A DNA stretch of 64,000 nt from a bacterium (GTDB taxonomy: Bacteria > Electryoneota > AABM5-125-24 > Hatepunaeales > Hatepunaeaceae): NCBI GenBank assembly GCA_021734165.1, contig JAIPJL010000004.1, positions 951 through 64,950 on the forward strand. The letters run 5' to 3'. The translations under genes were made by a program, and so were the position numbers. Below the pieces are notes generated by a model. It was not told the origin of the DNA. It ran no database searches and was given only the letters and a program-made list of their open reading frames with translations. This document shows positions 1-64,000 of this stretch, one piece after another; position 1 is the stretch's first letter, and each line of letters begins with the position of its first letter.

Positions 1-168
1 GCTTATGACGTATCCGGACGCCGAGTTGCTGAGCTGACATCGGGCAGGCAGGTTTCCGGCGTTCACACCGTCATGTTTGATGGCAAGGACATGCCGAGCG
101 GCGTTTACATGCTGCGTTTGCAGGCAGGGGGACAAAGTTCGATGATGAAGGTTATGCTGGTGAAATAG
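1..168 (+). CDS. 3' end of a secreted protein with T9SS-type C-terminal sorting domain (partial)
   Basis: Frame 1 reads AYDVSGRRVAEL...MPSGVYMLRLQAGGQSSMMKVMLVK-stop (TAG 166-168), the same tail pattern as the other CTD proteins here. Confidence 0.85.
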   Translation, partial: AYDVSGRRVAELTSGRQVSGVHTVMFDGKDMPSGVYMLRLQAGGQSSMMKVMLVK

Positions 169-187
169 GTGTGTAAGTGTGAAAGTA

Positions 188-213
188 AATCCCCCCGCGT
201 CTGCGGGGGGATT
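188..213. terminator. GC-rich hairpin AATCCCCCCGC-gtct-GCGGGGGGATT (terminator/REP-like)
   Basis: Perfect 11-bp stem 20 bp after a stop codon; near-identical copy at 2059-2085. Confidence 0.7.
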
Positions 214-243
214 ATGGTTTTGCTATCTAAAAACGAAACACAC

Positions 244-272
244 TTGCTTCAAACTGTTTTATAAATTATATT
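244..272 (+). promoter_or_regulatory. Putative sigma-70 promoter
   Basis: TTGCTT-17 bp-TATATT; AGGAG RBS precedes the ATG at 357. Confidence 0.5.
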
Positions 273-356
273 TATATAAGTCCAAGATTGAAAACACATC
301 TACTTTCCATTCTTTGACGCTGTTAATGATTTCCGCTTAATTTAGGAGGATAGATC

Positions 357-2018
357 ATGTCACGTCGTTTAATTCTTTTTTTTCTATTAGCATTTTTACC
401 AGTCTCAATCTTCGCTATTCAGTTTGATCTGGGATTGGATGAAGGAATCGAGTTCCCTGAGACTGTGGTTAACGAAACAAGTACCATCGAATTTATTGTT
501 TCCGAACCAAATGATGTGCAGCCGGTTGTTGTGCATATTGATCAACCGGAACCGGAAGTGTTCACAATTGAACCGAATGAGCAGGTGCTCAGAGGCGGTG
601 AAAGAATTATATTTGAAGTATCATTTACCCCGGATGAGGCAGGTGAGATTGAAGGCAGACTTGAAGGTACTTACGTTAGCATAAATGGCGGAAGACCCGT
701 TGCATTCAACACTACCCTCTTCGGAGTTGCAATTCAGGGAGAAAATCCGGCTATTGAAGTTCACCCATTAGAGCTTGTGTTAGAACTTAACGAACCCGGC
801 GACAGCGACGAAGCTACGGCTGATGTCGGTAACTCAGGCGAAGGAGATTTAGAATTCGAAGTAATCATCGCTGATGACTGCGACTGGTTAGAAGTTGATC
901 CTGAAGGTGGTGAAATCGCCGGTAATAGCGACCAGATAATACAGCTCACCTTCAGTACAACCAATGCTGTTCCCGACAGCGGTAGGTACAACGCCGAAGT
1001 CGTTATAAGCTCTAACGATCCGGAAAACGAAGAAGTTATAGTTGATGTAACACTTACCGTTGCGTATCATCCTGTGCCTGTAATAGCGGTTGACGCAGAG
1101 AATATTGAACTAAGTATAACAGAACTTGATCAGCACGTGCAAGAAACGTTTATCATCTCGAACGGTGGTGAAAGAACACTTGAATATCAAATCGCCGTGC
1201 CTGAATTGCCGTGGATAGATGTCAATCCAATTGCAGGTGAACTTGATCCGGATTCAGAGCAGGAGATAGTGGTTGAAGGTATCCATTCCGGTCTGCCTAA
1301 TGGCGAGTATGAAGCTGTTTTATTTATCAATTCCAACGATCCGGAGAACAGCGAAATATCGTTGATTGTCAGGTTGGTTGTCAACATAGAAGAAAACGTA
1401 CCCCGAATTACGTTGAGTGATGATACGGTTAGATTTGAAATAACAGAGCCTGAACAACAGGACATTGATACATTGATTATCAGCAATAGTGGATATCAAC
1501 CGCTTGAAATCCTAATTGTCACACTTGGTGATCCTGATCACATGTGGTATTGGATTGACAACGATTCAATAACAATAGATCCCAATTCGCAGTTTGAATT
1601 CACAATAAGGACAAAAACATACTTACCGGAAAACGGAGAACGTTATAGCACATTCTGGATCAATTCAAACGATCCTGAAAACGAGGAGGTTGCAGTAAGT
1701 GTACACCTGATAGTAGATATTAATGGAATAACGGATACTGAATCTATTTTGTCTCAAGCGTTTTTCATGTCAGAGTCGTATCCTAATCCCTTTAATTCAA
1801 ATACAACGATCAGCTTCGATCTGCCGGTTCCCGTAAGTGTGAATTTGAAAATATATGATCTCTGCGGAAGGGAAATTGCAGTGATAGAGGAAGGCTGGTT
1901 CAAAGCAGGACGTTATACTGCTGTCTGGGATGCGAAGGATTATCCCGTCGGAATGTACCTGTGCAGGATGGATGCTGGTGGATTCAGGGCAGCGAGGAAA
2001 GTTTTATTAGTTAAGTGA
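357..2018 (+). CDS. Secreted Ig-like (choice-of-anchor D/ASH-type) repeat protein with T9SS CTD
   Basis: Signal peptide; repeated 'I.SNDPEN.E' beta-sandwich units; YPNPFN...KVLLVK tail. Confidence 0.8.
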   Translation: MSRRLILFFLLAFLPVSIFAIQFDLGLDEGIEFPETVVNETSTIEFIVSEPNDVQPVVVHIDQPEPEVFTIEPNEQVLRGGERIIFEVSFTPDEAGEIEGRLEGTYVSINGGRPVAFNTTLFGVAIQGENPAIEVHPLELVLELNEPGDSDEATADVGNSGEGDLEFEVIIADDCDWLEVDPEGGEIAGNSDQIIQLTFSTTNAVPDSGRYNAEVVISSNDPENEEVIVDVTLTVAYHPVPVIAVDAENIELSITELDQHVQETFIISNGGERTLEYQIAVPELPWIDVNPIAGELDPDSEQEIVVEGIHSGLPNGEYEAVLFINSNDPENSEISLIVRLVVNIEENVPRITLSDDTVRFEITEPEQQDIDTLIISNSGYQPLEILIVTLGDPDHMWYWIDNDSITIDPNSQFEFTIRTKTYLPENGERYSTFWINSNDPENEEVAVSVHLIVDINGITDTESILSQAFFMSESYPNPFNSNTTISFDLPVPVSVNLKIYDLCGREIAVIEEGWFKAGRYTAVWDAKDYPVGMYLCRMDAGGFRAARKVLLVK

Positions 2019-2058
2019 GTATGTGTCAGTAGAACAAACGTTTTAACCTGTTAATAGA

Positions 2059-2085
2059 AAATCCCCCCGCAATGCGGGGGGATTT
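2059..2085. terminator. Hairpin AAATCCCCCCGC-aat-GCGGGGGGATTT between convergent genes
   Basis: Perfect 12-bp stem between stops at 2018 (+) and 2110 (-). Confidence 0.75.
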
Positions 2086-2109
2086 GATTCTAATCAATAT
2101 AATTGGAAT

Positions 2110-5100
2110 TTATTTCACCAGCACAATCCTCTGTAATTCCTTCGCATCTCCGGCGCTAAAACTGATATAATAAGCGCCTGTGCTCCAGTTGTGAGCGTTG
2201 AGAGGGATTATATTCTCTCCCGCACCGAACAATCCGGATTCCGATATGACAATCCTCCCCGACAAGTCAAACACTGTTGCGTTAATCTGAGCCGTTCGAG
2301 CTAACCTGAACGGCAGATAAACCGTTTCATTAAATGGATTCGGATAAGGCGTTCCAACCGAGAAATCCTGTGGTAATAGAATCTGTCCTTTAACCGAAGT
2401 TTCAATAGTACCAAACCACTCAAGCATCGCGGTAATAGTCTCTGCTCTGAAAGGAGTGCGTTCAAGCTGATGTATGCCTTCCAAGCCAAAAGCAAGATAA
2501 ACGCTTCTCGCTCCGGATTCAGGATTATCATACCTGACGCCTGCTCCGGGCAGCCCATCTTCTCTCGGATAATAGAAAGCCTCAACTGCCGGTTCGATAG
2601 CTTCAACTGCTCCCGGACGCTCTTGATTACCGGCGCTTTGCCCGGATAAAAGCAGTCGCATACCTCTTCCAACCGGATCATCATCCGCTCCGCGTACCTC
2701 TCGTTGATGAAGTGAGTCCGTCACATTCCGGCAACCAAGGTAATCAGCGAAGAATTCCTCAGTTCCATCAACATCACCCAATGATTGTCCGCTGAGTATT
2801 AAATTACCGCCTCCATCAAGATAGCTTGCTAATGCTTCACGATCAGATTCCGTTAGTATTCCTTCTCTGTCATCTCCGGTGAACCAGATTATGGCGTCAA
2901 ACAGCGCTAATTGGTCGGCAAGCGGTTGATCTTCCATTGCCGTATTGTATTGTGTGTAAACAATATCCATCATATCCAGCGCTTCACAGTAGTATGAAGA
3001 ATAATCTTTACCTTGCGAACCATCCCTGTATATAAGCAAAGGAGGCGCTCCAATGGGAATACGGAGGGTATCATAAAGCTCTTGTTCACGCCTGTCTGCA
3101 TACACCGTTAAAAAAATAGAAGCAAATCCGGTTTCAGCATCCTCGTTAATTCTGAAAAGCAGCGGTTCAGGAGTTGACGCCCACTCACCGACATTGATTT
3201 GCCCAAGATCAACTTCATTCTGAACAAACTCGATTCCCTCATAATCTGTTTCGATCATAATACGAACTCTCTGATTATAGGTGGGGATCAGATCGGCGCT
3301 ACGGAACACTTCCGCATCGATTATAATGGTCTCTCCCTGCTCCCACAATCCGTTGCCGTTTCCCTCAGCTTCATCCTCAATCACTACTTCTCTCAGCACA
3401 AAGTGAACGGGATCACCTGGACCAATCCCATGACGTGTAAATTCTTCGTATAAAATCTGGTAATTAGGCGAGCCGTTAGTCAGATCACCATCATCATCGT
3501 CGGTTAACAGAATATCCTGAAAATATGAGCTAAAATCACGAGCATAATGATATCGAGCAAAATGAAACAGCGAATCACAGTAGTCCTTGCCGAGTACTTC
3601 TCGTGAATGCCACATCGCCGCGGAAATCATACGCGAATCTGCGTGAACTTCATCCTGGATATCATCCGGATAGGTTAGGTTGTTATCAAGATTGCGCATG
3701 TAACGATTAGCGCCCATCAAACCACCTTCACCCATCAACGGTTCATCCGTTATTGAACAGGGAAAGTAATCCGACCATGCTTCATTCATCGCACCTGATT
3801 CTCCTTCGTAGGGTAAGGCATGATTACCATAAACTTCCGAAGTTACAGAGTGAGTGTATTCATGGTAGATAACATCAGCATAGAGGGCAAAATTGTCATA
3901 ATTCCTTCCTCTGCCAAAAAATATCCCTTGTGCGCTGCTGAAAGCATTATCTTCATAGCCCTCAAGCCCTTCGCCTCCCAAACCGCAAACTGCGAGAATC
4001 GGATAATCCATTCCATCAAATTCTGCTTCTACATCCTTCCAGAAATCATGGATCACATTGACATGGTAATAAAGATTACGCTCATCATCTCTGGAATTAT
4101 CATCCATCCAATTCACTTCGACCACTTCTTCAGGTTGATGTATCTCTATTTCCTGACTCGTTATTTCAGCAATATCAGCTATATCTTCGTCCCATTTATG
4201 AACTTCCGCCCATAGTCCGCGCAATTCCGTATTGAGCATAAAAGAAGAATCCTGCTGAATTATTTCAAAATGAAAACCACCCTCCTCATCAGTAAAATCT
4301 TCATCAACATCAACCAGATGAACCCACTCATTTACAAAAATGTTTGTGTCAGGATCGGCAGCGCCATAGAGAGGATAGTATGATCCATCAATCATCCCAG
4401 CGAGTTCATCGAAATATACTCTGTTTTCAGCAGCGAGTATAGCGCCTGTTTCGGCGTCAACGTAAATTACCGGCTGCAAAGCAGGATTGACAGAGTTAAG
4501 GCTGACCTGATATGCATATCTCAAGGTTACTTCTTCGTTAGAATCCGAGCGTGGCAGTAATACTCGTTCTGCCTGTGTACTTTTACATTCTGTTGATATT
4601 GATTCGCATGCCAACTGGATAGCTGTCTGTTCATCAAGCTTGAAACTTCCGCTGCGGTTTGATCCGAATCCTTGCGCTTTCAGTGAAGCTATCGCACCGA
4701 ATTGATTAATACTTAGGATAACCCAGGCGTCATAAACCGGAATGTCACCAATTATCGGTTCAACAGTTACAATAGTCCATTTCAAAGCTTTCTGTACAGA
4801 TACAACCTTAAGATCACAACCTGCCATTCCTAATTTATCAGACCATCTATCAACAAATTCAAGCGAATTATCCGACAGAACCTTCTCGTTGCTCAGATCA
4901 GAAACAATAGTGATTGGTGAACCATAAGCTCTGGCAATGCTGCCAGTATTAGCATAATGGTAAACATTCCAGTTTTTATCGGGTTCCGGCTGCCAGGTTG
5001 ACGGCTGAAGGCTTGTTTTACCGCTTATATTCATTATCGATGGTGACTCAGCGGGAAGGGAAATAACGGACTGTTGGAATTGAACTGCCCTGACCGGTGT

Positions 5101-5169
5101 AACCTGTAGTGTAACACAACAGACAAATAATACAATTAAAACAGTATTTCTAAGGATCATCCTTGACAT
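2110..5169 (-). CDS. Secreted M4/M36-type zinc metalloprotease (propeptide, catalytic, accessory domains, T9SS CTD)
   Basis: Signal peptide; FTP/PepSY-like region (YVDAETGAIL); HEYTH zinc motif and downstream GAMNEAWSD; YPNPFN tail. Confidence 0.85.
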   Translation of the reverse strand: MSRMILRNTVLIVLFVCCVTLQVTPVRAVQFQQSVISLPAESPSIMNISGKTSLQPSTWQPEPDKNWNVYHYANTGSIARAYGSPITIVSDLSNEKVLSDNSLEFVDRWSDKLGMAGCDLKVVSVQKALKWTIVTVEPIIGDIPVYDAWVILSINQFGAIASLKAQGFGSNRSGSFKLDEQTAIQLACESISTECKSTQAERVLLPRSDSNEEVTLRYAYQVSLNSVNPALQPVIYVDAETGAILAAENRVYFDELAGMIDGSYYPLYGAADPDTNIFVNEWVHLVDVDEDFTDEEGGFHFEIIQQDSSFMLNTELRGLWAEVHKWDEDIADIAEITSQEIEIHQPEEVVEVNWMDDNSRDDERNLYYHVNVIHDFWKDVEAEFDGMDYPILAVCGLGGEGLEGYEDNAFSSAQGIFFGRGRNYDNFALYADVIYHEYTHSVTSEVYGNHALPYEGESGAMNEAWSDYFPCSITDEPLMGEGGLMGANRYMRNLDNNLTYPDDIQDEVHADSRMISAAMWHSREVLGKDYCDSLFHFARYHYARDFSSYFQDILLTDDDDGDLTNGSPNYQILYEEFTRHGIGPGDPVHFVLREVVIEDEAEGNGNGLWEQGETIIIDAEVFRSADLIPTYNQRVRIMIETDYEGIEFVQNEVDLGQINVGEWASTPEPLLFRINEDAETGFASIFLTVYADRREQELYDTLRIPIGAPPLLIYRDGSQGKDYSSYYCEALDMMDIVYTQYNTAMEDQPLADQLALFDAIIWFTGDDREGILTESDREALASYLDGGGNLILSGQSLGDVDGTEEFFADYLGCRNVTDSLHQREVRGADDDPVGRGMRLLLSGQSAGNQERPGAVEAIEPAVEAFYYPREDGLPGAGVRYDNPESGARSVYLAFGLEGIHQLERTPFRAETITAMLEWFGTIETSVKGQILLPQDFSVGTPYPNPFNETVYLPFRLARTAQINATVFDLSGRIVISESGLFGAGENIIPLNAHNWSTGAYYISFSAGDAKELQRIVLVK

Positions 5170-5316
5170 GGCAACCTCTTATATGCAGTTTACGTTGTTT
5201 GCTGGAACTAATGAAGGCTCTAAAACATTCAAGCTTTAACCTTGATTTAGATCGCCAGCTTGTTTAAATTAACTATTTTCATAGTAATACACAATACCTG
5301 ATTGAAAATTTGAACA

Positions 5317-6009
5317 TTGACTAACGGGCTTTCAGAAAAACTGCTTGAAATTTATAGGCTTTTGTATGATCATTTCGGACATCGCAACTGGTGGCCCGGT
5401 GAAACTCCCTTCGAAGTGATTATTGGAGCAATACTGACTCAAAACACAGCCTGGACTAATGTTGAAAAAGCAATCAATAACCTGAAAGCTGCCGATGCGC
5501 TGACAATCGAAAGAATACTCTCGCTGCCTGCCGATGAGCTGGCTTTGCTGATTCGACCATCGGGATATTATAATCAAAAAGCGCTCAGATTAAAGGCTGT
5601 CTGTCAATATTTTAGTGGTTGGACTTGGAGACAATCCCGACCAAGAAAGGAATTACCCACATCAACACTGCGAGCCGAGTTGCTGGCAATAAACGGTATC
5701 GGACCCGAAACGGCAGACAGCATTTTGTTATACGCTCTTGACCGAACAGTATTTGTGGTCGATACTTACACAAAACGAGCCTTAAACAGGTTAGAGATTA
5801 TTGACAATAGGGCAAAGTATGACGATATTCAACAACTGTTTGTAAATAATCTCGAACCGGATCGAGAGTTGTTCAACGATTATCATGCGCAGTTTGTCGC
5901 ACTGGGGAAATACTATTGTCGGACGAAACCGTTATGTAATGAATGTCCACTTAAAGGGATTTGTAGTTATAATCAGCAATCACGAATCATAAATCACGAA
6001 TTAAAATGA
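5317..6009 (+). CDS. Endonuclease III-related HhH-GPD DNA glycosylase with 4Fe-4S motif
   Basis: GAILTQNT, GIGPETADSILLYA (HhH), VVDTY, C-x6-C-x2-C-x5-C (CRTKPLCNECPLKGIC); TTG start. Confidence 0.9.
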   Translation: MTNGLSEKLLEIYRLLYDHFGHRNWWPGETPFEVIIGAILTQNTAWTNVEKAINNLKAADALTIERILSLPADELALLIRPSGYYNQKALRLKAVCQYFSGWTWRQSRPRKELPTSTLRAELLAINGIGPETADSILLYALDRTVFVVDTYTKRALNRLEIIDNRAKYDDIQQLFVNNLEPDRELFNDYHAQFVALGKYYCRTKPLCNECPLKGICSYNQQSRIINHELK

Positions 6010-6965
6010 AAGCTCTGCGTTTTATAAATAAACAATTAGAACTCCAGGAGATAGACTTAAAGCCCACTCCTGAGAACGAGGCGTTAATTCGAGTTGTAAT
6101 TGCCGGAATCTGTGCGACCGATATGGAAATCATCAAAGGCTACATGGATTTTGAAGGCGTTATCGGACATGAATTTGTCGGTATTGTTGAGGAATGTCAG
6201 ACAAATCCCGATCTGATCGGTAAACGTGTTGTTGGAGAGATCAACGCTGCCTGTGGGAAATGCGTTTGGTGTATGAAAGGGCTGGGGCGTCACTGCCCGG
6301 ATAGAACCACGCTGGGAATATTCGGTCGTGACGGAGCTTTTACCGAATATGTTCACCTTCCGGTCGAAAACCTGCATATAGTTCCGGAAAACATCACTAA
6401 CCGCAACGCAGTATTCGTCGAACCACTGGCAGCGGCTTATGAAATACTTGAGCAGATCAATATTCGGACTGATGTGCCAGTATTGTTAATCGGTGATGGA
6501 AAACTGGCTCAGTTGATAATCAGAGTTCTCGCGCGTAGAGGCTGCCAAATCCATGTTGCAGGAGTTTCTGAGCGGAAGATTGAACGCATGAATGGTTTAT
6601 ACAGCCGCGTTTACATCAGAGAATTTCCAATGCCGGATATTTACACTATAGTTATCGAAGCATCCGGTTCGCCGGTTGGCTGGGATGCTGCTGTAAGTAC
6701 CGTCGAACCAAGGGGAACAATCATTCTGAAAAGTACATTTGCTGATGCTTTTAGTTTCAATCCTGCGCCTTTGGTAATAAAGGAAGTTACTGTTATCGGT
6801 TCAAGGTGCGGTACATTTGGAAAAGCTTTGGAAGCGCTTTCAGGTGGTATGAGAGTCAGCGACCTTATTGATGCAGAATTCACTTTTGATGACTGGCAGG
6901 AGGCTTTCAAAAAGGCACACGATCCTGAAACGCTTAAGGTTATTTTACGCATGGAAGGCATTTGA
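6006..6965 (+). CDS. Zinc-dependent alcohol dehydrogenase (MDR family)
   Basis: GICATD, GHEFVG, structural Zn CGKCVWC...C, IGDGKLA; ATGA overlap with upstream gene. Confidence 0.9.
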   Translation: MKALRFINKQLELQEIDLKPTPENEALIRVVIAGICATDMEIIKGYMDFEGVIGHEFVGIVEECQTNPDLIGKRVVGEINAACGKCVWCMKGLGRHCPDRTTLGIFGRDGAFTEYVHLPVENLHIVPENITNRNAVFVEPLAAAYEILEQINIRTDVPVLLIGDGKLAQLIIRVLARRGCQIHVAGVSERKIERMNGLYSRVYIREFPMPDIYTIVIEASGSPVGWDAAVSTVEPRGTIILKSTFADAFSFNPAPLVIKEVTVIGSRCGTFGKALEALSGGMRVSDLIDAEFTFDDWQEAFKKAHDPETLKVILRMEGI

Positions 6966-7972
6966 AAAGAATACATTCAACACCAACGGAGATAAGTCAT
7001 CCGGTTGAAGCAGAACCGATTATTGATGCAGATATTTGGGAAAATTTCTGGGAAAATGCTGTCAACGGAACGCTGTTTCATTCGCTGAAATTCATGTCTT
7101 ACCATCCTGCAGACAGGTTCAAACAGCATCACCTTGGCTTTAAACGCAAAGGCAACCTTGTGGGTATCTTTCTTAGCGCTGAGCGGGATGAAGATGGTGT
7201 TAAGACCTGGGTTTCACATCCGGGAGCATCTTATGGGGGTCCGGCATGGTCTAAAGGACTCCGCTATCACCATCTCGAAAGCCTTATTACAGCGCTTGTT
7301 GAGTATGCAAAGACACAGAACTTCGGTCGGATAAGAATGACGCCTCCACCGGCAATATATAATCTAATTCCGGAAGAAACGCTCCGATTCGCTCTGATGA
7401 GACACGGCTTTAAAATTGTACGCAGTGAATTAACCCAGGCAGTTAAACTCGACTTTGATGAAGATCAACTTATCGATCAAATGGTTAACAAAACACGTAC
7501 AGCTTATAGAAAGGCTGTAAAGGAAGGACTCCAGTTCAGGATTATCGAAAAACCTACTCAAGCTGAGTTTGATCGTTTCAACGAAATACTTGTTGAAAAC
7601 AGGGCTGGATTAGGCGTCGTGCCTGCTCATAGTCGTGAGGAAATAGAAAAACTTCACAACCTTGTTCCAGATAAACTAATGATGGCAGTTATAGAGCATC
7701 ATGGCAGGATGGTTTCCGTAATCTGGAACTTTATATGCAACAAAAGTACTGTGCTTGAATTTTACATGGCGCATATTGCTGATGCGCAAATCTTAAGACC
7801 GGTTACATTTCTGACTTATCATACGCTGCTCTGGGCGAAACGTAAGGGGTTTAAATGGTTAGATTTTGGCATTTCTTCGATTGACGGTGAGCCAACCTGG
7901 GGACTAATGAAATACAAAGAGAACTTCCAGGCGAAACATTTTATGAGATTAACGTATCAGCTTGATTTGTGA
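6962..7972 (+). CDS. GNAT/FemAB-like acyltransferase
   Basis: SHPGASYGG, tandem GNAT layout, WLDFGISS...GLMKYKENF; TTG start overlapping upstream TGA. Confidence 0.75.
   Translation: MKRIHSTPTEISHPVEAEPIIDADIWENFWENAVNGTLFHSLKFMSYHPADRFKQHHLGFKRKGNLVGIFLSAERDEDGVKTWVSHPGASYGGPAWSKGLRYHHLESLITALVEYAKTQNFGRIRMTPPPAIYNLIPEETLRFALMRHGFKIVRSELTQAVKLDFDEDQLIDQMVNKTRTAYRKAVKEGLQFRIIEKPTQAEFDRFNEILVENRAGLGVVPAHSREEIEKLHNLVPDKLMMAVIEHHGRMVSVIWNFICNKSTVLEFYMAHIADAQILRPVTFLTYHTLLWAKRKGFKWLDFGISSIDGEPTWGLMKYKENFQAKHFMRLTYQLDL
7910..7972 (+). repeat. 63-bp direct repeat, copy 1 (3' end of GNAT gene)
   Basis: 49/63 nt identical to 8708-8770 by manual alignment; first 20 nt identical. Confidence 0.9.
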
Positions 7973-7991
7973 TTCGTAATTACTCTGATAA

Positions 7992-8705
7992 ATGAAATCA
8001 CACATTAAAAGAGTACTTCCTAGATTTCTGCATCATTTTTATAACCGAATCGTTTCCCGTCGCAAGATCGCCGACCGGCTCGGTTCATGGTTTGAACTCG
8101 ATTGGAAAAAGAAAGCTGAGAACGCTGATACTTCAACCTGGGTTGATGTTTATGACAGATATTGGGAACACTGGTCGAAGCAGGATTTGTCAGAAAAGGA
8201 TTTAGAAAAATTTTTGCAGAGCATTACAAAGGGAAGTTCAGTGCTTGACGCCGGTTGCGGTGACGGATACCTGTTAGATAGTCTATCTAATAAGTGCAGT
8301 ATGATGACGGGAGTCGATATTTCCAGCGCTGCCTTGCAAAAGGCTCGCAAGCGGTTTGGAGATAACATTCTACTTATTCAATCTTTTATTGAGAACCTGC
8401 CGTTTGCCGATAATTCATTCGATACAGTGGTATCAGCGCATACACTCGAACATGTCAAGGACATAGATAAAGCTGTTTCCGAACTGAAACGGGTTGCAGT
8501 AAAGAGTCTTGTGATACTTGTACCAAGACAGGAATATCTGCCATATACTGAGGATTATCATTTACAATTTTTTCCGACTGAACAGGATCTATTGGACAAA
8601 GTTGGTATCAAGGGAGCGCGGTGCGAACGATACGTAACGGGTAATGAAAAGACCAATTATCAAGGAGATGTATTGTTATTGGCGGTGAGCCTACTTGGTG
8701 ATTAA
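7992..8705 (+). CDS. Class I SAM-dependent methyltransferase
   Basis: VLDAGCGDG motif I, GVDIS motif II, LPFADNSFDTVVSAHTLEHV. Confidence 0.9.
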   Translation: MKSHIKRVLPRFLHHFYNRIVSRRKIADRLGSWFELDWKKKAENADTSTWVDVYDRYWEHWSKQDLSEKDLEKFLQSITKGSSVLDAGCGDGYLLDSLSNKCSMMTGVDISSAALQKARKRFGDNILLIQSFIENLPFADNSFDTVVSAHTLEHVKDIDKAVSELKRVAVKSLVILVPRQEYLPYTEDYHLQFFPTEQDLLDKVGIKGARCERYVTGNEKTNYQGDVLLLAVSLLGD

Positions 8706-8707
8706 TA

Positions 8708-8770
8708 AAATACAAAGAGAACTTCCATGCAAAGCATTTTATGAGGCTTATTTACCAAATCGATTTATAA
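8708..8770 (+). repeat. 63-bp direct repeat, copy 2: orphan remnant of the GNAT 3' end
   Basis: Translates KYKENFHAKHFMRLIYQIDL* versus KYKENFQAKHFMRLTYQLDL*. Confidence 0.9.
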
Positions 8771-8824
8771 CACTTAACAAACTGCTTTTCTAACGGAACA
8801 TCCTCATTGTTTTGCGCTAATCAC

Positions 8825-8853
8825 TTGACATTATACTAACAATTACGTAATTT
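8825..8853 (+). promoter_or_regulatory. Sigma-70 promoter of citrate synthase
   Basis: TTGACA-17 bp-TAATTT. Confidence 0.65.
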
Positions 8854-8985
8854 ATTTCACAAGTTCGCATAATTTTTTTATTCGGTAGTATCTGTTTGTT
8901 TTAACATAAGTTAAAAAACATTTCATCTATAACTGCCCGCTTCAGACAGATCTGTTGGGCAGTAAAAATCACAGGAGTAATTTAA

Positions 8986-10284
8986 ATGGCAACGTTACAA
9001 GAGAGATTTGCTGAACTCGTCCCCCAAATGCGCAATGAAGTTGGAGGAGTGCTTAAGGAAAAGGGCGGTAATAAGATTTCGGATGTTTCCGTAAAACAGG
9101 CATACGGCGGTATGCGTGGAATTAAGGGCATGATCTGCGACACTTCTGTCGTCGAACCGGATAAAGGACTTATCATCCGCGGTTATCCCCTGCTGGAAGT
9201 CAAAGAGTTATGGCCTGAAGAAATATTCTATCTTTTATTAACCGGTGATAAGCCGGATGATGATGCTACTCAGGCTCTGCAATTAGACCTCGCTGCTCGT
9301 TCTTATGTTCCCGACTATGTTTGGGACGTTTTAACCTCAATGCCTGCAGACTCACATCCAATGTGCATGTTGAATACCGCTATTCTGGTTATGCAGCGCG
9401 AATCAGCATTCAAAGCTTGGTATGACAAAGGCATGACTAAGGATCAGTACTGGATTCCAATGATGGAAGACGCGCTTCGTATCCTTGGTGTACTTCCGGG
9501 TATTGCAGCCGGTATCTATCGCATTCGGTACGGAAAAGGCGATCCTATTCCTTACATGACCAACCTCGACTGGGGCGCTAATTATGCCCGTATGTTAGGT
9601 TTGCCCGATCCGACAGGCAACTTCGCGAAGTTGATGAGACTGTATCTCAACTTCCACTGTGACCATGAAGGAGGCAACGTTTCAGCTAATACTTGCCACA
9701 CTGTAGGTTCAGCCCTTTCTGATGCTTTCTATGCAGTTTCAGCCGGTTTGAACGGTCTTGCCGGTCCTCTGCATGGACTCGCTAATCAGGAATGTCTCGA
9801 CTGGATTCTCCAGCTTATGGAGAAATTCGGTGGCGTCCCGACAGCAGAACAGATGGAAGAATTTGCATTTGAAACACTTCGTTCGGGCAAGGTTGTTCCC
9901 GGTTACGGACATGCAGTGCTTCGTGTTACCGATCCCCGCTTCACCGGTTTCAACGAATTCGGACACAAGTATCTGCCTGATGACGCGGTATTCCAGACAG
10001 TTGATCGCGTATTTACAGTTGTTCCGAAGGTTCTCGAAGCCTTCTCAGCGGAACGCGTTGCAGCAGGAAAAAATCCGATTGCTAATTTCTGGCCCAATGT
10101 TGACGCCGGATCAGGCGCTTTATTGTATCATTACGGTCTCGAGGAATTCCCGTATTACACGGTGTTGTTCAGCGTTTCCCGTGCGATGGGTATGCTCTCA
10201 CAGCTCATTGTCAATCGTGCGCTTGGCACAGCTATCACCAGACCGAAGTCCGTTTCAACAAAGTGGATTATGGCTAACGCATAG
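8986..10284 (+). CDS. gltA: Citrate (Si)-synthase, eukaryote-like type
   Basis: GGMRGIKG, DHEGGNVSA, GLAGPLHGLANQE, VPGYGHAVLR, WPNVDA, FSVSRA; AGGAG RBS. Confidence 0.93.
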   Translation: MATLQERFAELVPQMRNEVGGVLKEKGGNKISDVSVKQAYGGMRGIKGMICDTSVVEPDKGLIIRGYPLLEVKELWPEEIFYLLLTGDKPDDDATQALQLDLAARSYVPDYVWDVLTSMPADSHPMCMLNTAILVMQRESAFKAWYDKGMTKDQYWIPMMEDALRILGVLPGIAAGIYRIRYGKGDPIPYMTNLDWGANYARMLGLPDPTGNFAKLMRLYLNFHCDHEGGNVSANTCHTVGSALSDAFYAVSAGLNGLAGPLHGLANQECLDWILQLMEKFGGVPTAEQMEEFAFETLRSGKVVPGYGHAVLRVTDPRFTGFNEFGHKYLPDDAVFQTVDRVFTVVPKVLEAFSAERVAAGKNPIANFWPNVDAGSGALLYHYGLEEFPYYTVLFSVSRAMGMLSQLIVNRALGTAITRPKSVSTKWIMANA

Positions 10285-10318
10285 TTTTAAGTCAACTATC
10301 GTAATTCTTTACGGAAAT

Positions 10319-10353
10319 AAACAGGGACGGCGAAATGTCGTCCCTGTTTTTTT
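10319..10353 (+). terminator. Rho-independent terminator after citrate synthase
   Basis: ACAGGGACGGC-gaaat-GTCGTCCCTGT followed by a T run. Confidence 0.85.
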
Positions 10354-10392
10354 ATTTCAATTACCTATTTCTCGAATTTGCTTTGAGTTCAC

Positions 10393-10422
10393 TTGACAAT
10401 TCACAGATATTACTAATATATT
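10393..10422 (+). promoter_or_regulatory. Putative sigma-70 promoter
   Basis: TTGACA-18 bp-TATATT upstream of the methyltransferase. Confidence 0.55.
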
Positions 10423-10511
10423 ATAAACAGGGATAGTATCGTAACGAGGATTATATCATAGCAACTCTTGAGAGACCAGACAGCGACAAGGGAATCCTGT
10501 ATAAACAGGTT

Positions 10512-11192
10512 ATGTCAAGATATCATTTTGCCTCATCATGGACAAAGGATAAAGTAGTTTTAGATTTCGGTTGTGGCGAAGGTTATGGTTCTAAATTAAT
10601 AGTAAATATAACTAAAACACTTTTTGCCTTAGAGATTGATTCTACAGCAGCGCAGACAACATCATCAAGGATAGGCAAAACTGTAGTAATAGCTGATGCA
10701 AAATCAACACCTTTCAAATCAGAGTTTTTAGATATTATTATTTCTTTTGAAGTCTTCGAACATATTCCAAATGTTGAACAATACATCAAAGAAGCATATC
10801 GAATACTGAGAAAAGGTGGACTATTCATAATGTCCACACCTAATGTTGAAACATATCCCATGGCAGGGATGAATCCATATCATATTAAAGAATATACAGT
10901 TTCTGAAGTTAAGGAATTAACAAAACAGGCAGGTTTTAAAAATCCTGATATTTATGCACAGATTGCAAATAATGAAGGAATTGAACGCCTTGAAAAATCA
11001 AAACTTCTTCTTTCTGTGATGAAATTGAAGCGCAGAATTGGATTTCATGGAGATCTACTTCCAAAATCGTTTCAACGAGTTATTCACAGAAATATTTCTC
11101 AAAGTGATACTGATCATTTCAATGAGGATGATTACTGTTTTATTAAAGATAAAGTGGAAGAACCAGAACTGATTTACATTTTTAAAAAATAA
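10512..11192 (+). CDS. Class I SAM-dependent methyltransferase (true start may be ATA 10458)
   Basis: RYHFA, VLDFGCGEG, SFEVFEHI, GGLFIMSTPN, NPYHIKEY; visibly AT-rich. Confidence 0.9.
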   Translation: MSRYHFASSWTKDKVVLDFGCGEGYGSKLIVNITKTLFALEIDSTAAQTTSSRIGKTVVIADAKSTPFKSEFLDIIISFEVFEHIPNVEQYIKEAYRILRKGGLFIMSTPNVETYPMAGMNPYHIKEYTVSEVKELTKQAGFKNPDIYAQIANNEGIERLEKSKLLLSVMKLKRRIGFHGDLLPKSFQRVIHRNISQSDTDHFNEDDYCFIKDKVEEPELIYIFKK

Positions 11193-11244
11193 ACTGTTCA
11201 AATTAGTACGATATTTTTCACAAATGTTTAAAGTAGGAGTAATC

Positions 11245-13662
11245 ATGAAAAAACTAATGTTTGTTGTGTTGTTGCTTTTTCTGACTTGTTTAATCAGAAA
11301 CCAGTTAACTTATGCCAGAACCATTCGTGTCCCTGGCGACATAAGAGTCCTCCAAACTGCTGTTAATCGAGCATCCGAAGGCGATTCAATCATCGTCGAA
11401 CCCGGTGATTATCCACACATTACAATCCGCGAAAAGGATAACTTAGTTTTAGTAGGCGCTGGATTAGATGCAGAAGAAATGAGCATCATTCGTGGTGTTC
11501 CGGATTCTCACACTGAGGTTGCCCTTAATGCAATCCGCTGTAATAATCTTGAGATAAAGGGATTTGAGTTTACAGAAGGCTATACGGCAATATGGCTTCA
11601 AGCTTGTGATAATGTTTGGATACATGAAAACTACATACATGATTTACCTTCATGGTGGAGTTCCTCCATCAGTATTAGCAGCACGGATAACTTGTTGATT
11701 GAACGTAATATAATGCTCCGGAGTTGGCATTATGGACTATATGTTAACGGAAATTACCTCGGACCAACTTGTGATAATATTGTGATACGAAATAATGTCA
11801 TCGGATGGATGGTAAATAATGATGGTATATATCTTGAGGATGCTGACGGTGTATATATTTATAATAACGTCATCATTGAGAATGGAGATATTGGCATTTA
11901 CAATTACAGACAAGTAAATAACCTACGTGTAGAATATAATTGTCTAATCGATAATGAAAATGGCAATAGTCGCGGTTTGGATTTAAGTCGAACTAATTTG
12001 ATTGATGATCCTGAATTCGTCAATCCAAGAAGGGATGATTATCATTTGGGAAACAACTCCCCATGCATCGACGCAGGCGATCCGGATTCCCCACGTGATC
12101 CGGATGGTAGCCTCGCTGATATGGGTGTTTATCCACTTCCTGAAATAGAAGAAGAAGTACCCGAACCATCATATTTTGAATTCACAGAAACAGATGTGAG
12201 TCATAGGCTTACAATTAGAAGCGCCGAATTTGATAATGAAGAACTTGTTGATGGTGATGAAATCGGAGTATTCACACAAAACGGACTTTGTGCAGGAGCA
12301 GCTATCTGGGAAGGTGACGGAACACAAGCGCTGGCGTGGATGGATAACGCTGATACCGATGAAATTGATGGTTTTGTTGAAGGAGAGAGGATTTATGTCC
12401 ATATTTGGCGTAGCGAGGAAGATGAGGAGTATCGAGCTAAAAGAATATGGATTCAAGGCTCTAAAAACTTCAATCCGAGCACTTCATCTACTATAGAGAT
12501 AGAAGCATTCTCGAGTGTGGAATGCACTATTGAAATGCTGAGAAGATGGAATATAATTTCTGCAAATGTTGAGCCGTTTAACAGGAATATAGTTGAAATT
12601 TTTGAGCCTTTAACTGAGTTAGATAACAATCCGCTTATTTTAGTTAAAGACGGGTATGGAAATTTTTATATCCCCGAATGGGATCATTTCAATAACATGT
12701 CAGACTGGAGTTATCAGAATGCATACCAGACATATCTTACAAGGGAAATTGATTTAACAATTGAAGGTAACTATGTTGAACCAGATCATCCTATTGCGCT
12801 TTATAGAGGATTACAACTAATTTCATATCTTCCTTCATGGGAATTGGAGGTTAACGATGCATTTGAATCTGTTGTTAATACCTTATTCTTAGTTAAAGAT
12901 ATGAGTGGCGATTTCTTTATTCCAAGGTATAACTATAACGATATGGAACCTTTAGCTCCAGGACATGGATATTGGGTTTGGATGACTGCTGATGATATGC
13001 TTATTTATCCTGACGAGCAACAGCGAGAAGAGAACATAATGAATAATGATGGAATACCTCATACTGACGGATTTTCTCAACTCACAGACAATATGAGCGT
13101 TCTTATTACTGGCGATGATCTTCTTACGAGAGATAAAGTGATCGCTTTAAACATTTATAGCAAAATTGTTGGGGAAGGATTTGTCAATGCTGAAGGATAT
13201 TGTGGAATTGCGCTTTGGGGAAAGTCTGAATACGCCTCAAAGGAAATGGGTCTAAGCGAGAATGAAATACCACAATTCAAAGTTATCAGGGGCAAAGAAT
13301 ATATTGACGCATCTTTACGGATTATAGAAGGGAATACCCATTATAAGGATGACTCTTTTGTCTTAGGTGAACTCGTTCTCCCACTTGAAAACCCTGTCAG
13401 GAGTTTTTCATTAATGGAACCATATCCGAATCCTTTCAACAGTCGCTCAACCATATCGTTTAACCTTACAAAATCCGGCATGATTCAACTTAATCTGATT
13501 GACCTCAATGGAAAGCAGGTAAAAAGGATCATTAATAAGGAACTATCTTCAGGCTCTCACGTTTCTTGTATTAAAGCTGAAGGACTTCCTAGCGGTATTT
13601 ACATCTTGCAGCTTTCAGCAATTGAAGGAACTTCCACCAAGAAAATCGTTCTGACAAGGTAA
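11245..13662 (+). CDS. Secreted right-handed beta-helix protein with T9SS CTD
   Basis: AGGAG RBS places start at 11245 (MKKLM); signal peptide; TIRVPGD...GDSIIVEPG; DYHL...SPCIDAGDP; YPNPFN tail. Confidence 0.8.
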   Translation: MKKLMFVVLLLFLTCLIRNQLTYARTIRVPGDIRVLQTAVNRASEGDSIIVEPGDYPHITIREKDNLVLVGAGLDAEEMSIIRGVPDSHTEVALNAIRCNNLEIKGFEFTEGYTAIWLQACDNVWIHENYIHDLPSWWSSSISISSTDNLLIERNIMLRSWHYGLYVNGNYLGPTCDNIVIRNNVIGWMVNNDGIYLEDADGVYIYNNVIIENGDIGIYNYRQVNNLRVEYNCLIDNENGNSRGLDLSRTNLIDDPEFVNPRRDDYHLGNNSPCIDAGDPDSPRDPDGSLADMGVYPLPEIEEEVPEPSYFEFTETDVSHRLTIRSAEFDNEELVDGDEIGVFTQNGLCAGAAIWEGDGTQALAWMDNADTDEIDGFVEGERIYVHIWRSEEDEEYRAKRIWIQGSKNFNPSTSSTIEIEAFSSVECTIEMLRRWNIISANVEPFNRNIVEIFEPLTELDNNPLILVKDGYGNFYIPEWDHFNNMSDWSYQNAYQTYLTREIDLTIEGNYVEPDHPIALYRGLQLISYLPSWELEVNDAFESVVNTLFLVKDMSGDFFIPRYNYNDMEPLAPGHGYWVWMTADDMLIYPDEQQREENIMNNDGIPHTDGFSQLTDNMSVLITGDDLLTRDKVIALNIYSKIVGEGFVNAEGYCGIALWGKSEYASKEMGLSENEIPQFKVIRGKEYIDASLRIIEGNTHYKDDSFVLGELVLPLENPVRSFSLMEPYPNPFNSRSTISFNLTKSGMIQLNLIDLNGKQVKRIINKELSSGSHVSCIKAEGLPSGIYILQLSAIEGTSTKKIVLTR

Positions 13663-13689
13663 TTCGTTTGTACTCGGGAATATAAATAA

Positions 13690-14265
13690 ATGAAAATAGA
13701 TATCGGGAGTTCATTTCACAAAAAGAAAGGTTATATAGGAATAGATATACTGATCTCTGAAGGAGTCGATGTTAAGGCAGATGCGACAAAACTACCATTC
13801 AGAGATTCATCAGTTGATGGGATATACAGCAGCCATTGCATAGAGCATATCAAAGATCAATTAGCTGTAATACACGAAATGTGGCGTGTATGTAAAAACG
13901 GTAGTGAAATTGAGATTCTCGTTCCTCATTTCTCAAATCCTTCATACTATGACGATCTCACACATCAGCACCGTTATAGCACGAGATCCTTCGAACATTA
14001 TGACTTTGATTATCATGAGAAAACAGGACATCCAAATTATCTTCCCGATGTCAACTTAAAAGTAATGTGGAAAAGACTCAATTATTGGCCTGATCACATA
14101 ATAATTCAGAAATCATTATTGAAAAGATTCATAATCCGTTCAATAAGAGCTATCTTTAATTTCCTGGCAAATTCTAATCACTTTTTATGCGAACGTTTAT
14201 GGTGCGGATGGGTAGGAGGTTTTTTTGAGGTTGAGTATAAGATTAAGGTTATTAAAGACAAGTAA
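13690..14265 (+). CDS. Short class I SAM-dependent methyltransferase
   Basis: IDIGSS...GIDI, LPFRDSSVDGIYSSHCIEH, EMWRVCK, DLTH; AT-rich. Confidence 0.85.
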   Translation: MKIDIGSSFHKKKGYIGIDILISEGVDVKADATKLPFRDSSVDGIYSSHCIEHIKDQLAVIHEMWRVCKNGSEIEILVPHFSNPSYYDDLTHQHRYSTRSFEHYDFDYHEKTGHPNYLPDVNLKVMWKRLNYWPDHIIIQKSLLKRFIIRSIRAIFNFLANSNHFLCERLWCGWVGGFFEVEYKIKVIKDK

Positions 14266-14289
14266 CTTAACAAAAACCGATTGTAGATT

Positions 14290-16602
14290 GTGATAAAGCA
14301 TGAAATGAACCTGAGATTTATACATATATTTTGTACACTGTTGTTCCTTACAACAGTTTCACTTTCCGAAACCCGCGTTTCCGGTAATACCTCCGGCGTT
14401 TGGGATGTTGACGGCTCACCCTATATTGTGACTGGAGACATTACAATCTCCAGCGATAATAGACTGACAATTGAGAGTGGCGTGGAAGTTCTGTTCGATG
14501 GAGATTACAGAATTACCGTCCAGGGTGGAATTACCGCCGAAGGCTCCGAAAATTCACCAATCCTATTCAGCAGAAACGGTCGTAATATCACCTGGAACAG
14601 CATCTACATCCGCAACGCAAGACAGGATAATTCCCTTGCATACTGCATCATTGAATACTCCCAAAACGATAACGGCGGAGGATTATACTGTAGATACAGC
14701 GCCATCACCATATCCAATTGCATCTTCAGACATAATTCCTGCTCAGATAATGGCGGCGCTGCATACTTTGAAGACAGCGATCCGATTGTAAATAACTGTC
14801 AATTCTATGAAAACCAGGCTGGATTAAACGGGGGTGGCGTAACCTTTTACAATTCTGACGGTGAGTTTACACGTAATATCGTAACTAACAACCAGGCAGT
14901 GCGTTATTCGGCAGGAGGCGTGTTTATATCTCAATCATCTTCACCGCTTATTTCCGGAAATGAAATCACCATAAACACATCTTCCACCGAGTGGGGGTCC
15001 GGTCTCTATGTAGATTATTACAGCAATCCTGAAGTCATCCACAATCTTATCAGCATGAATTCTCAAGGGGGAGTCTATCTTGGACTTAATTGCAGAGTAA
15101 ATGTATTTCTGAATAATACCGTTGCTGATAATGGCGGTAGATGCGGAGTTCTGCTCTACTCAAATTGTACACTAACTGCCGTCAATTGCATTATTTACGG
15201 CAATTCAACCACTTCAACGTGGATTATCGGCTCAACCATGAACGCCAGATATTGTGACATTGAAAATCTTGGCGACGATGTGCGTGCCGGACAAGGAGTT
15301 ATTGAAGACAATCCACTTTTCCTTGATGCAGACAACGGTGATTTCCATTTAACCGAAGACTCACCATGTATCAACACCGGAGATCCTGAATCTGAGCCTG
15401 ATGCGGATGAGACCAGAGCTGATATGGGATGCTTTGCATATCAACATCAGGTAATTGAACGAAACATCTCACTTCGCAGCGGATGGAACATGATCTCTTT
15501 CAATGTCGAGCCACTAATCGTAGATATTCAGGAGCTGATGGTATCACTGACCGAAGGCGACGATCCCACTCTGATAATCCTGAAAGATGAATATGCAAGG
15601 TTTTATCTGCCAAGTGAAGGATTCAATAACATCCCTCAGTGGGTGTATAGTCAAGGTTACAAGATAAAACTGTCGCGGGATGCGGAACTCAACGTTGAAG
15701 GTCGTTTCATTGAACCTGAGCGCAGCATCGACGTATTTGAAGGCTGGCAGTTCGTTGCCTATTATCCGAATTGGGAGATCGACGCAGTCGAAGGTCTCAC
15801 GTCTATTGCCGGTAACATGTTGCTCGCAAAAGACGAGAGCGGTGACTTCTACGCCCCAAGCCGTCAATTCAGCAATATGCAGCCTCTGCGACCGGGAAAA
15901 GCATATACTATCGGGATGCTTGATGACGATGTGCTAACCTATCCGGTTGAAGGTGTTCGGGATAATAGAAGAATTTCTGCAACATCCAACTATTTATCTC
16001 ATACATATTATCCTGACCAAACCGACAATAACATGAGTTTGCTGATTTCAGGAACCGGGCTTCAAACGGGTGATGAAATTGCGGCATTCAACAGCGAGGA
16101 TATTGTTGTCGGATCAGGAATAGTCGGAGATGATGGACGATGTGGAATAGCACTTTGGGGAGTGTCATCAATATTAGCAAACGAGACAGGACTTCAAGCG
16201 GGTGGAATTCCGCGTTTTTTACTTGTCAGAGATGGTGTGGAAATGGATGTTGAATGTTTAAATAAAGGCGAATCGATAACTTATAGAATCAACGGTTTTG
16301 CTGAAGCTCAGTTAATCCGTTCAGAAAGTCATACCTTGCAGACGTTCGGATTAGATGAACCGCATCCCAATCCATTCAACAATCAGAGCGGGATCTCATT
16401 CTTTGTGGATCGACCATGTGAAGTCAGCCTTAATCTCTACGATCTTAACGGGCGGCAAGTGAAAACCCTGATCAAAGGAAATCTCGCAGCAGGTAAATAT
16501 ATACGGCTGTTAAATGCGGATGGACTTTCCAGCGGTGTATATATTCTGAAGTTAAAGGCAGGTGATGCAAGCTCTGTGAAAAAGATTGTACTGCTATGGT
16601 AG
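14290..16602 (+). CDS. Secreted beta-helix protein with T9SS CTD (C-terminal half paralogous to 11245-13662)
   Basis: Signal peptide; SGVWDVDGSPYIVTGD; repeated N.GGG..; DFHL...SPCINTGDP; GWNMISFNVEP block; HPNPFN tail. Confidence 0.8.
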   Translation: MIKHEMNLRFIHIFCTLLFLTTVSLSETRVSGNTSGVWDVDGSPYIVTGDITISSDNRLTIESGVEVLFDGDYRITVQGGITAEGSENSPILFSRNGRNITWNSIYIRNARQDNSLAYCIIEYSQNDNGGGLYCRYSAITISNCIFRHNSCSDNGGAAYFEDSDPIVNNCQFYENQAGLNGGGVTFYNSDGEFTRNIVTNNQAVRYSAGGVFISQSSSPLISGNEITINTSSTEWGSGLYVDYYSNPEVIHNLISMNSQGGVYLGLNCRVNVFLNNTVADNGGRCGVLLYSNCTLTAVNCIIYGNSTTSTWIIGSTMNARYCDIENLGDDVRAGQGVIEDNPLFLDADNGDFHLTEDSPCINTGDPESEPDADETRADMGCFAYQHQVIERNISLRSGWNMISFNVEPLIVDIQELMVSLTEGDDPTLIILKDEYARFYLPSEGFNNIPQWVYSQGYKIKLSRDAELNVEGRFIEPERSIDVFEGWQFVAYYPNWEIDAVEGLTSIAGNMLLAKDESGDFYAPSRQFSNMQPLRPGKAYTIGMLDDDVLTYPVEGVRDNRRISATSNYLSHTYYPDQTDNNMSLLISGTGLQTGDEIAAFNSEDIVVGSGIVGDDGRCGIALWGVSSILANETGLQAGGIPRFLLVRDGVEMDVECLNKGESITYRINGFAEAQLIRSESHTLQTFGLDEPHPNPFNNQSGISFFVDRPCEVSLNLYDLNGRQVKTLIKGNLAAGKYIRLLNADGLSSGVYILKLKAGDASSVKKIVLLW

Positions 16603-16613
16603 TTTGTAAATCA

Positions 16614-16708
16614 GTAGGACAAACATTCTTGTTTGTCAAATGATGCGCATTCATTTGGTGCGACAAGCAGAGCCTGCCCCTGCGTAGGCAGGGGAATGCT
16701 TGTCATAC
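16614..16708. repeat. REPIN-like inverted REP pair with a nested mini-hairpin
   Basis: GTAGGACAAACA-ttct-TGTTTGTC (16614-16637); inverted copy 16662-16708 interrupted by about 24 bp containing CCTGCCCCTGCGTAGGCAGGGG. Confidence 0.7.
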
Positions 16709-16723
16709 CGAAACTTGCTAACT

Positions 16724-19405
16724 CTATTTCAAAAGCGCTACTTTCTTCACAGCCGCATAGCTTCCACTCTTCAATCTGATTAGATATAGTCCGGTCGCAA
16801 ATCTTTCTGCATCGATTAAGACATTATGCGAACCAGCAATTTGCCATTCATTTAATACAGTTTCGACTTCTCTGCCCGATACATCGAGAATTTGTAAGGA
16901 AACGTCAGAGTTGAAAGGAAGGTTGTAAATGACGGTTATGGCAGAATTGAAAGGATTAGGATAGATACCCGTGATCCCAAATTCATCAGGAATAGTCTTA
17001 ATATCCCTGTCATCAACTGTTTCCGATCTGATATTCAACGTAACAAGTAAAACAGTCTCCCCCTCAAAAGCATTATGGTTAAATGCTATCTCCCCTTCCC
17101 ATACATCCGGTTCGAATCCAGCGCTCCTGAATATAACATTAAAAATATTTGTTGAATCTGCCGGAATAATACCATTAACAGGTTGAAAATTCAACCATCC
17201 TGTCATACTGTCAAGCTGCCAGACATCGATTCTGTCTTCATCACCATTATCAGTTATACACATAAAAACCGAGTTTCTTGGCTCATACTGATCGGTAATG
17301 AAACAACCTCCAGGTGAATCTCTGTCTTCATGTTCTAAAATCCTGACAGATGTTGTGTCTTGGTTTTCCAGGTTGATCTTATGAAGCAGGTTGGAGCTGT
17401 TATCAGGACTGTGATAAATATATAATTTGCTGTCATCGGGTGCATCTTCCCGATAAGCTAAACCATAGAGTCTGAAACCGAAACGTGGGATTGTAATTAC
17501 CACTTCTCCATCCCTCGATATTCCGTAAATCTCAGGTCCTGTTTTACGCGCTGTCCAAAATACTTCGTGATCAGGATCCCAGGTAATAACGGACATGGAA
17601 CCGTCAGGACATTCGATACAAGTAACCGAATCACCTTCAATATTAAAACCGATGATAACATCGTCTGCGCCTCCCCAAATCAATTCACCGTCAAAAGCAA
17701 GGTCTTTCATACCATAGCGCGTTTCACCGGGCTGTCTAAAACGATGAACTTCCTGCCCATTACGATTTAAAACATAAATCATGTTCTCATCATCATCTCC
17801 TTGAAAAATATTTGAGCCTGAAACATAGTAATGATAACCTGTAAACACTACTCCTTCAATACGCTCGTCTTCTACCATGTTACTGATAGTTAAAGTTTGT
17901 CTTAATGTCCAGGGATCAACACCACCGCTCAATCGTTTTTTAGCTGTCCACTCAAGAGGTCCGTTACCATGATTGGTCATTGTGACTTCAGCAGAAGTGG
18001 AATCTCCCTGGTTTACAGTCACACTAATTGACTGCTCTGAAAGCTCAAGTTCAGGATGAGTAAGTCGGAAAACAACCGTTAGTGTATCTCTAAAATTAAC
18101 ATACTGATCATGTAAAATGCTTTCATTATAGCCTTCACAGAAAGCTGTAAGAAAAAAACTACCTACGATGTTTGACCGAAAACGAAAAAATCCGTCTGCA
18201 TCTGTTATTGCCTGTTGATCAATGTTATCATAGATAACAGCTTCTTCGAGAGGTTCATCATCCTCTATATCAAGCACAAAACCTTCGACATACCCTCCCT
18301 GAAAGAATAGTAAAGCTCCCATATCGCAGCGAGTCTGGTCCGGATCATCAGGTGAATCCGGATCACCGGCATCAATACAGGGAGAGTCTTCAGTTAAATG
18401 GAAATCACTACTATCGGGATTTACAAATAGCGGATCCTCGTTGATATTACCATCACCCCATTCAATCGCATCTATATCATCAATTTCAATTCCGTCTAAT
18501 CCTTCCGATATATCTGAATATTGAATTGTAAGAAGGGGAGCATGCTCATACCAGTCCGCGTTTACTACCATTTCTTCGTGAGAATTACCCCATACAATAG
18601 TATTAACTAAATCCAAAATAGTTGTTTCACCATCGGTACCAAAAATAAAGAAACCATCCCCATTATCAGCACGATTCTCTGTAACTGTGCAATTTGTCAT
18701 CGAATTACAAACACTTTGGTAAAAGTATAAACCGCCCCCCAGCCTGCCTGAGGTGTTACTGGAGACAATGCAATGTGACATTGTAAGGCTCGCCTCTCGA
18801 CACCAGATACCCCCACCACCATCTGAATCCGTACTATTGTTATGGATGATGACTTCGTTTAATACAGGATGAGAGTCGTCGTATATTCCGATTCCACCAC
18901 CTACAATTCTCGCATAGTTATTCCTCACGATTACTCTGGAAATGTGTGGTGACGATGAATGAGTGATGTAAATCCCTCCGCCATAAGCTTGAGCATTATT
19001 GTCTTCTACGATCAGGTCAATTAAAATAGGACTTGTTTCGGTTTGACAATCAATACCGCCACCATAATACTGATAACCATTTGTGATCGTGAAACCTCGC
19101 AATACAGAAGTACTATCCTCCTCATTTTCAAAGTTGACAACACAACTCCGTTCATCCCCATCTATGATTGTCGAATCAATATAGGCTTCATCACCTGTCG
19201 TAAGAATCATACTACCCACAGTGATCGCTTTACCCTGGAAATTGATATTTTCGACGTACTCCCCCGGTTGGACCAGAACCGTATCCCCATTCTCTGATTC
19301 ATCAATAGCGCCCTGGATTGTCTCAAAATCATCCGGCACATTAATTATTTCTGCTTGCGCAATTCCAGACAGGATTAACAGGATAAACAGGATTTTCTTA
19401 ATCAT
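16724..19405 (-). CDS. Secreted beta-helix/carboxypeptidase-regulatory/propeller-like protein with T9SS CTD
   Basis: GGAG RBS places start at 19405 (MIKKIL); IINVPDDFETIQGAI; GGGI repeats; SPCIDAGDP; YPNPFN tail. Confidence 0.8.
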   Translation of the reverse strand: MIKKILFILLILSGIAQAEIINVPDDFETIQGAIDESENGDTVLVQPGEYVENINFQGKAITVGSMILTTGDEAYIDSTIIDGDERSCVVNFENEEDSTSVLRGFTITNGYQYYGGGIDCQTETSPILIDLIVEDNNAQAYGGGIYITHSSSPHISRVIVRNNYARIVGGGIGIYDDSHPVLNEVIIHNNSTDSDGGGGIWCREASLTMSHCIVSSNTSGRLGGGLYFYQSVCNSMTNCTVTENRADNGDGFFIFGTDGETTILDLVNTIVWGNSHEEMVVNADWYEHAPLLTIQYSDISEGLDGIEIDDIDAIEWGDGNINEDPLFVNPDSSDFHLTEDSPCIDAGDPDSPDDPDQTRCDMGALLFFQGGYVEGFVLDIEDDEPLEEAVIYDNIDQQAITDADGFFRFRSNIVGSFFLTAFCEGYNESILHDQYVNFRDTLTVVFRLTHPELELSEQSISVTVNQGDSTSAEVTMTNHGNGPLEWTAKKRLSGGVDPWTLRQTLTISNMVEDERIEGVVFTGYHYYVSGSNIFQGDDDENMIYVLNRNGQEVHRFRQPGETRYGMKDLAFDGELIWGGADDVIIGFNIEGDSVTCIECPDGSMSVITWDPDHEVFWTARKTGPEIYGISRDGEVVITIPRFGFRLYGLAYREDAPDDSKLYIYHSPDNSSNLLHKINLENQDTTSVRILEHEDRDSPGGCFITDQYEPRNSVFMCITDNGDEDRIDVWQLDSMTGWLNFQPVNGIIPADSTNIFNVIFRSAGFEPDVWEGEIAFNHNAFEGETVLLVTLNIRSETVDDRDIKTIPDEFGITGIYPNPFNSAITVIYNLPFNSDVSLQILDVSGREVETVLNEWQIAGSHNVLIDAERFATGLYLIRLKSGSYAAVKKVALLK

Positions 19406-19422
19406 GATATTCTCCAATAACT

Positions 19423-21138
19423 TTACTTGATCAACATCATTTTTCTAACTTGTGATTTGTTCAAACTTTCAAGTTTAACGAGGTATAATCCCGAAGGCAG
19501 ATTGTTAGCTTTTAGGTTAACTGTGTGGATTCCAGCTTGTCTATTTTCATCGACCAGCATTTCAACTTCGCGTCCGGTTATGTCGTAAAGTGTAAGTTTA
19601 ACTTGTGATGTAACCGGCAGTGAATAGCTGATGGTAGTTGTGGAGTTAAAGGGATTGGGATAGATACCGGCTATGCTGAATTTGACTGGTGTTAAGTCAC
19701 TATCATCTCTGACACTAACAAGTGAATCCGAGGAACCTGTTATTGGAATCTCGATAATTTCCTCATCCGGATCGTCGGATTCAATTCTTAGTGTTGCTTC
19801 ATATGTCGCTAACTCATGAGGAGCAAATAGTATCCAGCTTTCATGTTCGGATTCAGCTTCTATTTCACATCCTCCGCCACCCTGGCAGATCGTGAAAGGC
19901 GAATCATCCGGTATAATCGATTGATCTGATATTTGAAGTTCCGTTCTGCCAATATTTAGAATGGTTATCATCAGGCTGTCGCTTTGTCCGGATTCCACCC
20001 ATCCAAAATCCATTTCCACGGGATTCGCATCAATATCACGCTGGTGAAAATAGTACGCTCCCATATCAGTTATAGTACCATCAGGATCATCCTCTATCGC
20101 CGCATCACCTGCGTCGATACAGGGACTTTCTTCGGTCAGATTGTAATCTTCTCTTCCGGCATTCACAAACAAAGGATCATCATCTATGTTACCGTCACCC
20201 CAGACAATTTCACCATTATCGTTTCCTCTAATGTCGTCTCTGCCGTCCTTAACATCACAAAACTCGAAAGTAAGACGATGACCGTTGGCATCGCCAAGAG
20301 CATTTATCTCGTGGGGATCGTTATCCCAAAAGATACAGTTTTTTATAATCACATCTGAGTCATCCATACAGCATATCCCACCGCCATCTCCCCAGGTTGC
20401 CCGGTTATCAGCGATTGTGCAGTTTAGAAATGTTGGATGAGAATCCCATAACGACATTCCGGCGCCATAAGCCGCATTATTACCGCTGAATGTACAGCGT
20501 ATAAATGTCGGACCTCCATTATTGTCGAGATACAATCCGCCTCCTGAATTGGTGGCGTCATTTTCAATGATTTCTGTATCCTCGAAAATAGGACAACAGT
20601 TATCACGGATAGACAAACCTCCGCCAAAAGATCCACTATTTTCAGTTATCTTGCATTTCCGGATCATAGGAGTTGTCCTGGATCCCCACATGAACATTCC
20701 GCCACCGCCATTTTCCGTCGAGTTTTCAAGCATGATGCAGTTTTCAATGGTCGGGCTTGCATATTGAATAAACACAGCCCCTCCGACATACCAGTCACTA
20801 CCTCCCATATTAACGCAATTACCGCTACCATAAGTAAGCAGAAATCCGCTTAAAACTGCATTCCGGCTCTCACCATTGGTAAAAAGGACAACCGAGCCAT
20901 TATGATCTCCGTCGATAAGAGTCATATATGGATTATCCGGACTGCCGATAACGACAATATCTTTCCCGCTGAAATCAAGATTCTCAATATACTCTCCAGA
21001 TTCAACGAGAATTGTATCCCCATTCGCAGATTCATCAATAGCGCCTTGAATGGTCTCGAAATCGTCAGGGACATTAATTATTTCTGCTTGCGCAATCCCT
21101 GACAGGATTAACAGGATAAGCAGGATTCTTCTAATCAT
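19423..21138 (-). CDS. Secreted beta-helix plus Ig-like protein with T9SS CTD
   Basis: N-terminus nearly identical to the 19405 gene; GGG repeats; SPCIDAGD; SDDPDEE Ig unit; YPNPFN tail. Confidence 0.8.
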   Translation of the reverse strand: MIRRILLILLILSGIAQAEIINVPDDFETIQGAIDESANGDTILVESGEYIENLDFSGKDIVVIGSPDNPYMTLIDGDHNGSVVLFTNGESRNAVLSGFLLTYGSGNCVNMGGSDWYVGGAVFIQYASPTIENCIMLENSTENGGGGMFMWGSRTTPMIRKCKITENSGSFGGGLSIRDNCCPIFEDTEIIENDATNSGGGLYLDNNGGPTFIRCTFSGNNAAYGAGMSLWDSHPTFLNCTIADNRATWGDGGGICCMDDSDVIIKNCIFWDNDPHEINALGDANGHRLTFEFCDVKDGRDDIRGNDNGEIVWGDGNIDDDPLFVNAGREDYNLTEESPCIDAGDAAIEDDPDGTITDMGAYYFHQRDIDANPVEMDFGWVESGQSDSLMITILNIGRTELQISDQSIIPDDSPFTICQGGGGCEIEAESEHESWILFAPHELATYEATLRIESDDPDEEIIEIPITGSSDSLVSVRDDSDLTPVKFSIAGIYPNPFNSTTTISYSLPVTSQVKLTLYDITGREVEMLVDENRQAGIHTVNLKANNLPSGLYLVKLESLNKSQVRKMMLIK

Positions 21139-21155
21139 GATATTCTCCGAAATCT

Positions 21156-23738
21156 TTATTTAACCAGCATTATTTTTTTTATCTGTGACTTGTTTAAACT
21201 CTCAAGTTTTATGAAATACAGTCCGGAAGACAGGTTCACAGCTTTCAGGTTTGCAGTGTAAATTCCAGCTTGTTTTATGTCATCAATTAATGTCTCAACT
21301 TCGCGTCCGGTTATGTCGTAAAGTGTTAATTTAACCTCTGATGCATAAGGCAGCGAGTAACTGATGGTTGTCGTTGAATTGAAGGGATTGGGGTAAATAC
21401 TTGTAATGCCGAACTCATCAGGGCTTGAAACATTATTGCTATTTCCAACAGCATCAGGTCTGATCGTTAGCGAAACCGGCAGTATTGTCTCACCACCCAT
21501 CGCGTTGTGACTGAAAACAAGCTCAGCTTCCCAATCTGGATATATCAGCCCTTCTGCGGAAATAGAAAGAGTCAAATCCTGCAATGCTTCCGCTTCTATT
21601 TCACCAAACATGGGCTCCAAAACCATCCAGCTCATATTCCCGTCAATCTGCCAGATATCTATACGGTCGTCAGCAGCATTATCAGCGATACATATAAAAT
21701 TCCAACACCTTTGATCATACTTGTTGGTAATAAAACACCCTCTTGGTGTATCATATGATTCAAGTTCTAAAAAAGTGACAAACATCGTATCACCCGTTTC
21801 GGTATTCATCTTATGCACAACCTGCGTTATAATATCTGGACAGTTAAAGATATATAGGTTGTATCCATCCGGATCATCACCAAAATATGCAAGACCATAG
21901 ATGCGAAGATCACATCGCGGCAGGGTATCAAGACAATTTCCATCAGTATCACAAGAATAAATGGCGCGCCCTACTTTACGGGTAATCCAGAACATTTCTC
22001 TTTCCGGATCCCAGGTTAAAGCGTTCAAATTACCCTCAGGTCCTTCAAACGATGTAATAGAATCACCATCGGTAGTGAAACCGATAACAGAATTATCATC
22101 ACCTCCCCAGATCAGCTCACCATCCCAGGCGAGTCCTTTCATGCCGTAGCGGGAATCACTGGACTGCTCGAAGCGGTTGATCTCATTCCCTTCATAATCA
22201 AGCACATAGATCATGTTTGTGCTGTCGTCCTCTTCAGAAATATTAGCGCCGGATACATAGTAACAACTGTCGATAAAGACTACTCCTTCGAGGCGAGTAT
22301 CACCAACTTCTTCACTCGTATTAAAGCTTTCCCTTGCTTCCCATGGGTCGAAATACGGATAATGCTTATGAGATTTCCATGCCAGCGAACCATTACCGTC
22401 ATTAGTAATTGTTACTTCAATATCAGTTTCAGTATTTGCTTCGAGTGAAACGGCAATACTGTCTTCAGAGAGGATGAATAACGGGTAAGTAAGCCTAAAG
22501 GTAACGTCAAGAGTTTCACCATCATCGACGTAAAGATCACTCATTATTGATTCGTTAAATCCCTGCTGCGAAGCCATTAGATCAAAACTATCCAGAGTCG
22601 GACATTCCATGCAGAAGAAACCATTCGAATCAGATAGTGTTTCCCAGTAATAATTGTCACGAACCAAAGCTCCTTCAATAGGTTCATCATCACCAGATCT
22701 AAGTACAAATCCTTCAACATAACTTCCTGATTCGAAAGACAGCGCGCCCATATCAGCCCGTGTGCCGTTGCGGTCACGTGGTGAATCCGGATCGCCTGTA
22801 TCGATACAGGGGCTGTCGGGTGTCAGATGATAATCTCCATTATCGGGATCGGCAAATAACGGATCCTCGTCGATGTTGCCTTCACCCCAATTTACTTCTC
22901 CATTTTCATTATAATCATAAATCGAATTTTGCCCTCCTTCAAAGTCTGTGTATAAAAAGGAAATACTTGCTTCATCTTCTAACCAAACACGTGCAGTAGA
23001 ATTTGAATGGATAATACAATTAACGAAAGAAACATCAGATTCAGTACGATTGCGAATCCAATAATGATCATTTTCCGTGTTATTGGTTATAGTACAGTTA
23101 CTAAATGTTACCTCTGATAATGCAATATGCATTAAGTATTCATTATTTAGTATATGATCTGAAAAAGTGCAGAAATTAAAGTTTATATTCGAAAAAATCA
23201 AGTACATACAATTATAATTCGTATGACCTCCGTTACCAGTAAAAATGCAGTGATCAAAATTCATATTCGTTTCCCAACTACAAATACCACCTCCAAAATT
23301 ATCTGCGTAATTGTCTTTAATTACACAATATCTAATAGTAGGGGATGCTTCCGTACTGTAAATCCCACCTCCATTATCTGAAACTCCATTCTGAATGGTG
23401 AATCCTATAAGTTTTGCATCTTCAGTCTCTTCATTTTCAAATGTAACAACAGTTTCTGAACTATCTCCATCAATGATCGTTAAATCGATGTAATTCACAT
23501 TACCTGTCGTTAAAAACAGGCTTGCGAGAGTGATGTTTCTCCCACCATAATTGATGTGCTCAACGTACTCTCCAGGTTGAACAAGGACAGTATCACCATC
23601 TTCTGATGCATTGATGGCTCGTTGGATTCGCTCGAAATCGTCGGGAACGTTGATGACATCCGAAAAGGCTGTTATCGGTTGAAGGAAAAGGGTGAGAAGC
23701 AGCGCGATGATGATCGATCTGATGCTGGAATTAAACAT
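21156..23738 (-). CDS. Secreted beta-helix/propeller-like protein with T9SS CTD
   Basis: Signal peptide; VINVPDDFERIQRAI; SPCIDTGDP; RYGMKGLAWDGELIWG; YPNPFN tail. Confidence 0.8.
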   Translation of the reverse strand: MFNSSIRSIIIALLLTLFLQPITAFSDVINVPDDFERIQRAINASEDGDTVLVQPGEYVEHINYGGRNITLASLFLTTGNVNYIDLTIIDGDSSETVVTFENEETEDAKLIGFTIQNGVSDNGGGIYSTEASPTIRYCVIKDNYADNFGGGICSWETNMNFDHCIFTGNGGHTNYNCMYLIFSNINFNFCTFSDHILNNEYLMHIALSEVTFSNCTITNNTENDHYWIRNRTESDVSFVNCIIHSNSTARVWLEDEASISFLYTDFEGGQNSIYDYNENGEVNWGEGNIDEDPLFADPDNGDYHLTPDSPCIDTGDPDSPRDRNGTRADMGALSFESGSYVEGFVLRSGDDEPIEGALVRDNYYWETLSDSNGFFCMECPTLDSFDLMASQQGFNESIMSDLYVDDGETLDVTFRLTYPLFILSEDSIAVSLEANTETDIEVTITNDGNGSLAWKSHKHYPYFDPWEARESFNTSEEVGDTRLEGVVFIDSCYYVSGANISEEDDSTNMIYVLDYEGNEINRFEQSSDSRYGMKGLAWDGELIWGGDDNSVIGFTTDGDSITSFEGPEGNLNALTWDPEREMFWITRKVGRAIYSCDTDGNCLDTLPRCDLRIYGLAYFGDDPDGYNLYIFNCPDIITQVVHKMNTETGDTMFVTFLELESYDTPRGCFITNKYDQRCWNFICIADNAADDRIDIWQIDGNMSWMVLEPMFGEIEAEALQDLTLSISAEGLIYPDWEAELVFSHNAMGGETILPVSLTIRPDAVGNSNNVSSPDEFGITSIYPNPFNSTTTISYSLPYASEVKLTLYDITGREVETLIDDIKQAGIYTANLKAVNLSSGLYFIKLESLNKSQIKKIMLVK

Positions 23739-23930
23739 GATGAACCTCCGATCTTAAATGTTGCTTATAGTAATTACATTACAGCGTTTTTTACTTAAAT
23801 CAGGTTCTTGATTCAACAAAGCAGGTCTGCTGAATAAGGTTTAATTTTTGGGTGAAATTACGACAATCTATGCTTAAAGCTTGTAAATTCGGATTTGAGA
23901 AAGTTACTTTATATTGGTGTATTGATTTAC

Positions 23931-23976
23931 ACCCAAGGCGCTACCTTGGGCTGGCATGTTACACCCTTTCAGGGCT
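23931..23976. repeat. Double-hairpin REP-like element
   Basis: CCCAAGG-cgcta-CCTTGGG plus CCCT-ttc-AGGG; reverse complement has the same layout as 36803-36850. Confidence 0.7.
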
Positions 23977-24058
23977 AACATATATAATCTAAAACCAATA
24001 TTTGCAAAGATCAACAGAAAACACACTATCTTTAGAATATTTCATTAAAAAACATGCC

Positions 24059-25312
24059 ATGAAAAGCAAGTTTAACATAGTAGTCAAATCCTGGGATGAA
24101 TGCGTTTCATTTATAGTTGATTCCGACCTTGACATTAGCTACCAATCCGGTGTGGTGCCTTGGGGGATAGCATTTGCTGGGATGACTCCTGATATTAAGG
24201 CTGAACGTTGCCTGATTCCCATGTCAAGATCACCGCGCAAGCTGCCTGCCGAAGATTCCTGGCTGTCAGCAGTTCGTGATGCCGTCGGATACGCCGCCGA
24301 TAACGGTTGGACAGTCGTTTCAAGCTATGGTACAATCGGCTGGGAATACACGAGCTGGTATGCAGCGCGCCGTAATATCCCGCTCTGGATGGTTCTGCCC
24401 ACTAGATCATTGGAAGATTTCTCTGCCGAATGCGAAAGTCTGATAGACAGGTTTGCCTTGAATTTGCCTCTGACGACCTTTATAATGCCGCTAATTAATG
24501 GCAGATCACCAAAGAGCAATCTCCAGATCATGCGCGATGTACTGACAGCAATGATTTCTCGTCATCGATTGCCGATCTACGTTCGCCCTTCAGGCAACTG
24601 GGCGGGGATACTTAGGATTTCTAAAAATTTTGACGCCCGTTTCATCAGTTATCGCCCTAAAACATATATTGAAACATGGCGTAAGGATGATGATTGGATT
24701 CGGAATATCGCTGATCAGAATTGGGGTGATATGTTGATCCACTGGACAAAAGGAGCTTATGGACCCTGGACAGGCGAAGTAGAAGCGGATTATTTTGAAG
24801 CTATCACACTATCCGAGTTTGGCAATCCCCGTGATGGATTGGCGACGCTGGTATTTATTGCATTGTCAGGAATACTACGCGGCGCCGGCAGGATGATCCG
24901 CCAAGGTGAGCCGGTAATCTCTTTCTCCGCGTTAAAACCGTTAGAATTGTTGAACAAAATAGAATATAAATCGTATCTTAAAAGATGGAATTATGAGCCG
25001 TATGGAATTGCCGTTTCTGCTGAAGCGCTGAAAAGTCTTGGTGTGAAAAAGGTCATATATGGCAGTAAAGAGCTTTATGAACAATTAACTCCCGAACAAA
25101 GACCGTATTACCAATTTAAAGGCAGAAACGAAACGGAAAACGAAATTTTCACAGGCTGGGAATCTGAATCGGAATGGAGACTCGTCGGAGATCTGGACTT
25201 AACAAGTATTATGGAAGAAATAACACTAATCACACCCTTTGAACATGAGGCAGCAGCTTTACGGGAATCGACGCCCTATCATGTTTGCTCGCTGGAAAGA
25301 GGACCTGCTTGA
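24059..25312 (+). CDS. Hypothetical protein: Rossmann/SLOG-like N-terminus and ADP-ribosyltransferase-fold-like C-terminus
   Basis: 436-aa ORF (TTG 24002 or ATG 24059); C-terminal IHWT...SFS...PYGIAV...VIYG...ESEWR pattern; the coding call is firmer than the domain call. Confidence 0.6.
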   Translation: MKSKFNIVVKSWDECVSFIVDSDLDISYQSGVVPWGIAFAGMTPDIKAERCLIPMSRSPRKLPAEDSWLSAVRDAVGYAADNGWTVVSSYGTIGWEYTSWYAARRNIPLWMVLPTRSLEDFSAECESLIDRFALNLPLTTFIMPLINGRSPKSNLQIMRDVLTAMISRHRLPIYVRPSGNWAGILRISKNFDARFISYRPKTYIETWRKDDDWIRNIADQNWGDMLIHWTKGAYGPWTGEVEADYFEAITLSEFGNPRDGLATLVFIALSGILRGAGRMIRQGEPVISFSALKPLELLNKIEYKSYLKRWNYEPYGIAVSAEALKSLGVKKVIYGSKELYEQLTPEQRPYYQFKGRNETENEIFTGWESESEWRLVGDLDLTSIMEEITLITPFEHEAAALRESTPYHVCSLERGPA

Positions 25313-27309
25313 GTAATAAAACCACCAACAATACAACCTACTTACAAAACCTCATCGAGGGCATTAAACCTTACCGTAAAAAGTTAGCTCTTGGTTTCAT
25401 TGCTTCAGCGTTAATGAATGCTTTCGCAGTCATGAGTCCGATGTTGCTCAGATCAGGCGTTAATGCGTTGCAGGAAGGCGCTCCTGTCGGCTGGCTGTAC
25501 ACATTTTCTGGGTTGATTGTCCTGATTGCTGTCATCGGCGGTGTGTTCCGTTATCAGATGCGTATGATCATCATCGGAACATCGCGTTGGGCGGAGAGCG
25601 ATCTGCGCGAAAAGTACTTCGGACATCTGCTTGAGCTTGCTTCGTCATTCTTTGATCGCAATCTGACCGGTGATCTGATGGCGCGCGCTACTGACGATAT
25701 TGAGCGTATCCGTATGGTTTACGGACCGGTGTTGATGATGGTCATGGCTACCTCGCTGACGTTGATCTTTTCCGCAATCATGATGTTTATACTCGACGTC
25801 AAATTAGCAATACTGGTCATGTTTATGGCGCCATTAGTTGGCGCTGTTGTACTACTCGTTGCAAGCAAATTACATCGGGTAAACCTGTGTCAGCAGGAGG
25901 CTTATGGAAAACTCGAGTCAAATGTCCAAGAAAATCTCACCGGTATTCGCGTCGTAAAATCGTTTGTTCGAGAGGCTTACGAATCAAAGAAATTTACTGA
26001 AATCTGCCAGCTATATTTCAAACGCAGTATAGACGTTATAAAAATACAATCGATCTTCATGCCGGTCATAGGGCTGCTGATCGGGCTTGGAATTGCGCTG
26101 ATACTCTGGGTGGGTGGTAAAGACGTAGCAACCGGAGCTATTACGCTTGGAGATTTCATCGCTTTTACAAGTTACTTATCGCTTATGACTTGGCCCATGA
26201 TTTCCATAGGGTGGCTGACACATCTGTATCAGCGTGGATCGGCTTCCCATAGGAGATTGGAACAGATATTTGAGGTGAAGGAACAATTTGAGAAGGATAC
26301 CCCCCCCTTTGATTCCCCTCCAGAGCAGGGGGGGATGACTTCTGACTTTTATTCCAAGCCCGTAGGGCAGGAGGAGATTAATGGAAAACAAGGACTTGAG
26401 TGTCATGTGAGGACACATGACACCACAAGTCCATCAATAACATTCCGAAACATCCATTTCAGTTACAACGATGATTCACCTGAAGTTCTGAAAGGTATAA
26501 ATCTGGACATTCCTTCGGGCAGTAAACTGGCAATTGTTGGGAAAACGGGCTCAGGTAAAAGTACGCTACTTAGGCTATTATCCAGATTGTACGAGCCGCA
26601 AAGTGGTGAAATATTACTTAATGAGACCCCCCCTTTAATCACCCCCTACTCTGTAAGGGGGGAGGGGCAAGCTAATAATCCCTTACCAAGCGAGGAGGGA
26701 AAACAACGCTCATCATCCCCCCCTGCAGAGCAGGGAGAGATTAAAGGGGGGGGTATTTCATGGAAAAAGATTCCAATCCACCAACTCCGTCGTATGATCG
26801 GTTACGTTGAGCAGACTCCCTTCCTCTTCTCAACCTCAATCAGAGAAAACATAGCCTTCGGCGCAATGGAAGCTACAGACGAAGCGATTGCAACTGCTAC
26901 ACAAATAGCGAGTTTCGACAGAGATATTGCGGACTTACCTGACAAGTATGAAACCATTATCGGTGAACGTGGCGTCACGCTTTCCGGTGGTCAGCAGCAG
27001 CGGTTAACAATAGCAAGAGCCTTACTGACCGATACACAGATATTACTGCTTGACGATGCACTCAGCGCTGTCGATACAGGCACCGAAACCGGAATCATTA
27101 ATAATCTGACCACACAGACCAGTCAAAAAACGGTTCTTATCGTAACCCACAGACTTGCCGCGGCTGAAAGAGCCGACAAAATCGCAGTTCTCGATAATGG
27201 AATTATCGCTGAATATGGCAATCATCAGGAATTAATGGATTTAAACGGCTTATATGCTGCGATGTATCGTCGTCAAAGGTTGTCGGATGAACTCGGAGCA
27301 ATATCATGA
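25309..27309 (+). CDS. Heterodimeric ABC exporter subunit 1 (TMD+NBD) with two in-frame repeat insertions
   Basis: Six-TM domain, GKTGSGKS, LSGGQQQR, degenerate Walker B LLLDD; TTG 25309 follows GAGGA and overlaps upstream TGA. Confidence 0.92.
   Translation: MSNKTTNNTTYLQNLIEGIKPYRKKLALGFIASALMNAFAVMSPMLLRSGVNALQEGAPVGWLYTFSGLIVLIAVIGGVFRYQMRMIIIGTSRWAESDLREKYFGHLLELASSFFDRNLTGDLMARATDDIERIRMVYGPVLMMVMATSLTLIFSAIMMFILDVKLAILVMFMAPLVGAVVLLVASKLHRVNLCQQEAYGKLESNVQENLTGIRVVKSFVREAYESKKFTEICQLYFKRSIDVIKIQSIFMPVIGLLIGLGIALILWVGGKDVATGAITLGDFIAFTSYLSLMTWPMISIGWLTHLYQRGSASHRRLEQIFEVKEQFEKDTPPFDSPPEQGGMTSDFYSKPVGQEEINGKQGLECHVRTHDTTSPSITFRNIHFSYNDDSPEVLKGINLDIPSGSKLAIVGKTGSGKSTLLRLLSRLYEPQSGEILLNETPPLITPYSVRGEGQANNPLPSEEGKQRSSSPPAEQGEIKGGGISWKKIPIHQLRRMIGYVEQTPFLFSTSIRENIAFGAMEATDEAIATATQIASFDRDIADLPDKYETIIGERGVTLSGGQQQRLTIARALLTDTQILLLDDALSAVDTGTETGIINNLTTQTSQKTVLIVTHRLAAAERADKIAVLDNGIIAEYGNHQELMDLNGLYAAMYRRQRLSDELGAIS
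26299..26423. repeat. Composite palindromic elements in frame in the TMD-NBD linker
   Basis: A-C8-TTTGATTCCCCTCCAGAGCA-G7 (26299-26334) and GTGTCATGTG-agga-CACATGACAC (26400-26423). Confidence 0.75.
26626..26754. mobile_element. 129-bp MITE/REPIN-like element inserted in frame in the NBD
   Basis: Terminal inverted repeats ACCCCCCCTTTAATC / GATTAAAGGGGGGGGT; removal restores the 12-residue spacing seen in the partner NBD. Confidence 0.85.
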
Positions 27310-29102
27310 CGCCTCCTCCGGGACACAGGATCGGACCTGACGACAGCATCATGGGACAGGCTTATGACGCCCGTCTGATGAAACGTCTGCTCCGCTACAT
27401 GAAACCTTATAGTATTTATGTATTTGGCGCTGTAATATTACTTCTTGCCGCCACTTTTGCTGAACTCGCCGGGCCGTGGCTGGTTAAGATCGGAATTGAT
27501 GATTATATATCGGTTAAAAATATCACCGGACTCTGGAAAATAGTTCTTGCTTACATCGGTTTTCTGATAGCGATGTTTATCCTGCGCTATCTGCAGTTAT
27601 ATCTCACACAGTGGATCGGACAAAAAGTCATCCTCGATATGCGCATTCAGCTTTTCAACCACCTGCAGCGCATGGATTTGAAGTTCATTGATTCTCGTCC
27701 GGTCGGCTGGATGATGACCCGCGTTACAAATGATATTCAGACCTTAAATGAGATGTTTAGTTCGGGTGTTGTTTCAATTTTCGGAGATTTATTCGCTCTG
27801 ATTGGAATCGTCGTTGTTTTGCTGGTGTTAAATGTAAAACTCGCGCTGGTGACGTTCACTGTAGTCCCATTGATCTTCTGGATGGTTTTCACCTTCCGTA
27901 AAAAGGTACGTGTGACCTTCCGGGAAATAAGGGAGACACTTGCTAAATTGAACGGCTTCATGCAGGAGCATATCGCCGGAGTTCGTACCGTGCAGTTGTT
28001 TGTGATGAAATCCCGGACTATGGAACGGTTTCAGGAGCGCAATATCGCTATGCGTAATGCCTGGATAAAAGCTATCCGCTATTTTGCCTTGTTCTTTCCT
28101 GGTGTTCAGTTTGTATCAGCTCTTGCGACGGCTTTGATACTGTTGGTTGGAGGATTACTAATTATTGATGATGCGCTGACTTGGGGAGCGCTGGTGGCAT
28201 TCCTCCAATATGCCGAACGTTTCTTTCATCCGATCAGGGACTTAAGCGAGCGTTACAACACCATGCAGGCGGCTATGGCAGCGGCGGAGAGAGTGTTCTG
28301 GCTGCTCGATACGGAACCGGAGATCGATGATCCTGCTAATCCCGTGAAAATTGAGAATATTGCCGGAAAAGTGGAGTTCAGGAACGTTGATTTTGAGTAT
28401 AATACTGGCGAATCTGTACTGAAGGATGTATCTTTTAAGATTGAGCCGGGACAGACTGTTGCGGTTGTTGGCGCAACCGGAGCGGGTAAAACCACACTTG
28501 TCAGTCTGCTACAAAGGTTCTGGGATGTCAAGTCCGGCGCCATACTTATTGATGATAAAGATATACATGAATATAAAATTGATGATTTGAGACGTGTTTT
28601 CGGCGTTGTGCAGCAGGATGTTTTTCTTTTCAGCGGTTCGATTGCCGAAAATGTCACGCTTGGTGATGATGAACGCTGTGATGATATACTTAGAAATGCA
28701 TTAATCGAAGCTAATGCCATCGACTTCGTGGAAGCAATGCCTGAGGGAGTCGATGAGCTTGTTGGCGAACGAGGCGCCAGGATTTCAGTCGGTCAAAAGC
28801 AGCTTCTCGCCATAGCAAGGGCAATTGCCGTTGATCCTCCGGTGCTGCTGCTCGATGAAGCCACCGCCGCCATAGACACCGAAACCGAACGCCGCATTCA
28901 GAAAGCGTTGGAACGGTTGATGAAGGATCGCACGACGCTGGTTGTTGCGCATCGCTTGTCAACCATCAGACAGGCTGACAGCATTGTGGTTATGCACAAG
29001 GGTAGAGTCCGCGAGATCGGCACACATGAAGAATTACTGCAAAAGGATGGTATATACGCCAGACTGCATAAGCTGCAATATGCGGAAGTTATTGAGACAT
29101 AA
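27306..29102 (+). CDS. Heterodimeric ABC exporter subunit 2 (TMD+NBD)
   Basis: GATGAGKT, degenerate signature ISVGQKQL, consensus LLLDEAT, AHRL; ATGA overlap. Confidence 0.93.
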   Translation: MTPPPGHRIGPDDSIMGQAYDARLMKRLLRYMKPYSIYVFGAVILLLAATFAELAGPWLVKIGIDDYISVKNITGLWKIVLAYIGFLIAMFILRYLQLYLTQWIGQKVILDMRIQLFNHLQRMDLKFIDSRPVGWMMTRVTNDIQTLNEMFSSGVVSIFGDLFALIGIVVVLLVLNVKLALVTFTVVPLIFWMVFTFRKKVRVTFREIRETLAKLNGFMQEHIAGVRTVQLFVMKSRTMERFQERNIAMRNAWIKAIRYFALFFPGVQFVSALATALILLVGGLLIIDDALTWGALVAFLQYAERFFHPIRDLSERYNTMQAAMAAAERVFWLLDTEPEIDDPANPVKIENIAGKVEFRNVDFEYNTGESVLKDVSFKIEPGQTVAVVGATGAGKTTLVSLLQRFWDVKSGAILIDDKDIHEYKIDDLRRVFGVVQQDVFLFSGSIAENVTLGDDERCDDILRNALIEANAIDFVEAMPEGVDELVGERGARISVGQKQLLAIARAIAVDPPVLLLDEATAAIDTETERRIQKALERLMKDRTTLVVAHRLSTIRQADSIVVMHKGRVREIGTHEELLQKDGIYARLHKLQYAEVIET

Positions 29103-29154
29103 AAGGCGCTGCCGGGAGTCTTAGTAGCAATTAAAACATTCTTGAGATTAGCAC

Positions 29155-29179
29155 GTCATTCCCGAGAATGTCGGAATCC
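29155..29179. repeat. Degenerate GTCATTCCCG...GGAATCC palindrome
   Basis: Resembles GTCATTCCCGCGTAGGCGGGAATC at 54658-54681. Confidence 0.55.
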
Positions 29180-29357
29180 ATAGCTATTTATATATTAATT
29201 ACTTAGTACAGGTTACAAAAAATTTAGATTAATACATAAAGTTTGTTTAATTTTTACAATTAATTTGCAAATTGCTGTTGTAATGTGACGCAAGTCATTT
29301 GTTCGTCAAAAATTATTTCTTAAGCTTGATTTATAAACTACAAAGCAGGGGGCAATA

Positions 29358-32046
29358 ATGTTTCGTTTTGGTTTTGTTTTCACAGTCCTTTTTTTAAACT
29401 TCACAATCAGCGTAAACCTAAGCGCTCACATCCTTAACGTCCCTGATGATTTCGAGACCATTCAGGGAGCTATCAATGAATTCGAAGACGGTGACACCGT
29501 CCTTGTTCAGCCAGGGGAGTATGTCGAGAATATCGTCTTTGGAGGTAATGCGATAACCGTTGCTAGTCTGATCCTTACTACAGGTGACAGGGCGTATATA
29601 GACTCAACCATCATCGACGGAGATGGAAGAGACTGTGTGGTTAGCTTCGAGGATGAAGAAGACAGCACTTCAGTATTGCGAGGATTCACTTTAAAAAATG
29701 GTCGTCAGAGTTATGGTGGTGGAATTGATTGTCAGACGGATACAAGTCCTACATTAATTGACCTGATTGTTGAAGATAATATCGCTGAAGCTTACGGCGG
29801 AGGGATTTATATAACTCATTCATCATCACCCTATATTTCCATGGGTTATTGTTAGGAATAACCGTTCGACAGCAGTGGGAGGCGGAATTGGAATATATGA
29901 CGATTCTCACCCGGTATTAAACGAAGTTATTATCCAGAATAATGAGACTAATACAGAAGGTGGTGGAGGTATCTGGTGTCGAGAGGCGAGTCTTACAATG
30001 TCAAATTGCATAATCTCTAAAAACAATAGTAGTAGGCGAGGTGGTGGTCTATACTTTTACCAAAGTAGTGGGAATAGTATAATTAATTCTACAATTTCAG
30101 ACAATCAGGCTGAAGAAGGAGATGGATTCTATATATTTGGTACCGAAGGTGAAACAACTATTTTAAATATAATTAATTCAATCGTATGGGGTAATTCAAA
30201 CGAAGAAATAGTAATATATTCGGATTGGTACGAGCTTAATCCTCTCCTTACAATTTCTTATTCAGATATATTGGGAGGATTGGATGGTATTGAAATAAAT
30301 GATATTGAAGCCGTTGAGTGGAATGACGGTAGCATCGACGAAGATCCATTATTTGTAGATTCTGAAAGCGGTGATTATCATCTTTCTGCAATTTCACCAT
30401 GCATTGATGCAGGCGATCCTGATTCGCCTCAAGATCCCGACGGATCACGCGCGGATATGGGAGCGTTACCGATTTACCAGGGTGGCTACGTTGAAGGATT
30501 TGTACTGAATTTAGCAAATGATGATCCCATTGAGGGAGTGATAGTCCGAAATAATGTAAGACAGGAAGTCGAAACCGACGCAGACGGATTCTTTCGATTT
30601 AGATCACGAACGCCGGATAATTTCGATTTGACGGCTTCAATAGCGGGTTACAATAACAGTGTCCTGCGTGATCAGCACGTTGACAGTGATAGTACTCTAA
30701 GGGTAATCTTCTATCTTACTCATCCTGAAATTCAACTGTCTGAAAGGTCTATTGGCGCAACACTGGATCAGGGAGATTCCACCGAGTTTGAACTAAGCAT
30801 CACCAACCAGGGTAACGGTCCATTGGAATGGCAGGCTAAGAAACGACTACTCGGTGAATTTGATCCTTGGGAACTCAGACAATCACACTATGTGCGCGAG
30901 GTCGTTCTTGATAATTATCTTATGGGAGTAATATTTGTTGATGAGTATTTTTATGCTTCAGGCGCTAATATCTTTGCAAATGTTGACAACGAAAACATGA
31001 TCTATGTGCTCGACCGCGATGGTCAAGAAATCGACCGTTTCCCTCAGTTTGGTGAATCCAACAGAGGTATGGAAGACCTTACCTGGGATGGGGAGTTAAT
31101 CTGGGGATGTGATGATAATATGGTTATCGGTTTCAATACAGATGGTGATTCTGTTACTTCGTTTGAAGGTCCTGAAGAATATAATTTGTGTGCCATTGCC
31201 TGGGAGCCCGACCGTGAAGTGTTGTGGATGGCGCGCAGGACTGGTCGAGGTATCTTTGCTTGTAACATTGAGGGAAATTGTTTGGACTCGCTACCACGCT
31301 GTGGTTTTCGGATATATGGTCTGGCTTACCGGCAGGATGATCCAGACGGATACAATCTGTACATCTTTAACAGTACCCAGATGGTGTACAAGATGAACAC
31401 CGAAACCGGCGATACGATGTTTGTTGCTCTCCTCGAGCATGAAGAAGGTGGACGACCAAGAGGCGCCTGTATTACCAACGAGTACGATCCAAGAAGTTGG
31501 GTATTCGTATGCATAACGGACAATGGTCCGGATGATCGCATCGATATCTGGCAGGTTGATGGAAACACGAGTTGGATGGTTTTAGAACCTATGCTGGGTG
31601 AAATAGAGGCAGAAGCATCGCAGGATTTAACTCTTTCTATTTTCACCGAGAGACTGACCGTTCCAGATTGGGAAGCAGAGCTTGTATTCAGTCACAATGC
31701 GGCGGGTGGTGAGACTATCCTACCGGTTACACTTACAATCAGACCGGATGCGGTTGATCACGATGATAGAATTACAATACCCGATGAATATGGAATTGCA
31801 AGTATTTATCCGAATCCTTTTAATTCAAGTGTAACAGTCAGTTACAACCTGCCTGTCAGCTCAGACGTCAGCTTGCAGTTATTCGATATATTGGGCAGGG
31901 AAGTCGCATCTTTATTCAACGAATGGCAGACCGTTGGTTCACATACGGTAGTAATTGACAATACGGAACTTTCGGCTGGATTGTATTTGATCAGGTTGAA
32001 GAGTGGAAGTGATGTGGTTGTAAGGAAAGTTGTGCTGGTGAAATAA
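29358..32046 (+). pseudogene. Secreted beta-helix/propeller-like T9SS CTD protein split by a +1 frameshift near 29842 (pseudogene or assembly error)
   Basis: ORFs 29358-29855 and 29875-32046 are collinear with the 16724-19405 paralog; deleting one base in TCCATGGGTT gives continuous SRVIVRNNRSTAVGGGIG. Confidence 0.8.
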
Positions 32047-32073
32047 TATTTACTATTAGCACACAAAACCATC

Positions 32074-32095
32074 CCCGGCTTGAAGACAAGTCGGG
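32074..32095. terminator. Hairpin between convergent genes
   Basis: CCCGGCTTG-aaga-CAAGTCGGG. Confidence 0.55.
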
Positions 32096-32127
32096 TTACG
32101 ATACTACGACACACCGACACCAAGAAA

Positions 32128-33243
32128 CTACGGAACTACCCAGCAGCCACTGACCGGAGCTTCTTTTACTCCGGTCACATCAGGCAGTGTAATAGGCGCT
32201 CTATCCTGACAAAGCGCTCCCAGTATCGCCATCGCTATCGCTTCGCGGAACTGTGAAGGAATTCCGTAGTCGTCTGATAAACCTACCGGTATTTCAAACC
32301 TCTTTCTGATTTCCCGCAACAGCGTTTTATTCATCACACCTCCTCCAGAGAGAATAATCCTGTCTGCTGTTTTGCAGTAAGTAGCTATGGTTTCAGCGAT
32401 TGCAGCACAGGCTGTTCTGGCAATATCAGCGCCGATGTGACGACCGCTGTGACGCTGAATCCACTTCTCCATTTCATCACCCGTACCAAGCGAGCGTTTT
32501 GCATCGGATTGCGCTGTTAGTAATTCAAGCAACGCTTCGTAAGATTCACTTTGAACCGTGCCGTTTTTCGCCTGAAAACCACTGCTATCAAAGCGCTTAT
32601 GAAAAAGGTTTACGGAAATCCTGTCGAGTAATTGATTGCAGACGCAGATGTCTTTACCACTGATTCCGTATTCCCCTCTTTGATTTTCCCCTTGCGAAGT
32701 AGGACAAGTAAGGATTGTTACATTGCAAAATCCACCTAAATTCACAATACATCTAATCTCCTTATCATTGCGGAACATAACATAATCTGCAAGCGGTGTA
32801 ATCGGCGCTCCTTCACCGCCACACGCAAGATCGGCAGCGCGCAGATCGTGAACGACCGGAACATCTAAACCATAAGCAATCGGTGAAGGATTGATCAATT
32901 GCCAGCTTAAAGGAGGTTTATGATATACTGTCTGACCGTGAACTGATACCAGATCGATATGGTGATCTCCAATCAGTTTTCGTAGAATATCAAGATGCAA
33001 CAGTCCGAAGTTACGGGAAGCCATTGCAATCTGTTCAGCCGTAAATGCTCTCTGTCCCGCTATTCTACGCAGCGGTTCACAAAGCTTACCAAGTGGATTG
33101 CTTAGACAATTTATTACGTTGACTTTCATGTCAACACCGTGTCCTCTGATCTCAATTAGCGCAGCATCAATTCCATCAATACTGGTGCCGGTCATACATC
33201 CGGCAACGTATCTGATCTTTTCGTTACTGCTGTTCAAGCTCAT
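32128..33243 (-). CDS. anmK: Anhydro-N-acetylmuramic acid kinase
   Basis: GCMTGTSIDGIDAAL, HGQTVYH, GGEGAPI, NLGG, SGGG; GAGGA RBS before ATG 33243. Confidence 0.88.
   Translation of the reverse strand: MSLNSSNEKIRYVAGCMTGTSIDGIDAALIEIRGHGVDMKVNVINCLSNPLGKLCEPLRRIAGQRAFTAEQIAMASRNFGLLHLDILRKLIGDHHIDLVSVHGQTVYHKPPLSWQLINPSPIAYGLDVPVVHDLRAADLACGGEGAPITPLADYVMFRNDKEIRCIVNLGGFCNVTILTCPTSQGENQRGEYGISGKDICVCNQLLDRISVNLFHKRFDSSGFQAKNGTVQSESYEALLELLTAQSDAKRSLGTGDEMEKWIQRHSGRHIGADIARTACAAIAETIATYCKTADRIILSGGGVMNKTLLREIRKRFEIPVGLSDDYGIPSQFREAIAMAILGALCQDRAPITLPDVTGVKEAPVSGCWVVP
32672..32703. repeat. C/G-tract element in frame in anmK
   Basis: Coding strand CCTACTTCGCAAGGGGAAAATCAAAGAGGGGA (PTSQGENQRG) matches AAGGGGAAATTAAAGGGGGA at about 54771-54791. 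Confidence 0.6.
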
Positions 33244-34957
33244 AAAGTATATCCTCGTAATACTTACAACTATCTTCAAGTCCGCCTTGTCTGGAATGGA
33301 TCAACCACAATTTTCGGTGTTCTTCGATAATCTGTTTGAGTTGCTTTATTAATATTAATTGCTTCTTCCTGCCAAGTTTGTCATCTGATAGTCTGTATAT
33401 AGAGCGATCAATAGCAAACATCGCAACATCAAGCGTATGCGAAAGCTCGTCGGTTAGTTGTCGATATAGTTTTTTCGGCAGGTATTCACGCCCTTCGGAT
33501 AACATTTCCTTAACTCTAATCCAGTCATCAGGATTATCAATGTATCCCTTTTTATAAAGCGGTGTTTGCAGGTCGTTAAATATACAGCTTGCATTCTTAA
33601 TTCCGGTTTTCTTCCTAAGTCCAAGATCGACATTTCCAAGTACATCAAGCCAGTTTGCAATTTCTAACGATACGTCGTTGAATGCAAATAACGACGACGC
33701 CTGGCTGTCAAATCTATCCACAGAATCCGCATTCCAGGCAGCGTTAGCCGCTTCGGCAAGCGCATGCAAAGCAATCGGCGATTGTTGTCTATGACCCAGA
33801 TCGCCCCAGTCGGTAATCAGGAATCCGGAAGCTCCGTATTTCACGCCGACTTTTACGGCGTTTGCCAGATTTGTTTTACGTTCGAAAGTCCGTCCTGTTA
33901 TACTGCGCCATGAGCTTGTTCCGGGACAAACCCAGTATTCAAAATCGGCGTCTTTCAATTTAGAACACCAACTATCAAATGGTGAATCCGGCTCATATCC
34001 CCAGATCAACACTATGGCGTCCTTAGGCAGCATCGCTAAAGCTTCAGGCGATTTCAGCGCCATATCAGCCCAGAACATGCTGCGAAACTTATGTTTTGAG
34101 GCTATGTTAATAACCTGCCTGACAAAATCAGCATAGACTTTAGCATAGCCCTGTTTTTCAACCGCTTCACGACTTCGTCCCTGACCTACGTCGAAGGTCT
34201 CATCACAGCCGATGTTGACAAGACCACTGCTGAAGTTCGGCAGAAGCTGACCCAGCAGATCAGCAATCAATGCTATCGAACGCTCATCAGTCGGGCAGAG
34301 GCTGAAACCGCCTGAACGTTTGGTATTGAGGAATTTCCATTCTCCGGTTGTTTCGGCAAGGTGCTGGTATTGAGAGTGTTTCAGCCAGCGTTCCATGTGT
34401 CCGAAGCAGTTCTGGTTGGCGGCAAGTGTTATTCCCTGCTCCAGGCAGCGTTCGTCAAGTTCTTTAATTTCATCCGCTGTAAGAGGCGAAGTATCCTTCC
34501 AGACGACTTCGTGTCCTTTATAAGCAAAAGTGTGCTCGGTGTAAAGCTGCAAATGGTTAATCTTCCATGAACCCAGCAGGTCAACAAACCGGAGTAGTTC
34601 ATCCTGTTTTGGAATCCTGTCACGGGAGATATCAAGCATCACACCGCGCACCGGGAATGACGGCTCGTCTTCGATGAGCATACAGGGGAGCGCAGTTCCG
34701 AACTGCCGTTTAAGCTGCTTAAGAGTCCGGAGTCCGTGACAAACGCCGCTTTCAGACACAGCTTCGATTATGACAGGATGTGGACTTTGCTTATCGGGAT
34801 GTTTGACGATTAGCTTATAGCTCTCAGAACGGATACTACCTCCCTGCTCTGCAGGGGAGGAATTAAAGGGGGGAGCGTTCCCGATATTAACCACTCCTCC
34901 GGTAAAATCAATGCGTCTCGGTTCAGGGAGCAGTATGGGTTTTAAATTATCAATCAT
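33224..34957 (-). CDS. Glycoside hydrolase family 20 beta-N-acetylhexosaminidase
   Basis: RGVMLDISR, HLQLYTEH, FGHM, NIGCDE, ITDWGD; overlaps the anmK start. Confidence 0.85.
   Translation of the reverse strand: MIDNLKPILLPEPRRIDFTGGVVNIGNAPPFNSSPAEQGGSIRSESYKLIVKHPDKQSPHPVIIEAVSESGVCHGLRTLKQLKRQFGTALPCMLIEDEPSFPVRGVMLDISRDRIPKQDELLRFVDLLGSWKINHLQLYTEHTFAYKGHEVVWKDTSPLTADEIKELDERCLEQGITLAANQNCFGHMERWLKHSQYQHLAETTGEWKFLNTKRSGGFSLCPTDERSIALIADLLGQLLPNFSSGLVNIGCDETFDVGQGRSREAVEKQGYAKVYADFVRQVINIASKHKFRSMFWADMALKSPEALAMLPKDAIVLIWGYEPDSPFDSWCSKLKDADFEYWVCPGTSSWRSITGRTFERKTNLANAVKVGVKYGASGFLITDWGDLGHRQQSPIALHALAEAANAAWNADSVDRFDSQASSLFAFNDVSLEIANWLDVLGNVDLGLRKKTGIKNASCIFNDLQTPLYKKGYIDNPDDWIRVKEMLSEGREYLPKKLYRQLTDELSHTLDVAMFAIDRSIYRLSDDKLGRKKQLILIKQLKQIIEEHRKLWLIHSRQGGLEDSCKYYEDILYELEQQ
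34839..34873. repeat. C/G-tract element in frame near the GH20 N-terminus
   Basis: Coding strand CCCCCCTTTAATTCCTCCCCTGCAGAGCAGGGAGG (PPFNSSPAEQGG), same family as 26299-26334 (PPFDSPPEQGG). Confidence 0.8.
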
Positions 34958-35038
34958 AAGGCTAATTTACTTGATAATTTGTGAAGTATCAAATTTTTAC
35001 TTGAAATTTTTGTATAATGAAATTAAACTCACAAAAAC

Positions 35039-35067
35039 TTGACTTTGTGTTTATAGTAATATATGTT
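35039..35067 (+). promoter_or_regulatory. Putative sigma-70 promoter
   Basis: TTGACT-17 bp-TATGTT in an AT-rich intergenic region. Confidence 0.45.
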
Positions 35068-35220
35068 TCAAACTTGTAGTTGTAGGTAGTATCAAATTGC
35101 CTTAATCTTGTACTTGATTGACATATATCAAGTTACGGAAGTATCTGGTACTCTTTAACTTAATTATTGCTTCTATGTACTTTCCGTCTTGATTTGTAAT
35201 CAACCTCCGCAAAACAGTAG

Positions 35221-35430
35221 ATGACTCAACCGCCGGTAGCGCTAAAACCTGCAACCATCGAAGTTGGAATGCCAAGAGTCTTTCACTTGCGTGACGACAA
35301 TATTGTACAAGGTACAATAACCTAAATCGTAGGTGATTTTATCGCTATCCCCGATACTCCTGACAGGGCATTACGGGTTCCTGTCTATGAGATACTCGAT
35401 GAAGCTGTTGATATCATAAAGCTTGAGTGA
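35221..35430 (+). pseudogene. Possible small-protein pseudogene with one internal TAA
   Basis: MTQPPVALKPATIEVGMPRVFHLRDDNIVQGTIT*IVGDFIAIPDTPDRALRVPVYEILDEAVDIIKLE*; TAA at 35323-35325. Confidence 0.3.
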
Positions 35431-35496
35431 TGCTGAATTATTGTAGGAGCGAGGTTAAAAATGTATGTCCTGCCCGTAAATTAACATTATTAGCAC

Positions 35497-35518
35497 TGCC
35501 ATGTGTCCCCACATGGCA
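35497..35518. repeat. Palindrome TGCCATGTG-tccc-CACATGGCA
   Basis: Intergenic relative, with compensatory changes, of the in-frame copy at 26400-26423. Confidence 0.7.
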
Positions 35519-35556
35519 GAAAAACCTAAAAATGAATGTTTCTATAGAGATCGAAA

Positions 35557-36735
35557 GTGAGATCAATTTTTAATTTCTTCTCTGTTACAGTTTTACTCTG
35601 CATCTTAGATTTACCAGTATCTGTATTGGCAGTTAATATTTCCGGCTACTATGAAAACACCTTGCTGCCGGAATACTCAGATCGAACAGATGAAGGAATA
35701 CTTGATGCTTCCAAGTTAAGACTCGATTTTAAAACCGGAGGCGCGGAAGATGAATTGGAGTTTAAGGGCAACGTCAACTTCATATCCTATCATACAGACG
35801 TCAACCTGGATGTGACTCCTTATCTTCCTCAGATTGTCGCAGATACACTCACTAATCGCGGTATTCCGGTAATTATGACGCTCGATAAAAACCGCATCTT
35901 CCTCGACAATGCCTATCTAACCTGGCGTTCAGGTGGTTTCAGAGTACGCGTCGGTATTCAGCAATTAAGCTGGGGTCCGGGATACAGCTTCAATCCGACC
36001 GACCTCTTCCATCAGAAAAACCTGCTCGATCCGACTTATGAGAAAGAGGGTGTAACTGCGCTCAGACTGGATTACACCTGGGGCATCGGAGGCAGAATTA
36101 CAGGAATCTACGCGCCAAGCGGCAAACTCGAAGGATCCGAATATGCGCTCAGAGCGGCGACTCACATCAGCCAAATAGGCTACGACATTGCTATGACAAT
36201 TCATCAAGTTAATGACTCAACATCTATCGATCCGGGGACTTATCAGACTTGCTATCAAAAGAGACGCGCTCTTGGCTTGGATTTCAGCGGTGAACTGCTT
36301 GGACTGGGGGTATGGTTTGAGGGTAATTACAATAGTGTGGAATACGAGGATGATTTCGTGCGCACCTGCGCCGGATTTGACTACACGCTTGTGAATGGCT
36401 TGTACCTGATGCTCGAAGGTTTGTACAATGGTCGCACTGAATATTCCGCTCCCTATCCTGCTTACGACTGGCTGGAATATATTTACTATGGTGAACCTGT
36501 CTCGATGTATCGATTTATGGCAGGCGCTAAGAAAGACCTGAGTAACTTTGTGGACGGAAGCCTATACTGCTTTGGAGGCACGGACGGTTCTTACATGCTG
36601 AGTCCCCGAATCGATGCCAGCATAGCCCAGAACGCCGATCTGACGCTGTTTGGTATGGCGTCATTCGGCGCTAAAGACGGTCAGTTTCCGCCGGGATATT
36701 ACTCGCTGACAGCGAGGGTGACGGTGTATTTTTAA
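35557..36735 (+). CDS. Predicted outer-membrane beta-barrel protein
   Basis: Signal peptide, alternating beta-strand pattern, FLDNAY...RVGIQQLSWG...FNPTD, terminal Phe (TVYF); GTG start. Confidence 0.7.
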   Translation: MRSIFNFFSVTVLLCILDLPVSVLAVNISGYYENTLLPEYSDRTDEGILDASKLRLDFKTGGAEDELEFKGNVNFISYHTDVNLDVTPYLPQIVADTLTNRGIPVIMTLDKNRIFLDNAYLTWRSGGFRVRVGIQQLSWGPGYSFNPTDLFHQKNLLDPTYEKEGVTALRLDYTWGIGGRITGIYAPSGKLEGSEYALRAATHISQIGYDIAMTIHQVNDSTSIDPGTYQTCYQKRRALGLDFSGELLGLGVWFEGNYNSVEYEDDFVRTCAGFDYTLVNGLYLMLEGLYNGRTEYSAPYPAYDWLEYIYYGEPVSMYRFMAGAKKDLSNFVDGSLYCFGGTDGSYMLSPRIDASIAQNADLTLFGMASFGAKDGQFPPGYYSLTARVTVYF

Positions 36736-36745
36736 TGGTATTGGC

Positions 36746-36886
36746 TGGGGAGCACCAACACTTGTCCGCCTCCGGCGGATTCCTGTCGGCGGATTGAGCA
36801 TAAAACCCTGAAAAGGTTAATGTAAATAGCCACCTGCGTTAGTCGGTGGGATTGACTTCAGCGTGTTTATGACAACCTGAAGGTTG
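36746..36886. repeat. Cluster of REP-like hairpins
   Basis: TGGGGAGCACCAACAC with TCCGCC-tcc-GGCGGA (36765-36779); AACCCTGAAAAGGT...AGCCACC...GGTGGG; CAACCTGAAGGTTG. Confidence 0.6.
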
Positions 36887-36985
36887 AACTCTACACTCTT
36901 ATCACCAATGCATGGTTCAAAAAATCTGTCATTTATGACTTGATTCGGAATAATGCAATAATGCACGACTTGCCTTAAAATATAC

Positions 36986-36999
36986 TTGCATATTTGCAA
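36986..36999. promoter_or_regulatory. Candidate upstream activator site
   Basis: Palindrome TTGCA-TATT-TGCAA about 110-120 bp upstream of the sigma-54 site. Confidence 0.45.
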
Positions 37000-37106
37000 T
37001 ACAAGCTCTCTCCTGAGATTTCCTTACAACATCACCAATAATTAAATCTTCTCTCATCTCCTTAATTATCAATATATAACCCCTAAAATGACTTAATCTA
37101 AAAAGT

Positions 37107-37122
37107 TGGAACAGCCTTTGCT
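37107..37122 (+). promoter_or_regulatory. Sigma-54 (-24/-12) promoter of the ORP-like operon
   Basis: TGGAACAGCCTTTGCT: GG-N10-GC with TTGC, exact consensus spacing. Confidence 0.75.
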
Positions 37123-37233
37123 AAATAAAGCAAAATAGTCTTTAATGACTTTGCTTTTCATATTGTGTAAAAGTGATAAACTACAAGATGATAAAAGCTT
37201 TAATAACTCACAATAATAGACAGGAGAGTTGGA

Positions 37234-37596
37234 TTGAAAATTGCATTTACAACATCCGGTGATAACCTTGAAGCGCCAATAGACAGCCGTTTTGGCAGAG
37301 CGCCAAAATTCCTGATTTATGATCTGGATAGTGATACATTTGAGGTAATCGATAATCAGCAAAATCTAAATGCCATGCAAGGCGCAGGTATTCAGTCCGC
37401 TCAAACGGTTGCCAGATCGGGAGTATCATGTCTTGTAACAGGTCACTGCGGTCCTAAGGCGTTCCAGGTTCTTTCAGCAGCAAAGATTAAGATATATAAT
37501 TCCGAAGCAGCAACGATTTCGGAAGCTTTGGATGCTTATAAAAATGGCAGTCTTGAGAAAGCAAATTCGGCGGATGTCGGTAGTCACTGGATGTGA
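37234..37596 (+). CDS. Orange protein (ORP)-like NifX/NifB-family protein
   Basis: KIAFT...IDSRFGRA...GAGIQSAQ...TGHCGPKAFQVL; GGAG RBS, TTG start. Confidence 0.85.
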   Translation: MKIAFTTSGDNLEAPIDSRFGRAPKFLIYDLDSDTFEVIDNQQNLNAMQGAGIQSAQTVARSGVSCLVTGHCGPKAFQVLSAAKIKIYNSEAATISEALDAYKNGSLEKANSADVGSHWM

Positions 37597-37621
37597 TTTA
37601 AACCGTCATTTATAAGTCAAG

Positions 37622-38512
37622 ATGAGAACATCTCTCGATTGCATTCCCTGTTTCATTCGCCAAGCCCTGAACGCTGCAAGATTGGCGTCGGAGGACGGTT
37701 CCGTCCACGAGCGCATTCTCCAGGAAGCGCTGCGCTGGGCAATCGATATAAACATGGATCAACCAACACCCGTCATGGCTCAGCGCATTCACCGCCTACT
37801 TCGCAAAATTGTTGGCTCAGATGACCCTTACCGAGATGTGAAAGATCATCAGAACAGTATGGCTATGGCTCTCCTTCCTGAAATGAGGTCTAAAATTGAA
37901 GCTGCAACCGATCCGCTAAGTATGGCGTTGCAGTTGGCTATTGCAGGAAATGTAATAGACCTTGGAGTAAATGGTAACGTGACGGAAGGAGACGTGAGAG
38001 AATCCATCAATCAAGCACTGACACAACCGCTTGTGGGAGAGCAGATCGGATTTAGAAACGCTGTAACCAATGCTCAAAGCATTCTGTACCTCGCTGATAA
38101 TGCCGGGGAAATAGCTTTTGACCGCCTACTTGTCGAACAGCTAACACCTGCGCGTGTTACAGTAGCTGTTCGAGGTGCTCCTGTTATCAACGACGTCACT
38201 ATGATAGATGCCAGGACTGTTGGACTTAACGAAATAGTTGAAGTCATAGACAACGGATCGGATGCTCCAGGCACGTTACTTGAAGATTGCTGTCAGGAAT
38301 TTAAGCAGAGATTCAACGAAGTTGATCTGATTATAGCTAAAGGACAGGGCAATTATGAAACGCTCAGCGATGAGCCCTATAATATCTTCTTTCTGTTGAA
38401 AGCTAAGTGCTCAGTGATTGCAGCCCATGTCGGAGTTCCGATTGGAACACATGTTCTGGCGCATTCCAACAACAAAAACAAGAGCTTGGGAGTTGCATTA
38501 CGCCCAGCTTGA
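37622..38512 (+). CDS. DUF89/ARMT1-like metal-dependent phosphatase
   Basis: DCIPC, DPY, AGNVID, DNAGEIAFD, KGQGNYETL. Confidence 0.88.
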   Translation: MRTSLDCIPCFIRQALNAARLASEDGSVHERILQEALRWAIDINMDQPTPVMAQRIHRLLRKIVGSDDPYRDVKDHQNSMAMALLPEMRSKIEAATDPLSMALQLAIAGNVIDLGVNGNVTEGDVRESINQALTQPLVGEQIGFRNAVTNAQSILYLADNAGEIAFDRLLVEQLTPARVTVAVRGAPVINDVTMIDARTVGLNEIVEVIDNGSDAPGTLLEDCCQEFKQRFNEVDLIIAKGQGNYETLSDEPYNIFFLLKAKCSVIAAHVGVPIGTHVLAHSNNKNKSLGVALRPA

Positions 38513-38545
38513 AAATACAGAGTTCGAGTTTCTGCTTGGTTTCAA

Positions 38546-38562
38546 GTCCCGCATAGCGGGAC
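38546..38562. repeat. Mini-hairpin GTCCCGC-ata-GCGGGAC
   Basis: Perfect 7-bp stem with a CCCGC/GCGGG core like 188-213 and 2059-2085. Confidence 0.5.
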
Positions 38563-38683
38563 GTAACCTGGCAGTCATTAACCTCCATGTTATGTTTCGT
38601 TTGAAACCTGGAGGTAACTCCTTCTTTAATGAAATAACATTAGAGCAGAAAATTAACAATACATCAAAAAGAAAGGAATTGAA

Positions 38684-38986
38684 ATGCCGGAATTTGGATC
38701 CCCATTCTCAGGGATGGCAAGCGATAGGAAGCTAACCGACGAAGAGTTGATTCGCGCCATTCGCTTTATGATTGCAGCGGAGTATGAAGCGATTCAGTTG
38801 TATATGCAACTCGCCGAGTCAACAGACAATAAGCTCGCTATTGAGGTGCTCAAGGATATTGCAGACGAGGAGCGTGTTCATGCTGGTGAGTTTATCAGAT
38901 TGCTCCACGAACTTGATCCTAAAGAGCAGAAATTCTATTCTGAGGGCGCTGAGGAAGTTGAAGAGGAAATCGAGGAATTAAAGTAA
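38684..38986 (+). CDS. Short ferritin-like protein (rubrerythrin/encapsulated-ferritin type)
   Basis: Two-helix-hairpin di-iron motifs EYEAIQLY and DEERVHAGEF. Confidence 0.8.
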   Translation: MPEFGSPFSGMASDRKLTDEELIRAIRFMIAAEYEAIQLYMQLAESTDNKLAIEVLKDIADEERVHAGEFIRLLHELDPKEQKFYSEGAEEVEEEIEELK

Positions 38987-39038
38987 AACAGTTGAAATAC
39001 TGCTTAACAGCCAATACATTTCTAATAAGAAGTAATTA

Positions 39039-39887
39039 ATGAAACTTGCAGTTGCATCAGGAAAAGGCGGAACGGGTAAGACAACTATTGCTGTAAACCT
39101 TGCTAAGGTAGTCAAATCACGATTAAGGCTATTAGACTGCGATGTGGAAGCGCCGAATGATCATCTCTTTCTAAATGGTTCAATTCAGAATGAAGAGATC
39201 GTTAACGTTCTGATTCCTGTGGTGGATGAATCTCTCTGTGACGCTTGTGGTGAATGCAGTCAGTTTTGCGAATTCAACGCTATTGTATCGCTCAAGACAA
39301 CTCCGCTTATTTTTCCTGAACTCTGTCATAGCTGCGGCGGTTGTATGGAAGTCTGTCCGCATAGAGCCATTACTGAAGAACCACATCGGATTGGTGTTAT
39401 ACAGATTAGTGAGAAAGATAATATCACACTCACTCAAGGTCGTATTGATATTGGTGTGGCAATGGCGCCTCCGATGATTAGGGCAGTTAAGGCGCGAATG
39501 CAAAATGGAAATCATTGCATAATTGACGCACCACCAGGTACATCTTGTCCTGTAATTGCTGCAATAAGTGGTGTTGATTATGTAGCAATGGTCACCGAAC
39601 CGACGCCTTTCGGACTGCATGACTTGAAACTTGCCATTGACATGGCTCGCGAGATAAATATTCCCTTTGGTGTAATTATTAATAGAGTTGGAATTGGTGA
39701 TAATCGAGTTCATTCTCTTTGTGAACAGGAAGGTATTCCGATTCTAATGGAACTTCCGGATGACAGACGAATTGCTGAAGCTTATTCCAGAGGGGATTTG
39801 ATTGTTGAAGCGCTGCCGGAATATAGACGCTATTTTGAGGAGTTGTGGAAAAAAGTACTACCATACGAAAACAATAAGGTAAACTGA
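39039..39887 (+). CDS. MinD/CobQ-type P-loop ATPase with inserted 2x[4Fe-4S] ferredoxin (Orp3/Orp4-like)
   Basis: SGKGGTGKT, DCDVEAPN, CDACGECSQFC, CHSCGGCMEVCP, DAPPGTSCP, TEPT. Confidence 0.9.
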   Translation: MKLAVASGKGGTGKTTIAVNLAKVVKSRLRLLDCDVEAPNDHLFLNGSIQNEEIVNVLIPVVDESLCDACGECSQFCEFNAIVSLKTTPLIFPELCHSCGGCMEVCPHRAITEEPHRIGVIQISEKDNITLTQGRIDIGVAMAPPMIRAVKARMQNGNHCIIDAPPGTSCPVIAAISGVDYVAMVTEPTPFGLHDLKLAIDMAREINIPFGVIINRVGIGDNRVHSLCEQEGIPILMELPDDRRIAEAYSRGDLIVEALPEYRRYFEELWKKVLPYENNKVN

Positions 39888-39889
39888 TA

Positions 39890-40150
39890 ATGCCTACTTA
39901 CGAATATAAATGCGATAATTGCGGATTTGAATTTGAAAGACGACAATCAATTTCTGATCAGCCAATCTCGGAGTGTCCTGAATGTCAAGGGAAAGTTCAG
40001 CGATTGGTCAGCAGTGGAGTGGGATTCGTTTTCAAAGGTTCCGGACAGAATCGGATGAATCAAAACGGCAGTTGTTCATTAGAACAAACCGGAACGACTT
40101 GCTGCGGACAATCTTCGCCCTGCGGAACACCGTCATGCGGGATAGATTAA
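39890..40150 (+). CDS. FmdB-family zinc-ribbon protein
   Basis: MPTYEYKCDNCG...CPECQG...FKGSG. Confidence 0.88.
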   Translation: MPTYEYKCDNCGFEFERRQSISDQPISECPECQGKVQRLVSSGVGFVFKGSGQNRMNQNGSCSLEQTGTTCCGQSSPCGTPSCGID

Positions 40151-41097
40151 TGACACCAGATAAACTAAAACATATCTATGGGCCTGTGTTCTCGCGCCGT
40201 CTCGGTCATTCACTCGGAATTGATCTCGTGCCGTTTAAAACATGCACTTATGATTGCATATATTGCCAACTTGGACGCACAACCAACAAGACAATAGAGC
40301 TAAAGGAATACGTTAACGTTGATGATGTATTTAATGAGCTAAAACATTTATTGTCAACAAGATCCGATATTGATTATATAAGCCTGGCAGGGTCGGGTGA
40401 ACCGACTCTTAATAACCAAGTCGGGAAGTTGATCGACAAGATATTGGAAATAACAGATATACCTATTGCTGTTTTAACTAATGGATCATTGCTCTGGATG
40501 GATGAGGTTAAGCAAGCATTAATGAAAACCGATCTCGTTCTTCCTTCACTTGACGCCGGGGCGGAATCCTTGTTTAAATATGTCAATCGACCTCATAAAG
40601 GAATTTCATTTAAATCAATGGTTGATGGTATAGTAGATTTCTCGCATAGTTTTCCTGGTGAAGTAAGGCTTGAGGTTCTGCTGCTTGATGGAGTAACAGG
40701 GATTCAATCTGAAGTTAAAAAGATTGACGTTATTGCGAAACGTATTCAACCGTCACTAATCCAGTTGAACACAGCATCCCGTCCGCCTGTTGAGAAATTT
40801 GCATTGAGGATGTCGAATGATCAGTTACACGAGTTAAGTAGATACTTTACCGATAGCGTTGAAGTAATCTCCGATAATGAAGAAACGGTGTTGCCTGCAT
40901 CATCAGATAGAGTTGTAACACAGGATGAAATACTCGCATTGCTGCAAAGACGCCCTTGCACCTTACAAGGTATTTCCTCAGGCTTGAATTTCCACAAATT
41001 AGAGATACTTAAACTATTGGAGCAAATGGATCACCAAGGATTAGTCAAAGTTGTTCGAAAAGATGGATCAACATTTTACGAATTTTCTAATAAATGA
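40150..41097 (+). CDS. Radical SAM protein (SRRLG/TYW1-like subgroup)
   Basis: GPVFSRRLG.SLGIDL, CTYDCIYC, GSGEPTL, LTNGSL; ATG 40150 overlaps upstream TAA. Confidence 0.88.
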   Translation: MTPDKLKHIYGPVFSRRLGHSLGIDLVPFKTCTYDCIYCQLGRTTNKTIELKEYVNVDDVFNELKHLLSTRSDIDYISLAGSGEPTLNNQVGKLIDKILEITDIPIAVLTNGSLLWMDEVKQALMKTDLVLPSLDAGAESLFKYVNRPHKGISFKSMVDGIVDFSHSFPGEVRLEVLLLDGVTGIQSEVKKIDVIAKRIQPSLIQLNTASRPPVEKFALRMSNDQLHELSRYFTDSVEVISDNEETVLPASSDRVVTQDEILALLQRRPCTLQGISSGLNFHKLEILKLLEQMDHQGLVKVVRKDGSTFYEFSNK

Positions 41098-41969
41098 TAA
41101 AAGAACTGGTTGTAATAAGCGGTAAAGGGGGAACCGGAAAAACGAGTGTAACGGCTTCATTTGCGATGCTTGCAGATCATCCGGTAATTGCAGACTGCGA
41201 CGTTGACGCCGCGGATTTACATCTGATACTTTCGCCACATATAATTGAGCGTCACGAGTTCTATAGCGGTCATGAAGCGATCATTCGTCAGGATGATTGT
41301 AATGAATGCGGTGTATGTGAGGAATATTGCCGGTTTGATGCAATAAATATGAACGTCAATGAATCAGGAGAAACGGTATTCACTGTTGATCCTGTATCTT
41401 GTGAAGGCTGCGGTTTGTGTGTTTATCTATGTCCGGTTGATGCAATTGATTTTCCAACAAGGCGCTGTGGTGAATGGAGAATTTCTGAAACGCGTTGTGG
41501 TTCTATGGTTGACGCTCGTTTGGGAGTAGCCGCCGAAAACTCAGGCAAATTGGTTTCGACCGTTCGCAGGGAAGCGCGCCGAATTGCTGAAGATCAGAAT
41601 CGTTCCATGATTATTGTAGATGGACCACCTGGCATCGGTTGTCCGGTGATTGCATCGGTAACGGGAGCCTCACAGGTTTTGATAGTCTCTGAACCAACGG
41701 TGTCAGGTAAACATGATTTGGAGAGGGTTCTTGCGCTGACAGGGCACTTTAAAATACCGACAGCAGTTTGTATTAACAAATGGGATCTTAATCCGGCAAT
41801 GACAGAACTAATAGAAGAAACAGCTCGCAAATCCGAAGCTGTTATTGCCGGACGTATTAGGTATGATCCACTTGTGACTTCAGCTCAAATGCAAGGAAAA
41901 GCTGTGGTAGAGATTGATGCGCCTTCTGCAAATGACATTTACGGGATTTGGGAAAACCTTACGCTTTGA
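41094..41969 (+). CDS. Second MinD-type ATPase with 2x[4Fe-4S] ferredoxin (Orp3/Orp4-like)
   Basis: SGKGGTGKT, DCDVDAAD, CNECGVCEEYC, CEGCGLCVYLCP, ENSGKLV, DGPPGIGCP. Confidence 0.9.
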   Translation: MIKELVVISGKGGTGKTSVTASFAMLADHPVIADCDVDAADLHLILSPHIIERHEFYSGHEAIIRQDDCNECGVCEEYCRFDAINMNVNESGETVFTVDPVSCEGCGLCVYLCPVDAIDFPTRRCGEWRISETRCGSMVDARLGVAAENSGKLVSTVRREARRIAEDQNRSMIIVDGPPGIGCPVIASVTGASQVLIVSEPTVSGKHDLERVLALTGHFKIPTAVCINKWDLNPAMTELIEETARKSEAVIAGRIRYDPLVTSAQMQGKAVVEIDAPSANDIYGIWENLTL

Positions 41970-42048
41970 TTCCGAAAGCTGTTTCTCAAGACTGGAAATA
42001 TAAAAAACAAATAAATTAAGATTCCCATAAATACAAAGAGGAAACCAA

Positions 42049-42387
42049 ATGAAAATTGCAATACCTTTGGCAAACGGCAAGCTGGCAATGCATTTTGGAC
42101 ATTGTGAGAGTTTTGCTATGATTGAAGTGGATGACGTTGGAAAAACGATAATTAATCGCGAGGATCTTCTGGCGCCACCACATCAACCTGGATTGCTGCC
42201 ACCTTGGTTAGCAGAACGGGGCGCTACGATGATCATATCAGGAGGTATGGGACAACGCGCTGTATCAATGTTTCATCAGCAAGGCATTAGAGTAGAGGTT
42301 GGCGCTCCTGCTGAGACGCCGGAAGTAATAGTATCAAATTATCTTGCCGGTGATCTTATGTTAAGTCAGAATGTTTGTGATCACTAA
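42049..42387 (+). CDS. Stand-alone NifX-family protein resembling the C-terminal domain of MrpORP
   Basis: KIAIP...HFGHC...PPHQPG...GGMG...NVCDH. Confidence 0.85.
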   Translation: MKIAIPLANGKLAMHFGHCESFAMIEVDDVGKTIINREDLLAPPHQPGLLPPWLAERGATMIISGGMGQRAVSMFHQQGIRVEVGAPAETPEVIVSNYLAGDLMLSQNVCDH

Positions 42388-42414
42388 AACAGTTAAAAAT
42401 AAAGAGTAAATAAA

Positions 42415-42645
42415 ATGATACAAGGTGGAAGAACTGGCGGCGGGGGTATAGGGGGAGGTAGAGGCACAGGTGGTGGTGGTGGACAAGGTGGTGGAGGTGG
42501 AGGACGCGGAGGCGGTAGAGGATTTGGCCCCGGAGGTGAATGCGTCTGCAGCGCTTGCGGTCATGTTGCACCTCATCAACCCGGTCAACCCTGCTTTCAG
42601 ATGAAATGTCCGAAGTGTGGGGCAGTAATGATCCGAAAAGATTAG
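42415..42645 (+). CDS. Small Gly-rich protein with C-terminal Cys cluster
   Basis: GG repeats then [12 protein letters not shown]...PC...CPKCG. Confidence 0.75.
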
Positions 42646-42720
42646 AAAGTTTAGAAATGATAGTTGATTAAATTTGTGATCGATTTACTAAATTAAAACA
42701 ATTAACAACGGATTTCTGAA

Positions 42721-43167
42721 ATGAAGGATAGAGTTAAAATCGGCATAATTATCTGCGACCGTTACCATACCTGCGCTGGTGGTAAATGCTTCAAATCGCT
42801 GAAAAACAGGGAAGGCGCTTTCAGTATTTACCAGGACAAAGAAGCTGAATTGGTGGGATATACAACCTGTGGAGGCTGCCCCGGTGGAAATATTGAGCAT
42901 GCAACGGAGGAGATGAAGAAAAACGGCGCTGAGGTAATTCACCTTGCTACTGGATTTGTAGTTGGTTATCCTCCCTGTCCGTATTTGAAGTATTTCAAGG
43001 ATTTTATTCCTGCTAAGTTTGGTATGGAAGTTGTTATCGGCACTCATCCCATTCCTGAAAAGTATTTCATCACACATAACATACTGAAAACATGGTCTGA
43101 TCCTGAATGGAAAGAGATGCTGCAACCGACCATTGCAAATGAGGAAATCCGTAAAGCTTATAATTAA
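42721..43167 (+). CDS. CGGC-domain protein
   Basis: IIIC...CAGGKC...TTCGGCPG...IHLA...CP...GTH. Confidence 0.88.
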   Translation: MKDRVKIGIIICDRYHTCAGGKCFKSLKNREGAFSIYQDKEAELVGYTTCGGCPGGNIEHATEEMKKNGAEVIHLATGFVVGYPPCPYLKYFKDFIPAKFGMEVVIGTHPIPEKYFITHNILKTWSDPEWKEMLQPTIANEEIRKAYN

Positions 43168-43183
43168 TTGAGTTAGCGGTTAT

Positions 43184-43633
43184 ATGAACCAAAAAAGAAT
43201 TTTACCGCCAACCTATTTTTTGATTAGTTTAAATTTGATGGTTGGCTTAAACTTTCTGCTTCCGATTAAGAAGTTAGCGCCATTTCCCTGGAATTTCATT
43301 GGAATACTGCCATTGGCATTTGGGATACTTCTGAATCTGATTGCAGATAAAGCATTTACAAAGAACAAGACTACGGTAAAGCCATTTGAAGAATCTACCG
43401 CATTAATCACAGATGGCGCTTTCAGAATCAGTCGAAATCCGATGTATCTCGGTATGACTTTTATATTACTTGGACTTGCATTGCTCTTGGGGAGGCTTTC
43501 ACCTCTGCTAATTATACCGTTTTATGTTCTCCTGATGGATTTAATTTTTATCAAAGCCGAAGAGAAAATGCTTGAAAAGTCATTTAGGGATAATTGGATG
43601 AATTATAAACGGAAGGTCAGGCGGTGGATTTAG
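43184..43633 (+). CDS. ICMT/PEMT-family membrane methyltransferase
   Basis: TM helices, LITDGAFRISRNPMYLG, EEKMLEKSF...Y...VRRWI. Confidence 0.88.
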   Translation: MNQKRILPPTYFLISLNLMVGLNFLLPIKKLAPFPWNFIGILPLAFGILLNLIADKAFTKNKTTVKPFEESTALITDGAFRISRNPMYLGMTFILLGLALLLGRLSPLLIIPFYVLLMDLIFIKAEEKMLEKSFRDNWMNYKRKVRRWI

Positions 43634-43691
43634 CCAGACCTAAAATTAAGCTTAGGTTTACTGTAATCTTTAAACTTGGAGAACAAACATA

Positions 43692-44861
43692 ATGGTAAAT
43701 AAACCCCTAATTTCCAACAGAGTCGCACAAATTCAAAAATCAGCCATCCACGAAATGACGAGGCTGTCAAAGGAAGTTGAAGATGTAGCGTTTTTATCCT
43801 GGGCAAAACCTACTTCTGACACACCGGAGCATATCAAGGAGGCTGCCATTGCTGCGATTAAAGCTGGAAAAGTTGGCGGATACTCTGAAAATGCCGGATT
43901 ATTGCCGCTGCGCGAGGAGATCGTAAAGAAGCTGAAACGCGATAACAATATAGACGCCAATACTGCGCAGATTCTCCTGACCGTCGGTGCGATTGAAGGC
44001 TTATCAGCAGCCATAATGGCAATAGTCGATCCCGGTGATGAAGTAATCCTGCCATCACCAACTTACTCGACACACATCCGTCAGGTGGTTATAGCTTCCG
44101 GAAAACCTGTCCTGATTCCAACCATCGAAGAAGAAGGCTTTATTCTCGATCTTGAGGCTATTAAGAAAGCCATCACACCAAGAACCAAAGCGATCGTTTA
44201 CTGCTCACCGAGCAACCCAACCGGAACGGTCTTTTCGGAACAGCAGCTTCGGGCATTAGCAGAGATTGCTCTTGAACATAACCTGATGGTTATTACTGAC
44301 GAGGCTTATGAGTATTTCGTATTCGACGATCATAAACACTTCAGTATTGCTTCTATTCCTGAAATCCGAAGGAACGTGATAAGCTGTTATACTTTCACAA
44401 AAACTTATGCTATGACAGGCTGGCGACTCGGTTATCTTCATGCGGATGAAGCAATGATACCGCATATAACCAAAGCACACATTCCATTTGCAATCTGCGC
44501 TCCGGTTGTTTCTCAGTACGCTGCTTTGGGAGCATTACAGGGATCGCAGTCCTGCGTTTCGGATTTTAGAGAACACTACCTGGCGGCAAGAAACCTGATG
44601 TGTGAACGTCTTGATCGGCTAAGTTCTGTCTTCGATTACCAGAAACCCGGCGGCTCTTACTTGATGTTCCCGCGCATTCTGCTTGAAGAAGGTAAGGATT
44701 CAACAGCGTTTTGCATCAGGCTGTTAAAAGAGGGCAAGGTCTCAACAACACCCGGCATTGCATTTGGTCCAACCGGACAAAGTCATCTACGCTTGTCCTT
44801 TTGCGTTCCACTTGACGCAATCAACAAGGCATTTGACAGAATGGAAGTTTACTTCAGATAG
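43692..44861 (+). CDS. PLP-dependent aminotransferase class I/II
   Basis: PSNPTG, DEAY, TFTKTYAMTGWRLGY, LRLSF. Confidence 0.92.
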   Translation: MVNKPLISNRVAQIQKSAIHEMTRLSKEVEDVAFLSWAKPTSDTPEHIKEAAIAAIKAGKVGGYSENAGLLPLREEIVKKLKRDNNIDANTAQILLTVGAIEGLSAAIMAIVDPGDEVILPSPTYSTHIRQVVIASGKPVLIPTIEEEGFILDLEAIKKAITPRTKAIVYCSPSNPTGTVFSEQQLRALAEIALEHNLMVITDEAYEYFVFDDHKHFSIASIPEIRRNVISCYTFTKTYAMTGWRLGYLHADEAMIPHITKAHIPFAICAPVVSQYAALGALQGSQSCVSDFREHYLAARNLMCERLDRLSSVFDYQKPGGSYLMFPRILLEEGKDSTAFCIRLLKEGKVSTTPGIAFGPTGQSHLRLSFCVPLDAINKAFDRMEVYFR

Positions 44862-44869
44862 ATTTTTTC

Positions 44870-46840
44870 TTAATCGTTTTCAGATTGAACAGTCTCATCA
44901 GAAGTTAGTGACGGTTCTTTCAGTTTTTCAATCAGGTTATCCTGCGGAGTTAGCGACTCGTGACAAGTAAAGCATTTATTCAGATCGTTTCTGCTTAACT
45001 CCTCAGCTTTCGAATCATGGCATTTAATACACTTTCCGTGCATAGCTTGTTGATAACTGTCGGCATATTTAAGGTCGAGGTCCGGATCTATCTCGCCAAC
45101 CATTCCCATATCACTGCTGTGACATTCTAAACAGGACTTTGCATTATCAGCGGTTCTTGCATAGTTGTCGGTATGACACACATTACAAGTATAGTTACCT
45201 GGATGCAATCCACTCAGTTTTAGACTATCAACGACAGCGCTTACATGATAGGTGTGATCAAAGATTTTAGTCGGTTGAAGCATGTCTCTGTGGCATCGCG
45301 AGCAGGACGTCGATTGATCTCCTGGTAAAGACATGTGATGACACTCTTTACATGACGCTTCCCCGCCAAGTCTCTCCTGATGATCAGCATGTGGAAAATC
45401 AGCATAAACGCCTGCGCGATTACCGTCTATGCGAAGCGAATTTCTGAGAGCATCCAATCCAATTGCCGGTTGTATAATTGCTTTATCGTTTTTCGATTCG
45501 TGAAAGGGAGGATATTGAATTAACCAGGCAAATGGCACTGCTACGACAGCGATTAATGTTACTCTCTGAGCAGAGTCGCTGAGAACAGTTTTCCAGACAT
45601 GCGACAAGTTGTCAAATGAGCCCATAAACAACCCTCTCGACACCCGGCGTTTTTTCCAGTTATCGTCGAAAACCGTAACGTTCTCGACAAGGAACATGAA
45701 GACAATAATTGTCGCGGAGATTATCCCGAAGCATAGCAGCCATTCCGTTAGCGAAGGAAAATACACCGCGCCGGCATCTCTGAAGTAGCCGATAATTCCA
45801 ACATCCAAACGATTAAGAACAAGACCGAATACTGCAAATAATGAAGCAATAAGCAGACCTGTCGGAGATTTACGGGATTTAGGCAAAGCTACGATAAGAA
45901 TTGGTATTACAGTCGCGCAAAGTAATTCAAAAATATACAATCCACCTTCCCAATCACCGCTTATCAGATTATGCCAGGTTCCTTTTACAATTAGATCTCC
46001 TACCTTCAGGATTAGGTAGAGACCCAATATTGAGACAGCTATACCAGCAAGTTTGCGAAGCATTGGCATATCTTTCCCTGGGGCTACACTCTTTATAGGA
46101 GCGCTGTCCAAGGAGCACGTAATCGCACCCGCTTCAGGTTTTGGTCCGAATACCGATTCAGGATCATACAGATAGGCATAGAGAATCTTAAACAGCAATA
46201 AAAACATCAATCCTGCCCCCATTGCGGAGATAATAAAGAACAAAGGTAGCAGTGATGAGTACCATAAGGGATATAACCGCTGAGGGGTTACAAGAAATAG
46301 TGATCCAAGTGATGAATGATGCAGACTTGACAAACTTACGCCAAGCACAGCGGCACCAAAACCCATGCTGTGCAGTATGTGTGCTATTTTTTTACTTTTA
46401 AGACGGTCGAGTATAGACGGAGTTAGTTCAAACGCCGTTACCGCCCAGTAAACTGATACACACCAGAATACTTCGTAAAGGAACGAATGAGGACTCCAGG
46501 AAATAAAAGGAATCCAGAATCTCCAGGGGAGACCGATGTCAAAAAGCAGCGAAAACAGAGATGAACCATAACCGAGGAAGGCTATTACAACTGACGGCAC
46601 AACGAGAGGTTTGAATTGTTTCATTCTAAAAACATAATAGAATACACCAATCATGAATCCACTCGTTGCCAGGGCAGCTCCTGCTACCATATTTAATATC
46701 TTCCACAATCCCCAAGGAATGCCATCCACCATATTAGTTGTTGCTCCAAGCCCAAACCACATACGAAATACACCGGACATTAAACCGAGCAGGGCGATGA
46801 ACCATAATATGTCCTTAATTGGACGAATTTTAGTATTCAT
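44870..46840 (-). CDS. HmcC/HybB (NrfD-family) membrane subunit fused to a C-terminal hexaheme cytochrome c
   Basis: GLGATTNM..GIPWGLW, DIGLPWRF, LHHSSLGSL, LNRL; six CxxCH (CKECH, CSRCH, CNVCH, CLECH, CIKCH, CFTCH) after an extra TM helix. Confidence 0.85.
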   Translation of the reverse strand: MNTKIRPIKDILWFIALLGLMSGVFRMWFGLGATTNMVDGIPWGLWKILNMVAGAALATSGFMIGVFYYVFRMKQFKPLVVPSVVIAFLGYGSSLFSLLFDIGLPWRFWIPFISWSPHSFLYEVFWCVSVYWAVTAFELTPSILDRLKSKKIAHILHSMGFGAAVLGVSLSSLHHSSLGSLFLVTPQRLYPLWYSSLLPLFFIISAMGAGLMFLLLFKILYAYLYDPESVFGPKPEAGAITCSLDSAPIKSVAPGKDMPMLRKLAGIAVSILGLYLILKVGDLIVKGTWHNLISGDWEGGLYIFELLCATVIPILIVALPKSRKSPTGLLIASLFAVFGLVLNRLDVGIIGYFRDAGAVYFPSLTEWLLCFGIISATIIVFMFLVENVTVFDDNWKKRRVSRGLFMGSFDNLSHVWKTVLSDSAQRVTLIAVVAVPFAWLIQYPPFHESKNDKAIIQPAIGLDALRNSLRIDGNRAGVYADFPHADHQERLGGEASCKECHHMSLPGDQSTSCSRCHRDMLQPTKIFDHTYHVSAVVDSLKLSGLHPGNYTCNVCHTDNYARTADNAKSCLECHSSDMGMVGEIDPDLDLKYADSYQQAMHGKCIKCHDSKAEELSRNDLNKCFTCHESLTPQDNLIEKLKEPSLTSDETVQSEND

Positions 46841-47629
46841 TTATTTATCATCCGACTTTTTTTCACTAATGGAACTATTCTCGCTTTTGTCCTTCTCCGA
46901 ATGATCCATGCGACGTTTTATTATCCAATTCAAACCTAACATACTCCCCATAACGGTCATACCGATTATTGGCGTCTTATGTATCAGAGGTTCAGTCAGG
47001 TCATTAATAGGAACTGTATCACGTTTTGGAAAACCTAACTCGCTAAGGTCAACATCTGAAATGTAAATAACCGATGTTCCGCCATACTCTTCCTCACCCC
47101 ACACACGATTAATATATTTATCAGGTTTTGATTTAATACGCTGATGCGCTTCATGCAGCAACGTATTTCGTTCACCAAATAACAATGCTCCTGTTGGACA
47201 CACCTCGACACAAGCTGGTAATTGACCATCCTTTAGTCGCTCGTGACACATTGTGCATTTCTTAATATGAGGAGTCAGATCATCCCATTCATAACGTGGT
47301 ATGTGGAACGGACAGGCAAGCATACAATACCTGCAGCCAATACATTGATTAGGATCATAAACGACAGGTCCTTCAGGTGTTTTAGTAATGCCTCCGCACA
47401 AGCAGGCAGCGACACAGCTCGGTTCAACACAGTGCATACATGCCTTTTTAGCAAAACTCTTTTCATCAACCTTAAGAACCGTTGATAAGCGATTACCGCT
47501 TAAACCATCATTTGTGGAACTTCTATCTATTTCAGCAGTAACAGGATCAAGATTGTTTGCTTCAACGCAAGCGGCTGCGCATTGTTCGCATCCTGTGCAA
47601 AGCGTAACGTCAATAAGTATGGAAAACAT
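46841..47629 (-). CDS. HmcB/HybA-like multi-[4Fe-4S] subunit with C-terminal membrane anchor
   Basis: CTGCEQCAAAC, CMHCVEPSCVAAC, CIGCRYCMLACP, KCTMC...PACVEVCP, YGGTSV; no twin-arginine leader. Confidence 0.88.
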   Translation of the reverse strand: MFSILIDVTLCTGCEQCAAACVEANNLDPVTAEIDRSSTNDGLSGNRLSTVLKVDEKSFAKKACMHCVEPSCVAACLCGGITKTPEGPVVYDPNQCIGCRYCMLACPFHIPRYEWDDLTPHIKKCTMCHERLKDGQLPACVEVCPTGALLFGERNTLLHEAHQRIKSKPDKYINRVWGEEEYGGTSVIYISDVDLSELGFPKRDTVPINDLTEPLIHKTPIIGMTVMGSMLGLNWIIKRRMDHSEKDKSENSSISEKKSDDK

Positions 47630-48327
47630 TATACACGCGCCTCCTTGCCAAATAAAGCATCTGCAACTTTGTCTCCAGCTCCGGGTCTCAGCTGCCAGTG
47701 TAATCCTGAAACACGATCAAAGAAGAATAATACAATATGAGAAAGCTTAGTAAATGGAATCAGAACGAATAACGCTTCTGCGCTGAGAAAGTGAGTAAGC
47801 ATCATCGTATCCCATGCAAAAGGATTAAATTTAGGATGAGAAGCTAAAAATCCTGATGCAAACGGTAGAAACACCATAATAAGTATCAGGTAATCCATGG
47901 GACCACTCATAGCCCTTTGACGACCGACAAACACCCTACAGCAGAATAAAACAATCAGACAGGCGATTGTGAATAGCGTTAAAACATCAGCAACACCTTT
48001 GCCGATTGAAGGCAGGTTTAATCCAAGGAATCCTTCCCATAAAACAACATGATCCACAAGGAATACGGGCACAAGAATCAACCCGATATGGGATAAAAAA
48101 GATGCTGAGGAAAAGAATGCTGTACCAGGGATGAAGTGCTTAACCGGAACTGCCCAGGTTAACGTATCAAGGATAATCTTCCTCCATGGCGCATTCCTGA
48201 GCCGCCTTCCTTTTCTAATTCCGAGGTAATATATTTGTAGAACTACGTGTCGAAAAAGACCCAGAATCATGAATAAAAAGGTAAATGCGAATAAAGGACC
48301 TTTTGCGAAGTCTAACCATTGTTCCAT
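47629..48327 (-). CDS. HmcE/TmcC (NarI-like) b-type cytochrome membrane subunit
   Basis: Five predicted TM helices with His residues (SHIG, DHV, THFL, SHI), IPFTKLSH. Confidence 0.8.
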   Translation of the reverse strand: MEQWLDFAKGPLFAFTFLFMILGLFRHVVLQIYYLGIRKGRRLRNAPWRKIILDTLTWAVPVKHFIPGTAFFSSASFLSHIGLILVPVFLVDHVVLWEGFLGLNLPSIGKGVADVLTLFTIACLIVLFCCRVFVGRQRAMSGPMDYLILIMVFLPFASGFLASHPKFNPFAWDTMMLTHFLSAEALFVLIPFTKLSHIVLFFFDRVSGLHWQLRPGAGDKVADALFGKEARV

Positions 48328-48371
48328 TTATTTCTCTTTGTTACGTGTTAATTTGTAATTGTGTGTCAAAG

Positions 48372-49811
48372 CTACATTTCAAACATTGCAGCTTCTTCTT
48401 TACGCTCTTCTGCGCTTTTTGCTCCGGGTATCTCGATAGCCTTGAGGATAAGATCGTGCAGTCCCATTACTTTACAGGGCAGTTTGTAGAACTCAACTAA
48501 TTCTTTTAATTGTTTCTTACAATTTGCGCAGGGCGAAATAACGATTTCAGCGCCTGTTTCACGAATCTGATCAGCTTTCTGTTTCCCGCCAATGTTCATT
48601 CTAAAATTATAAATCTCATCAACTGAAACCAATCCACCGCCACCACCACAGCAGTAGTTATTAACTCCATGAGGCTCCATCTCAACGAAATCTTTGATAA
48701 ATGACCGAATTATTTTACGAGGTTGTTCTACAATCCAGCCTGAACGCGATATGTTACAGGGATCGTGATATGTCACTCGTTCGGTGATTATATTAGGATT
48801 AAGTTTGATCTTACCTTTTTCGATGCAATCGAGAGTGTATTCCATGAAGTTAAAAACGGGATAACTTTCTTTACCGGCAAATACCGGAACAAAATCATGC
48901 GCTGAGCGGGATGCATGACCACACTCACCGATTAATATTTTCTTCCCACGCAGGCGAGTTACCTCATGGACAAGTTGCTTGATTATATTTTCAAGATGCC
49001 AATCACTATAAAAAAGACCGTAATTTATACCATCGAAATCTTGTGTTCCAATCGTCCATTTATCCCAGTCACCGGCGGCGTAAAGAACAACAGCATTGCC
49101 CATTAAAGTATCGGGCTCAAGCAGATAGTCGCTTACAGCGCAGAAGAAGACATATTCACGATCATACTTATCAACCGGCGCTTCCATTCTTACTCCAAAA
49201 GATTCCTCAATCTCATCTGAAAGAAATTCCAATGTGTCCATCAATGCAACTTTCGGGATTTTTGAAGTGTTGTGGGTTTCACCCTCAAGCTGTTCTCTTG
49301 TTGCTACCTGCAAGGCTTTGGGAACAATACCGATCAGACTCAAGATGTACCTCCCCAAACGTGTCATCAGTCCGTGATCGACGCCCATAGGACATTCCGT
49401 CGTGCAACGTCGGCATGCAGTACAGCGATAGAAAAGGTCGAGCATTTCATCGATGATTTCCTCTGTCAAGTCAGTCCCATTAGAAAACCGAGAGTTTGCC
49501 CAGCCGCCAAAAGTGAAGTACCGTTTATATGTTTCTAAAAGCAGGTTAGTTCTGTAACAAGGTATGTCCTTAGGATCACCCGTTGCCAGATAAACAGGGC
49601 AAGTCACTGCACATCGGTTGCACTTGGCATTGGATGTACAATATGAGTCAAGAAGCGGTTTATAATCCGTGAAATGCAGTACCGCAGCAAATGCTTCAAG
49701 GAATCGCTCCACCCGGTTTTCCGTAACCGGATTTTCTATATAATATGGATAAGTCTTTTTACCGTTATCTCTTTGAACCAACGGTTTGACAGCTTCGATA
49801 ACTTCATCCAT
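48372..49811 (-). CDS. HmcF/TmcB (HdrD-like) Fe-S oxidoreductase with CCG domains
   Basis: CNRCAVTCP, CTACRRCTTECP, GECGHA, YHDPC, CCGGGGG, CANC; GGAGA RBS puts the start at 49811, and the ORF-track ATG at 49922 lies inside the promoter. Confidence 0.85.
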   Translation of the reverse strand: MDEVIEAVKPLVQRDNGKKTYPYYIENPVTENRVERFLEAFAAVLHFTDYKPLLDSYCTSNAKCNRCAVTCPVYLATGDPKDIPCYRTNLLLETYKRYFTFGGWANSRFSNGTDLTEEIIDEMLDLFYRCTACRRCTTECPMGVDHGLMTRLGRYILSLIGIVPKALQVATREQLEGETHNTSKIPKVALMDTLEFLSDEIEESFGVRMEAPVDKYDREYVFFCAVSDYLLEPDTLMGNAVVLYAAGDWDKWTIGTQDFDGINYGLFYSDWHLENIIKQLVHEVTRLRGKKILIGECGHASRSAHDFVPVFAGKESYPVFNFMEYTLDCIEKGKIKLNPNIITERVTYHDPCNISRSGWIVEQPRKIIRSFIKDFVEMEPHGVNNYCCGGGGGLVSVDEIYNFRMNIGGKQKADQIRETGAEIVISPCANCKKQLKELVEFYKLPCKVMGLHDLILKAIEIPGAKSAEERKEEAAMFEM

Positions 49812-49910
49812 CGTTAATTCTCCAATCAATTTTTGTGTATTGACGCTCGGTTGTTTATCGCCAGAGCTGCAATAAAATGTTCTTTGAAACCATAATTCGC
49901 TATGAACGTA

Positions 49911-49926
49911 TGCAAAGGACATACCA
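49911..49926 (-). promoter_or_regulatory. Sigma-54 (-24/-12) promoter of the Hmc-like operon
   Basis: Minus strand TGGTATGTCCTTTGCA: GG-N10-GC, exact spacing. Confidence 0.8.
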
Positions 49927-50102
49927 TTTTAACGATGTGTTAATGGTTCGCTGGATATTACCTAAATTTTCACAAACAAGCTTTCATTTTAACTTCATGT
50001 TATAAAAGCACGTACAGAAAATTTATAGATAAATGGATTTCTACCACTTACTGAATTATATAATTTTTCCAATATGGGAGTTGAACTAAGCATCGATTTA
50101 TA

Positions 50103-50139
50103 TGTCGCAAGTGTTGCAACATATTGTTGCAGTGAAACA
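50103..50139. promoter_or_regulatory. Candidate upstream activator sites
   Basis: Clustered TGT(T/C)GCA/TGCAACA half-sites including the perfect palindrome TGCAACA-TAT-TGTTGCA (50115-50131), about 180-210 bp from the promoter. Confidence 0.6.
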
Positions 50140-50407
50140 AATATTAAGACATCCATTAAGACGTTAAGTGGATATTCTGTAGCATTAATTCAAAGATTTC
50201 AAACAATTCATTTAGTATTCACTTGAGAATCAGATATATCCATTTCATTATTTATAATCTATTCCCACGATTATTTACCAAACTATTAATAAATCACTTC
50301 TGATTATTAAAAATACACACATTTTTGCAGACCGGATGGTGATTATACGGCACGTTAGTTGCTTGAGGTCGTATGTAGAACACGGAAAACTCTCTGGAAA
50401 AGATAAT

Positions 50408-51394
50408 TTGATTGCGATACCACTGCTAAAGGAACGAGTTGCGCCGCGCTGCACATTCGCAGAAAGCATTCTCGTTGCATCACTTAAATATGGTCGAGTC
50501 ACTGTTCAAGACAACGTTCCATTTGAAGGAAATACAAGTATTGATTTGGTGCGTACTTTAAATGAACAAGGCATTAGGACTCTGATCTGTGGTGGTATCA
50601 GCGAATCAGCCAGGGAAGCGCTTGTTTCATCCAACGTAGCCATCATCGAAAACGTTACCGGAACTGCTGAAGAAATACTTGAAGCATTAAAGTTTGGTAA
50701 AGTTAAATCCGGATTTGGATTTAATGCAATAGAGGATTCAGTTGTTGATGCTTCGTCAGCTAATGATACACCATCTGGAAACGGACTGGAAGCTCAGAAA
50801 AGAGAATTATCTGAAGAGATAGATTGCTTGAATTGTGTAGATCGAAAATGTTTAAGGGGTGAGAACTGTGTGGGAGAATTGGCGTCTAATCTGACTAAGA
50901 CGTCGAATGAAGTACAAGAAATGCTTGAATCGGCAATGGATGTGGCTTTCGAGGAAGAGCGGAAGTTATGTCGTATGGCTGAGTTGGTTTATTATTGTCT
51001 TGGAATGAAATACGAACGTATCGGCGTTGCATTCTGTATAGAACTACTGCATCCGTCAACAATTCTCGTCGGGGTGTTAAGGAGGTTTTTTAAAGTTTTT
51101 CCGGTATGTTGCAAAATTGGTGGAGTCGAAATTGAAGATGATAATAGTAAAAATCTGCATGGATATACAGTAAAACCAACCTGTCATATTGCCTGCAATC
51201 CCATTATGCAGGCTGAAATGCTGAATAGATTTGAGACTGATATAAATATTATAGTTGGTTTATGTGTAGGTGCTGACAGTATTTTCACAAGCGCAAGCAA
51301 TGCGCCTGTAACAACGATCTTTGTTAAGGACAAGTCTCTTGCTAATAATCCGATAGGCGCTGTTTACTCGGACTACTACCTTAATGAAATCTAA
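50408..51394 (+). CDS. NifX-family domain fused to a DUF1847-like Cys-rich domain
   Basis: IAIPL...RVAPR...LICGGI; C-terminal CCKIGG, CNPIMQA, GLCVGADS, VKDK...NP; TTG 50408 preferred over 50336. Confidence 0.75.
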   Translation: MIAIPLLKERVAPRCTFAESILVASLKYGRVTVQDNVPFEGNTSIDLVRTLNEQGIRTLICGGISESAREALVSSNVAIIENVTGTAEEILEALKFGKVKSGFGFNAIEDSVVDASSANDTPSGNGLEAQKRELSEEIDCLNCVDRKCLRGENCVGELASNLTKTSNEVQEMLESAMDVAFEEERKLCRMAELVYYCLGMKYERIGVAFCIELLHPSTILVGVLRRFFKVFPVCCKIGGVEIEDDNSKNLHGYTVKPTCHIACNPIMQAEMLNRFETDINIIVGLCVGADSIFTSASNAPVTTIFVKDKSLANNPIGAVYSDYYLNEI

Positions 51395-51444
51395 TTACGG
51401 TTTAACAAAAAAGAATAACAGTTTAATTTTTAAGGAGAAAGAAA

Positions 51445-51981
51445 ATGGCAATACCAAATTTAAACGCTGTCGGTTTCTGCGCTCATTATTCCCAACAAGG
51501 TGACTGGGCGTTCGATTATGCTTTAGGTTTATCTCGTGAGCATAGAATTCAACTGGATGTATTTCACTTCCTGGAAAATCCTTTTGATCCTAATGACAAT
51601 TCAGCGAAAAACCTTTCAAAAGCAGATCGACAGAGACTTGCTATCGAACGAGAACGTGAATTAAGGATGTACTATGACAGCCGCGCAGGTGACTATCTTG
51701 AAGTAGGATTCAGACTCTGCGAGGACAATGAATGGACAGAATTGCATCGTTGTTTGCTAATAAGAGAGTTCCAAATTCTCGTTCTTGGCTACATAGAAAT
51801 CGATGCGTACTTCGCAGGCAAACCGATAGAGGAATTTGCGAATAGTTTTGTTAGTCCGGTAATTTTGGTTGGTCCTGAAAACCCGGATAAATATTTGCTT
51901 AATAGTCCGGCAGCTCTCATTGCTGATAAACTATGCTTACCGGAGGGAAGCTGGCAGAAAATCGAACTTGTCTCTGCATGA
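51445..51981 (+). CDS. Universal-stress-protein-like protein (divergent)
   Basis: beta-alpha start (FCAHYSQQGDWAFDYAL...LDVFH), ILVLG, SPVILV; AGGAG RBS. Confidence 0.55.
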   Translation: MAIPNLNAVGFCAHYSQQGDWAFDYALGLSREHRIQLDVFHFLENPFDPNDNSAKNLSKADRQRLAIERERELRMYYDSRAGDYLEVGFRLCEDNEWTELHRCLLIREFQILVLGYIEIDAYFAGKPIEEFANSFVSPVILVGPENPDKYLLNSPAALIADKLCLPEGSWQKIELVSA

Positions 51982-52170
51982 TAGTAATGCAGGAATGCAA
52001 TACACAAAGGATTGACATTGACATAGAGAATATTTAAAATCCATTTAATCGTTAAAATGAGATATATATCAAGTGATAAGCATTGTTATATATGTCGATT
52101 AATCCTTATATTTAGTGGTATAATTGTTGCACAAGTCATTTTTGGTTATTCAAAGAAACAAAGGAATAAT

Positions 52171-53472
52171 ATGAACGATCTGAGTGAATTAATCTTCGAT
52201 AGTATCAGTGATGGTGTATTTACAGTAAATGATAAATGCATCATCACTTCTTTCAACAAAGCAGCCGAAGATATCACTGGATTCAAAGCTAAAGAAGCGC
52301 TTGGAAAACATTGTTTCGATGTTTTCCGTACAGAAGTCTGTCATAAAAGATGTGCACTTAAAGATACTCTTAAGAATCATGATCCTGTTGATAACGCTAG
52401 GGTGACTATTATAACCAGCGAGGGATGTGAGTTGCCAATTAGCGTGACCACAACTTTATTAAGGGATAAAGCGGAACGTATAATTGGCGCTGTTGAGTTT
52501 TTTAGGGACATTTCTGAGATCGAGCATCTTCATAAGCGTCTGGATGAACGGCGCATTTTAAGTGATATAGTCAGTGTAAACACTGAGATGCAGAAGCTGG
52601 TTCAACTGTTGCCCGATGTAGCTGAAGCTGAGTGCAATGTATTAATAGAGGGTCCCAGTGGTTCCGGAAAGGAATTAGTAGCGCAGGTTATTCATAATCT
52701 CAGTCCTCGCAAGTATGGACCTTACATAAAAATAAACTGTGCTGCCCTGCCGGCGACACTTCTCGAATCGGAGCTATTTGGTTATTCGAAGGGAGCATTT
52801 ACAGACGCTAAACGCGATAAACCTGGGCAGTTTTGCCTCGCCAACGGTGGAACCTTGCTGCTTGATGAAATCAGTGAAATGGATATATCGCTCCAGGTTA
52901 AGTTGCTAAGGGTACTGAATAATGGTGAGTATCAACCGCTTGGATCAACTAATACTATGCGGACTGACGCCCGGATTATTGCCGCAACAAATGCAAATCT
53001 TCAGAAGTGTATTGAAGAAGGACGCTTCAGAGAAGATCTTTATTATAGAATCAATGTTGTTAGTCTTCAGATTCCACCCCTTAACGAGCGGCCTGAAGAT
53101 ATCCCGCTTCTCGTTAATTACTTCATGCAAAAATTCCGTAAAAAAACAAGAAAATCTATCAATAAAGTTGCTCCGGAAACTCTTGCAGTATTAAGAAAAT
53201 TCCTTTTTCCAGGTAATGTCAGGGAATTAGAGAATGCTATCGAACATGCATTTGTCATGTGTCATGGCAGTGAGATCAGATCGGAGCACCTTCCGTTGAA
53301 TATCGTAAATAATGGTTATGCCACTAATGGTGTAACATCAGTTAAAACACATGAGAAGCAGGTTATTACTGAAGCCTTACAACGCAACCATGGCAATCGC
53401 AATCGCACTGCTGAAGAACTCGGTTTGCACAGATCAACTCTTTGGAGAAAAATCAGGATGTATAGATTATAG
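52171..53472 (+). CDS. PAS-domain sigma-54 enhancer-binding protein (OrpR-like)
   Basis: PAS with three Cys (GKHC...EVCHKRC), GPSGSGKE, ESELFGY.KGAFTDA, LDEI, FPGNVREL, Fis-type HTH; AGGA RBS before ATG 52171. Confidence 0.9.
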   Translation: MNDLSELIFDSISDGVFTVNDKCIITSFNKAAEDITGFKAKEALGKHCFDVFRTEVCHKRCALKDTLKNHDPVDNARVTIITSEGCELPISVTTTLLRDKAERIIGAVEFFRDISEIEHLHKRLDERRILSDIVSVNTEMQKLVQLLPDVAEAECNVLIEGPSGSGKELVAQVIHNLSPRKYGPYIKINCAALPATLLESELFGYSKGAFTDAKRDKPGQFCLANGGTLLLDEISEMDISLQVKLLRVLNNGEYQPLGSTNTMRTDARIIAATNANLQKCIEEGRFREDLYYRINVVSLQIPPLNERPEDIPLLVNYFMQKFRKKTRKSINKVAPETLAVLRKFLFPGNVRELENAIEHAFVMCHGSEIRSEHLPLNIVNNGYATNGVTSVKTHEKQVITEALQRNHGNRNRTAEELGLHRSTLWRKIRMYRL

Positions 53473-53590
53473 AAACTTCGAGGTGAAAAAGATCTCGTCC
53501 TCGAAGCTGCCAAAGCATTTTAACCTGCCATTTCTGGCATAAAACAGCTAAATTACTGCAATAGTGATTTAGCTGTTATTATTTGTAACT

Positions 53591-53610
53591 TATATATATA
53601 TATATATATA
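53591..53610. repeat. (TA)10 microsatellite abutting a -35 box
   Basis: Ten perfect TA units directly before TTGACT. Confidence 0.95.
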
Positions 53611-53639
53611 TTGACTTTTGCCGAGTGGTTTATTATATT
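53611..53639 (+). promoter_or_regulatory. Sigma-70 promoter of the lipoprotein gene
   Basis: TTGACT-17 bp-TATATT. Confidence 0.7.
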
Positions 53640-53710
53640 GTTAATACTATATCATTGAATTTTCCCAATTTTAATACATACAAATATCGTTTCACAGCTT
53701 GGAGGTTATC

Positions 53711-55996
53711 ATGGTCAAGATAAGGATTTTTGCATCATTTACAGTCATATTAATTCTAACCCTTCTGTTTGTCAACTGCACAGAAGACAGTCCAACAACA
53801 CCATCCATCGACTTTGTAGCGCCTTACGTCGAATGGGTGAACCTTTCAAACAGCGCGGAACTCTCCGGAACGGTTGAGTTCTCCTTCAGCGTCTATGATG
53901 AAAACGGCATTGATAGCGTTAAGGTCTATATCAATGGTCTGTTAGATCAGGGGTGGGGCAGACATTCCTGTCTGACATCCTGCTCCGACACCACAATCGC
54001 CTTCGCATGGAACACCCTTGACTACGAGGACGGCGTTTACATCCTCGAAGCGAGAGCCTGGGACACATCAGGCAACCTCGGTGTAAGTCCATTTTTAATG
54101 GTAAACGTCAGAAACAACGAAGAGCCTCCTCCCGATGATCACTTACCACCAATGATAATATGGGTGTCACCTGAAGCAAGCTCTGAGGTTTCAGGTGATG
54201 TAACACTGAGATTCAATGCAATGGACAACATTGGAATAGACAGCCTCAAACTATATGTGAATGGAGCCTGTCCTGAAGGATTTACACTTCAAGGACAGCA
54301 GGAAATAGAATACAGTATAGTCTGGAATACGGAAGATTTCGGCGACGGTGTTTACAGTTTAGAAGCGAGAGCCTGGGACACATCCGGCAACATGGGCACA
54401 AGTCCATCACTGATGGTGAATGTTAAAAACGATACAGATCCACCACCGGAAGACAGACTTGCTCCATATGTCCATTGGATAGCGCCTGAAGGAGGCAGTA
54501 CTCTCAAGGATACAGTCAGCTTACAGGTTGGTTTATATGATGAAAACGGCGTCGACAGCCTTAAGGTCTATATTAATGGCACACTCATAATGGGGAGCGC
54601 CGGCGCCTCCCCCCCTGCTGCTCAGTCTGTCCGAAAATGCACGAAATCTCTAACAATGTCATTCCCGCGTAGGCGGGAATCTAATAATAACAATGAGTTA
54701 ACAGATTCCTGCCTTCGCAGGAATGACACTCTTTTTAGTTCCCGTACTGGCTTGTTAATAGGAGGGAATAAAGGGGAAATTAAAGGGGGATTTAATCTAA
54801 CCACATCAACCGACACCACCATCACCATCGCATGGAACACATTTGACTATGAAGACGGAGTTTATATCCTCGAAGCGAGAGCCTGGGATACATCCGGCAA
54901 CCTTGGCACGAGTCCATCTTTAATGGTGAATGTCAAGAATGACGAAGAGCCTCCCCCCGAAGACCGCACGCCTCCGGTGGTTAGTTGGGTGTCGCCAGAA
55001 CCTGGAACTGAAGTATCAGGAGATGTAGAATTGTGTTTTCAGGTGATGGATGATATAGGGCTTGATTCGGTCCAGGTTTACTTGAATAGTCAAAAATGGC
55101 AAAACTTTAAATATATAGAAAATTATTTTGATACAAAAGTGATCTGGATCACATCTGACTACTCAGATAATAATTATATTGTAGAAGTGAGAGCTTGGGA
55201 TACATCCGGAAACATCGGTTCAAGTGAAGTAATTTGTTTCACTGTAAGGAATAATGTGCCGCGTGTTATCTGGGTGCCGGATGACTATGAAACAATTCAG
55301 GGCGCTATCAATGCCAGTGAAGATGGGGATACGGTGAGGGTCAGAGCGGGTATCTACTATGGAATGGTCTATTTCTGGGATAAAGATATATGGTTGGAAA
55401 GCGAAATGGGACCTGAATTAACTATAATTGATGCTGATAATGATAATTTCGGTGTACGTATTGACAACGGGCAGGATACAACAACAACAATAAGAGGTTT
55501 TATGATAATGAATGCTGAATTTAGAGGTATTGATTTAGTTTATAATTCAAGTATTCGAATGTTTAATAATATTGTTATTACACCAGAAGGTAAAAATGTG
55601 TGGTCAGATTTTAACAGATCAATTTATTTAAATAATATTTTTACAAACTCAGGAAGTGGTAATTTCGAGATATGGGTTTCTTATGGTTATATGTATAATA
55701 ATTTAGTTATCCACAGTGGTAGATATGCTATGTTTAATCGCAGTTACTTTGATAATCCCCTTTTTATTGATTATAACCTGTTTTGGGATTATCAAACGCT
55801 GCTAACAAATGAACCTTCGTTTAGGTTCGAGGAGAATAATATCTTTGATCTTGATCCACAATTCAGAGATGATAGTTTTATTTTAAGAAATAATTCCCCA
55901 TGTATTGATACGGGGCATCCGGATTTATTCGATTTAGATGGATCACGCTCTGATATGGGCGTTTATGGTGGGCAATATGCATACCCACCACCATAA
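53711..55996 (+). CDS. Lipoprotein with four Ig-like repeats and a C-terminal beta-helix module; carries in-frame repeat insertions
   Basis: GGAGG RBS; lipobox LFVNC; four W(N/I)T...(LEA/VEV)RAWDTSGN units; VPDDYETIQGAI...SPCIDTG module. Confidence 0.85.
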   Translation: MVKIRIFASFTVILILTLLFVNCTEDSPTTPSIDFVAPYVEWVNLSNSAELSGTVEFSFSVYDENGIDSVKVYINGLLDQGWGRHSCLTSCSDTTIAFAWNTLDYEDGVYILEARAWDTSGNLGVSPFLMVNVRNNEEPPPDDHLPPMIIWVSPEASSEVSGDVTLRFNAMDNIGIDSLKLYVNGACPEGFTLQGQQEIEYSIVWNTEDFGDGVYSLEARAWDTSGNMGTSPSLMVNVKNDTDPPPEDRLAPYVHWIAPEGGSTLKDTVSLQVGLYDENGVDSLKVYINGTLIMGSAGASPPAAQSVRKCTKSLTMSFPRRRESNNNNELTDSCLRRNDTLFSSRTGLLIGGNKGEIKGGFNLTTSTDTTITIAWNTFDYEDGVYILEARAWDTSGNLGTSPSLMVNVKNDEEPPPEDRTPPVVSWVSPEPGTEVSGDVELCFQVMDDIGLDSVQVYLNSQKWQNFKYIENYFDTKVIWITSDYSDNNYIVEVRAWDTSGNIGSSEVICFTVRNNVPRVIWVPDDYETIQGAINASEDGDTVRVRAGIYYGMVYFWDKDIWLESEMGPELTIIDADNDNFGVRIDNGQDTTTTIRGFMIMNAEFRGIDLVYNSSIRMFNNIVITPEGKNVWSDFNRSIYLNNIFTNSGSGNFEIWVSYGYMYNNLVIHSGRYAMFNRSYFDNPLFIDYNLFWDYQTLLTNEPSFRFEENNIFDLDPQFRDDSFILRNNSPCIDTGHPDLFDLDGSRSDMGVYGGQYAYPPP
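53953..53976. repeat. REP unit in frame in Ig repeat 1
   Basis: GTGGGGCAGACA-ttcc-TGTCTGAC, 18/24 identical to intergenic 16614-16637 with compensatory stem changes. Confidence 0.75.
54591..54793. mobile_element. Nested repeat complex in frame in Ig repeat 3, including a 129-bp MITE-like unit (54624-54752)
   Basis: ATTCCC-N8-GGGAAT (54661-54680) with inverted partner 54703-54727; imperfect ends AGTCTGTCCGAAAA / TTCCCGTACTGGCT (9/14); flanked by two halves of a C/G-tract element. Confidence 0.8.
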
Positions 55997-56024
55997 AATA
56001 ATAAATTAAATAGGAGGGCAAACA

Positions 56025-57104
56025 ATGCCTAACACACCGGTATGGGGGAACGAAGGTCCCTCTCAAAACAACGATCAGGATATTATTTCGGTAGAAGAGT
56101 CCGGATCGGTCATTAAGATCAATGACATCAACGCAGGTGCGGCAAGTGGCGACGACAAGATTGCATTGCACACCAAAAACAGCAGTACGGATACTGAAGC
56201 ACGGGCGTTTCGAGCTGAGGGTAAATCCGACTTTCTTGGAATAGTCGGAGTATTCGGCAATCTCATTGTTGAAGACGATGTTGACGTGTCCAACAAGGGT
56301 TGCGTCAAGATCAACGACGTCAACGACGGCAACGACGACAAGATCGCGTTGCACACAAAGAATAGCAGCACCGATGCAGACGCGCGAGCGCTGATGGTTG
56401 AAGGAAAAACTGAGATTACAGGTGATACTGCAATAACGGGAGACGTATCAGTTGACGGTGAAATTAATTCGGGTGGAACAGAAGTTGCTCCCGAAGACCT
56501 GAAAATTGGAACAGGTGTAGGCACTGATGAAGTTATAATTGCTGGCGAGAACAAGCTGACAACTACCCAAGGCGCTTTAAAGATTGGTCGCGATATTGCC
56601 GGTTTACATGGCAGGAGCAAGATCGATTCATATACTCCTGAAGGTCACGGGTGGACGGGGCATCTAAAAATCGGAACTGAGGAGACAACAGATAATGTAA
56701 TAATTTCCCGTTCCGCGGAAAATATCCGTACACATATAATAAGCGATTTAGTCGTTGGCGATTCTGAGGGTGAAGGTGATGGTAAAATTGACGGTGAAGA
56801 AGATCTCTACATTGGTACGTTGAGAACTGATGATGTAATTATCTCAAAAGCAAATCAGACTACCAAGGTTCAGGGCGCTCTGCATGTAAATCAAAACGCG
56901 GATTTCGACGGGACGTTACAGGTTGATGGAGTCACTGACCTTGATAATACGGTGAATCTTAATGATAATACTATCTATTTGGATTCGAATCAGCTTTTTG
57001 GGATTGTTTACAATCCAGTTGGTCAGAATCCCGGTTTTCCGTCCCTTGATTTCATAATCAACGGTGTTGTAACTGCTTACGTTGATTCGCAAGGTCCTCA
57101 TTAA
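56025..57104 (+). CDS. Beta-rich repeat protein, fibre-like, no signal peptide
   Basis: Duplicated KIND.N...DDKIALHTKNSSTD..ARA unit and three L.IGT..TD.VII repeats; GGAGG RBS. Confidence 0.65.
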   Translation: MPNTPVWGNEGPSQNNDQDIISVEESGSVIKINDINAGAASGDDKIALHTKNSSTDTEARAFRAEGKSDFLGIVGVFGNLIVEDDVDVSNKGCVKINDVNDGNDDKIALHTKNSSTDADARALMVEGKTEITGDTAITGDVSVDGEINSGGTEVAPEDLKIGTGVGTDEVIIAGENKLTTTQGALKIGRDIAGLHGRSKIDSYTPEGHGWTGHLKIGTEETTDNVIISRSAENIRTHIISDLVVGDSEGEGDGKIDGEEDLYIGTLRTDDVIISKANQTTKVQGALHVNQNADFDGTLQVDGVTDLDNTVNLNDNTIYLDSNQLFGIVYNPVGQNPGFPSLDFIINGVVTAYVDSQGPH

Positions 57105-57140
57105 TAATAATTTGAAAGGAGATTAAAATCTAAATGAAAC

Positions 57141-57207
57141 TCCAGCAGACACTGATAAGTGAACCTTGACGGGAGGGCGTTAGAGCGCCCCCCCGCCGTC
57201 TGCTGGA
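57141..57207. other. Long stem-loop of unknown function
   Basis: TCCAGCAGAC / GTCTGCTGGA outer stem with inner GGAGGGCG / CGCCCCCC hairpin; no U-tract. Confidence 0.5.
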
Positions 57208-57381
57208 ACCTTAAGAAGATCCCAGTTCGCATTCTTAATTAAACATCTATCGGCTTGAAAAACAAGCGTTTAATGATGTAATTTGCTGTAAATTTAAAAA
57301 CATTAGCCGAATATCGATTAGTCGATTTCATCTTCATTATATTTTGCAAGTGGGATTTTCCAAGGGACGCTATACACATAA

Positions 57382-57436
57382 AACGCCGAGGCGTCAGGTT
57401 AAATAATATAATCTGACACACTCGGCGTTGTTTTTT
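57382..57436. terminator. Hairpin terminator downstream of the Glt-like operon
   Basis: AACGCCGAG...GTCAG / CTGAC...CTCGGCGTT with an A run on the left and a T run on the right. Confidence 0.65.
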
Positions 57437-57485
57437 ACACTATGATAAATCCCGATCAGGATCTATCGAATATTTCCCAATCAGA

Positions 57486-59075
57486 CTAACCCTTCAGTAT
57501 CTCGTCAACTTCTTCCTTGTCAACATCCATCAGATAACGGATACCGCTAATGTCGGCTGCTTCATGGGTTATCGCAGCGATGTCACCACGGGTAATGTGC
57601 TTCATGGCGAATTTTCTATTTCCAGCCATCATTTGACGTAATCCCTGGGCTAACCTCTCATAGTAGGTGTAAAGACCGAGAGCGCCTGTAGGTAGCTTTT
57701 CAAATGCTTTATTTCCAAGCTTTTCACGAAGGTCGCCTGATGTTACAAAGATTTCATCCTTTGTTTGACCAAATCGTTCTACGTAAACCGGTAATTCTCC
57801 ACCATCAATTGCTTTACCGATTGTCTTGCCAACCATAGTCGCCGCAATGGGACCTCTTGCCATTCCAATCAGTTTGACATAAGGAGCGCCAAGCGCTAAG
57901 CCCTTATAAATCTGATCTTCAAAGGTGAAACCTCCAGCTAATGTCAACGCTGGGATTTTCATTCCTCTTTTTTCGAGACGTTTTGCATACTGATAGAGCA
58001 GGGAATGTAATTCAACTGTCGGCATGCCCCATTCGTTCATCATCCGCCAGGGACTCATACCTGTACCGCCACCTGCACCGTCAACTGTAAGCAAGTCGAT
58101 GTTGTATTTCGAGGCAAACAGAATTGCTCTCGCAAGGTCTGCCGGTCTGTAAGCGCCTGTTTTCAAGAATACATATTTTGCGCCGGCTTTGCGTAATTCT
58201 TCAACACGTGAAGCGAAACCTTCTTCAGTGACCATACCTACGCGTGAATGACGCTCGAATTCGGTAAATGAACCGCGTTCAAATGCTTTGATGACTGCCT
58301 TATCTGTCGGATTAGGCAGAACAACATAGCCACGTTCATAAAGAAGCTGAGCTTTTTTCAGGCTCTTAATCTTGACTTCACCGCCGATGTCTTTTGCTCC
58401 CTGTCCCCATTTCAGCTCAACGATTTCTACGCCGAGGTTATTGATCGCATATTCCTGAACTCCGAGGCGAGTGTCTTCGACATTAGCCTGAACAATGGTT
58501 GCTCCCCAGCCGTCAATCTGGTTGTCCTGGAAAAGTTTTACTCTTCGCTTAAGATCAACTGTGTCAATTACTCGACCTTTTTTAATAACAGCTTCCGGAT
58601 CCATTCCTGCGACGTTCTCTCCAATGGTAAGGCCTGTGCCGGCAAGAGCGGTACCAATTGCTAATCCATCCCAGTTGTTCTTGGCTACGTCTGTTGATCC
58701 AATACCTGGGATGATCCATGGGAGTTTGAATTTTATTCCGTTGTCAAATCCAAAATGAACTTCAAGATCAACATTAGGAAAAATAGCTTTATCGCTATCA
58801 GCTTCTATTCCGACAGCGCCGACTGCGGTTCCCATAATGTTGAAATGCGAATAATCGACCGGGTAGTTTTTCTCCGATGCAGTGGTTATGACGCCAAAAG
58901 GCTGAGGGTAAATTACTTCATGTCCCCTGTATGCCGATTTACCAATTTCGCACATTCCTACACAGCCATCAACACAGGTTACACACATTCCTGAAATAGG
59001 TGTAATTGATCCGTCAGTCCTGTTTTTTGATAATGTTGCTGCTGAACGGTTTACTGATGAAAATGTACCTGACAT
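57486..59075 (-). CDS. FMN-binding glutamate-synthase-related protein (synthase domain only)
   Basis: ELKWGQGAK.IGGE, LKTG, VDGAGGGTG, LAGG...KGLALGA; N-terminal CVTCVDGCVGMC; no amidotransferase domain and no Cys triad after LALGA. Confidence 0.8.
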   Translation of the reverse strand: MSGTFSSVNRSAATLSKNRTDGSITPISGMCVTCVDGCVGMCEIGKSAYRGHEVIYPQPFGVITTASEKNYPVDYSHFNIMGTAVGAVGIEADSDKAIFPNVDLEVHFGFDNGIKFKLPWIIPGIGSTDVAKNNWDGLAIGTALAGTGLTIGENVAGMDPEAVIKKGRVIDTVDLKRRVKLFQDNQIDGWGATIVQANVEDTRLGVQEYAINNLGVEIVELKWGQGAKDIGGEVKIKSLKKAQLLYERGYVVLPNPTDKAVIKAFERGSFTEFERHSRVGMVTEEGFASRVEELRKAGAKYVFLKTGAYRPADLARAILFASKYNIDLLTVDGAGGGTGMSPWRMMNEWGMPTVELHSLLYQYAKRLEKRGMKIPALTLAGGFTFEDQIYKGLALGAPYVKLIGMARGPIAATMVGKTIGKAIDGGELPVYVERFGQTKDEIFVTSGDLREKLGNKAFEKLPTGALGLYTYYERLAQGLRQMMAGNRKFAMKHITRGDIAAITHEAADISGIRYLMDVDKEEVDEILKG

Positions 59076-59103
59076 TTATTACTCCTTTTATTCCTTTTAT
59101 TAT

Positions 59104-59781
59104 CTAATCTTCTTTGATTTCACATGCTACACAGGGATCCATGTAACACATCATATCATGAAACTGATCCTTATCAACACAGGGTGGACTTAAATTCAGA
59201 CATCCACCACAGATTGCCTTGTCCGGCTCAGTGAAAGTACACCTTAACTGACAAGCGGGGCAGACATAAATGCAACCTCCGCAGAGGCGGCATACTTCCG
59301 ATTTTATGTCAAACGGTGTGCCAATACTCCGATTCTGACCGCGTCCCCGAAACCCGATTGCGCCCGCCATCATCTGCTCTTTACACATCCTAACACAAAG
59401 TCCGCATAGAATGCAATCTTCATGCTCTTGACGGAAACGCTGCTGCGTGACATGAAGTTTAGAGGCTATGTCCTGAATAGTTTTTGATTGTGGGCAAGAG
59501 GCGAGTAATAACTCAACAATCATCCTACGGGCTTTAAGGACACGTTCAGATGCCGTGCGCACTACAAGTCCTTCCTCGGCTGGATATGTACAAGATGTAA
59601 CTAATTTTGTACGGTCTCCGGTTCCGATTTCCACAACACACAACCTGCAAGCGCCGTAGGGCGTAAGTCCTTCCATGTGGCAGAGTGTTGGAATCGGGAA
59701 ACCAACAGACTGGGCAGCTTCAAGAATTGTTGTTCCCTTTTCAACGGAAACGTTTAATCCATTTATTTTAAGTTTGATCAT
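59104..59781 (-). CDS. NuoG/HydA N-terminal-like Fe-S subunit with Cys-rich tail
   Basis: IPTLCH...GACRLCVVE...SC; CILCGLCVRMC; CRLCGGCIYVCP; eight further Cys; GGAG RBS before ATG 59781. Confidence 0.85.
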   Translation of the reverse strand: MIKLKINGLNVSVEKGTTILEAAQSVGFPIPTLCHMEGLTPYGACRLCVVEIGTGDRTKLVTSCTYPAEEGLVVRTASERVLKARRMIVELLLASCPQSKTIQDIASKLHVTQQRFRQEHEDCILCGLCVRMCKEQMMAGAIGFRGRGQNRSIGTPFDIKSEVCRLCGGCIYVCPACQLRCTFTEPDKAICGGCLNLSPPCVDKDQFHDMMCYMDPCVACEIKED

Positions 59782-59785
59782 TATG

Positions 59786-62700
59786 CTACTCCGACTTCGT
59801 TTTGGTGAATTCAAGGTCGCATCTCAGACACCGTATCGCTTCATGCTCTGCATCCGCATCAGACATTGCTCTTTCCACTTCAACAAAGCTCTTAGTGCGT
59901 CTTTTAATTGGAAGACGTGGTATATCAACACGCTCAATATCACTCTGTTCTTCTTCGCTTATTTGAATTGGCTCAATGTAAATACTCGGAAGTTTAGGTT
60001 GCTCGATTTTTCTGAGTTCCTCACCATGGATGTATCGGTCTATCATTTTAGCTGCTTTCTTGCCGTCAGCGATTGCAGCAATAACCGTATTAGGTCCGGT
60101 AACAACATCACCTCCAGCGAAAACTCCGGGACGACTACATTCAAGAGTATTTTCGTTTACATTGAGTGTATTCCATGCAGTAATTTCTAAACCACCTTCG
60201 ATATCTTGCTTAATGGAGTTGACGTCCGGCTGTTCGCTAATAGCAATAATCAGAGTATCAATTGGAAGTTCGAAATTTGAATCCTCTATCGGGATAGGTC
60301 TGCGACGACCACTTGTATCCATTTTACCTAACAGGTTGCGCTGAAACTCAACACCTGCTATATGACCGGCTTCTGTTGTTATCTTGATAGGCGTGACCAG
60401 AGTTTCTAACTTGATCCCTTCCTGAATTGCAGCTTCGATTTCCTCTTCAAATGCAGGCATTTCTTCCTGTGTACGACGATATAGAAGCGTAACACTCTCC
60501 ACACCTTCCTGTCGAAGAGCGGTTCTTGCGGCGTCCACTGCCGAGTTACCTCCACCTATTACGCCTACCTTGCCTTTAGCGAGCTGCTTGCCTTCCTGAT
60601 TAAACACCTTAAGAAATTCAATGGATGGAAACACGCCATCTGCATCCTCACCTTCTAGTTCAAGCTGTCTTCCCTTCTGGGCTCCTACAGCAACGAAAAC
60701 AGCTTTATATCCATCCTCAAACAAGCTATTTACAGTAAAGTCAGTTCCTAAGGTACTATTACACTTTAAAGTAATGTTTTCGTCTAACAGCGAATTAATC
60801 TCTTTAGTCAACACTTCTTTTGGTAACCTATAGGCGGGAATACAACTAAACAGCATTCCACCCGGTTTAGAGTCCATCTCAAAGACAGTAACCGGGTATC
60901 CCATAAGCGATAAGTAATGTGCTGCTGTTAATCCACCGGGTCCCGCGCCAACAACTGCAATTTTTGCTGTTTGTTTTTCTGAGGAACGCCTTGGTTTATA
61001 GACAGAAGGCTCTACGTTATCGGTTACGAACCGTTTGAGAGCCCTGATAGCAACCGGACGATCACCGGATTGCCCCAGACGACATCTCGATTCGCACTTA
61101 TGATCGCAAACCCTTGCGCAGATTGATGGGAAGGGATTCTCTTCACGTATTGCAATATAAGCCTCTTCGTACTCACCGCGGGAGATATGCGCAATATAGC
61201 GCCAGGCTTGAGTATCAATAGGACAGGCAGATTGACAGGGAGCGCCGACTAATTCTTTACACACTCCCGCTCTACAACGCTTATCAATGATATGCTCAAG
61301 ATATTCGTTTCTGAAATATTTAAGTGTAGAAAGAACCGGATTAGGCGCTGTTTGACCTAAACCACACATTGTCGTATCTGCAACAACATGTGCAAGTTCT
61401 TCGAGTAGGTCTAAATGTTCAAGTGTTCCGCGTCCTTCTGTGATATCCTCAAGTAATTCGTACATCCTCTGAGTTCCTTTACGGCAGGTATAGCACTTAC
61501 CGCAGGATTCATCCTTCAGGAAGTTCATATAGTACTTGGCGATATCGACCATGCAAGTATTATCATCCATTACGATCATACCACCGGAGCCCATGATGGA
61601 TCCGGCTTTTGCAAGGCTGTCATAGTCGATTGGAAGATCGAACATGCTTACGGGGATACACCCACCGGAAGGACCGCCTGTCTGAACAGCTTTGATTTTG
61701 GCTTTGCCGATTGATCCGCCGCCAATATCAAAGACAATCTCACCAATAGTGGCGCCCATTGGCACTTCTACGAGACCGGTATTTTTAACCTTGCCGACAA
61801 GACTGAATATCTTTGTGCCGGAATTTCCTTTTGTTCCGACTTGTGCGAATTCTTTGGCGCCAAGCTTGATTATTTCGGTGATATTCGCCCATGTTTCGAC
61901 GTTATTAATGACAGTTGGTTTACCGTCAACTCCTTTATCAGTGGGAAATGGTGGACGCTGACGAGGTTCGCCCATTTTGCCTTCAATGGATCTTATCAGG
62001 GCGGTTTCCTCACCACAAACAAAAGCTCCGGCTCCCTTTATTACATCAATATCAAAGGCGAAACCTGTTCCAAGAATATCTTCGCCTAAAAGATTAAGTT
62101 CTCGTGCCTGCCTCAATGCTATAAGCAGGTGTTTAATGGCAAGTGGATACTCGTGACGAACATAAACTACACCATTAGTTGCGCCTGTTGCATAAGCGCC
62201 GATAATCATACCTTCAATTATACTGTGAGGATTTCCTTCAAGGACACTCCGATCCATATAAGCTCCTGGGTCGCCTTCATCAGCATTACAGATTAGGAAT
62301 TTACCGCTTCCGCTCTTTTTTGCAGCCAACATTTCCCACTTGAGTCCCGTGAGGAATCCTGCCCCGCCTCGACCTCGCAATCCGGAAGCTTTGACTTCTT
62401 CCACAACCCATTTTGGTTTACCTCGTTCCAAAATTTTAGCAAGTCCTTGATAACCTCCAGATTCTATGTAGTTATAAATCCGAATGGGGTCAACTTTCTC
62501 GCTACGTGAAATGATTGTGCGAACCTGTTGTTTGAAAAAAGGTATATCTTGCTGCAACTCAATTGTATCACCTGTACCAAGTTCTTTCCACAGCAATTCC
62601 TCAACTACAGTATCCCTAAGAACGGCATCAATAATTTTGGGAATGTCTTTCGGATTAACTTTCGGATAAAACGTACCGCGAGGTTCGATTAAAAGAGATG

Positions 62701-62926
62701 GTTCCATCTCACAGAATCCGTGGCAGCCAGTTATTCGGAGGTTAATTTTATCAGTTAATGCCCTTGAAAGTAATTCTCTTTTTGTGATGCGTATTAGGTC
62801 ATTTGCACCGCTTGCTTGTCCGCAAGTGCCTGCATTAATGATTATAGTGGGAATTCCAGCAGTACGGTTGGAATTAAGTTGGAGTCGAAGATTGTTAAAT
62901 TCATCAATTGATGTAAGTCTTCTCAT
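59786..62926 (-). CDS. NuoF/HydB-like FMN subunit fused to a GltD/NfnB-like FAD oxidoreductase
   Basis: Thioredoxin-like N-terminus, GLRGRGGAGF, NADEGDPG, FVCGEET, ESCGKCYTCR, PCQSACP, RVCDHKCESRC, VGAGPGG, IGGGNSAVD, GGDVVTG, CLRCD. Confidence 0.92.
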   Translation of the reverse strand: MRRLTSIDEFNNLRLQLNSNRTAGIPTIIINAGTCGQASGANDLIRITKRELLSRALTDKINLRITGCHGFCEMEPSLLIEPRGTFYPKVNPKDIPKIIDAVLRDTVVEELLWKELGTGDTIELQQDIPFFKQQVRTIISRSEKVDPIRIYNYIESGGYQGLAKILERGKPKWVVEEVKASGLRGRGGAGFLTGLKWEMLAAKKSGSGKFLICNADEGDPGAYMDRSVLEGNPHSIIEGMIIGAYATGATNGVVYVRHEYPLAIKHLLIALRQARELNLLGEDILGTGFAFDIDVIKGAGAFVCGEETALIRSIEGKMGEPRQRPPFPTDKGVDGKPTVINNVETWANITEIIKLGAKEFAQVGTKGNSGTKIFSLVGKVKNTGLVEVPMGATIGEIVFDIGGGSIGKAKIKAVQTGGPSGGCIPVSMFDLPIDYDSLAKAGSIMGSGGMIVMDDNTCMVDIAKYYMNFLKDESCGKCYTCRKGTQRMYELLEDITEGRGTLEHLDLLEELAHVVADTTMCGLGQTAPNPVLSTLKYFRNEYLEHIIDKRCRAGVCKELVGAPCQSACPIDTQAWRYIAHISRGEYEEAYIAIREENPFPSICARVCDHKCESRCRLGQSGDRPVAIRALKRFVTDNVEPSVYKPRRSSEKQTAKIAVVGAGPGGLTAAHYLSLMGYPVTVFEMDSKPGGMLFSCIPAYRLPKEVLTKEINSLLDENITLKCNSTLGTDFTVNSLFEDGYKAVFVAVGAQKGRQLELEGEDADGVFPSIEFLKVFNQEGKQLAKGKVGVIGGGNSAVDAARTALRQEGVESVTLLYRRTQEEMPAFEEEIEAAIQEGIKLETLVTPIKITTEAGHIAGVEFQRNLLGKMDTSGRRRPIPIEDSNFELPIDTLIIAISEQPDVNSIKQDIEGGLEITAWNTLNVNENTLECSRPGVFAGGDVVTGPNTVIAAIADGKKAAKMIDRYIHGEELRKIEQPKLPSIYIEPIQISEEEQSDIERVDIPRLPIKRRTKSFVEVERAMSDADAEHEAIRCLRCDLEFTKTKSE

Positions 62927-62984
62927 TGAAAATTTCCGTTGTTAATTCAATGTTAACATGATCGTTGTGTGTTTGAAAAGCGTG

Positions 62985-63833
62985 TTATACGTTTACACCG
63001 CTGAAATCCAGCAGATGTCCTTTACAGCCGTAACGAGAACATATCTGCAAGATTCCACCTCCTCTTACAATCATTGGAACCATCGGTGCTCCACATATTC
63101 CACACTCAGTTGCGCCTGTTAGTTCAGCATGGCAATGCGGGCAGAAAAAGTTAACGATTTCGTTTTCTGATGTTTCATATTCGGTTTTCGTGTTGTAGCT
63201 GCCGTAAAGGCTGGATAATCTTATACAGCCGTGCTTGCGCCCAAATGAGACAGTTACTCTGATCGAAGGCATGTCGTCAACCAAGTTTACTCGATCCATC
63301 AGATTATGGTTGCAATGCGCGCAACTGACCTCGACAGGGAAGATTCTTTCATCTGTTTTAACTTCAACTTTATCTAGTCCATCGCGTACTTCGCTTATTA
63401 TCTGTTTAACTCTTGATGTCCTAACATTGGAAAAATAATGTCCGTCAACTACAACAATCGGTCCCAGCGCACATGCTCCGAGACAGTTTACGGTCTCCAA
63501 TGTAAATTCATTGTCTTTGGTTGTTTCACCTGCTTTTATCCCTAATTGGCGTTCAAATTCCTCAGCAATTTTCGGAGCGCCCCTGACGTGGCAGGCAGTT
63601 CCGAGGCAGACAGAGCAGAGGTGCTTACCACGGGGTTTTAAACTAAAGGATTTGTAGAACGTCGCGACACCGTAAATGTCAACCAAAGAGCGATTCGTTT
63701 GTTCGGCGACAACCTTTAAAGCGTCTTCAGGGAGGTAGCTGTAACGGGCTTGAATCTCCTGCAGCATCCCGATGAGCCCCCCACGAATTTGATTGTATCT
63801 ATCTACAATATCCTGAATATCTGTATATTCCAT
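62985..63833 (-). CDS. NuoE/HydC-like [2Fe-2S] subunit with a C-terminal Cys-rich extension
   Basis: VATFY, VCLGTACHVRG, NCLGAC; extension with CAHC, CPHC, CGIC, CSRYGC. Confidence 0.9.
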   Translation of the reverse strand: MEYTDIQDIVDRYNQIRGGLIGMLQEIQARYSYLPEDALKVVAEQTNRSLVDIYGVATFYKSFSLKPRGKHLCSVCLGTACHVRGAPKIAEEFERQLGIKAGETTKDNEFTLETVNCLGACALGPIVVVDGHYFSNVRTSRVKQIISEVRDGLDKVEVKTDERIFPVEVSCAHCNHNLMDRVNLVDDMPSIRVTVSFGRKHGCIRLSSLYGSYNTKTEYETSENEIVNFFCPHCHAELTGATECGICGAPMVPMIVRGGGILQICSRYGCKGHLLDFSGVNV

Positions 63834-63958
63834 GCAGAGCCTCAGATTTCCTTATATTAGAGTAAAGTCGGAGCAAATATACTCCGACAGTGACGTTTTG
63901 TCGGGTGCTCTCACCCGATATTTTAATTCTTTGTCACTGCTTCCAAAATAATCTTTTA

Positions 63959-63987
63959 AAGTTATAATGAAGCTGAAATCATGTCAA
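63959..63987 (-). promoter_or_regulatory. Putative sigma-70 promoter of the NuoEFG-Glt operon
   Basis: Minus strand TTGACA then TAACTT at 17 bp (or TATAAC at 15 bp). Confidence 0.5.
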
Positions 63988-64000
63988 GCAATACTTTGAT

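Follow-up and report, generated by a model that had tools for sequence, protein, structure and literature searches.

A putative Bfu-family iron-sulfur flavoenzyme with a probable role in coupling NADH and NADPH to glutamate/ammonium chemistry

The closest described systems are the bifurcating hydrogenases HydABC and NiFe-HydABCSL (PDB 7p5h, 8a6t, 7q4v, 7t2r), the tungsten aldehyde oxidoreductase-Bfu enzyme WorABCSL of Acetomicrobium mobile, which is of type-2 (PDB 9mqx; PMC12318220), the Nfn-Bfu enzymes StnABC and NfnABC (PDB 8oh5, 9bov/9bp5, 9n5u; PMC7483475, PMC11829005, PMC12018979) and the glutamate synthases, namely the NADPH-dependent GltB/GltD (PDB 1ea0, 2vdc, 6s6s) and Fd-GltS (PDB 1ofd). 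In structures of Bfu enzymes the B3/B4 ferredoxin-like domain is the ferredoxin site (PMC12018979). The short BfuA of WorABCSL, limited to one 2Fe-2S and two 4Fe-4S clusters and lacking the His-ligated one, passes electrons to separate catalytic subunits, while in StnABC/NfnABC a GltD-type NADPH/FAD/2x[4Fe-4S] module lies within BfuA on the mid-potential branch, with ferredoxin at B3/B4. In this study, we report a four-gene operon whose products we class, from their sequence features, as a putative undescribed iron-sulfur flavoenzyme, a variant within the Bfu family; no published description of this complex was found.

The operon occupies positions 57486-63833 on the minus strand of the window, the whole stretch of 64,000 nucleotides that was analysed. 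All four ORFs were confirmed at the positions given in the initial annotation, with intergenic gaps of 58, 4 and 28 nt and, ahead of each of the last two genes, a GGAG resembling a Shine-Dalgarno sequence. A sigma-70-like promoter candidate (TTGACA ... TATAAC/TAACTT) was identified at 63959..63987 (minus strand), and its −35 sequence CTTGAC is common to the closest relative, locus L015. The 5' leader (63867..63918, minus strand) has, according to folding and a terminator scan, two stable hairpins, the second of them terminator-like, with a fold of −28.1 kcal/mol (z = −3.5); these hairpins are not kept in L015. At the 3' end of the operon, sequence and scan revealed an intrinsic terminator hairpin (AACGCCGAG ... 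CTCGGCGTT followed by TTTTAT) at 57380..57429 (minus strand). No sigma-54 element (GG-N10-GC) was present in the 435 nt upstream of the operon, unlike in many orthologous operons, and no regulator, GDH or PPDK-like gene was found among its neighbours.

The first gene (62985..63833, minus strand) encodes P0001, a BfuC/NuoE/HydC-like subunit of 282 aa (Pfam PF01257, 165 bits; PDB 8a6t_C, 5.8e-45), in which the 2Fe-2S_thioredx domain (residues 6-149 in Pfam/NCBIfam) is followed by a tail. The ligands of its C1 [2Fe-2S] site (C76, C81, C117, C121) are invariant. The tail forms a family-specific all-beta C-terminal domain (approximately residues 165-277; pLDDT 84-90 in the AF2 model) with eight Cys (171, 174, 231, 234, 244, 247, 265, 270) and five His (176, 201, 233, 235, 273) conserved in 46 orthologues, and a ninth Cys, C203, which is variable and usually Trp in the orthologues. 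The second product, P0002, consists of a BfuB/HydB core (aa 1-556; 61259..62926, minus strand; PDB 7t2r_B, 7q4v_B and 9mqx_B) and a GltD/Stn-type module (aa 557-1046; 59786..61258, minus strand; NCBIfam PRK12771/PRK12814), the Pfam order being Complex1_51K, SLBB and NADH_4Fe-4S (142-546) and then Fer4_20 and Pyr_redox_2 (550-955). [quoted passage not shown] The core carries the NADH/FMN site motifs GLRGRGGAGF and NADEGDPGA, the Cys of the B1 [4Fe-4S] cluster (475, 478, 481, 521) and the Bfu-specific B2 site (H545, C551, C556), both sets of ligands being invariant among the orthologues compared (38 long, 17 short). The GltD module contains the Cys for two [4Fe-4S] clusters (564, 568, 603, 607, 611, 615), an FAD site (VGAGPGG), an NADPH site (GGGNSAVDAAR...YRR) and a C-terminal CxxC (1033, 1036). 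Its closest match was StnC/NfnA (PDB 9bov_A, 2.5e-105; also 8oh5_C and 9n5u_A) rather than NfnB (1.2e-82). The module occupies the exact place of the B3/B4 ferredoxin-like domain, and the corresponding C-terminal CX2CX2CX3CP domain is absent from the BfuB of the window.

The third gene (59104..59781, minus strand) encodes P0003, a short type-2 BfuA with Fer2_4 and 4Fe-4S dicluster domains (Pfam/NCBIfam), whose residues 13-199 match 9mqx_A (2e-36). The most probable start codon is the ATG at 59781, which gives 225 aa as in the orthologues, and not the TTG at 59814. P0003 has an A1 [2Fe-2S] site (C45, C56, C59, C75) and two [4Fe-4S] motifs (C134-144 and C175-185). The H-x3-C-x2-C-x5-C site of the His-ligated cluster is absent from it, as from the aligned WorA (9mqx_A), and there are eight extra C-terminal Cys (188, 192, 202, 205, 212, 223, 228, 231), each missing from at most one of the 60 sequences compared. 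The last gene (57486..59075, minus strand) encodes P0004, an FMN TIM-barrel protein of 529 aa and the sole candidate for a catalytic subunit among the four. It has exactly four Cys, in an N-terminal CX2CX3CX3C motif (C31-x2-C34-x3-C38-x3-C42) that probably binds a [4Fe-4S] cluster, and hhalign revealed no equivalent of the C-x5-C-x4-C (3Fe-4S) triad of GltB. Its Glu_synthase (PF01645) match is partial (residues 281-402, 57.5 bits, 119/369 profile positions). The alignment with the FMN domain of Escherichia coli GltB (hhalign probability 95%, 335 columns) places its QGAK (K228) on QGAKPGEGG of GltB, and P0004 also has GGTGMSP. Comparison of the family profile with the GltS chains of the PDB yielded E = 0.035, and phmmer with P0004 gave no match to PDB chains. 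The AF2 model (pLDDT 80) matched FMN barrels including 1ofd in Foldseek. P0004 belongs to the GltS synthase-domain family as a remote member. The structural description in the initial annotation thus held: a NuoE with an eight-Cys extension, a NuoF/HydB fused to a whole GltD-like domain, a HydABC-type module with sites for NADH and NADPH, a NuoG fragment with eight additional Cys and no H-C-C-C site, and a Glt-like subunit with an N-terminal four-Cys motif and neither amidotransferase domain nor 3Fe-4S triad.

P0004 is encoded at 78-91% identity in at least 590 species genomes, mostly of uncultured anaerobes, and its relatives fall into over 8000 clusters at about ≥80% identity. The gene-order survey proposed in the initial annotation covered 82 loci from more than 10 phylum-level groups, and the order BfuC-BfuB-BfuA-FMN subunit was identical in all 58 with sufficient flanking DNA. 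Both this constancy across many phyla, with gaps of 4-58 nt in the window, and the invariant family-specific Cys tails of BfuA and BfuC, for which no other role is obvious, make it scarcely credible that the four genes are chance neighbours or encode separate enzymes. Seventeen operons are of a short form without GltD that retains BfuA and the FMN subunit; their BfuB has 616 aa and a C-terminal domain with two four-Cys [4Fe-4S] motifs, the strict CX2CX2CX3CP pattern occurring once in 14 of the 17. This motif was found in none of 49 long-form BfuB, in all of which GltD begins after the same RCxxGxCKxL hinge. Long and short forms are interleaved in the BfuB tree, with at least two switches on well-supported branches, and parsimony on 65 sequences gave at least eight.

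Our best explanation is that the products of all four genes assemble into a single soluble complex belonging to the Bfu (HydABC-like) family; we give this explanation, with its wiring and reaction included, a probability of about 0.5. BfuB, with NADH at FMN beside B1, and BfuC, with its C1 [2Fe-2S] cluster, are identified by sequence as the 'flavobicluster' core of bifurcating enzymes. In an ordinary Bfu enzyme the second, low-potential branch runs from C1 through B3/B4 to ferredoxin. In the long form it would enter the clusters and FAD of GltD and terminate at NADP(H). Since GltD stands in place of the B3/B4 domain, which the short forms keep, NADPH probably takes over the role of ferredoxin. 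BfuB core and FMN subunit would exchange electrons through the BfuA clusters, and the extra C-terminal Cys of P0003 are probably the wire to the FMN subunit. NADH and NADPH jointly, and not free ferredoxin, would be coupled to a two-electron reaction at the FMN subunit. Of the NADH-NADPH-ferredoxin complex suggested in the initial annotation, the two dinucleotide sites are supported; the ferredoxin partner is not supported for the operon of the window.

The complex probably links both dinucleotides to glutamate/ammonium chemistry. The reaction itself is a best guess, to which we assign slightly less than even odds: an ammonia-dependent 2-oxoglutarate/glutamate conversion, as initially suggested, in which NADH + NADPH + 2 2-oxoglutarate + 2 NH4+ would give 2 glutamate by reductive amination. 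It would use both pyridine-nucleotide pools without glutamine or ATP and might be reversible near equilibrium; short-form relatives would carry out the same reaction with NADH and reduced ferredoxin. The opposite, oxidative proposal, in which glutamate reduces NAD+ and a low-potential acceptor together, is thermodynamically unfavourable. The conversion is plausible given QGAK, the missing amidotransferase and GXGXG domains and the true GDH genes within or beside the operon in 14/82 loci (11 of them co-directional; binomial p ~7e-16 versus a rough chance expectation). These GDH belong to two subfamilies and are preceded by a sigma-54 promoter in loci L026, L070 and L092; genes for an NtrC-type regulator and a GAF kinase are frequent upstream of the related operons, as is a sigma-54 promoter. 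The identity of the substrate is putative. In the proposed check of 2-oxoglutarate-binding residues, the QGAK Lys is kept. The GltB Arg located 20 residues past it has Leu244 as its counterpart in P0004, where R248, four positions later, is the closest Arg that is conserved. Binding of the second carboxylate of the substrate by P0004 is therefore only putative. The potential of the conversion of 2-oxoglutarate and NH4+ to glutamate lies far above that of NAD(P)H, and a bifurcating-type module meets no apparent energetic need. Counting against the glutamate reading are also GDH, which already covers that conversion in 78 of the 79 phylum genomes, the weak similarity of P0004 to GltS, the merely weak anti-correlation of the complex with GOGAT in Planctomycetota (8/39 vs 79/212, p = 0.046; core clade 3/17, p = 0.19), and the operon of the window, with its lack of the sigma-54 promoter and of regulator, GDH and PPDK-like neighbours.

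As the initial annotation cautioned, glutamate may still not be the substrate. We regard as unlikely, though as the foremost alternative, that the same Bfu-type complex with the same wiring acts on a different substrate. It could be some other 2-oxo acid or an imine, the couple of a 2-hydroxy acid and a 2-oxo acid, or a low-potential acceptor of an unrelated kind; GDH would then stand nearby owing to a common pathway or common regulation and not to a common reaction. Besides the presence of GDH in nearly all genomes of the phylum, the weak and partial homology and the Arg that faces no Arg, this alternative agrees with the Foldseek ranking, in which alpha-hydroxy-acid oxidases (flavocytochrome b2, lactate monooxygenase, glycolate oxidase) and IDI-2 are as close to P0004 as GltS, with the unrelated neighbours of stand-alone P0004 relatives (42-60% identity) and with the usual substrates of Bfu modules, which lie near −400 mV (PMC9304861). 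The glutamate reading is favoured instead by PF01645, the best and nearly sole Pfam match of the family (16/19 relatives, and the only family found in most of them), by QGAK, a PHH-like motif and GGTGxSP following the GltS order, by the recruitment of GDH from two subfamilies and by GltD being the natural partner of GltB.

A very improbable option is that the long form is an Stn/Nfn-Bfu-like NADH/NADPH transhydrogenase, with the FMN subunit serving to take up or supply electrons or to regulate, rather than as a metabolic catalyst. The BfuBC core and the Stn-type GltD, nearer to StnC/NfnA than to NfnB, do provide both dinucleotide sites of StnABC/NfnABC. However, short-form operons keep BfuA and the FMN subunit without GltD, the FMN subunit is highly conserved across phyla, the GltD of Stn/Nfn sits on the BfuA branch and not at B3/B4 (PMC12018979), and the ferredoxin site that these enzymes require is absent from the long form. 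Largely refuted is an ordinary glutamine-dependent GOGAT with its amidotransferase and GXGXG parts encoded elsewhere. Archaea have split GltS enzymes, and the genome itself is just 86% complete, but PF00310 (GATase_2) and PF01493 (GXGXG), both detected in control genomes, were found neither in this genome nor in any of the 79 genomes (species) of the phylum, 51 of them ≥90% complete. PF00310 is likewise absent from three carriers in three other phyla, and no amidotransferase gene recurs in the 82 neighbourhoods. The absence of these domains from genome and phylum therefore excludes an ordinary GOGAT.

In comparison with known systems, the proposed complex shares with HydABC and NiFe-HydABCSL the BfuB/BfuC cluster ligands and the Bfu-specific His; it differs in having no hydrogenase module and only three Cys left at the N-terminal B5 site and, in the long form, in the ferredoxin-like domain being swapped out. 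With the glutamate synthases, to which the homology of P0004 is very distant, it has in common the PF01645 FMN barrel with QGAK and GGTGxSP, the GltD-type NADPH module and Fe-S clusters that feed FMN, whereas it has no amidotransferase, central or GXGXG domain and no 3Fe-4S triad, bears a CX2CX3CX3C motif at the N terminus of P0004 and has GltD fused to the NADH-binding BfuB. StnABC/NfnABC also combine a Bfu core with a GltD-type module, the closest to that of P0002, but here GltD is on BfuB, replacing B3/B4, and there is a fourth, FMN catalytic subunit. WorABCSL likewise joins a BfuBC core to a short BfuA with the cluster set of P0003, and its chains are the best PDB match of P0003 (9mqx_A) and strong matches of P0002 and P0001 (9mqx_B/C). 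Relative to it, the complex adds the eight invariant BfuA Cys and the BfuC metal-binding domain, has lost the B3/B4 ferredoxin-like domain of BfuB in favour of the GltD module, and has an FMN/[4Fe-4S] barrel as partner instead of a tungstopterin enzyme.

Four head-to-tail ORFs on the minus strand of the window make up the operon: P0001 (62985-63833, 282 aa), P0002 (59786-62926, 1046 aa), P0003 (59104-59814 as called, with a probable ATG start at position 59781 that matches the orthologues and gives 225 aa) and P0004 (57486-59075, 529 aa). The intergenic spacings are 58, 4, and 28 nt, GGAG precedes the last two starts, and the operon ends in a GC-rich hairpin and a T run (57380-57429; terminator scan and sequence). 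Judged by their sequences, the four genes very probably encode one Bfu-type complex, of which the FMN protein, P0004, would be the catalytic subunit. The flanking genes are apparently unrelated to it: a GT4 glycosyltransferase and a GH130 protein upstream on the contig and, downstream, a convergent 359-aa protein without any Pfam family, a Big_7 protein and a PAS-domain sigma-54 activator. The gene of this activator (52057-53472, plus strand) is separated from the operon's downstream end by 4 kb and has the opposite orientation. No sigma-54 promoter was found ahead of the window operon, which, like that of its closest relative (L015), consists of the four genes alone, with a sigma-70-like promoter and without the sigma-54 element. 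The 5' leader (63867-63918, minus strand) contains two stable hairpins (z = -3.5), the second of them terminator-like; neither is conserved in the closest relative, and an Rfam scan of operon and leader gave no match.

The initial annotation had recognized a HydABC-like core, and this assignment is borne out, with the NADH/FMN, B1, B2, and C1 ligands present and invariant or nearly so in the orthologues. P0001 is a NuoE/HydC/BfuC protein (PF01257, 165 bits; PDB 8a6t_C, 5.8e-45), whose C1 [2Fe-2S] ligands are kept in 45 of 46 orthologues (C76 and C81) or in all 46 (C117 and C121). Its tail (residues ~165-277) carries cysteines at positions 171, 174, 231, 234, 244, 247, 265, and 270 and histidines at 176, 201, 233, 235, and 273, which are kept in 42-45 of the 46 orthologues; C203 is not conserved. 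In the AlphaFold model this tail, a putative binding site for Zn or Fe, is a confident all-beta domain (pLDDT 84-90), and a Foldseek search with the BfuC model matched the NuoE part alone, with no match to the Cys/His tail.

Residues 28-561 of P0002 align end to end with proven bifurcating B subunits (7t2r_B, 5e-198; 7q4v_B; 9mqx_B; 8a6t_B). The NADH/FMN site (PF01512 and PF10589) has the motifs GLRGRGGAGF and NADEGDPGA, and the B1 [4Fe-4S] ligands C475, C478, C481, and C521 do not vary among 55 orthologues (38 of the long form, in which BfuB is fused to GltD as in the window, and 17 of the short form, which lacks GltD). Also invariant in both forms is the B2 hinge H545/C551/C556, with the spacing of H524/C529/C534 in T. 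sibiricus NfnB, a His/Cys site typical of bifurcating BfuB (PMC12018979). The N-terminal thioredoxin-like B5 site has three cysteines (C35, which is variable, C68, and C72) versus four in the Bfu family; in T. sibiricus NfnABC, B5 is a dispensable zinc site (PMC12018979). From about residue 557 onward, P0002 continues as a complete GltD-type module (Fer4_20 and Pyr_redox_2; PRK12771, 450 bits), nearest to that of StnC/NfnA (9bov_A, 2.5e-105) and with an FAD motif and a GGGNSAVDAAR...YRR stretch paralleled in E. coli GltD. The module stands where the C-terminal ferredoxin-like B3/B4 domain (two CX2CX2CX3CP motifs), absent from P0002, would be expected. At the fusion joint (residues 551-568, window ~61223-61276) the hinge cysteines C551 and C556 are at the same time the first two of the GltD-type cluster motif, so that unusual ligation would be expected for one of the two, the metal site of the hinge or the first cluster of GltD.

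P0003 is a short BfuA with a 2Fe-2S and two 4Fe-4S motifs and without the His-ligated cluster, the same set as in WorA of type-2 Wor-Bfu (9mqx_A, 2e-36), which likewise lacks that cluster. It also has eight extra C-terminal cysteines, each of them missing from at most one of 60 sequences. On the sequence comparisons, the predicted complex has an NADH/FMN/B1/C1 Bfu core with a GltD NADPH module at the B3/B4 position, as well as a type-2 BfuA with additional clusters and an FMN subunit that has a four-Cys site of its own. The domains, Cys sets, GltD fusion and missing triad that had been described for the four subunits all hold.

Relatives of the FMN subunit occur in at least 590 species genomes (scan with one genome per species), and a metagenomic protein collection contained more than 8000 clusters at ~80% identity or more; at 50% clustering, only 1056 sequences were found at E <= 0.001, those listed being mostly fragments. 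The FMN subunit is a tight, very conserved family: in the best 80 of the at least 590 loci it is 78-91% identical across many phyla. Among the carriers are Zixibacteria, Planctomycetota (including the anammox bacterium Ca. Scalindua rubra), Ignavibacteriales, KSB1, Latescibacterota, WOR-3, Fibrobacterota, Armatimonadota, Calditrichia or related bacteria and others, and Ca. Hatepunaea meridiana is the closest among the matches listed. Synteny was surveyed in 82 loci (these best 80 and two metagenomic ones), with ORFs taken from our own simple calls and classed by BLASTP. In agreement with the four-gene operon proposed initially, the order BfuC (with tail)-BfuB-BfuA-FMN subunit was found without exception in the 58 loci with sufficient flanking DNA. 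An NtrC-type sigma-54 regulator, usually accompanied by a GAF histidine kinase, lies upstream in 40 of these 58 loci, and 25 have a sigma-54 promoter deviating at no more than one position (e.g., TGGCACATCCTTTGC in locus L003). Just upstream of BfuC, 38 of the 58 have a small Cys-rich ORF (~100 aa; e.g., L003:2856-3149) that has no Pfam or NCBIfam match and is absent from the window.

Proteins with a PPDK_N domain (ATP-grasp, PEP-synthase-like), some of them with an additional nucleotidyltransferase domain, follow the FMN gene in 17 of the 58 loci (L003:9616-11727, L081:10720-13905, L066:10674-15639 and 14 others). BLASTP shows similarity of about 340 of their N-terminal residues to the GAF sensor kinase encoded upstream, and those ending in the nucleotidyltransferase domain are reminiscent of covalent-modification regulators; a homologue with 31% identity is found in the window's own genome, away from the operon (G000:C97:6290-8386). 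One locus (L087, 13015-17391) has a second pair of BfuC and BfuB::GltD genes downstream of the first operon. FMN-subunit relatives with 42-60% identity also stand alone, without Bfu genes, in an archaeal MAG (L009/L010) and in L008 and L095-L098 (complete Planctomycetota genomes). A 55-aa ORF precedes the archaeal gene, and in L097 the gene is preceded, in the same orientation, by genes for a PAS kinase, a sigma-54 regulator, a hemerythrin and a haem-oxygenase-like protein; the neighbours in the complete genomes and the archaeon provided no functional lead.

BfuB was fused to GltD in 49 loci (about 1060 aa), while in 17 it was a 616-aa protein without GltD, whose C-terminal domain consists of two four-Cys ferredoxin-type [4Fe-4S] motifs. 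The strict CX2CX2CX3CP pattern had one match in 14 of the 17 short forms and none in the 49 long ones, and the point at which the two forms diverge is identical, just past the hinge RCxxGxCKxL. In solved Bfu enzymes, the ferredoxin-like domain carries B3 and B4, takes low-potential electrons from C1 and binds ferredoxin (PMC12018979). Since this domain is absent from P0002 and from the 49 long forms, the canonical ferredoxin site is missing from the window's complex, and the ferredoxin coupling suggested in the initial annotation is not upheld there. To judge from its position in the sequence, the NADPH/FAD module, with two clusters of its own, would be within reach of C1 and would end the low-potential branch.

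In trees of the BfuB core long and short forms are interleaved, and the long-form BfuB of the window groups with short forms. In an IQ-TREE run of 25 sequences, well-supported branches force at least two switches; a FastTree of 65 BfuB sequences gave at least eight switches by parsimony, counted without a support filter. Both forms can be found in one genome (L063), in which a short operon (154-4319) is followed by regulator genes and then by a long operon (6194-13310). This repeated exchange of modules argues that GltD and the ferredoxin-like domain do equivalent jobs, and we consider it rather probable that NADPH takes the place of ferredoxin in the long form.

The only cysteines of P0004 are four, in the arrangement C31-x2-C34-x3-C38-x3-C42. 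PF01645 was matched with 57.5 bits (cut-off 20.4) at profile positions 185-303 only, which correspond to the FMN-phosphate half; among 19 family members it was found in 16, with FMN_dh and IMPDH in two each. AlphaFold (pLDDT 80) gives the protein the fold of an FMN TIM barrel, which Foldseek bears out. Kinship of this subunit with GltB, as first proposed, was retained in a permissive hhalign comparison of the family with the FMN domain of E. coli GltB (probability 95%, 335 columns), in which the GltB side was a modest profile: the search with that domain gave only fragments of proteobacterial GltB and no stand-alone archaeal-type relatives. Other searches were less specific, however. Single-sequence phmmer with P0004 against the PDB gave no match, the family profile matched de novo TIM barrels and reached GltS (glutamate synthase) only at E = 0.035, and in Foldseek the alpha-hydroxy-acid oxidases, IDI-2 and GltS (1ofd, 18% identity) scored about equally, so that GltS was not separated. 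By these sequence criteria, the homology of the FMN subunit to GltS is distant.

In the hhalign alignment, Q225-G-A-K228 is paired with QGAK of the GltB sequence QGAKPGEGG, and GGTGMSP with GGTGASP, while the stretch aligned to the 3Fe-4S triad of GltB (C-x5-C-x4-C) contains no Cys. The amidotransferase (PF00310) and GXGXG (PF01493) domains of GltB are absent from P0004. With respect to 2-oxoglutarate (2-OG) binding, the Lys of QGAK is kept, but the Arg that GltB has 20 residues past it aligns with Leu244, with the conserved R248 nearby, an assignment made by sequence alignment and not by superposition. GltS residues E903, R992 and others served as leads only.

A glutamate dehydrogenase (GDH) gene was the commonest additional neighbour, in 14 of the 82 loci (11 co-directional); with chance roughly estimated at 0.7% per locus, this gives p ~7e-16. 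It often comes straight after the FMN gene or else separates BfuC from the regulator or small ORF, and lies in or directly flanks the operon in L022, L026, L037, L070, L092, L018, L083, L048, L069, L060, and L091. The five loci checked have true GDHs of two subfamilies, the NADP-GdhA type above the NCBIfam cut-off (L083 and L069) and an archaeal/GdhB-like type (L022, L092, and L018). In L026, L070, and L092 the sigma-54 promoter is upstream of GDH, which is thus the first gene of the unit. Additionally, PF00310 and PF01493 were matched in control genomes but neither in the own genome (86% complete) nor in any of the 79 genomes of the phylum, which leaves free ammonia as the nitrogen source for any GltS-like chemistry.

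In this regard, 2-OG and NH4+ on one side and glutamate on the other are a tentative substrate assignment, to which we give a little less than an even chance. The PF01645 matches, the retained QGAK loop, the GDH adjacency, the lack of both GltB domains in genome and phylum, and the fact that GltD is the natural partner of GltB all point to it. Against it stand the remoteness of GltS and the leucine in place of the GltB Arg, together with the genomic distribution of the alternative enzymes. In a sample of 251 Planctomycetota, the complex and glutamate synthase (GOGAT) were only weakly anti-correlated (8/39 versus 79/212, OR 0.43, p = 0.046), and not significantly so in the core clade (3/17, p = 0.19), which is too weak for complementarity to serve as deciding evidence. 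Complementarity with GDH gave no signal, as GDH is present in 78 of the 79 phylum genomes with or without the complex. A canonical GOGAT completed by a separately encoded amidotransferase is rejected on the absence of both domains from genome and phylum.

The glutamate assignment must also be weighed energetically. The potential of the 2-OG/NH4+ to glutamate couple is far above that of NAD(P)H. A bifurcating module would consequently be energetically unneeded, and glutamate oxidation would be unable to reduce NAD+ and a lower-potential acceptor together. Bfu cores acting on high-potential acceptors have nevertheless been proposed earlier for Rub-Bfu and Nuo-Bfu (PMC9304861), so that a high-potential acceptor is no bar to glutamate as the product.

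In the mechanism that we propose, electrons from NADH, entering via BfuB, and from NADPH, passing from the GltD FAD through two 4Fe-4S clusters to C1, would meet at the flavobicluster. They would leave through BfuA and the tail clusters to the N-terminal cluster and the FMN of the catalytic subunit, where 2-iminoglutarate formed from 2-OG and NH3 would be reduced to glutamate. In the short-form enzymes, reduced ferredoxin would take the place of NADPH. Taken as a whole, 'Glt-Bfu' would be an unrecognised Bfu class, a glutamine- and ATP-independent glutamate synthase/dehydrogenase with an FMN subunit driven via the flavobicluster, whose long form has repeatedly swapped the ferredoxin domain for an NADPH module. 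We consider this complete reading unlikely, with a probability of about 30%. If true, NADPH would be the low-potential and NADH the high-potential partner of a confurcation or bifurcation restricted to pyridine nucleotides, and in many uncultured anaerobes without GOGAT ammonium assimilation would be directly linked to the NADH/NADPH balance.

The high identity of the FMN subunit across phyla suggests that its reaction is central and under strong constraint, and current annotation hides the complex under "glutamate synthase family protein" and "NADH-quinone oxidoreductase subunit." Models of nitrogen assimilation in GOGAT-less sediment anaerobes would change if the complex makes or consumes glutamate. 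Moreover, the repeated exchange of the ferredoxin domain and the NADPH module is a natural experiment on flavobicluster wiring, and the long form offers a testable bifurcation system without need for ferredoxin. The classified Bfu types comprise hydrogenase, Fdh, Nfn, F420, Wor, Bam, Codh, Por, Mbh, Nuo, and Rub (PMC9304861), and neither glutamate synthase nor GltB or GltD occurs in that classification; our literature search found no description of the four-gene complex. We rate as new the catalytic subunit and the terminus of the low-potential branch in a Bfu enzyme.

Of the characterized systems, four are closest to the complex, HydABC among them. Type-2 Wor-Bfu has a BfuA of the same type as P0003. 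NADPH-GltS also combines GltD with an FMN barrel, but has in addition the amidotransferase, the 3Fe-4S cluster and the GXGXG domain. Stn/Nfn-Bfu likewise contains a GltD module; there, however, it is within BfuA, on the other branch, whereas here it is fused to BfuB, and Stn/Nfn-Bfu retains the ferredoxin-binding B3/B4 and has no further catalytic subunit, while the complex described here dispenses with B3/B4 and has a fourth, FMN-containing subunit.
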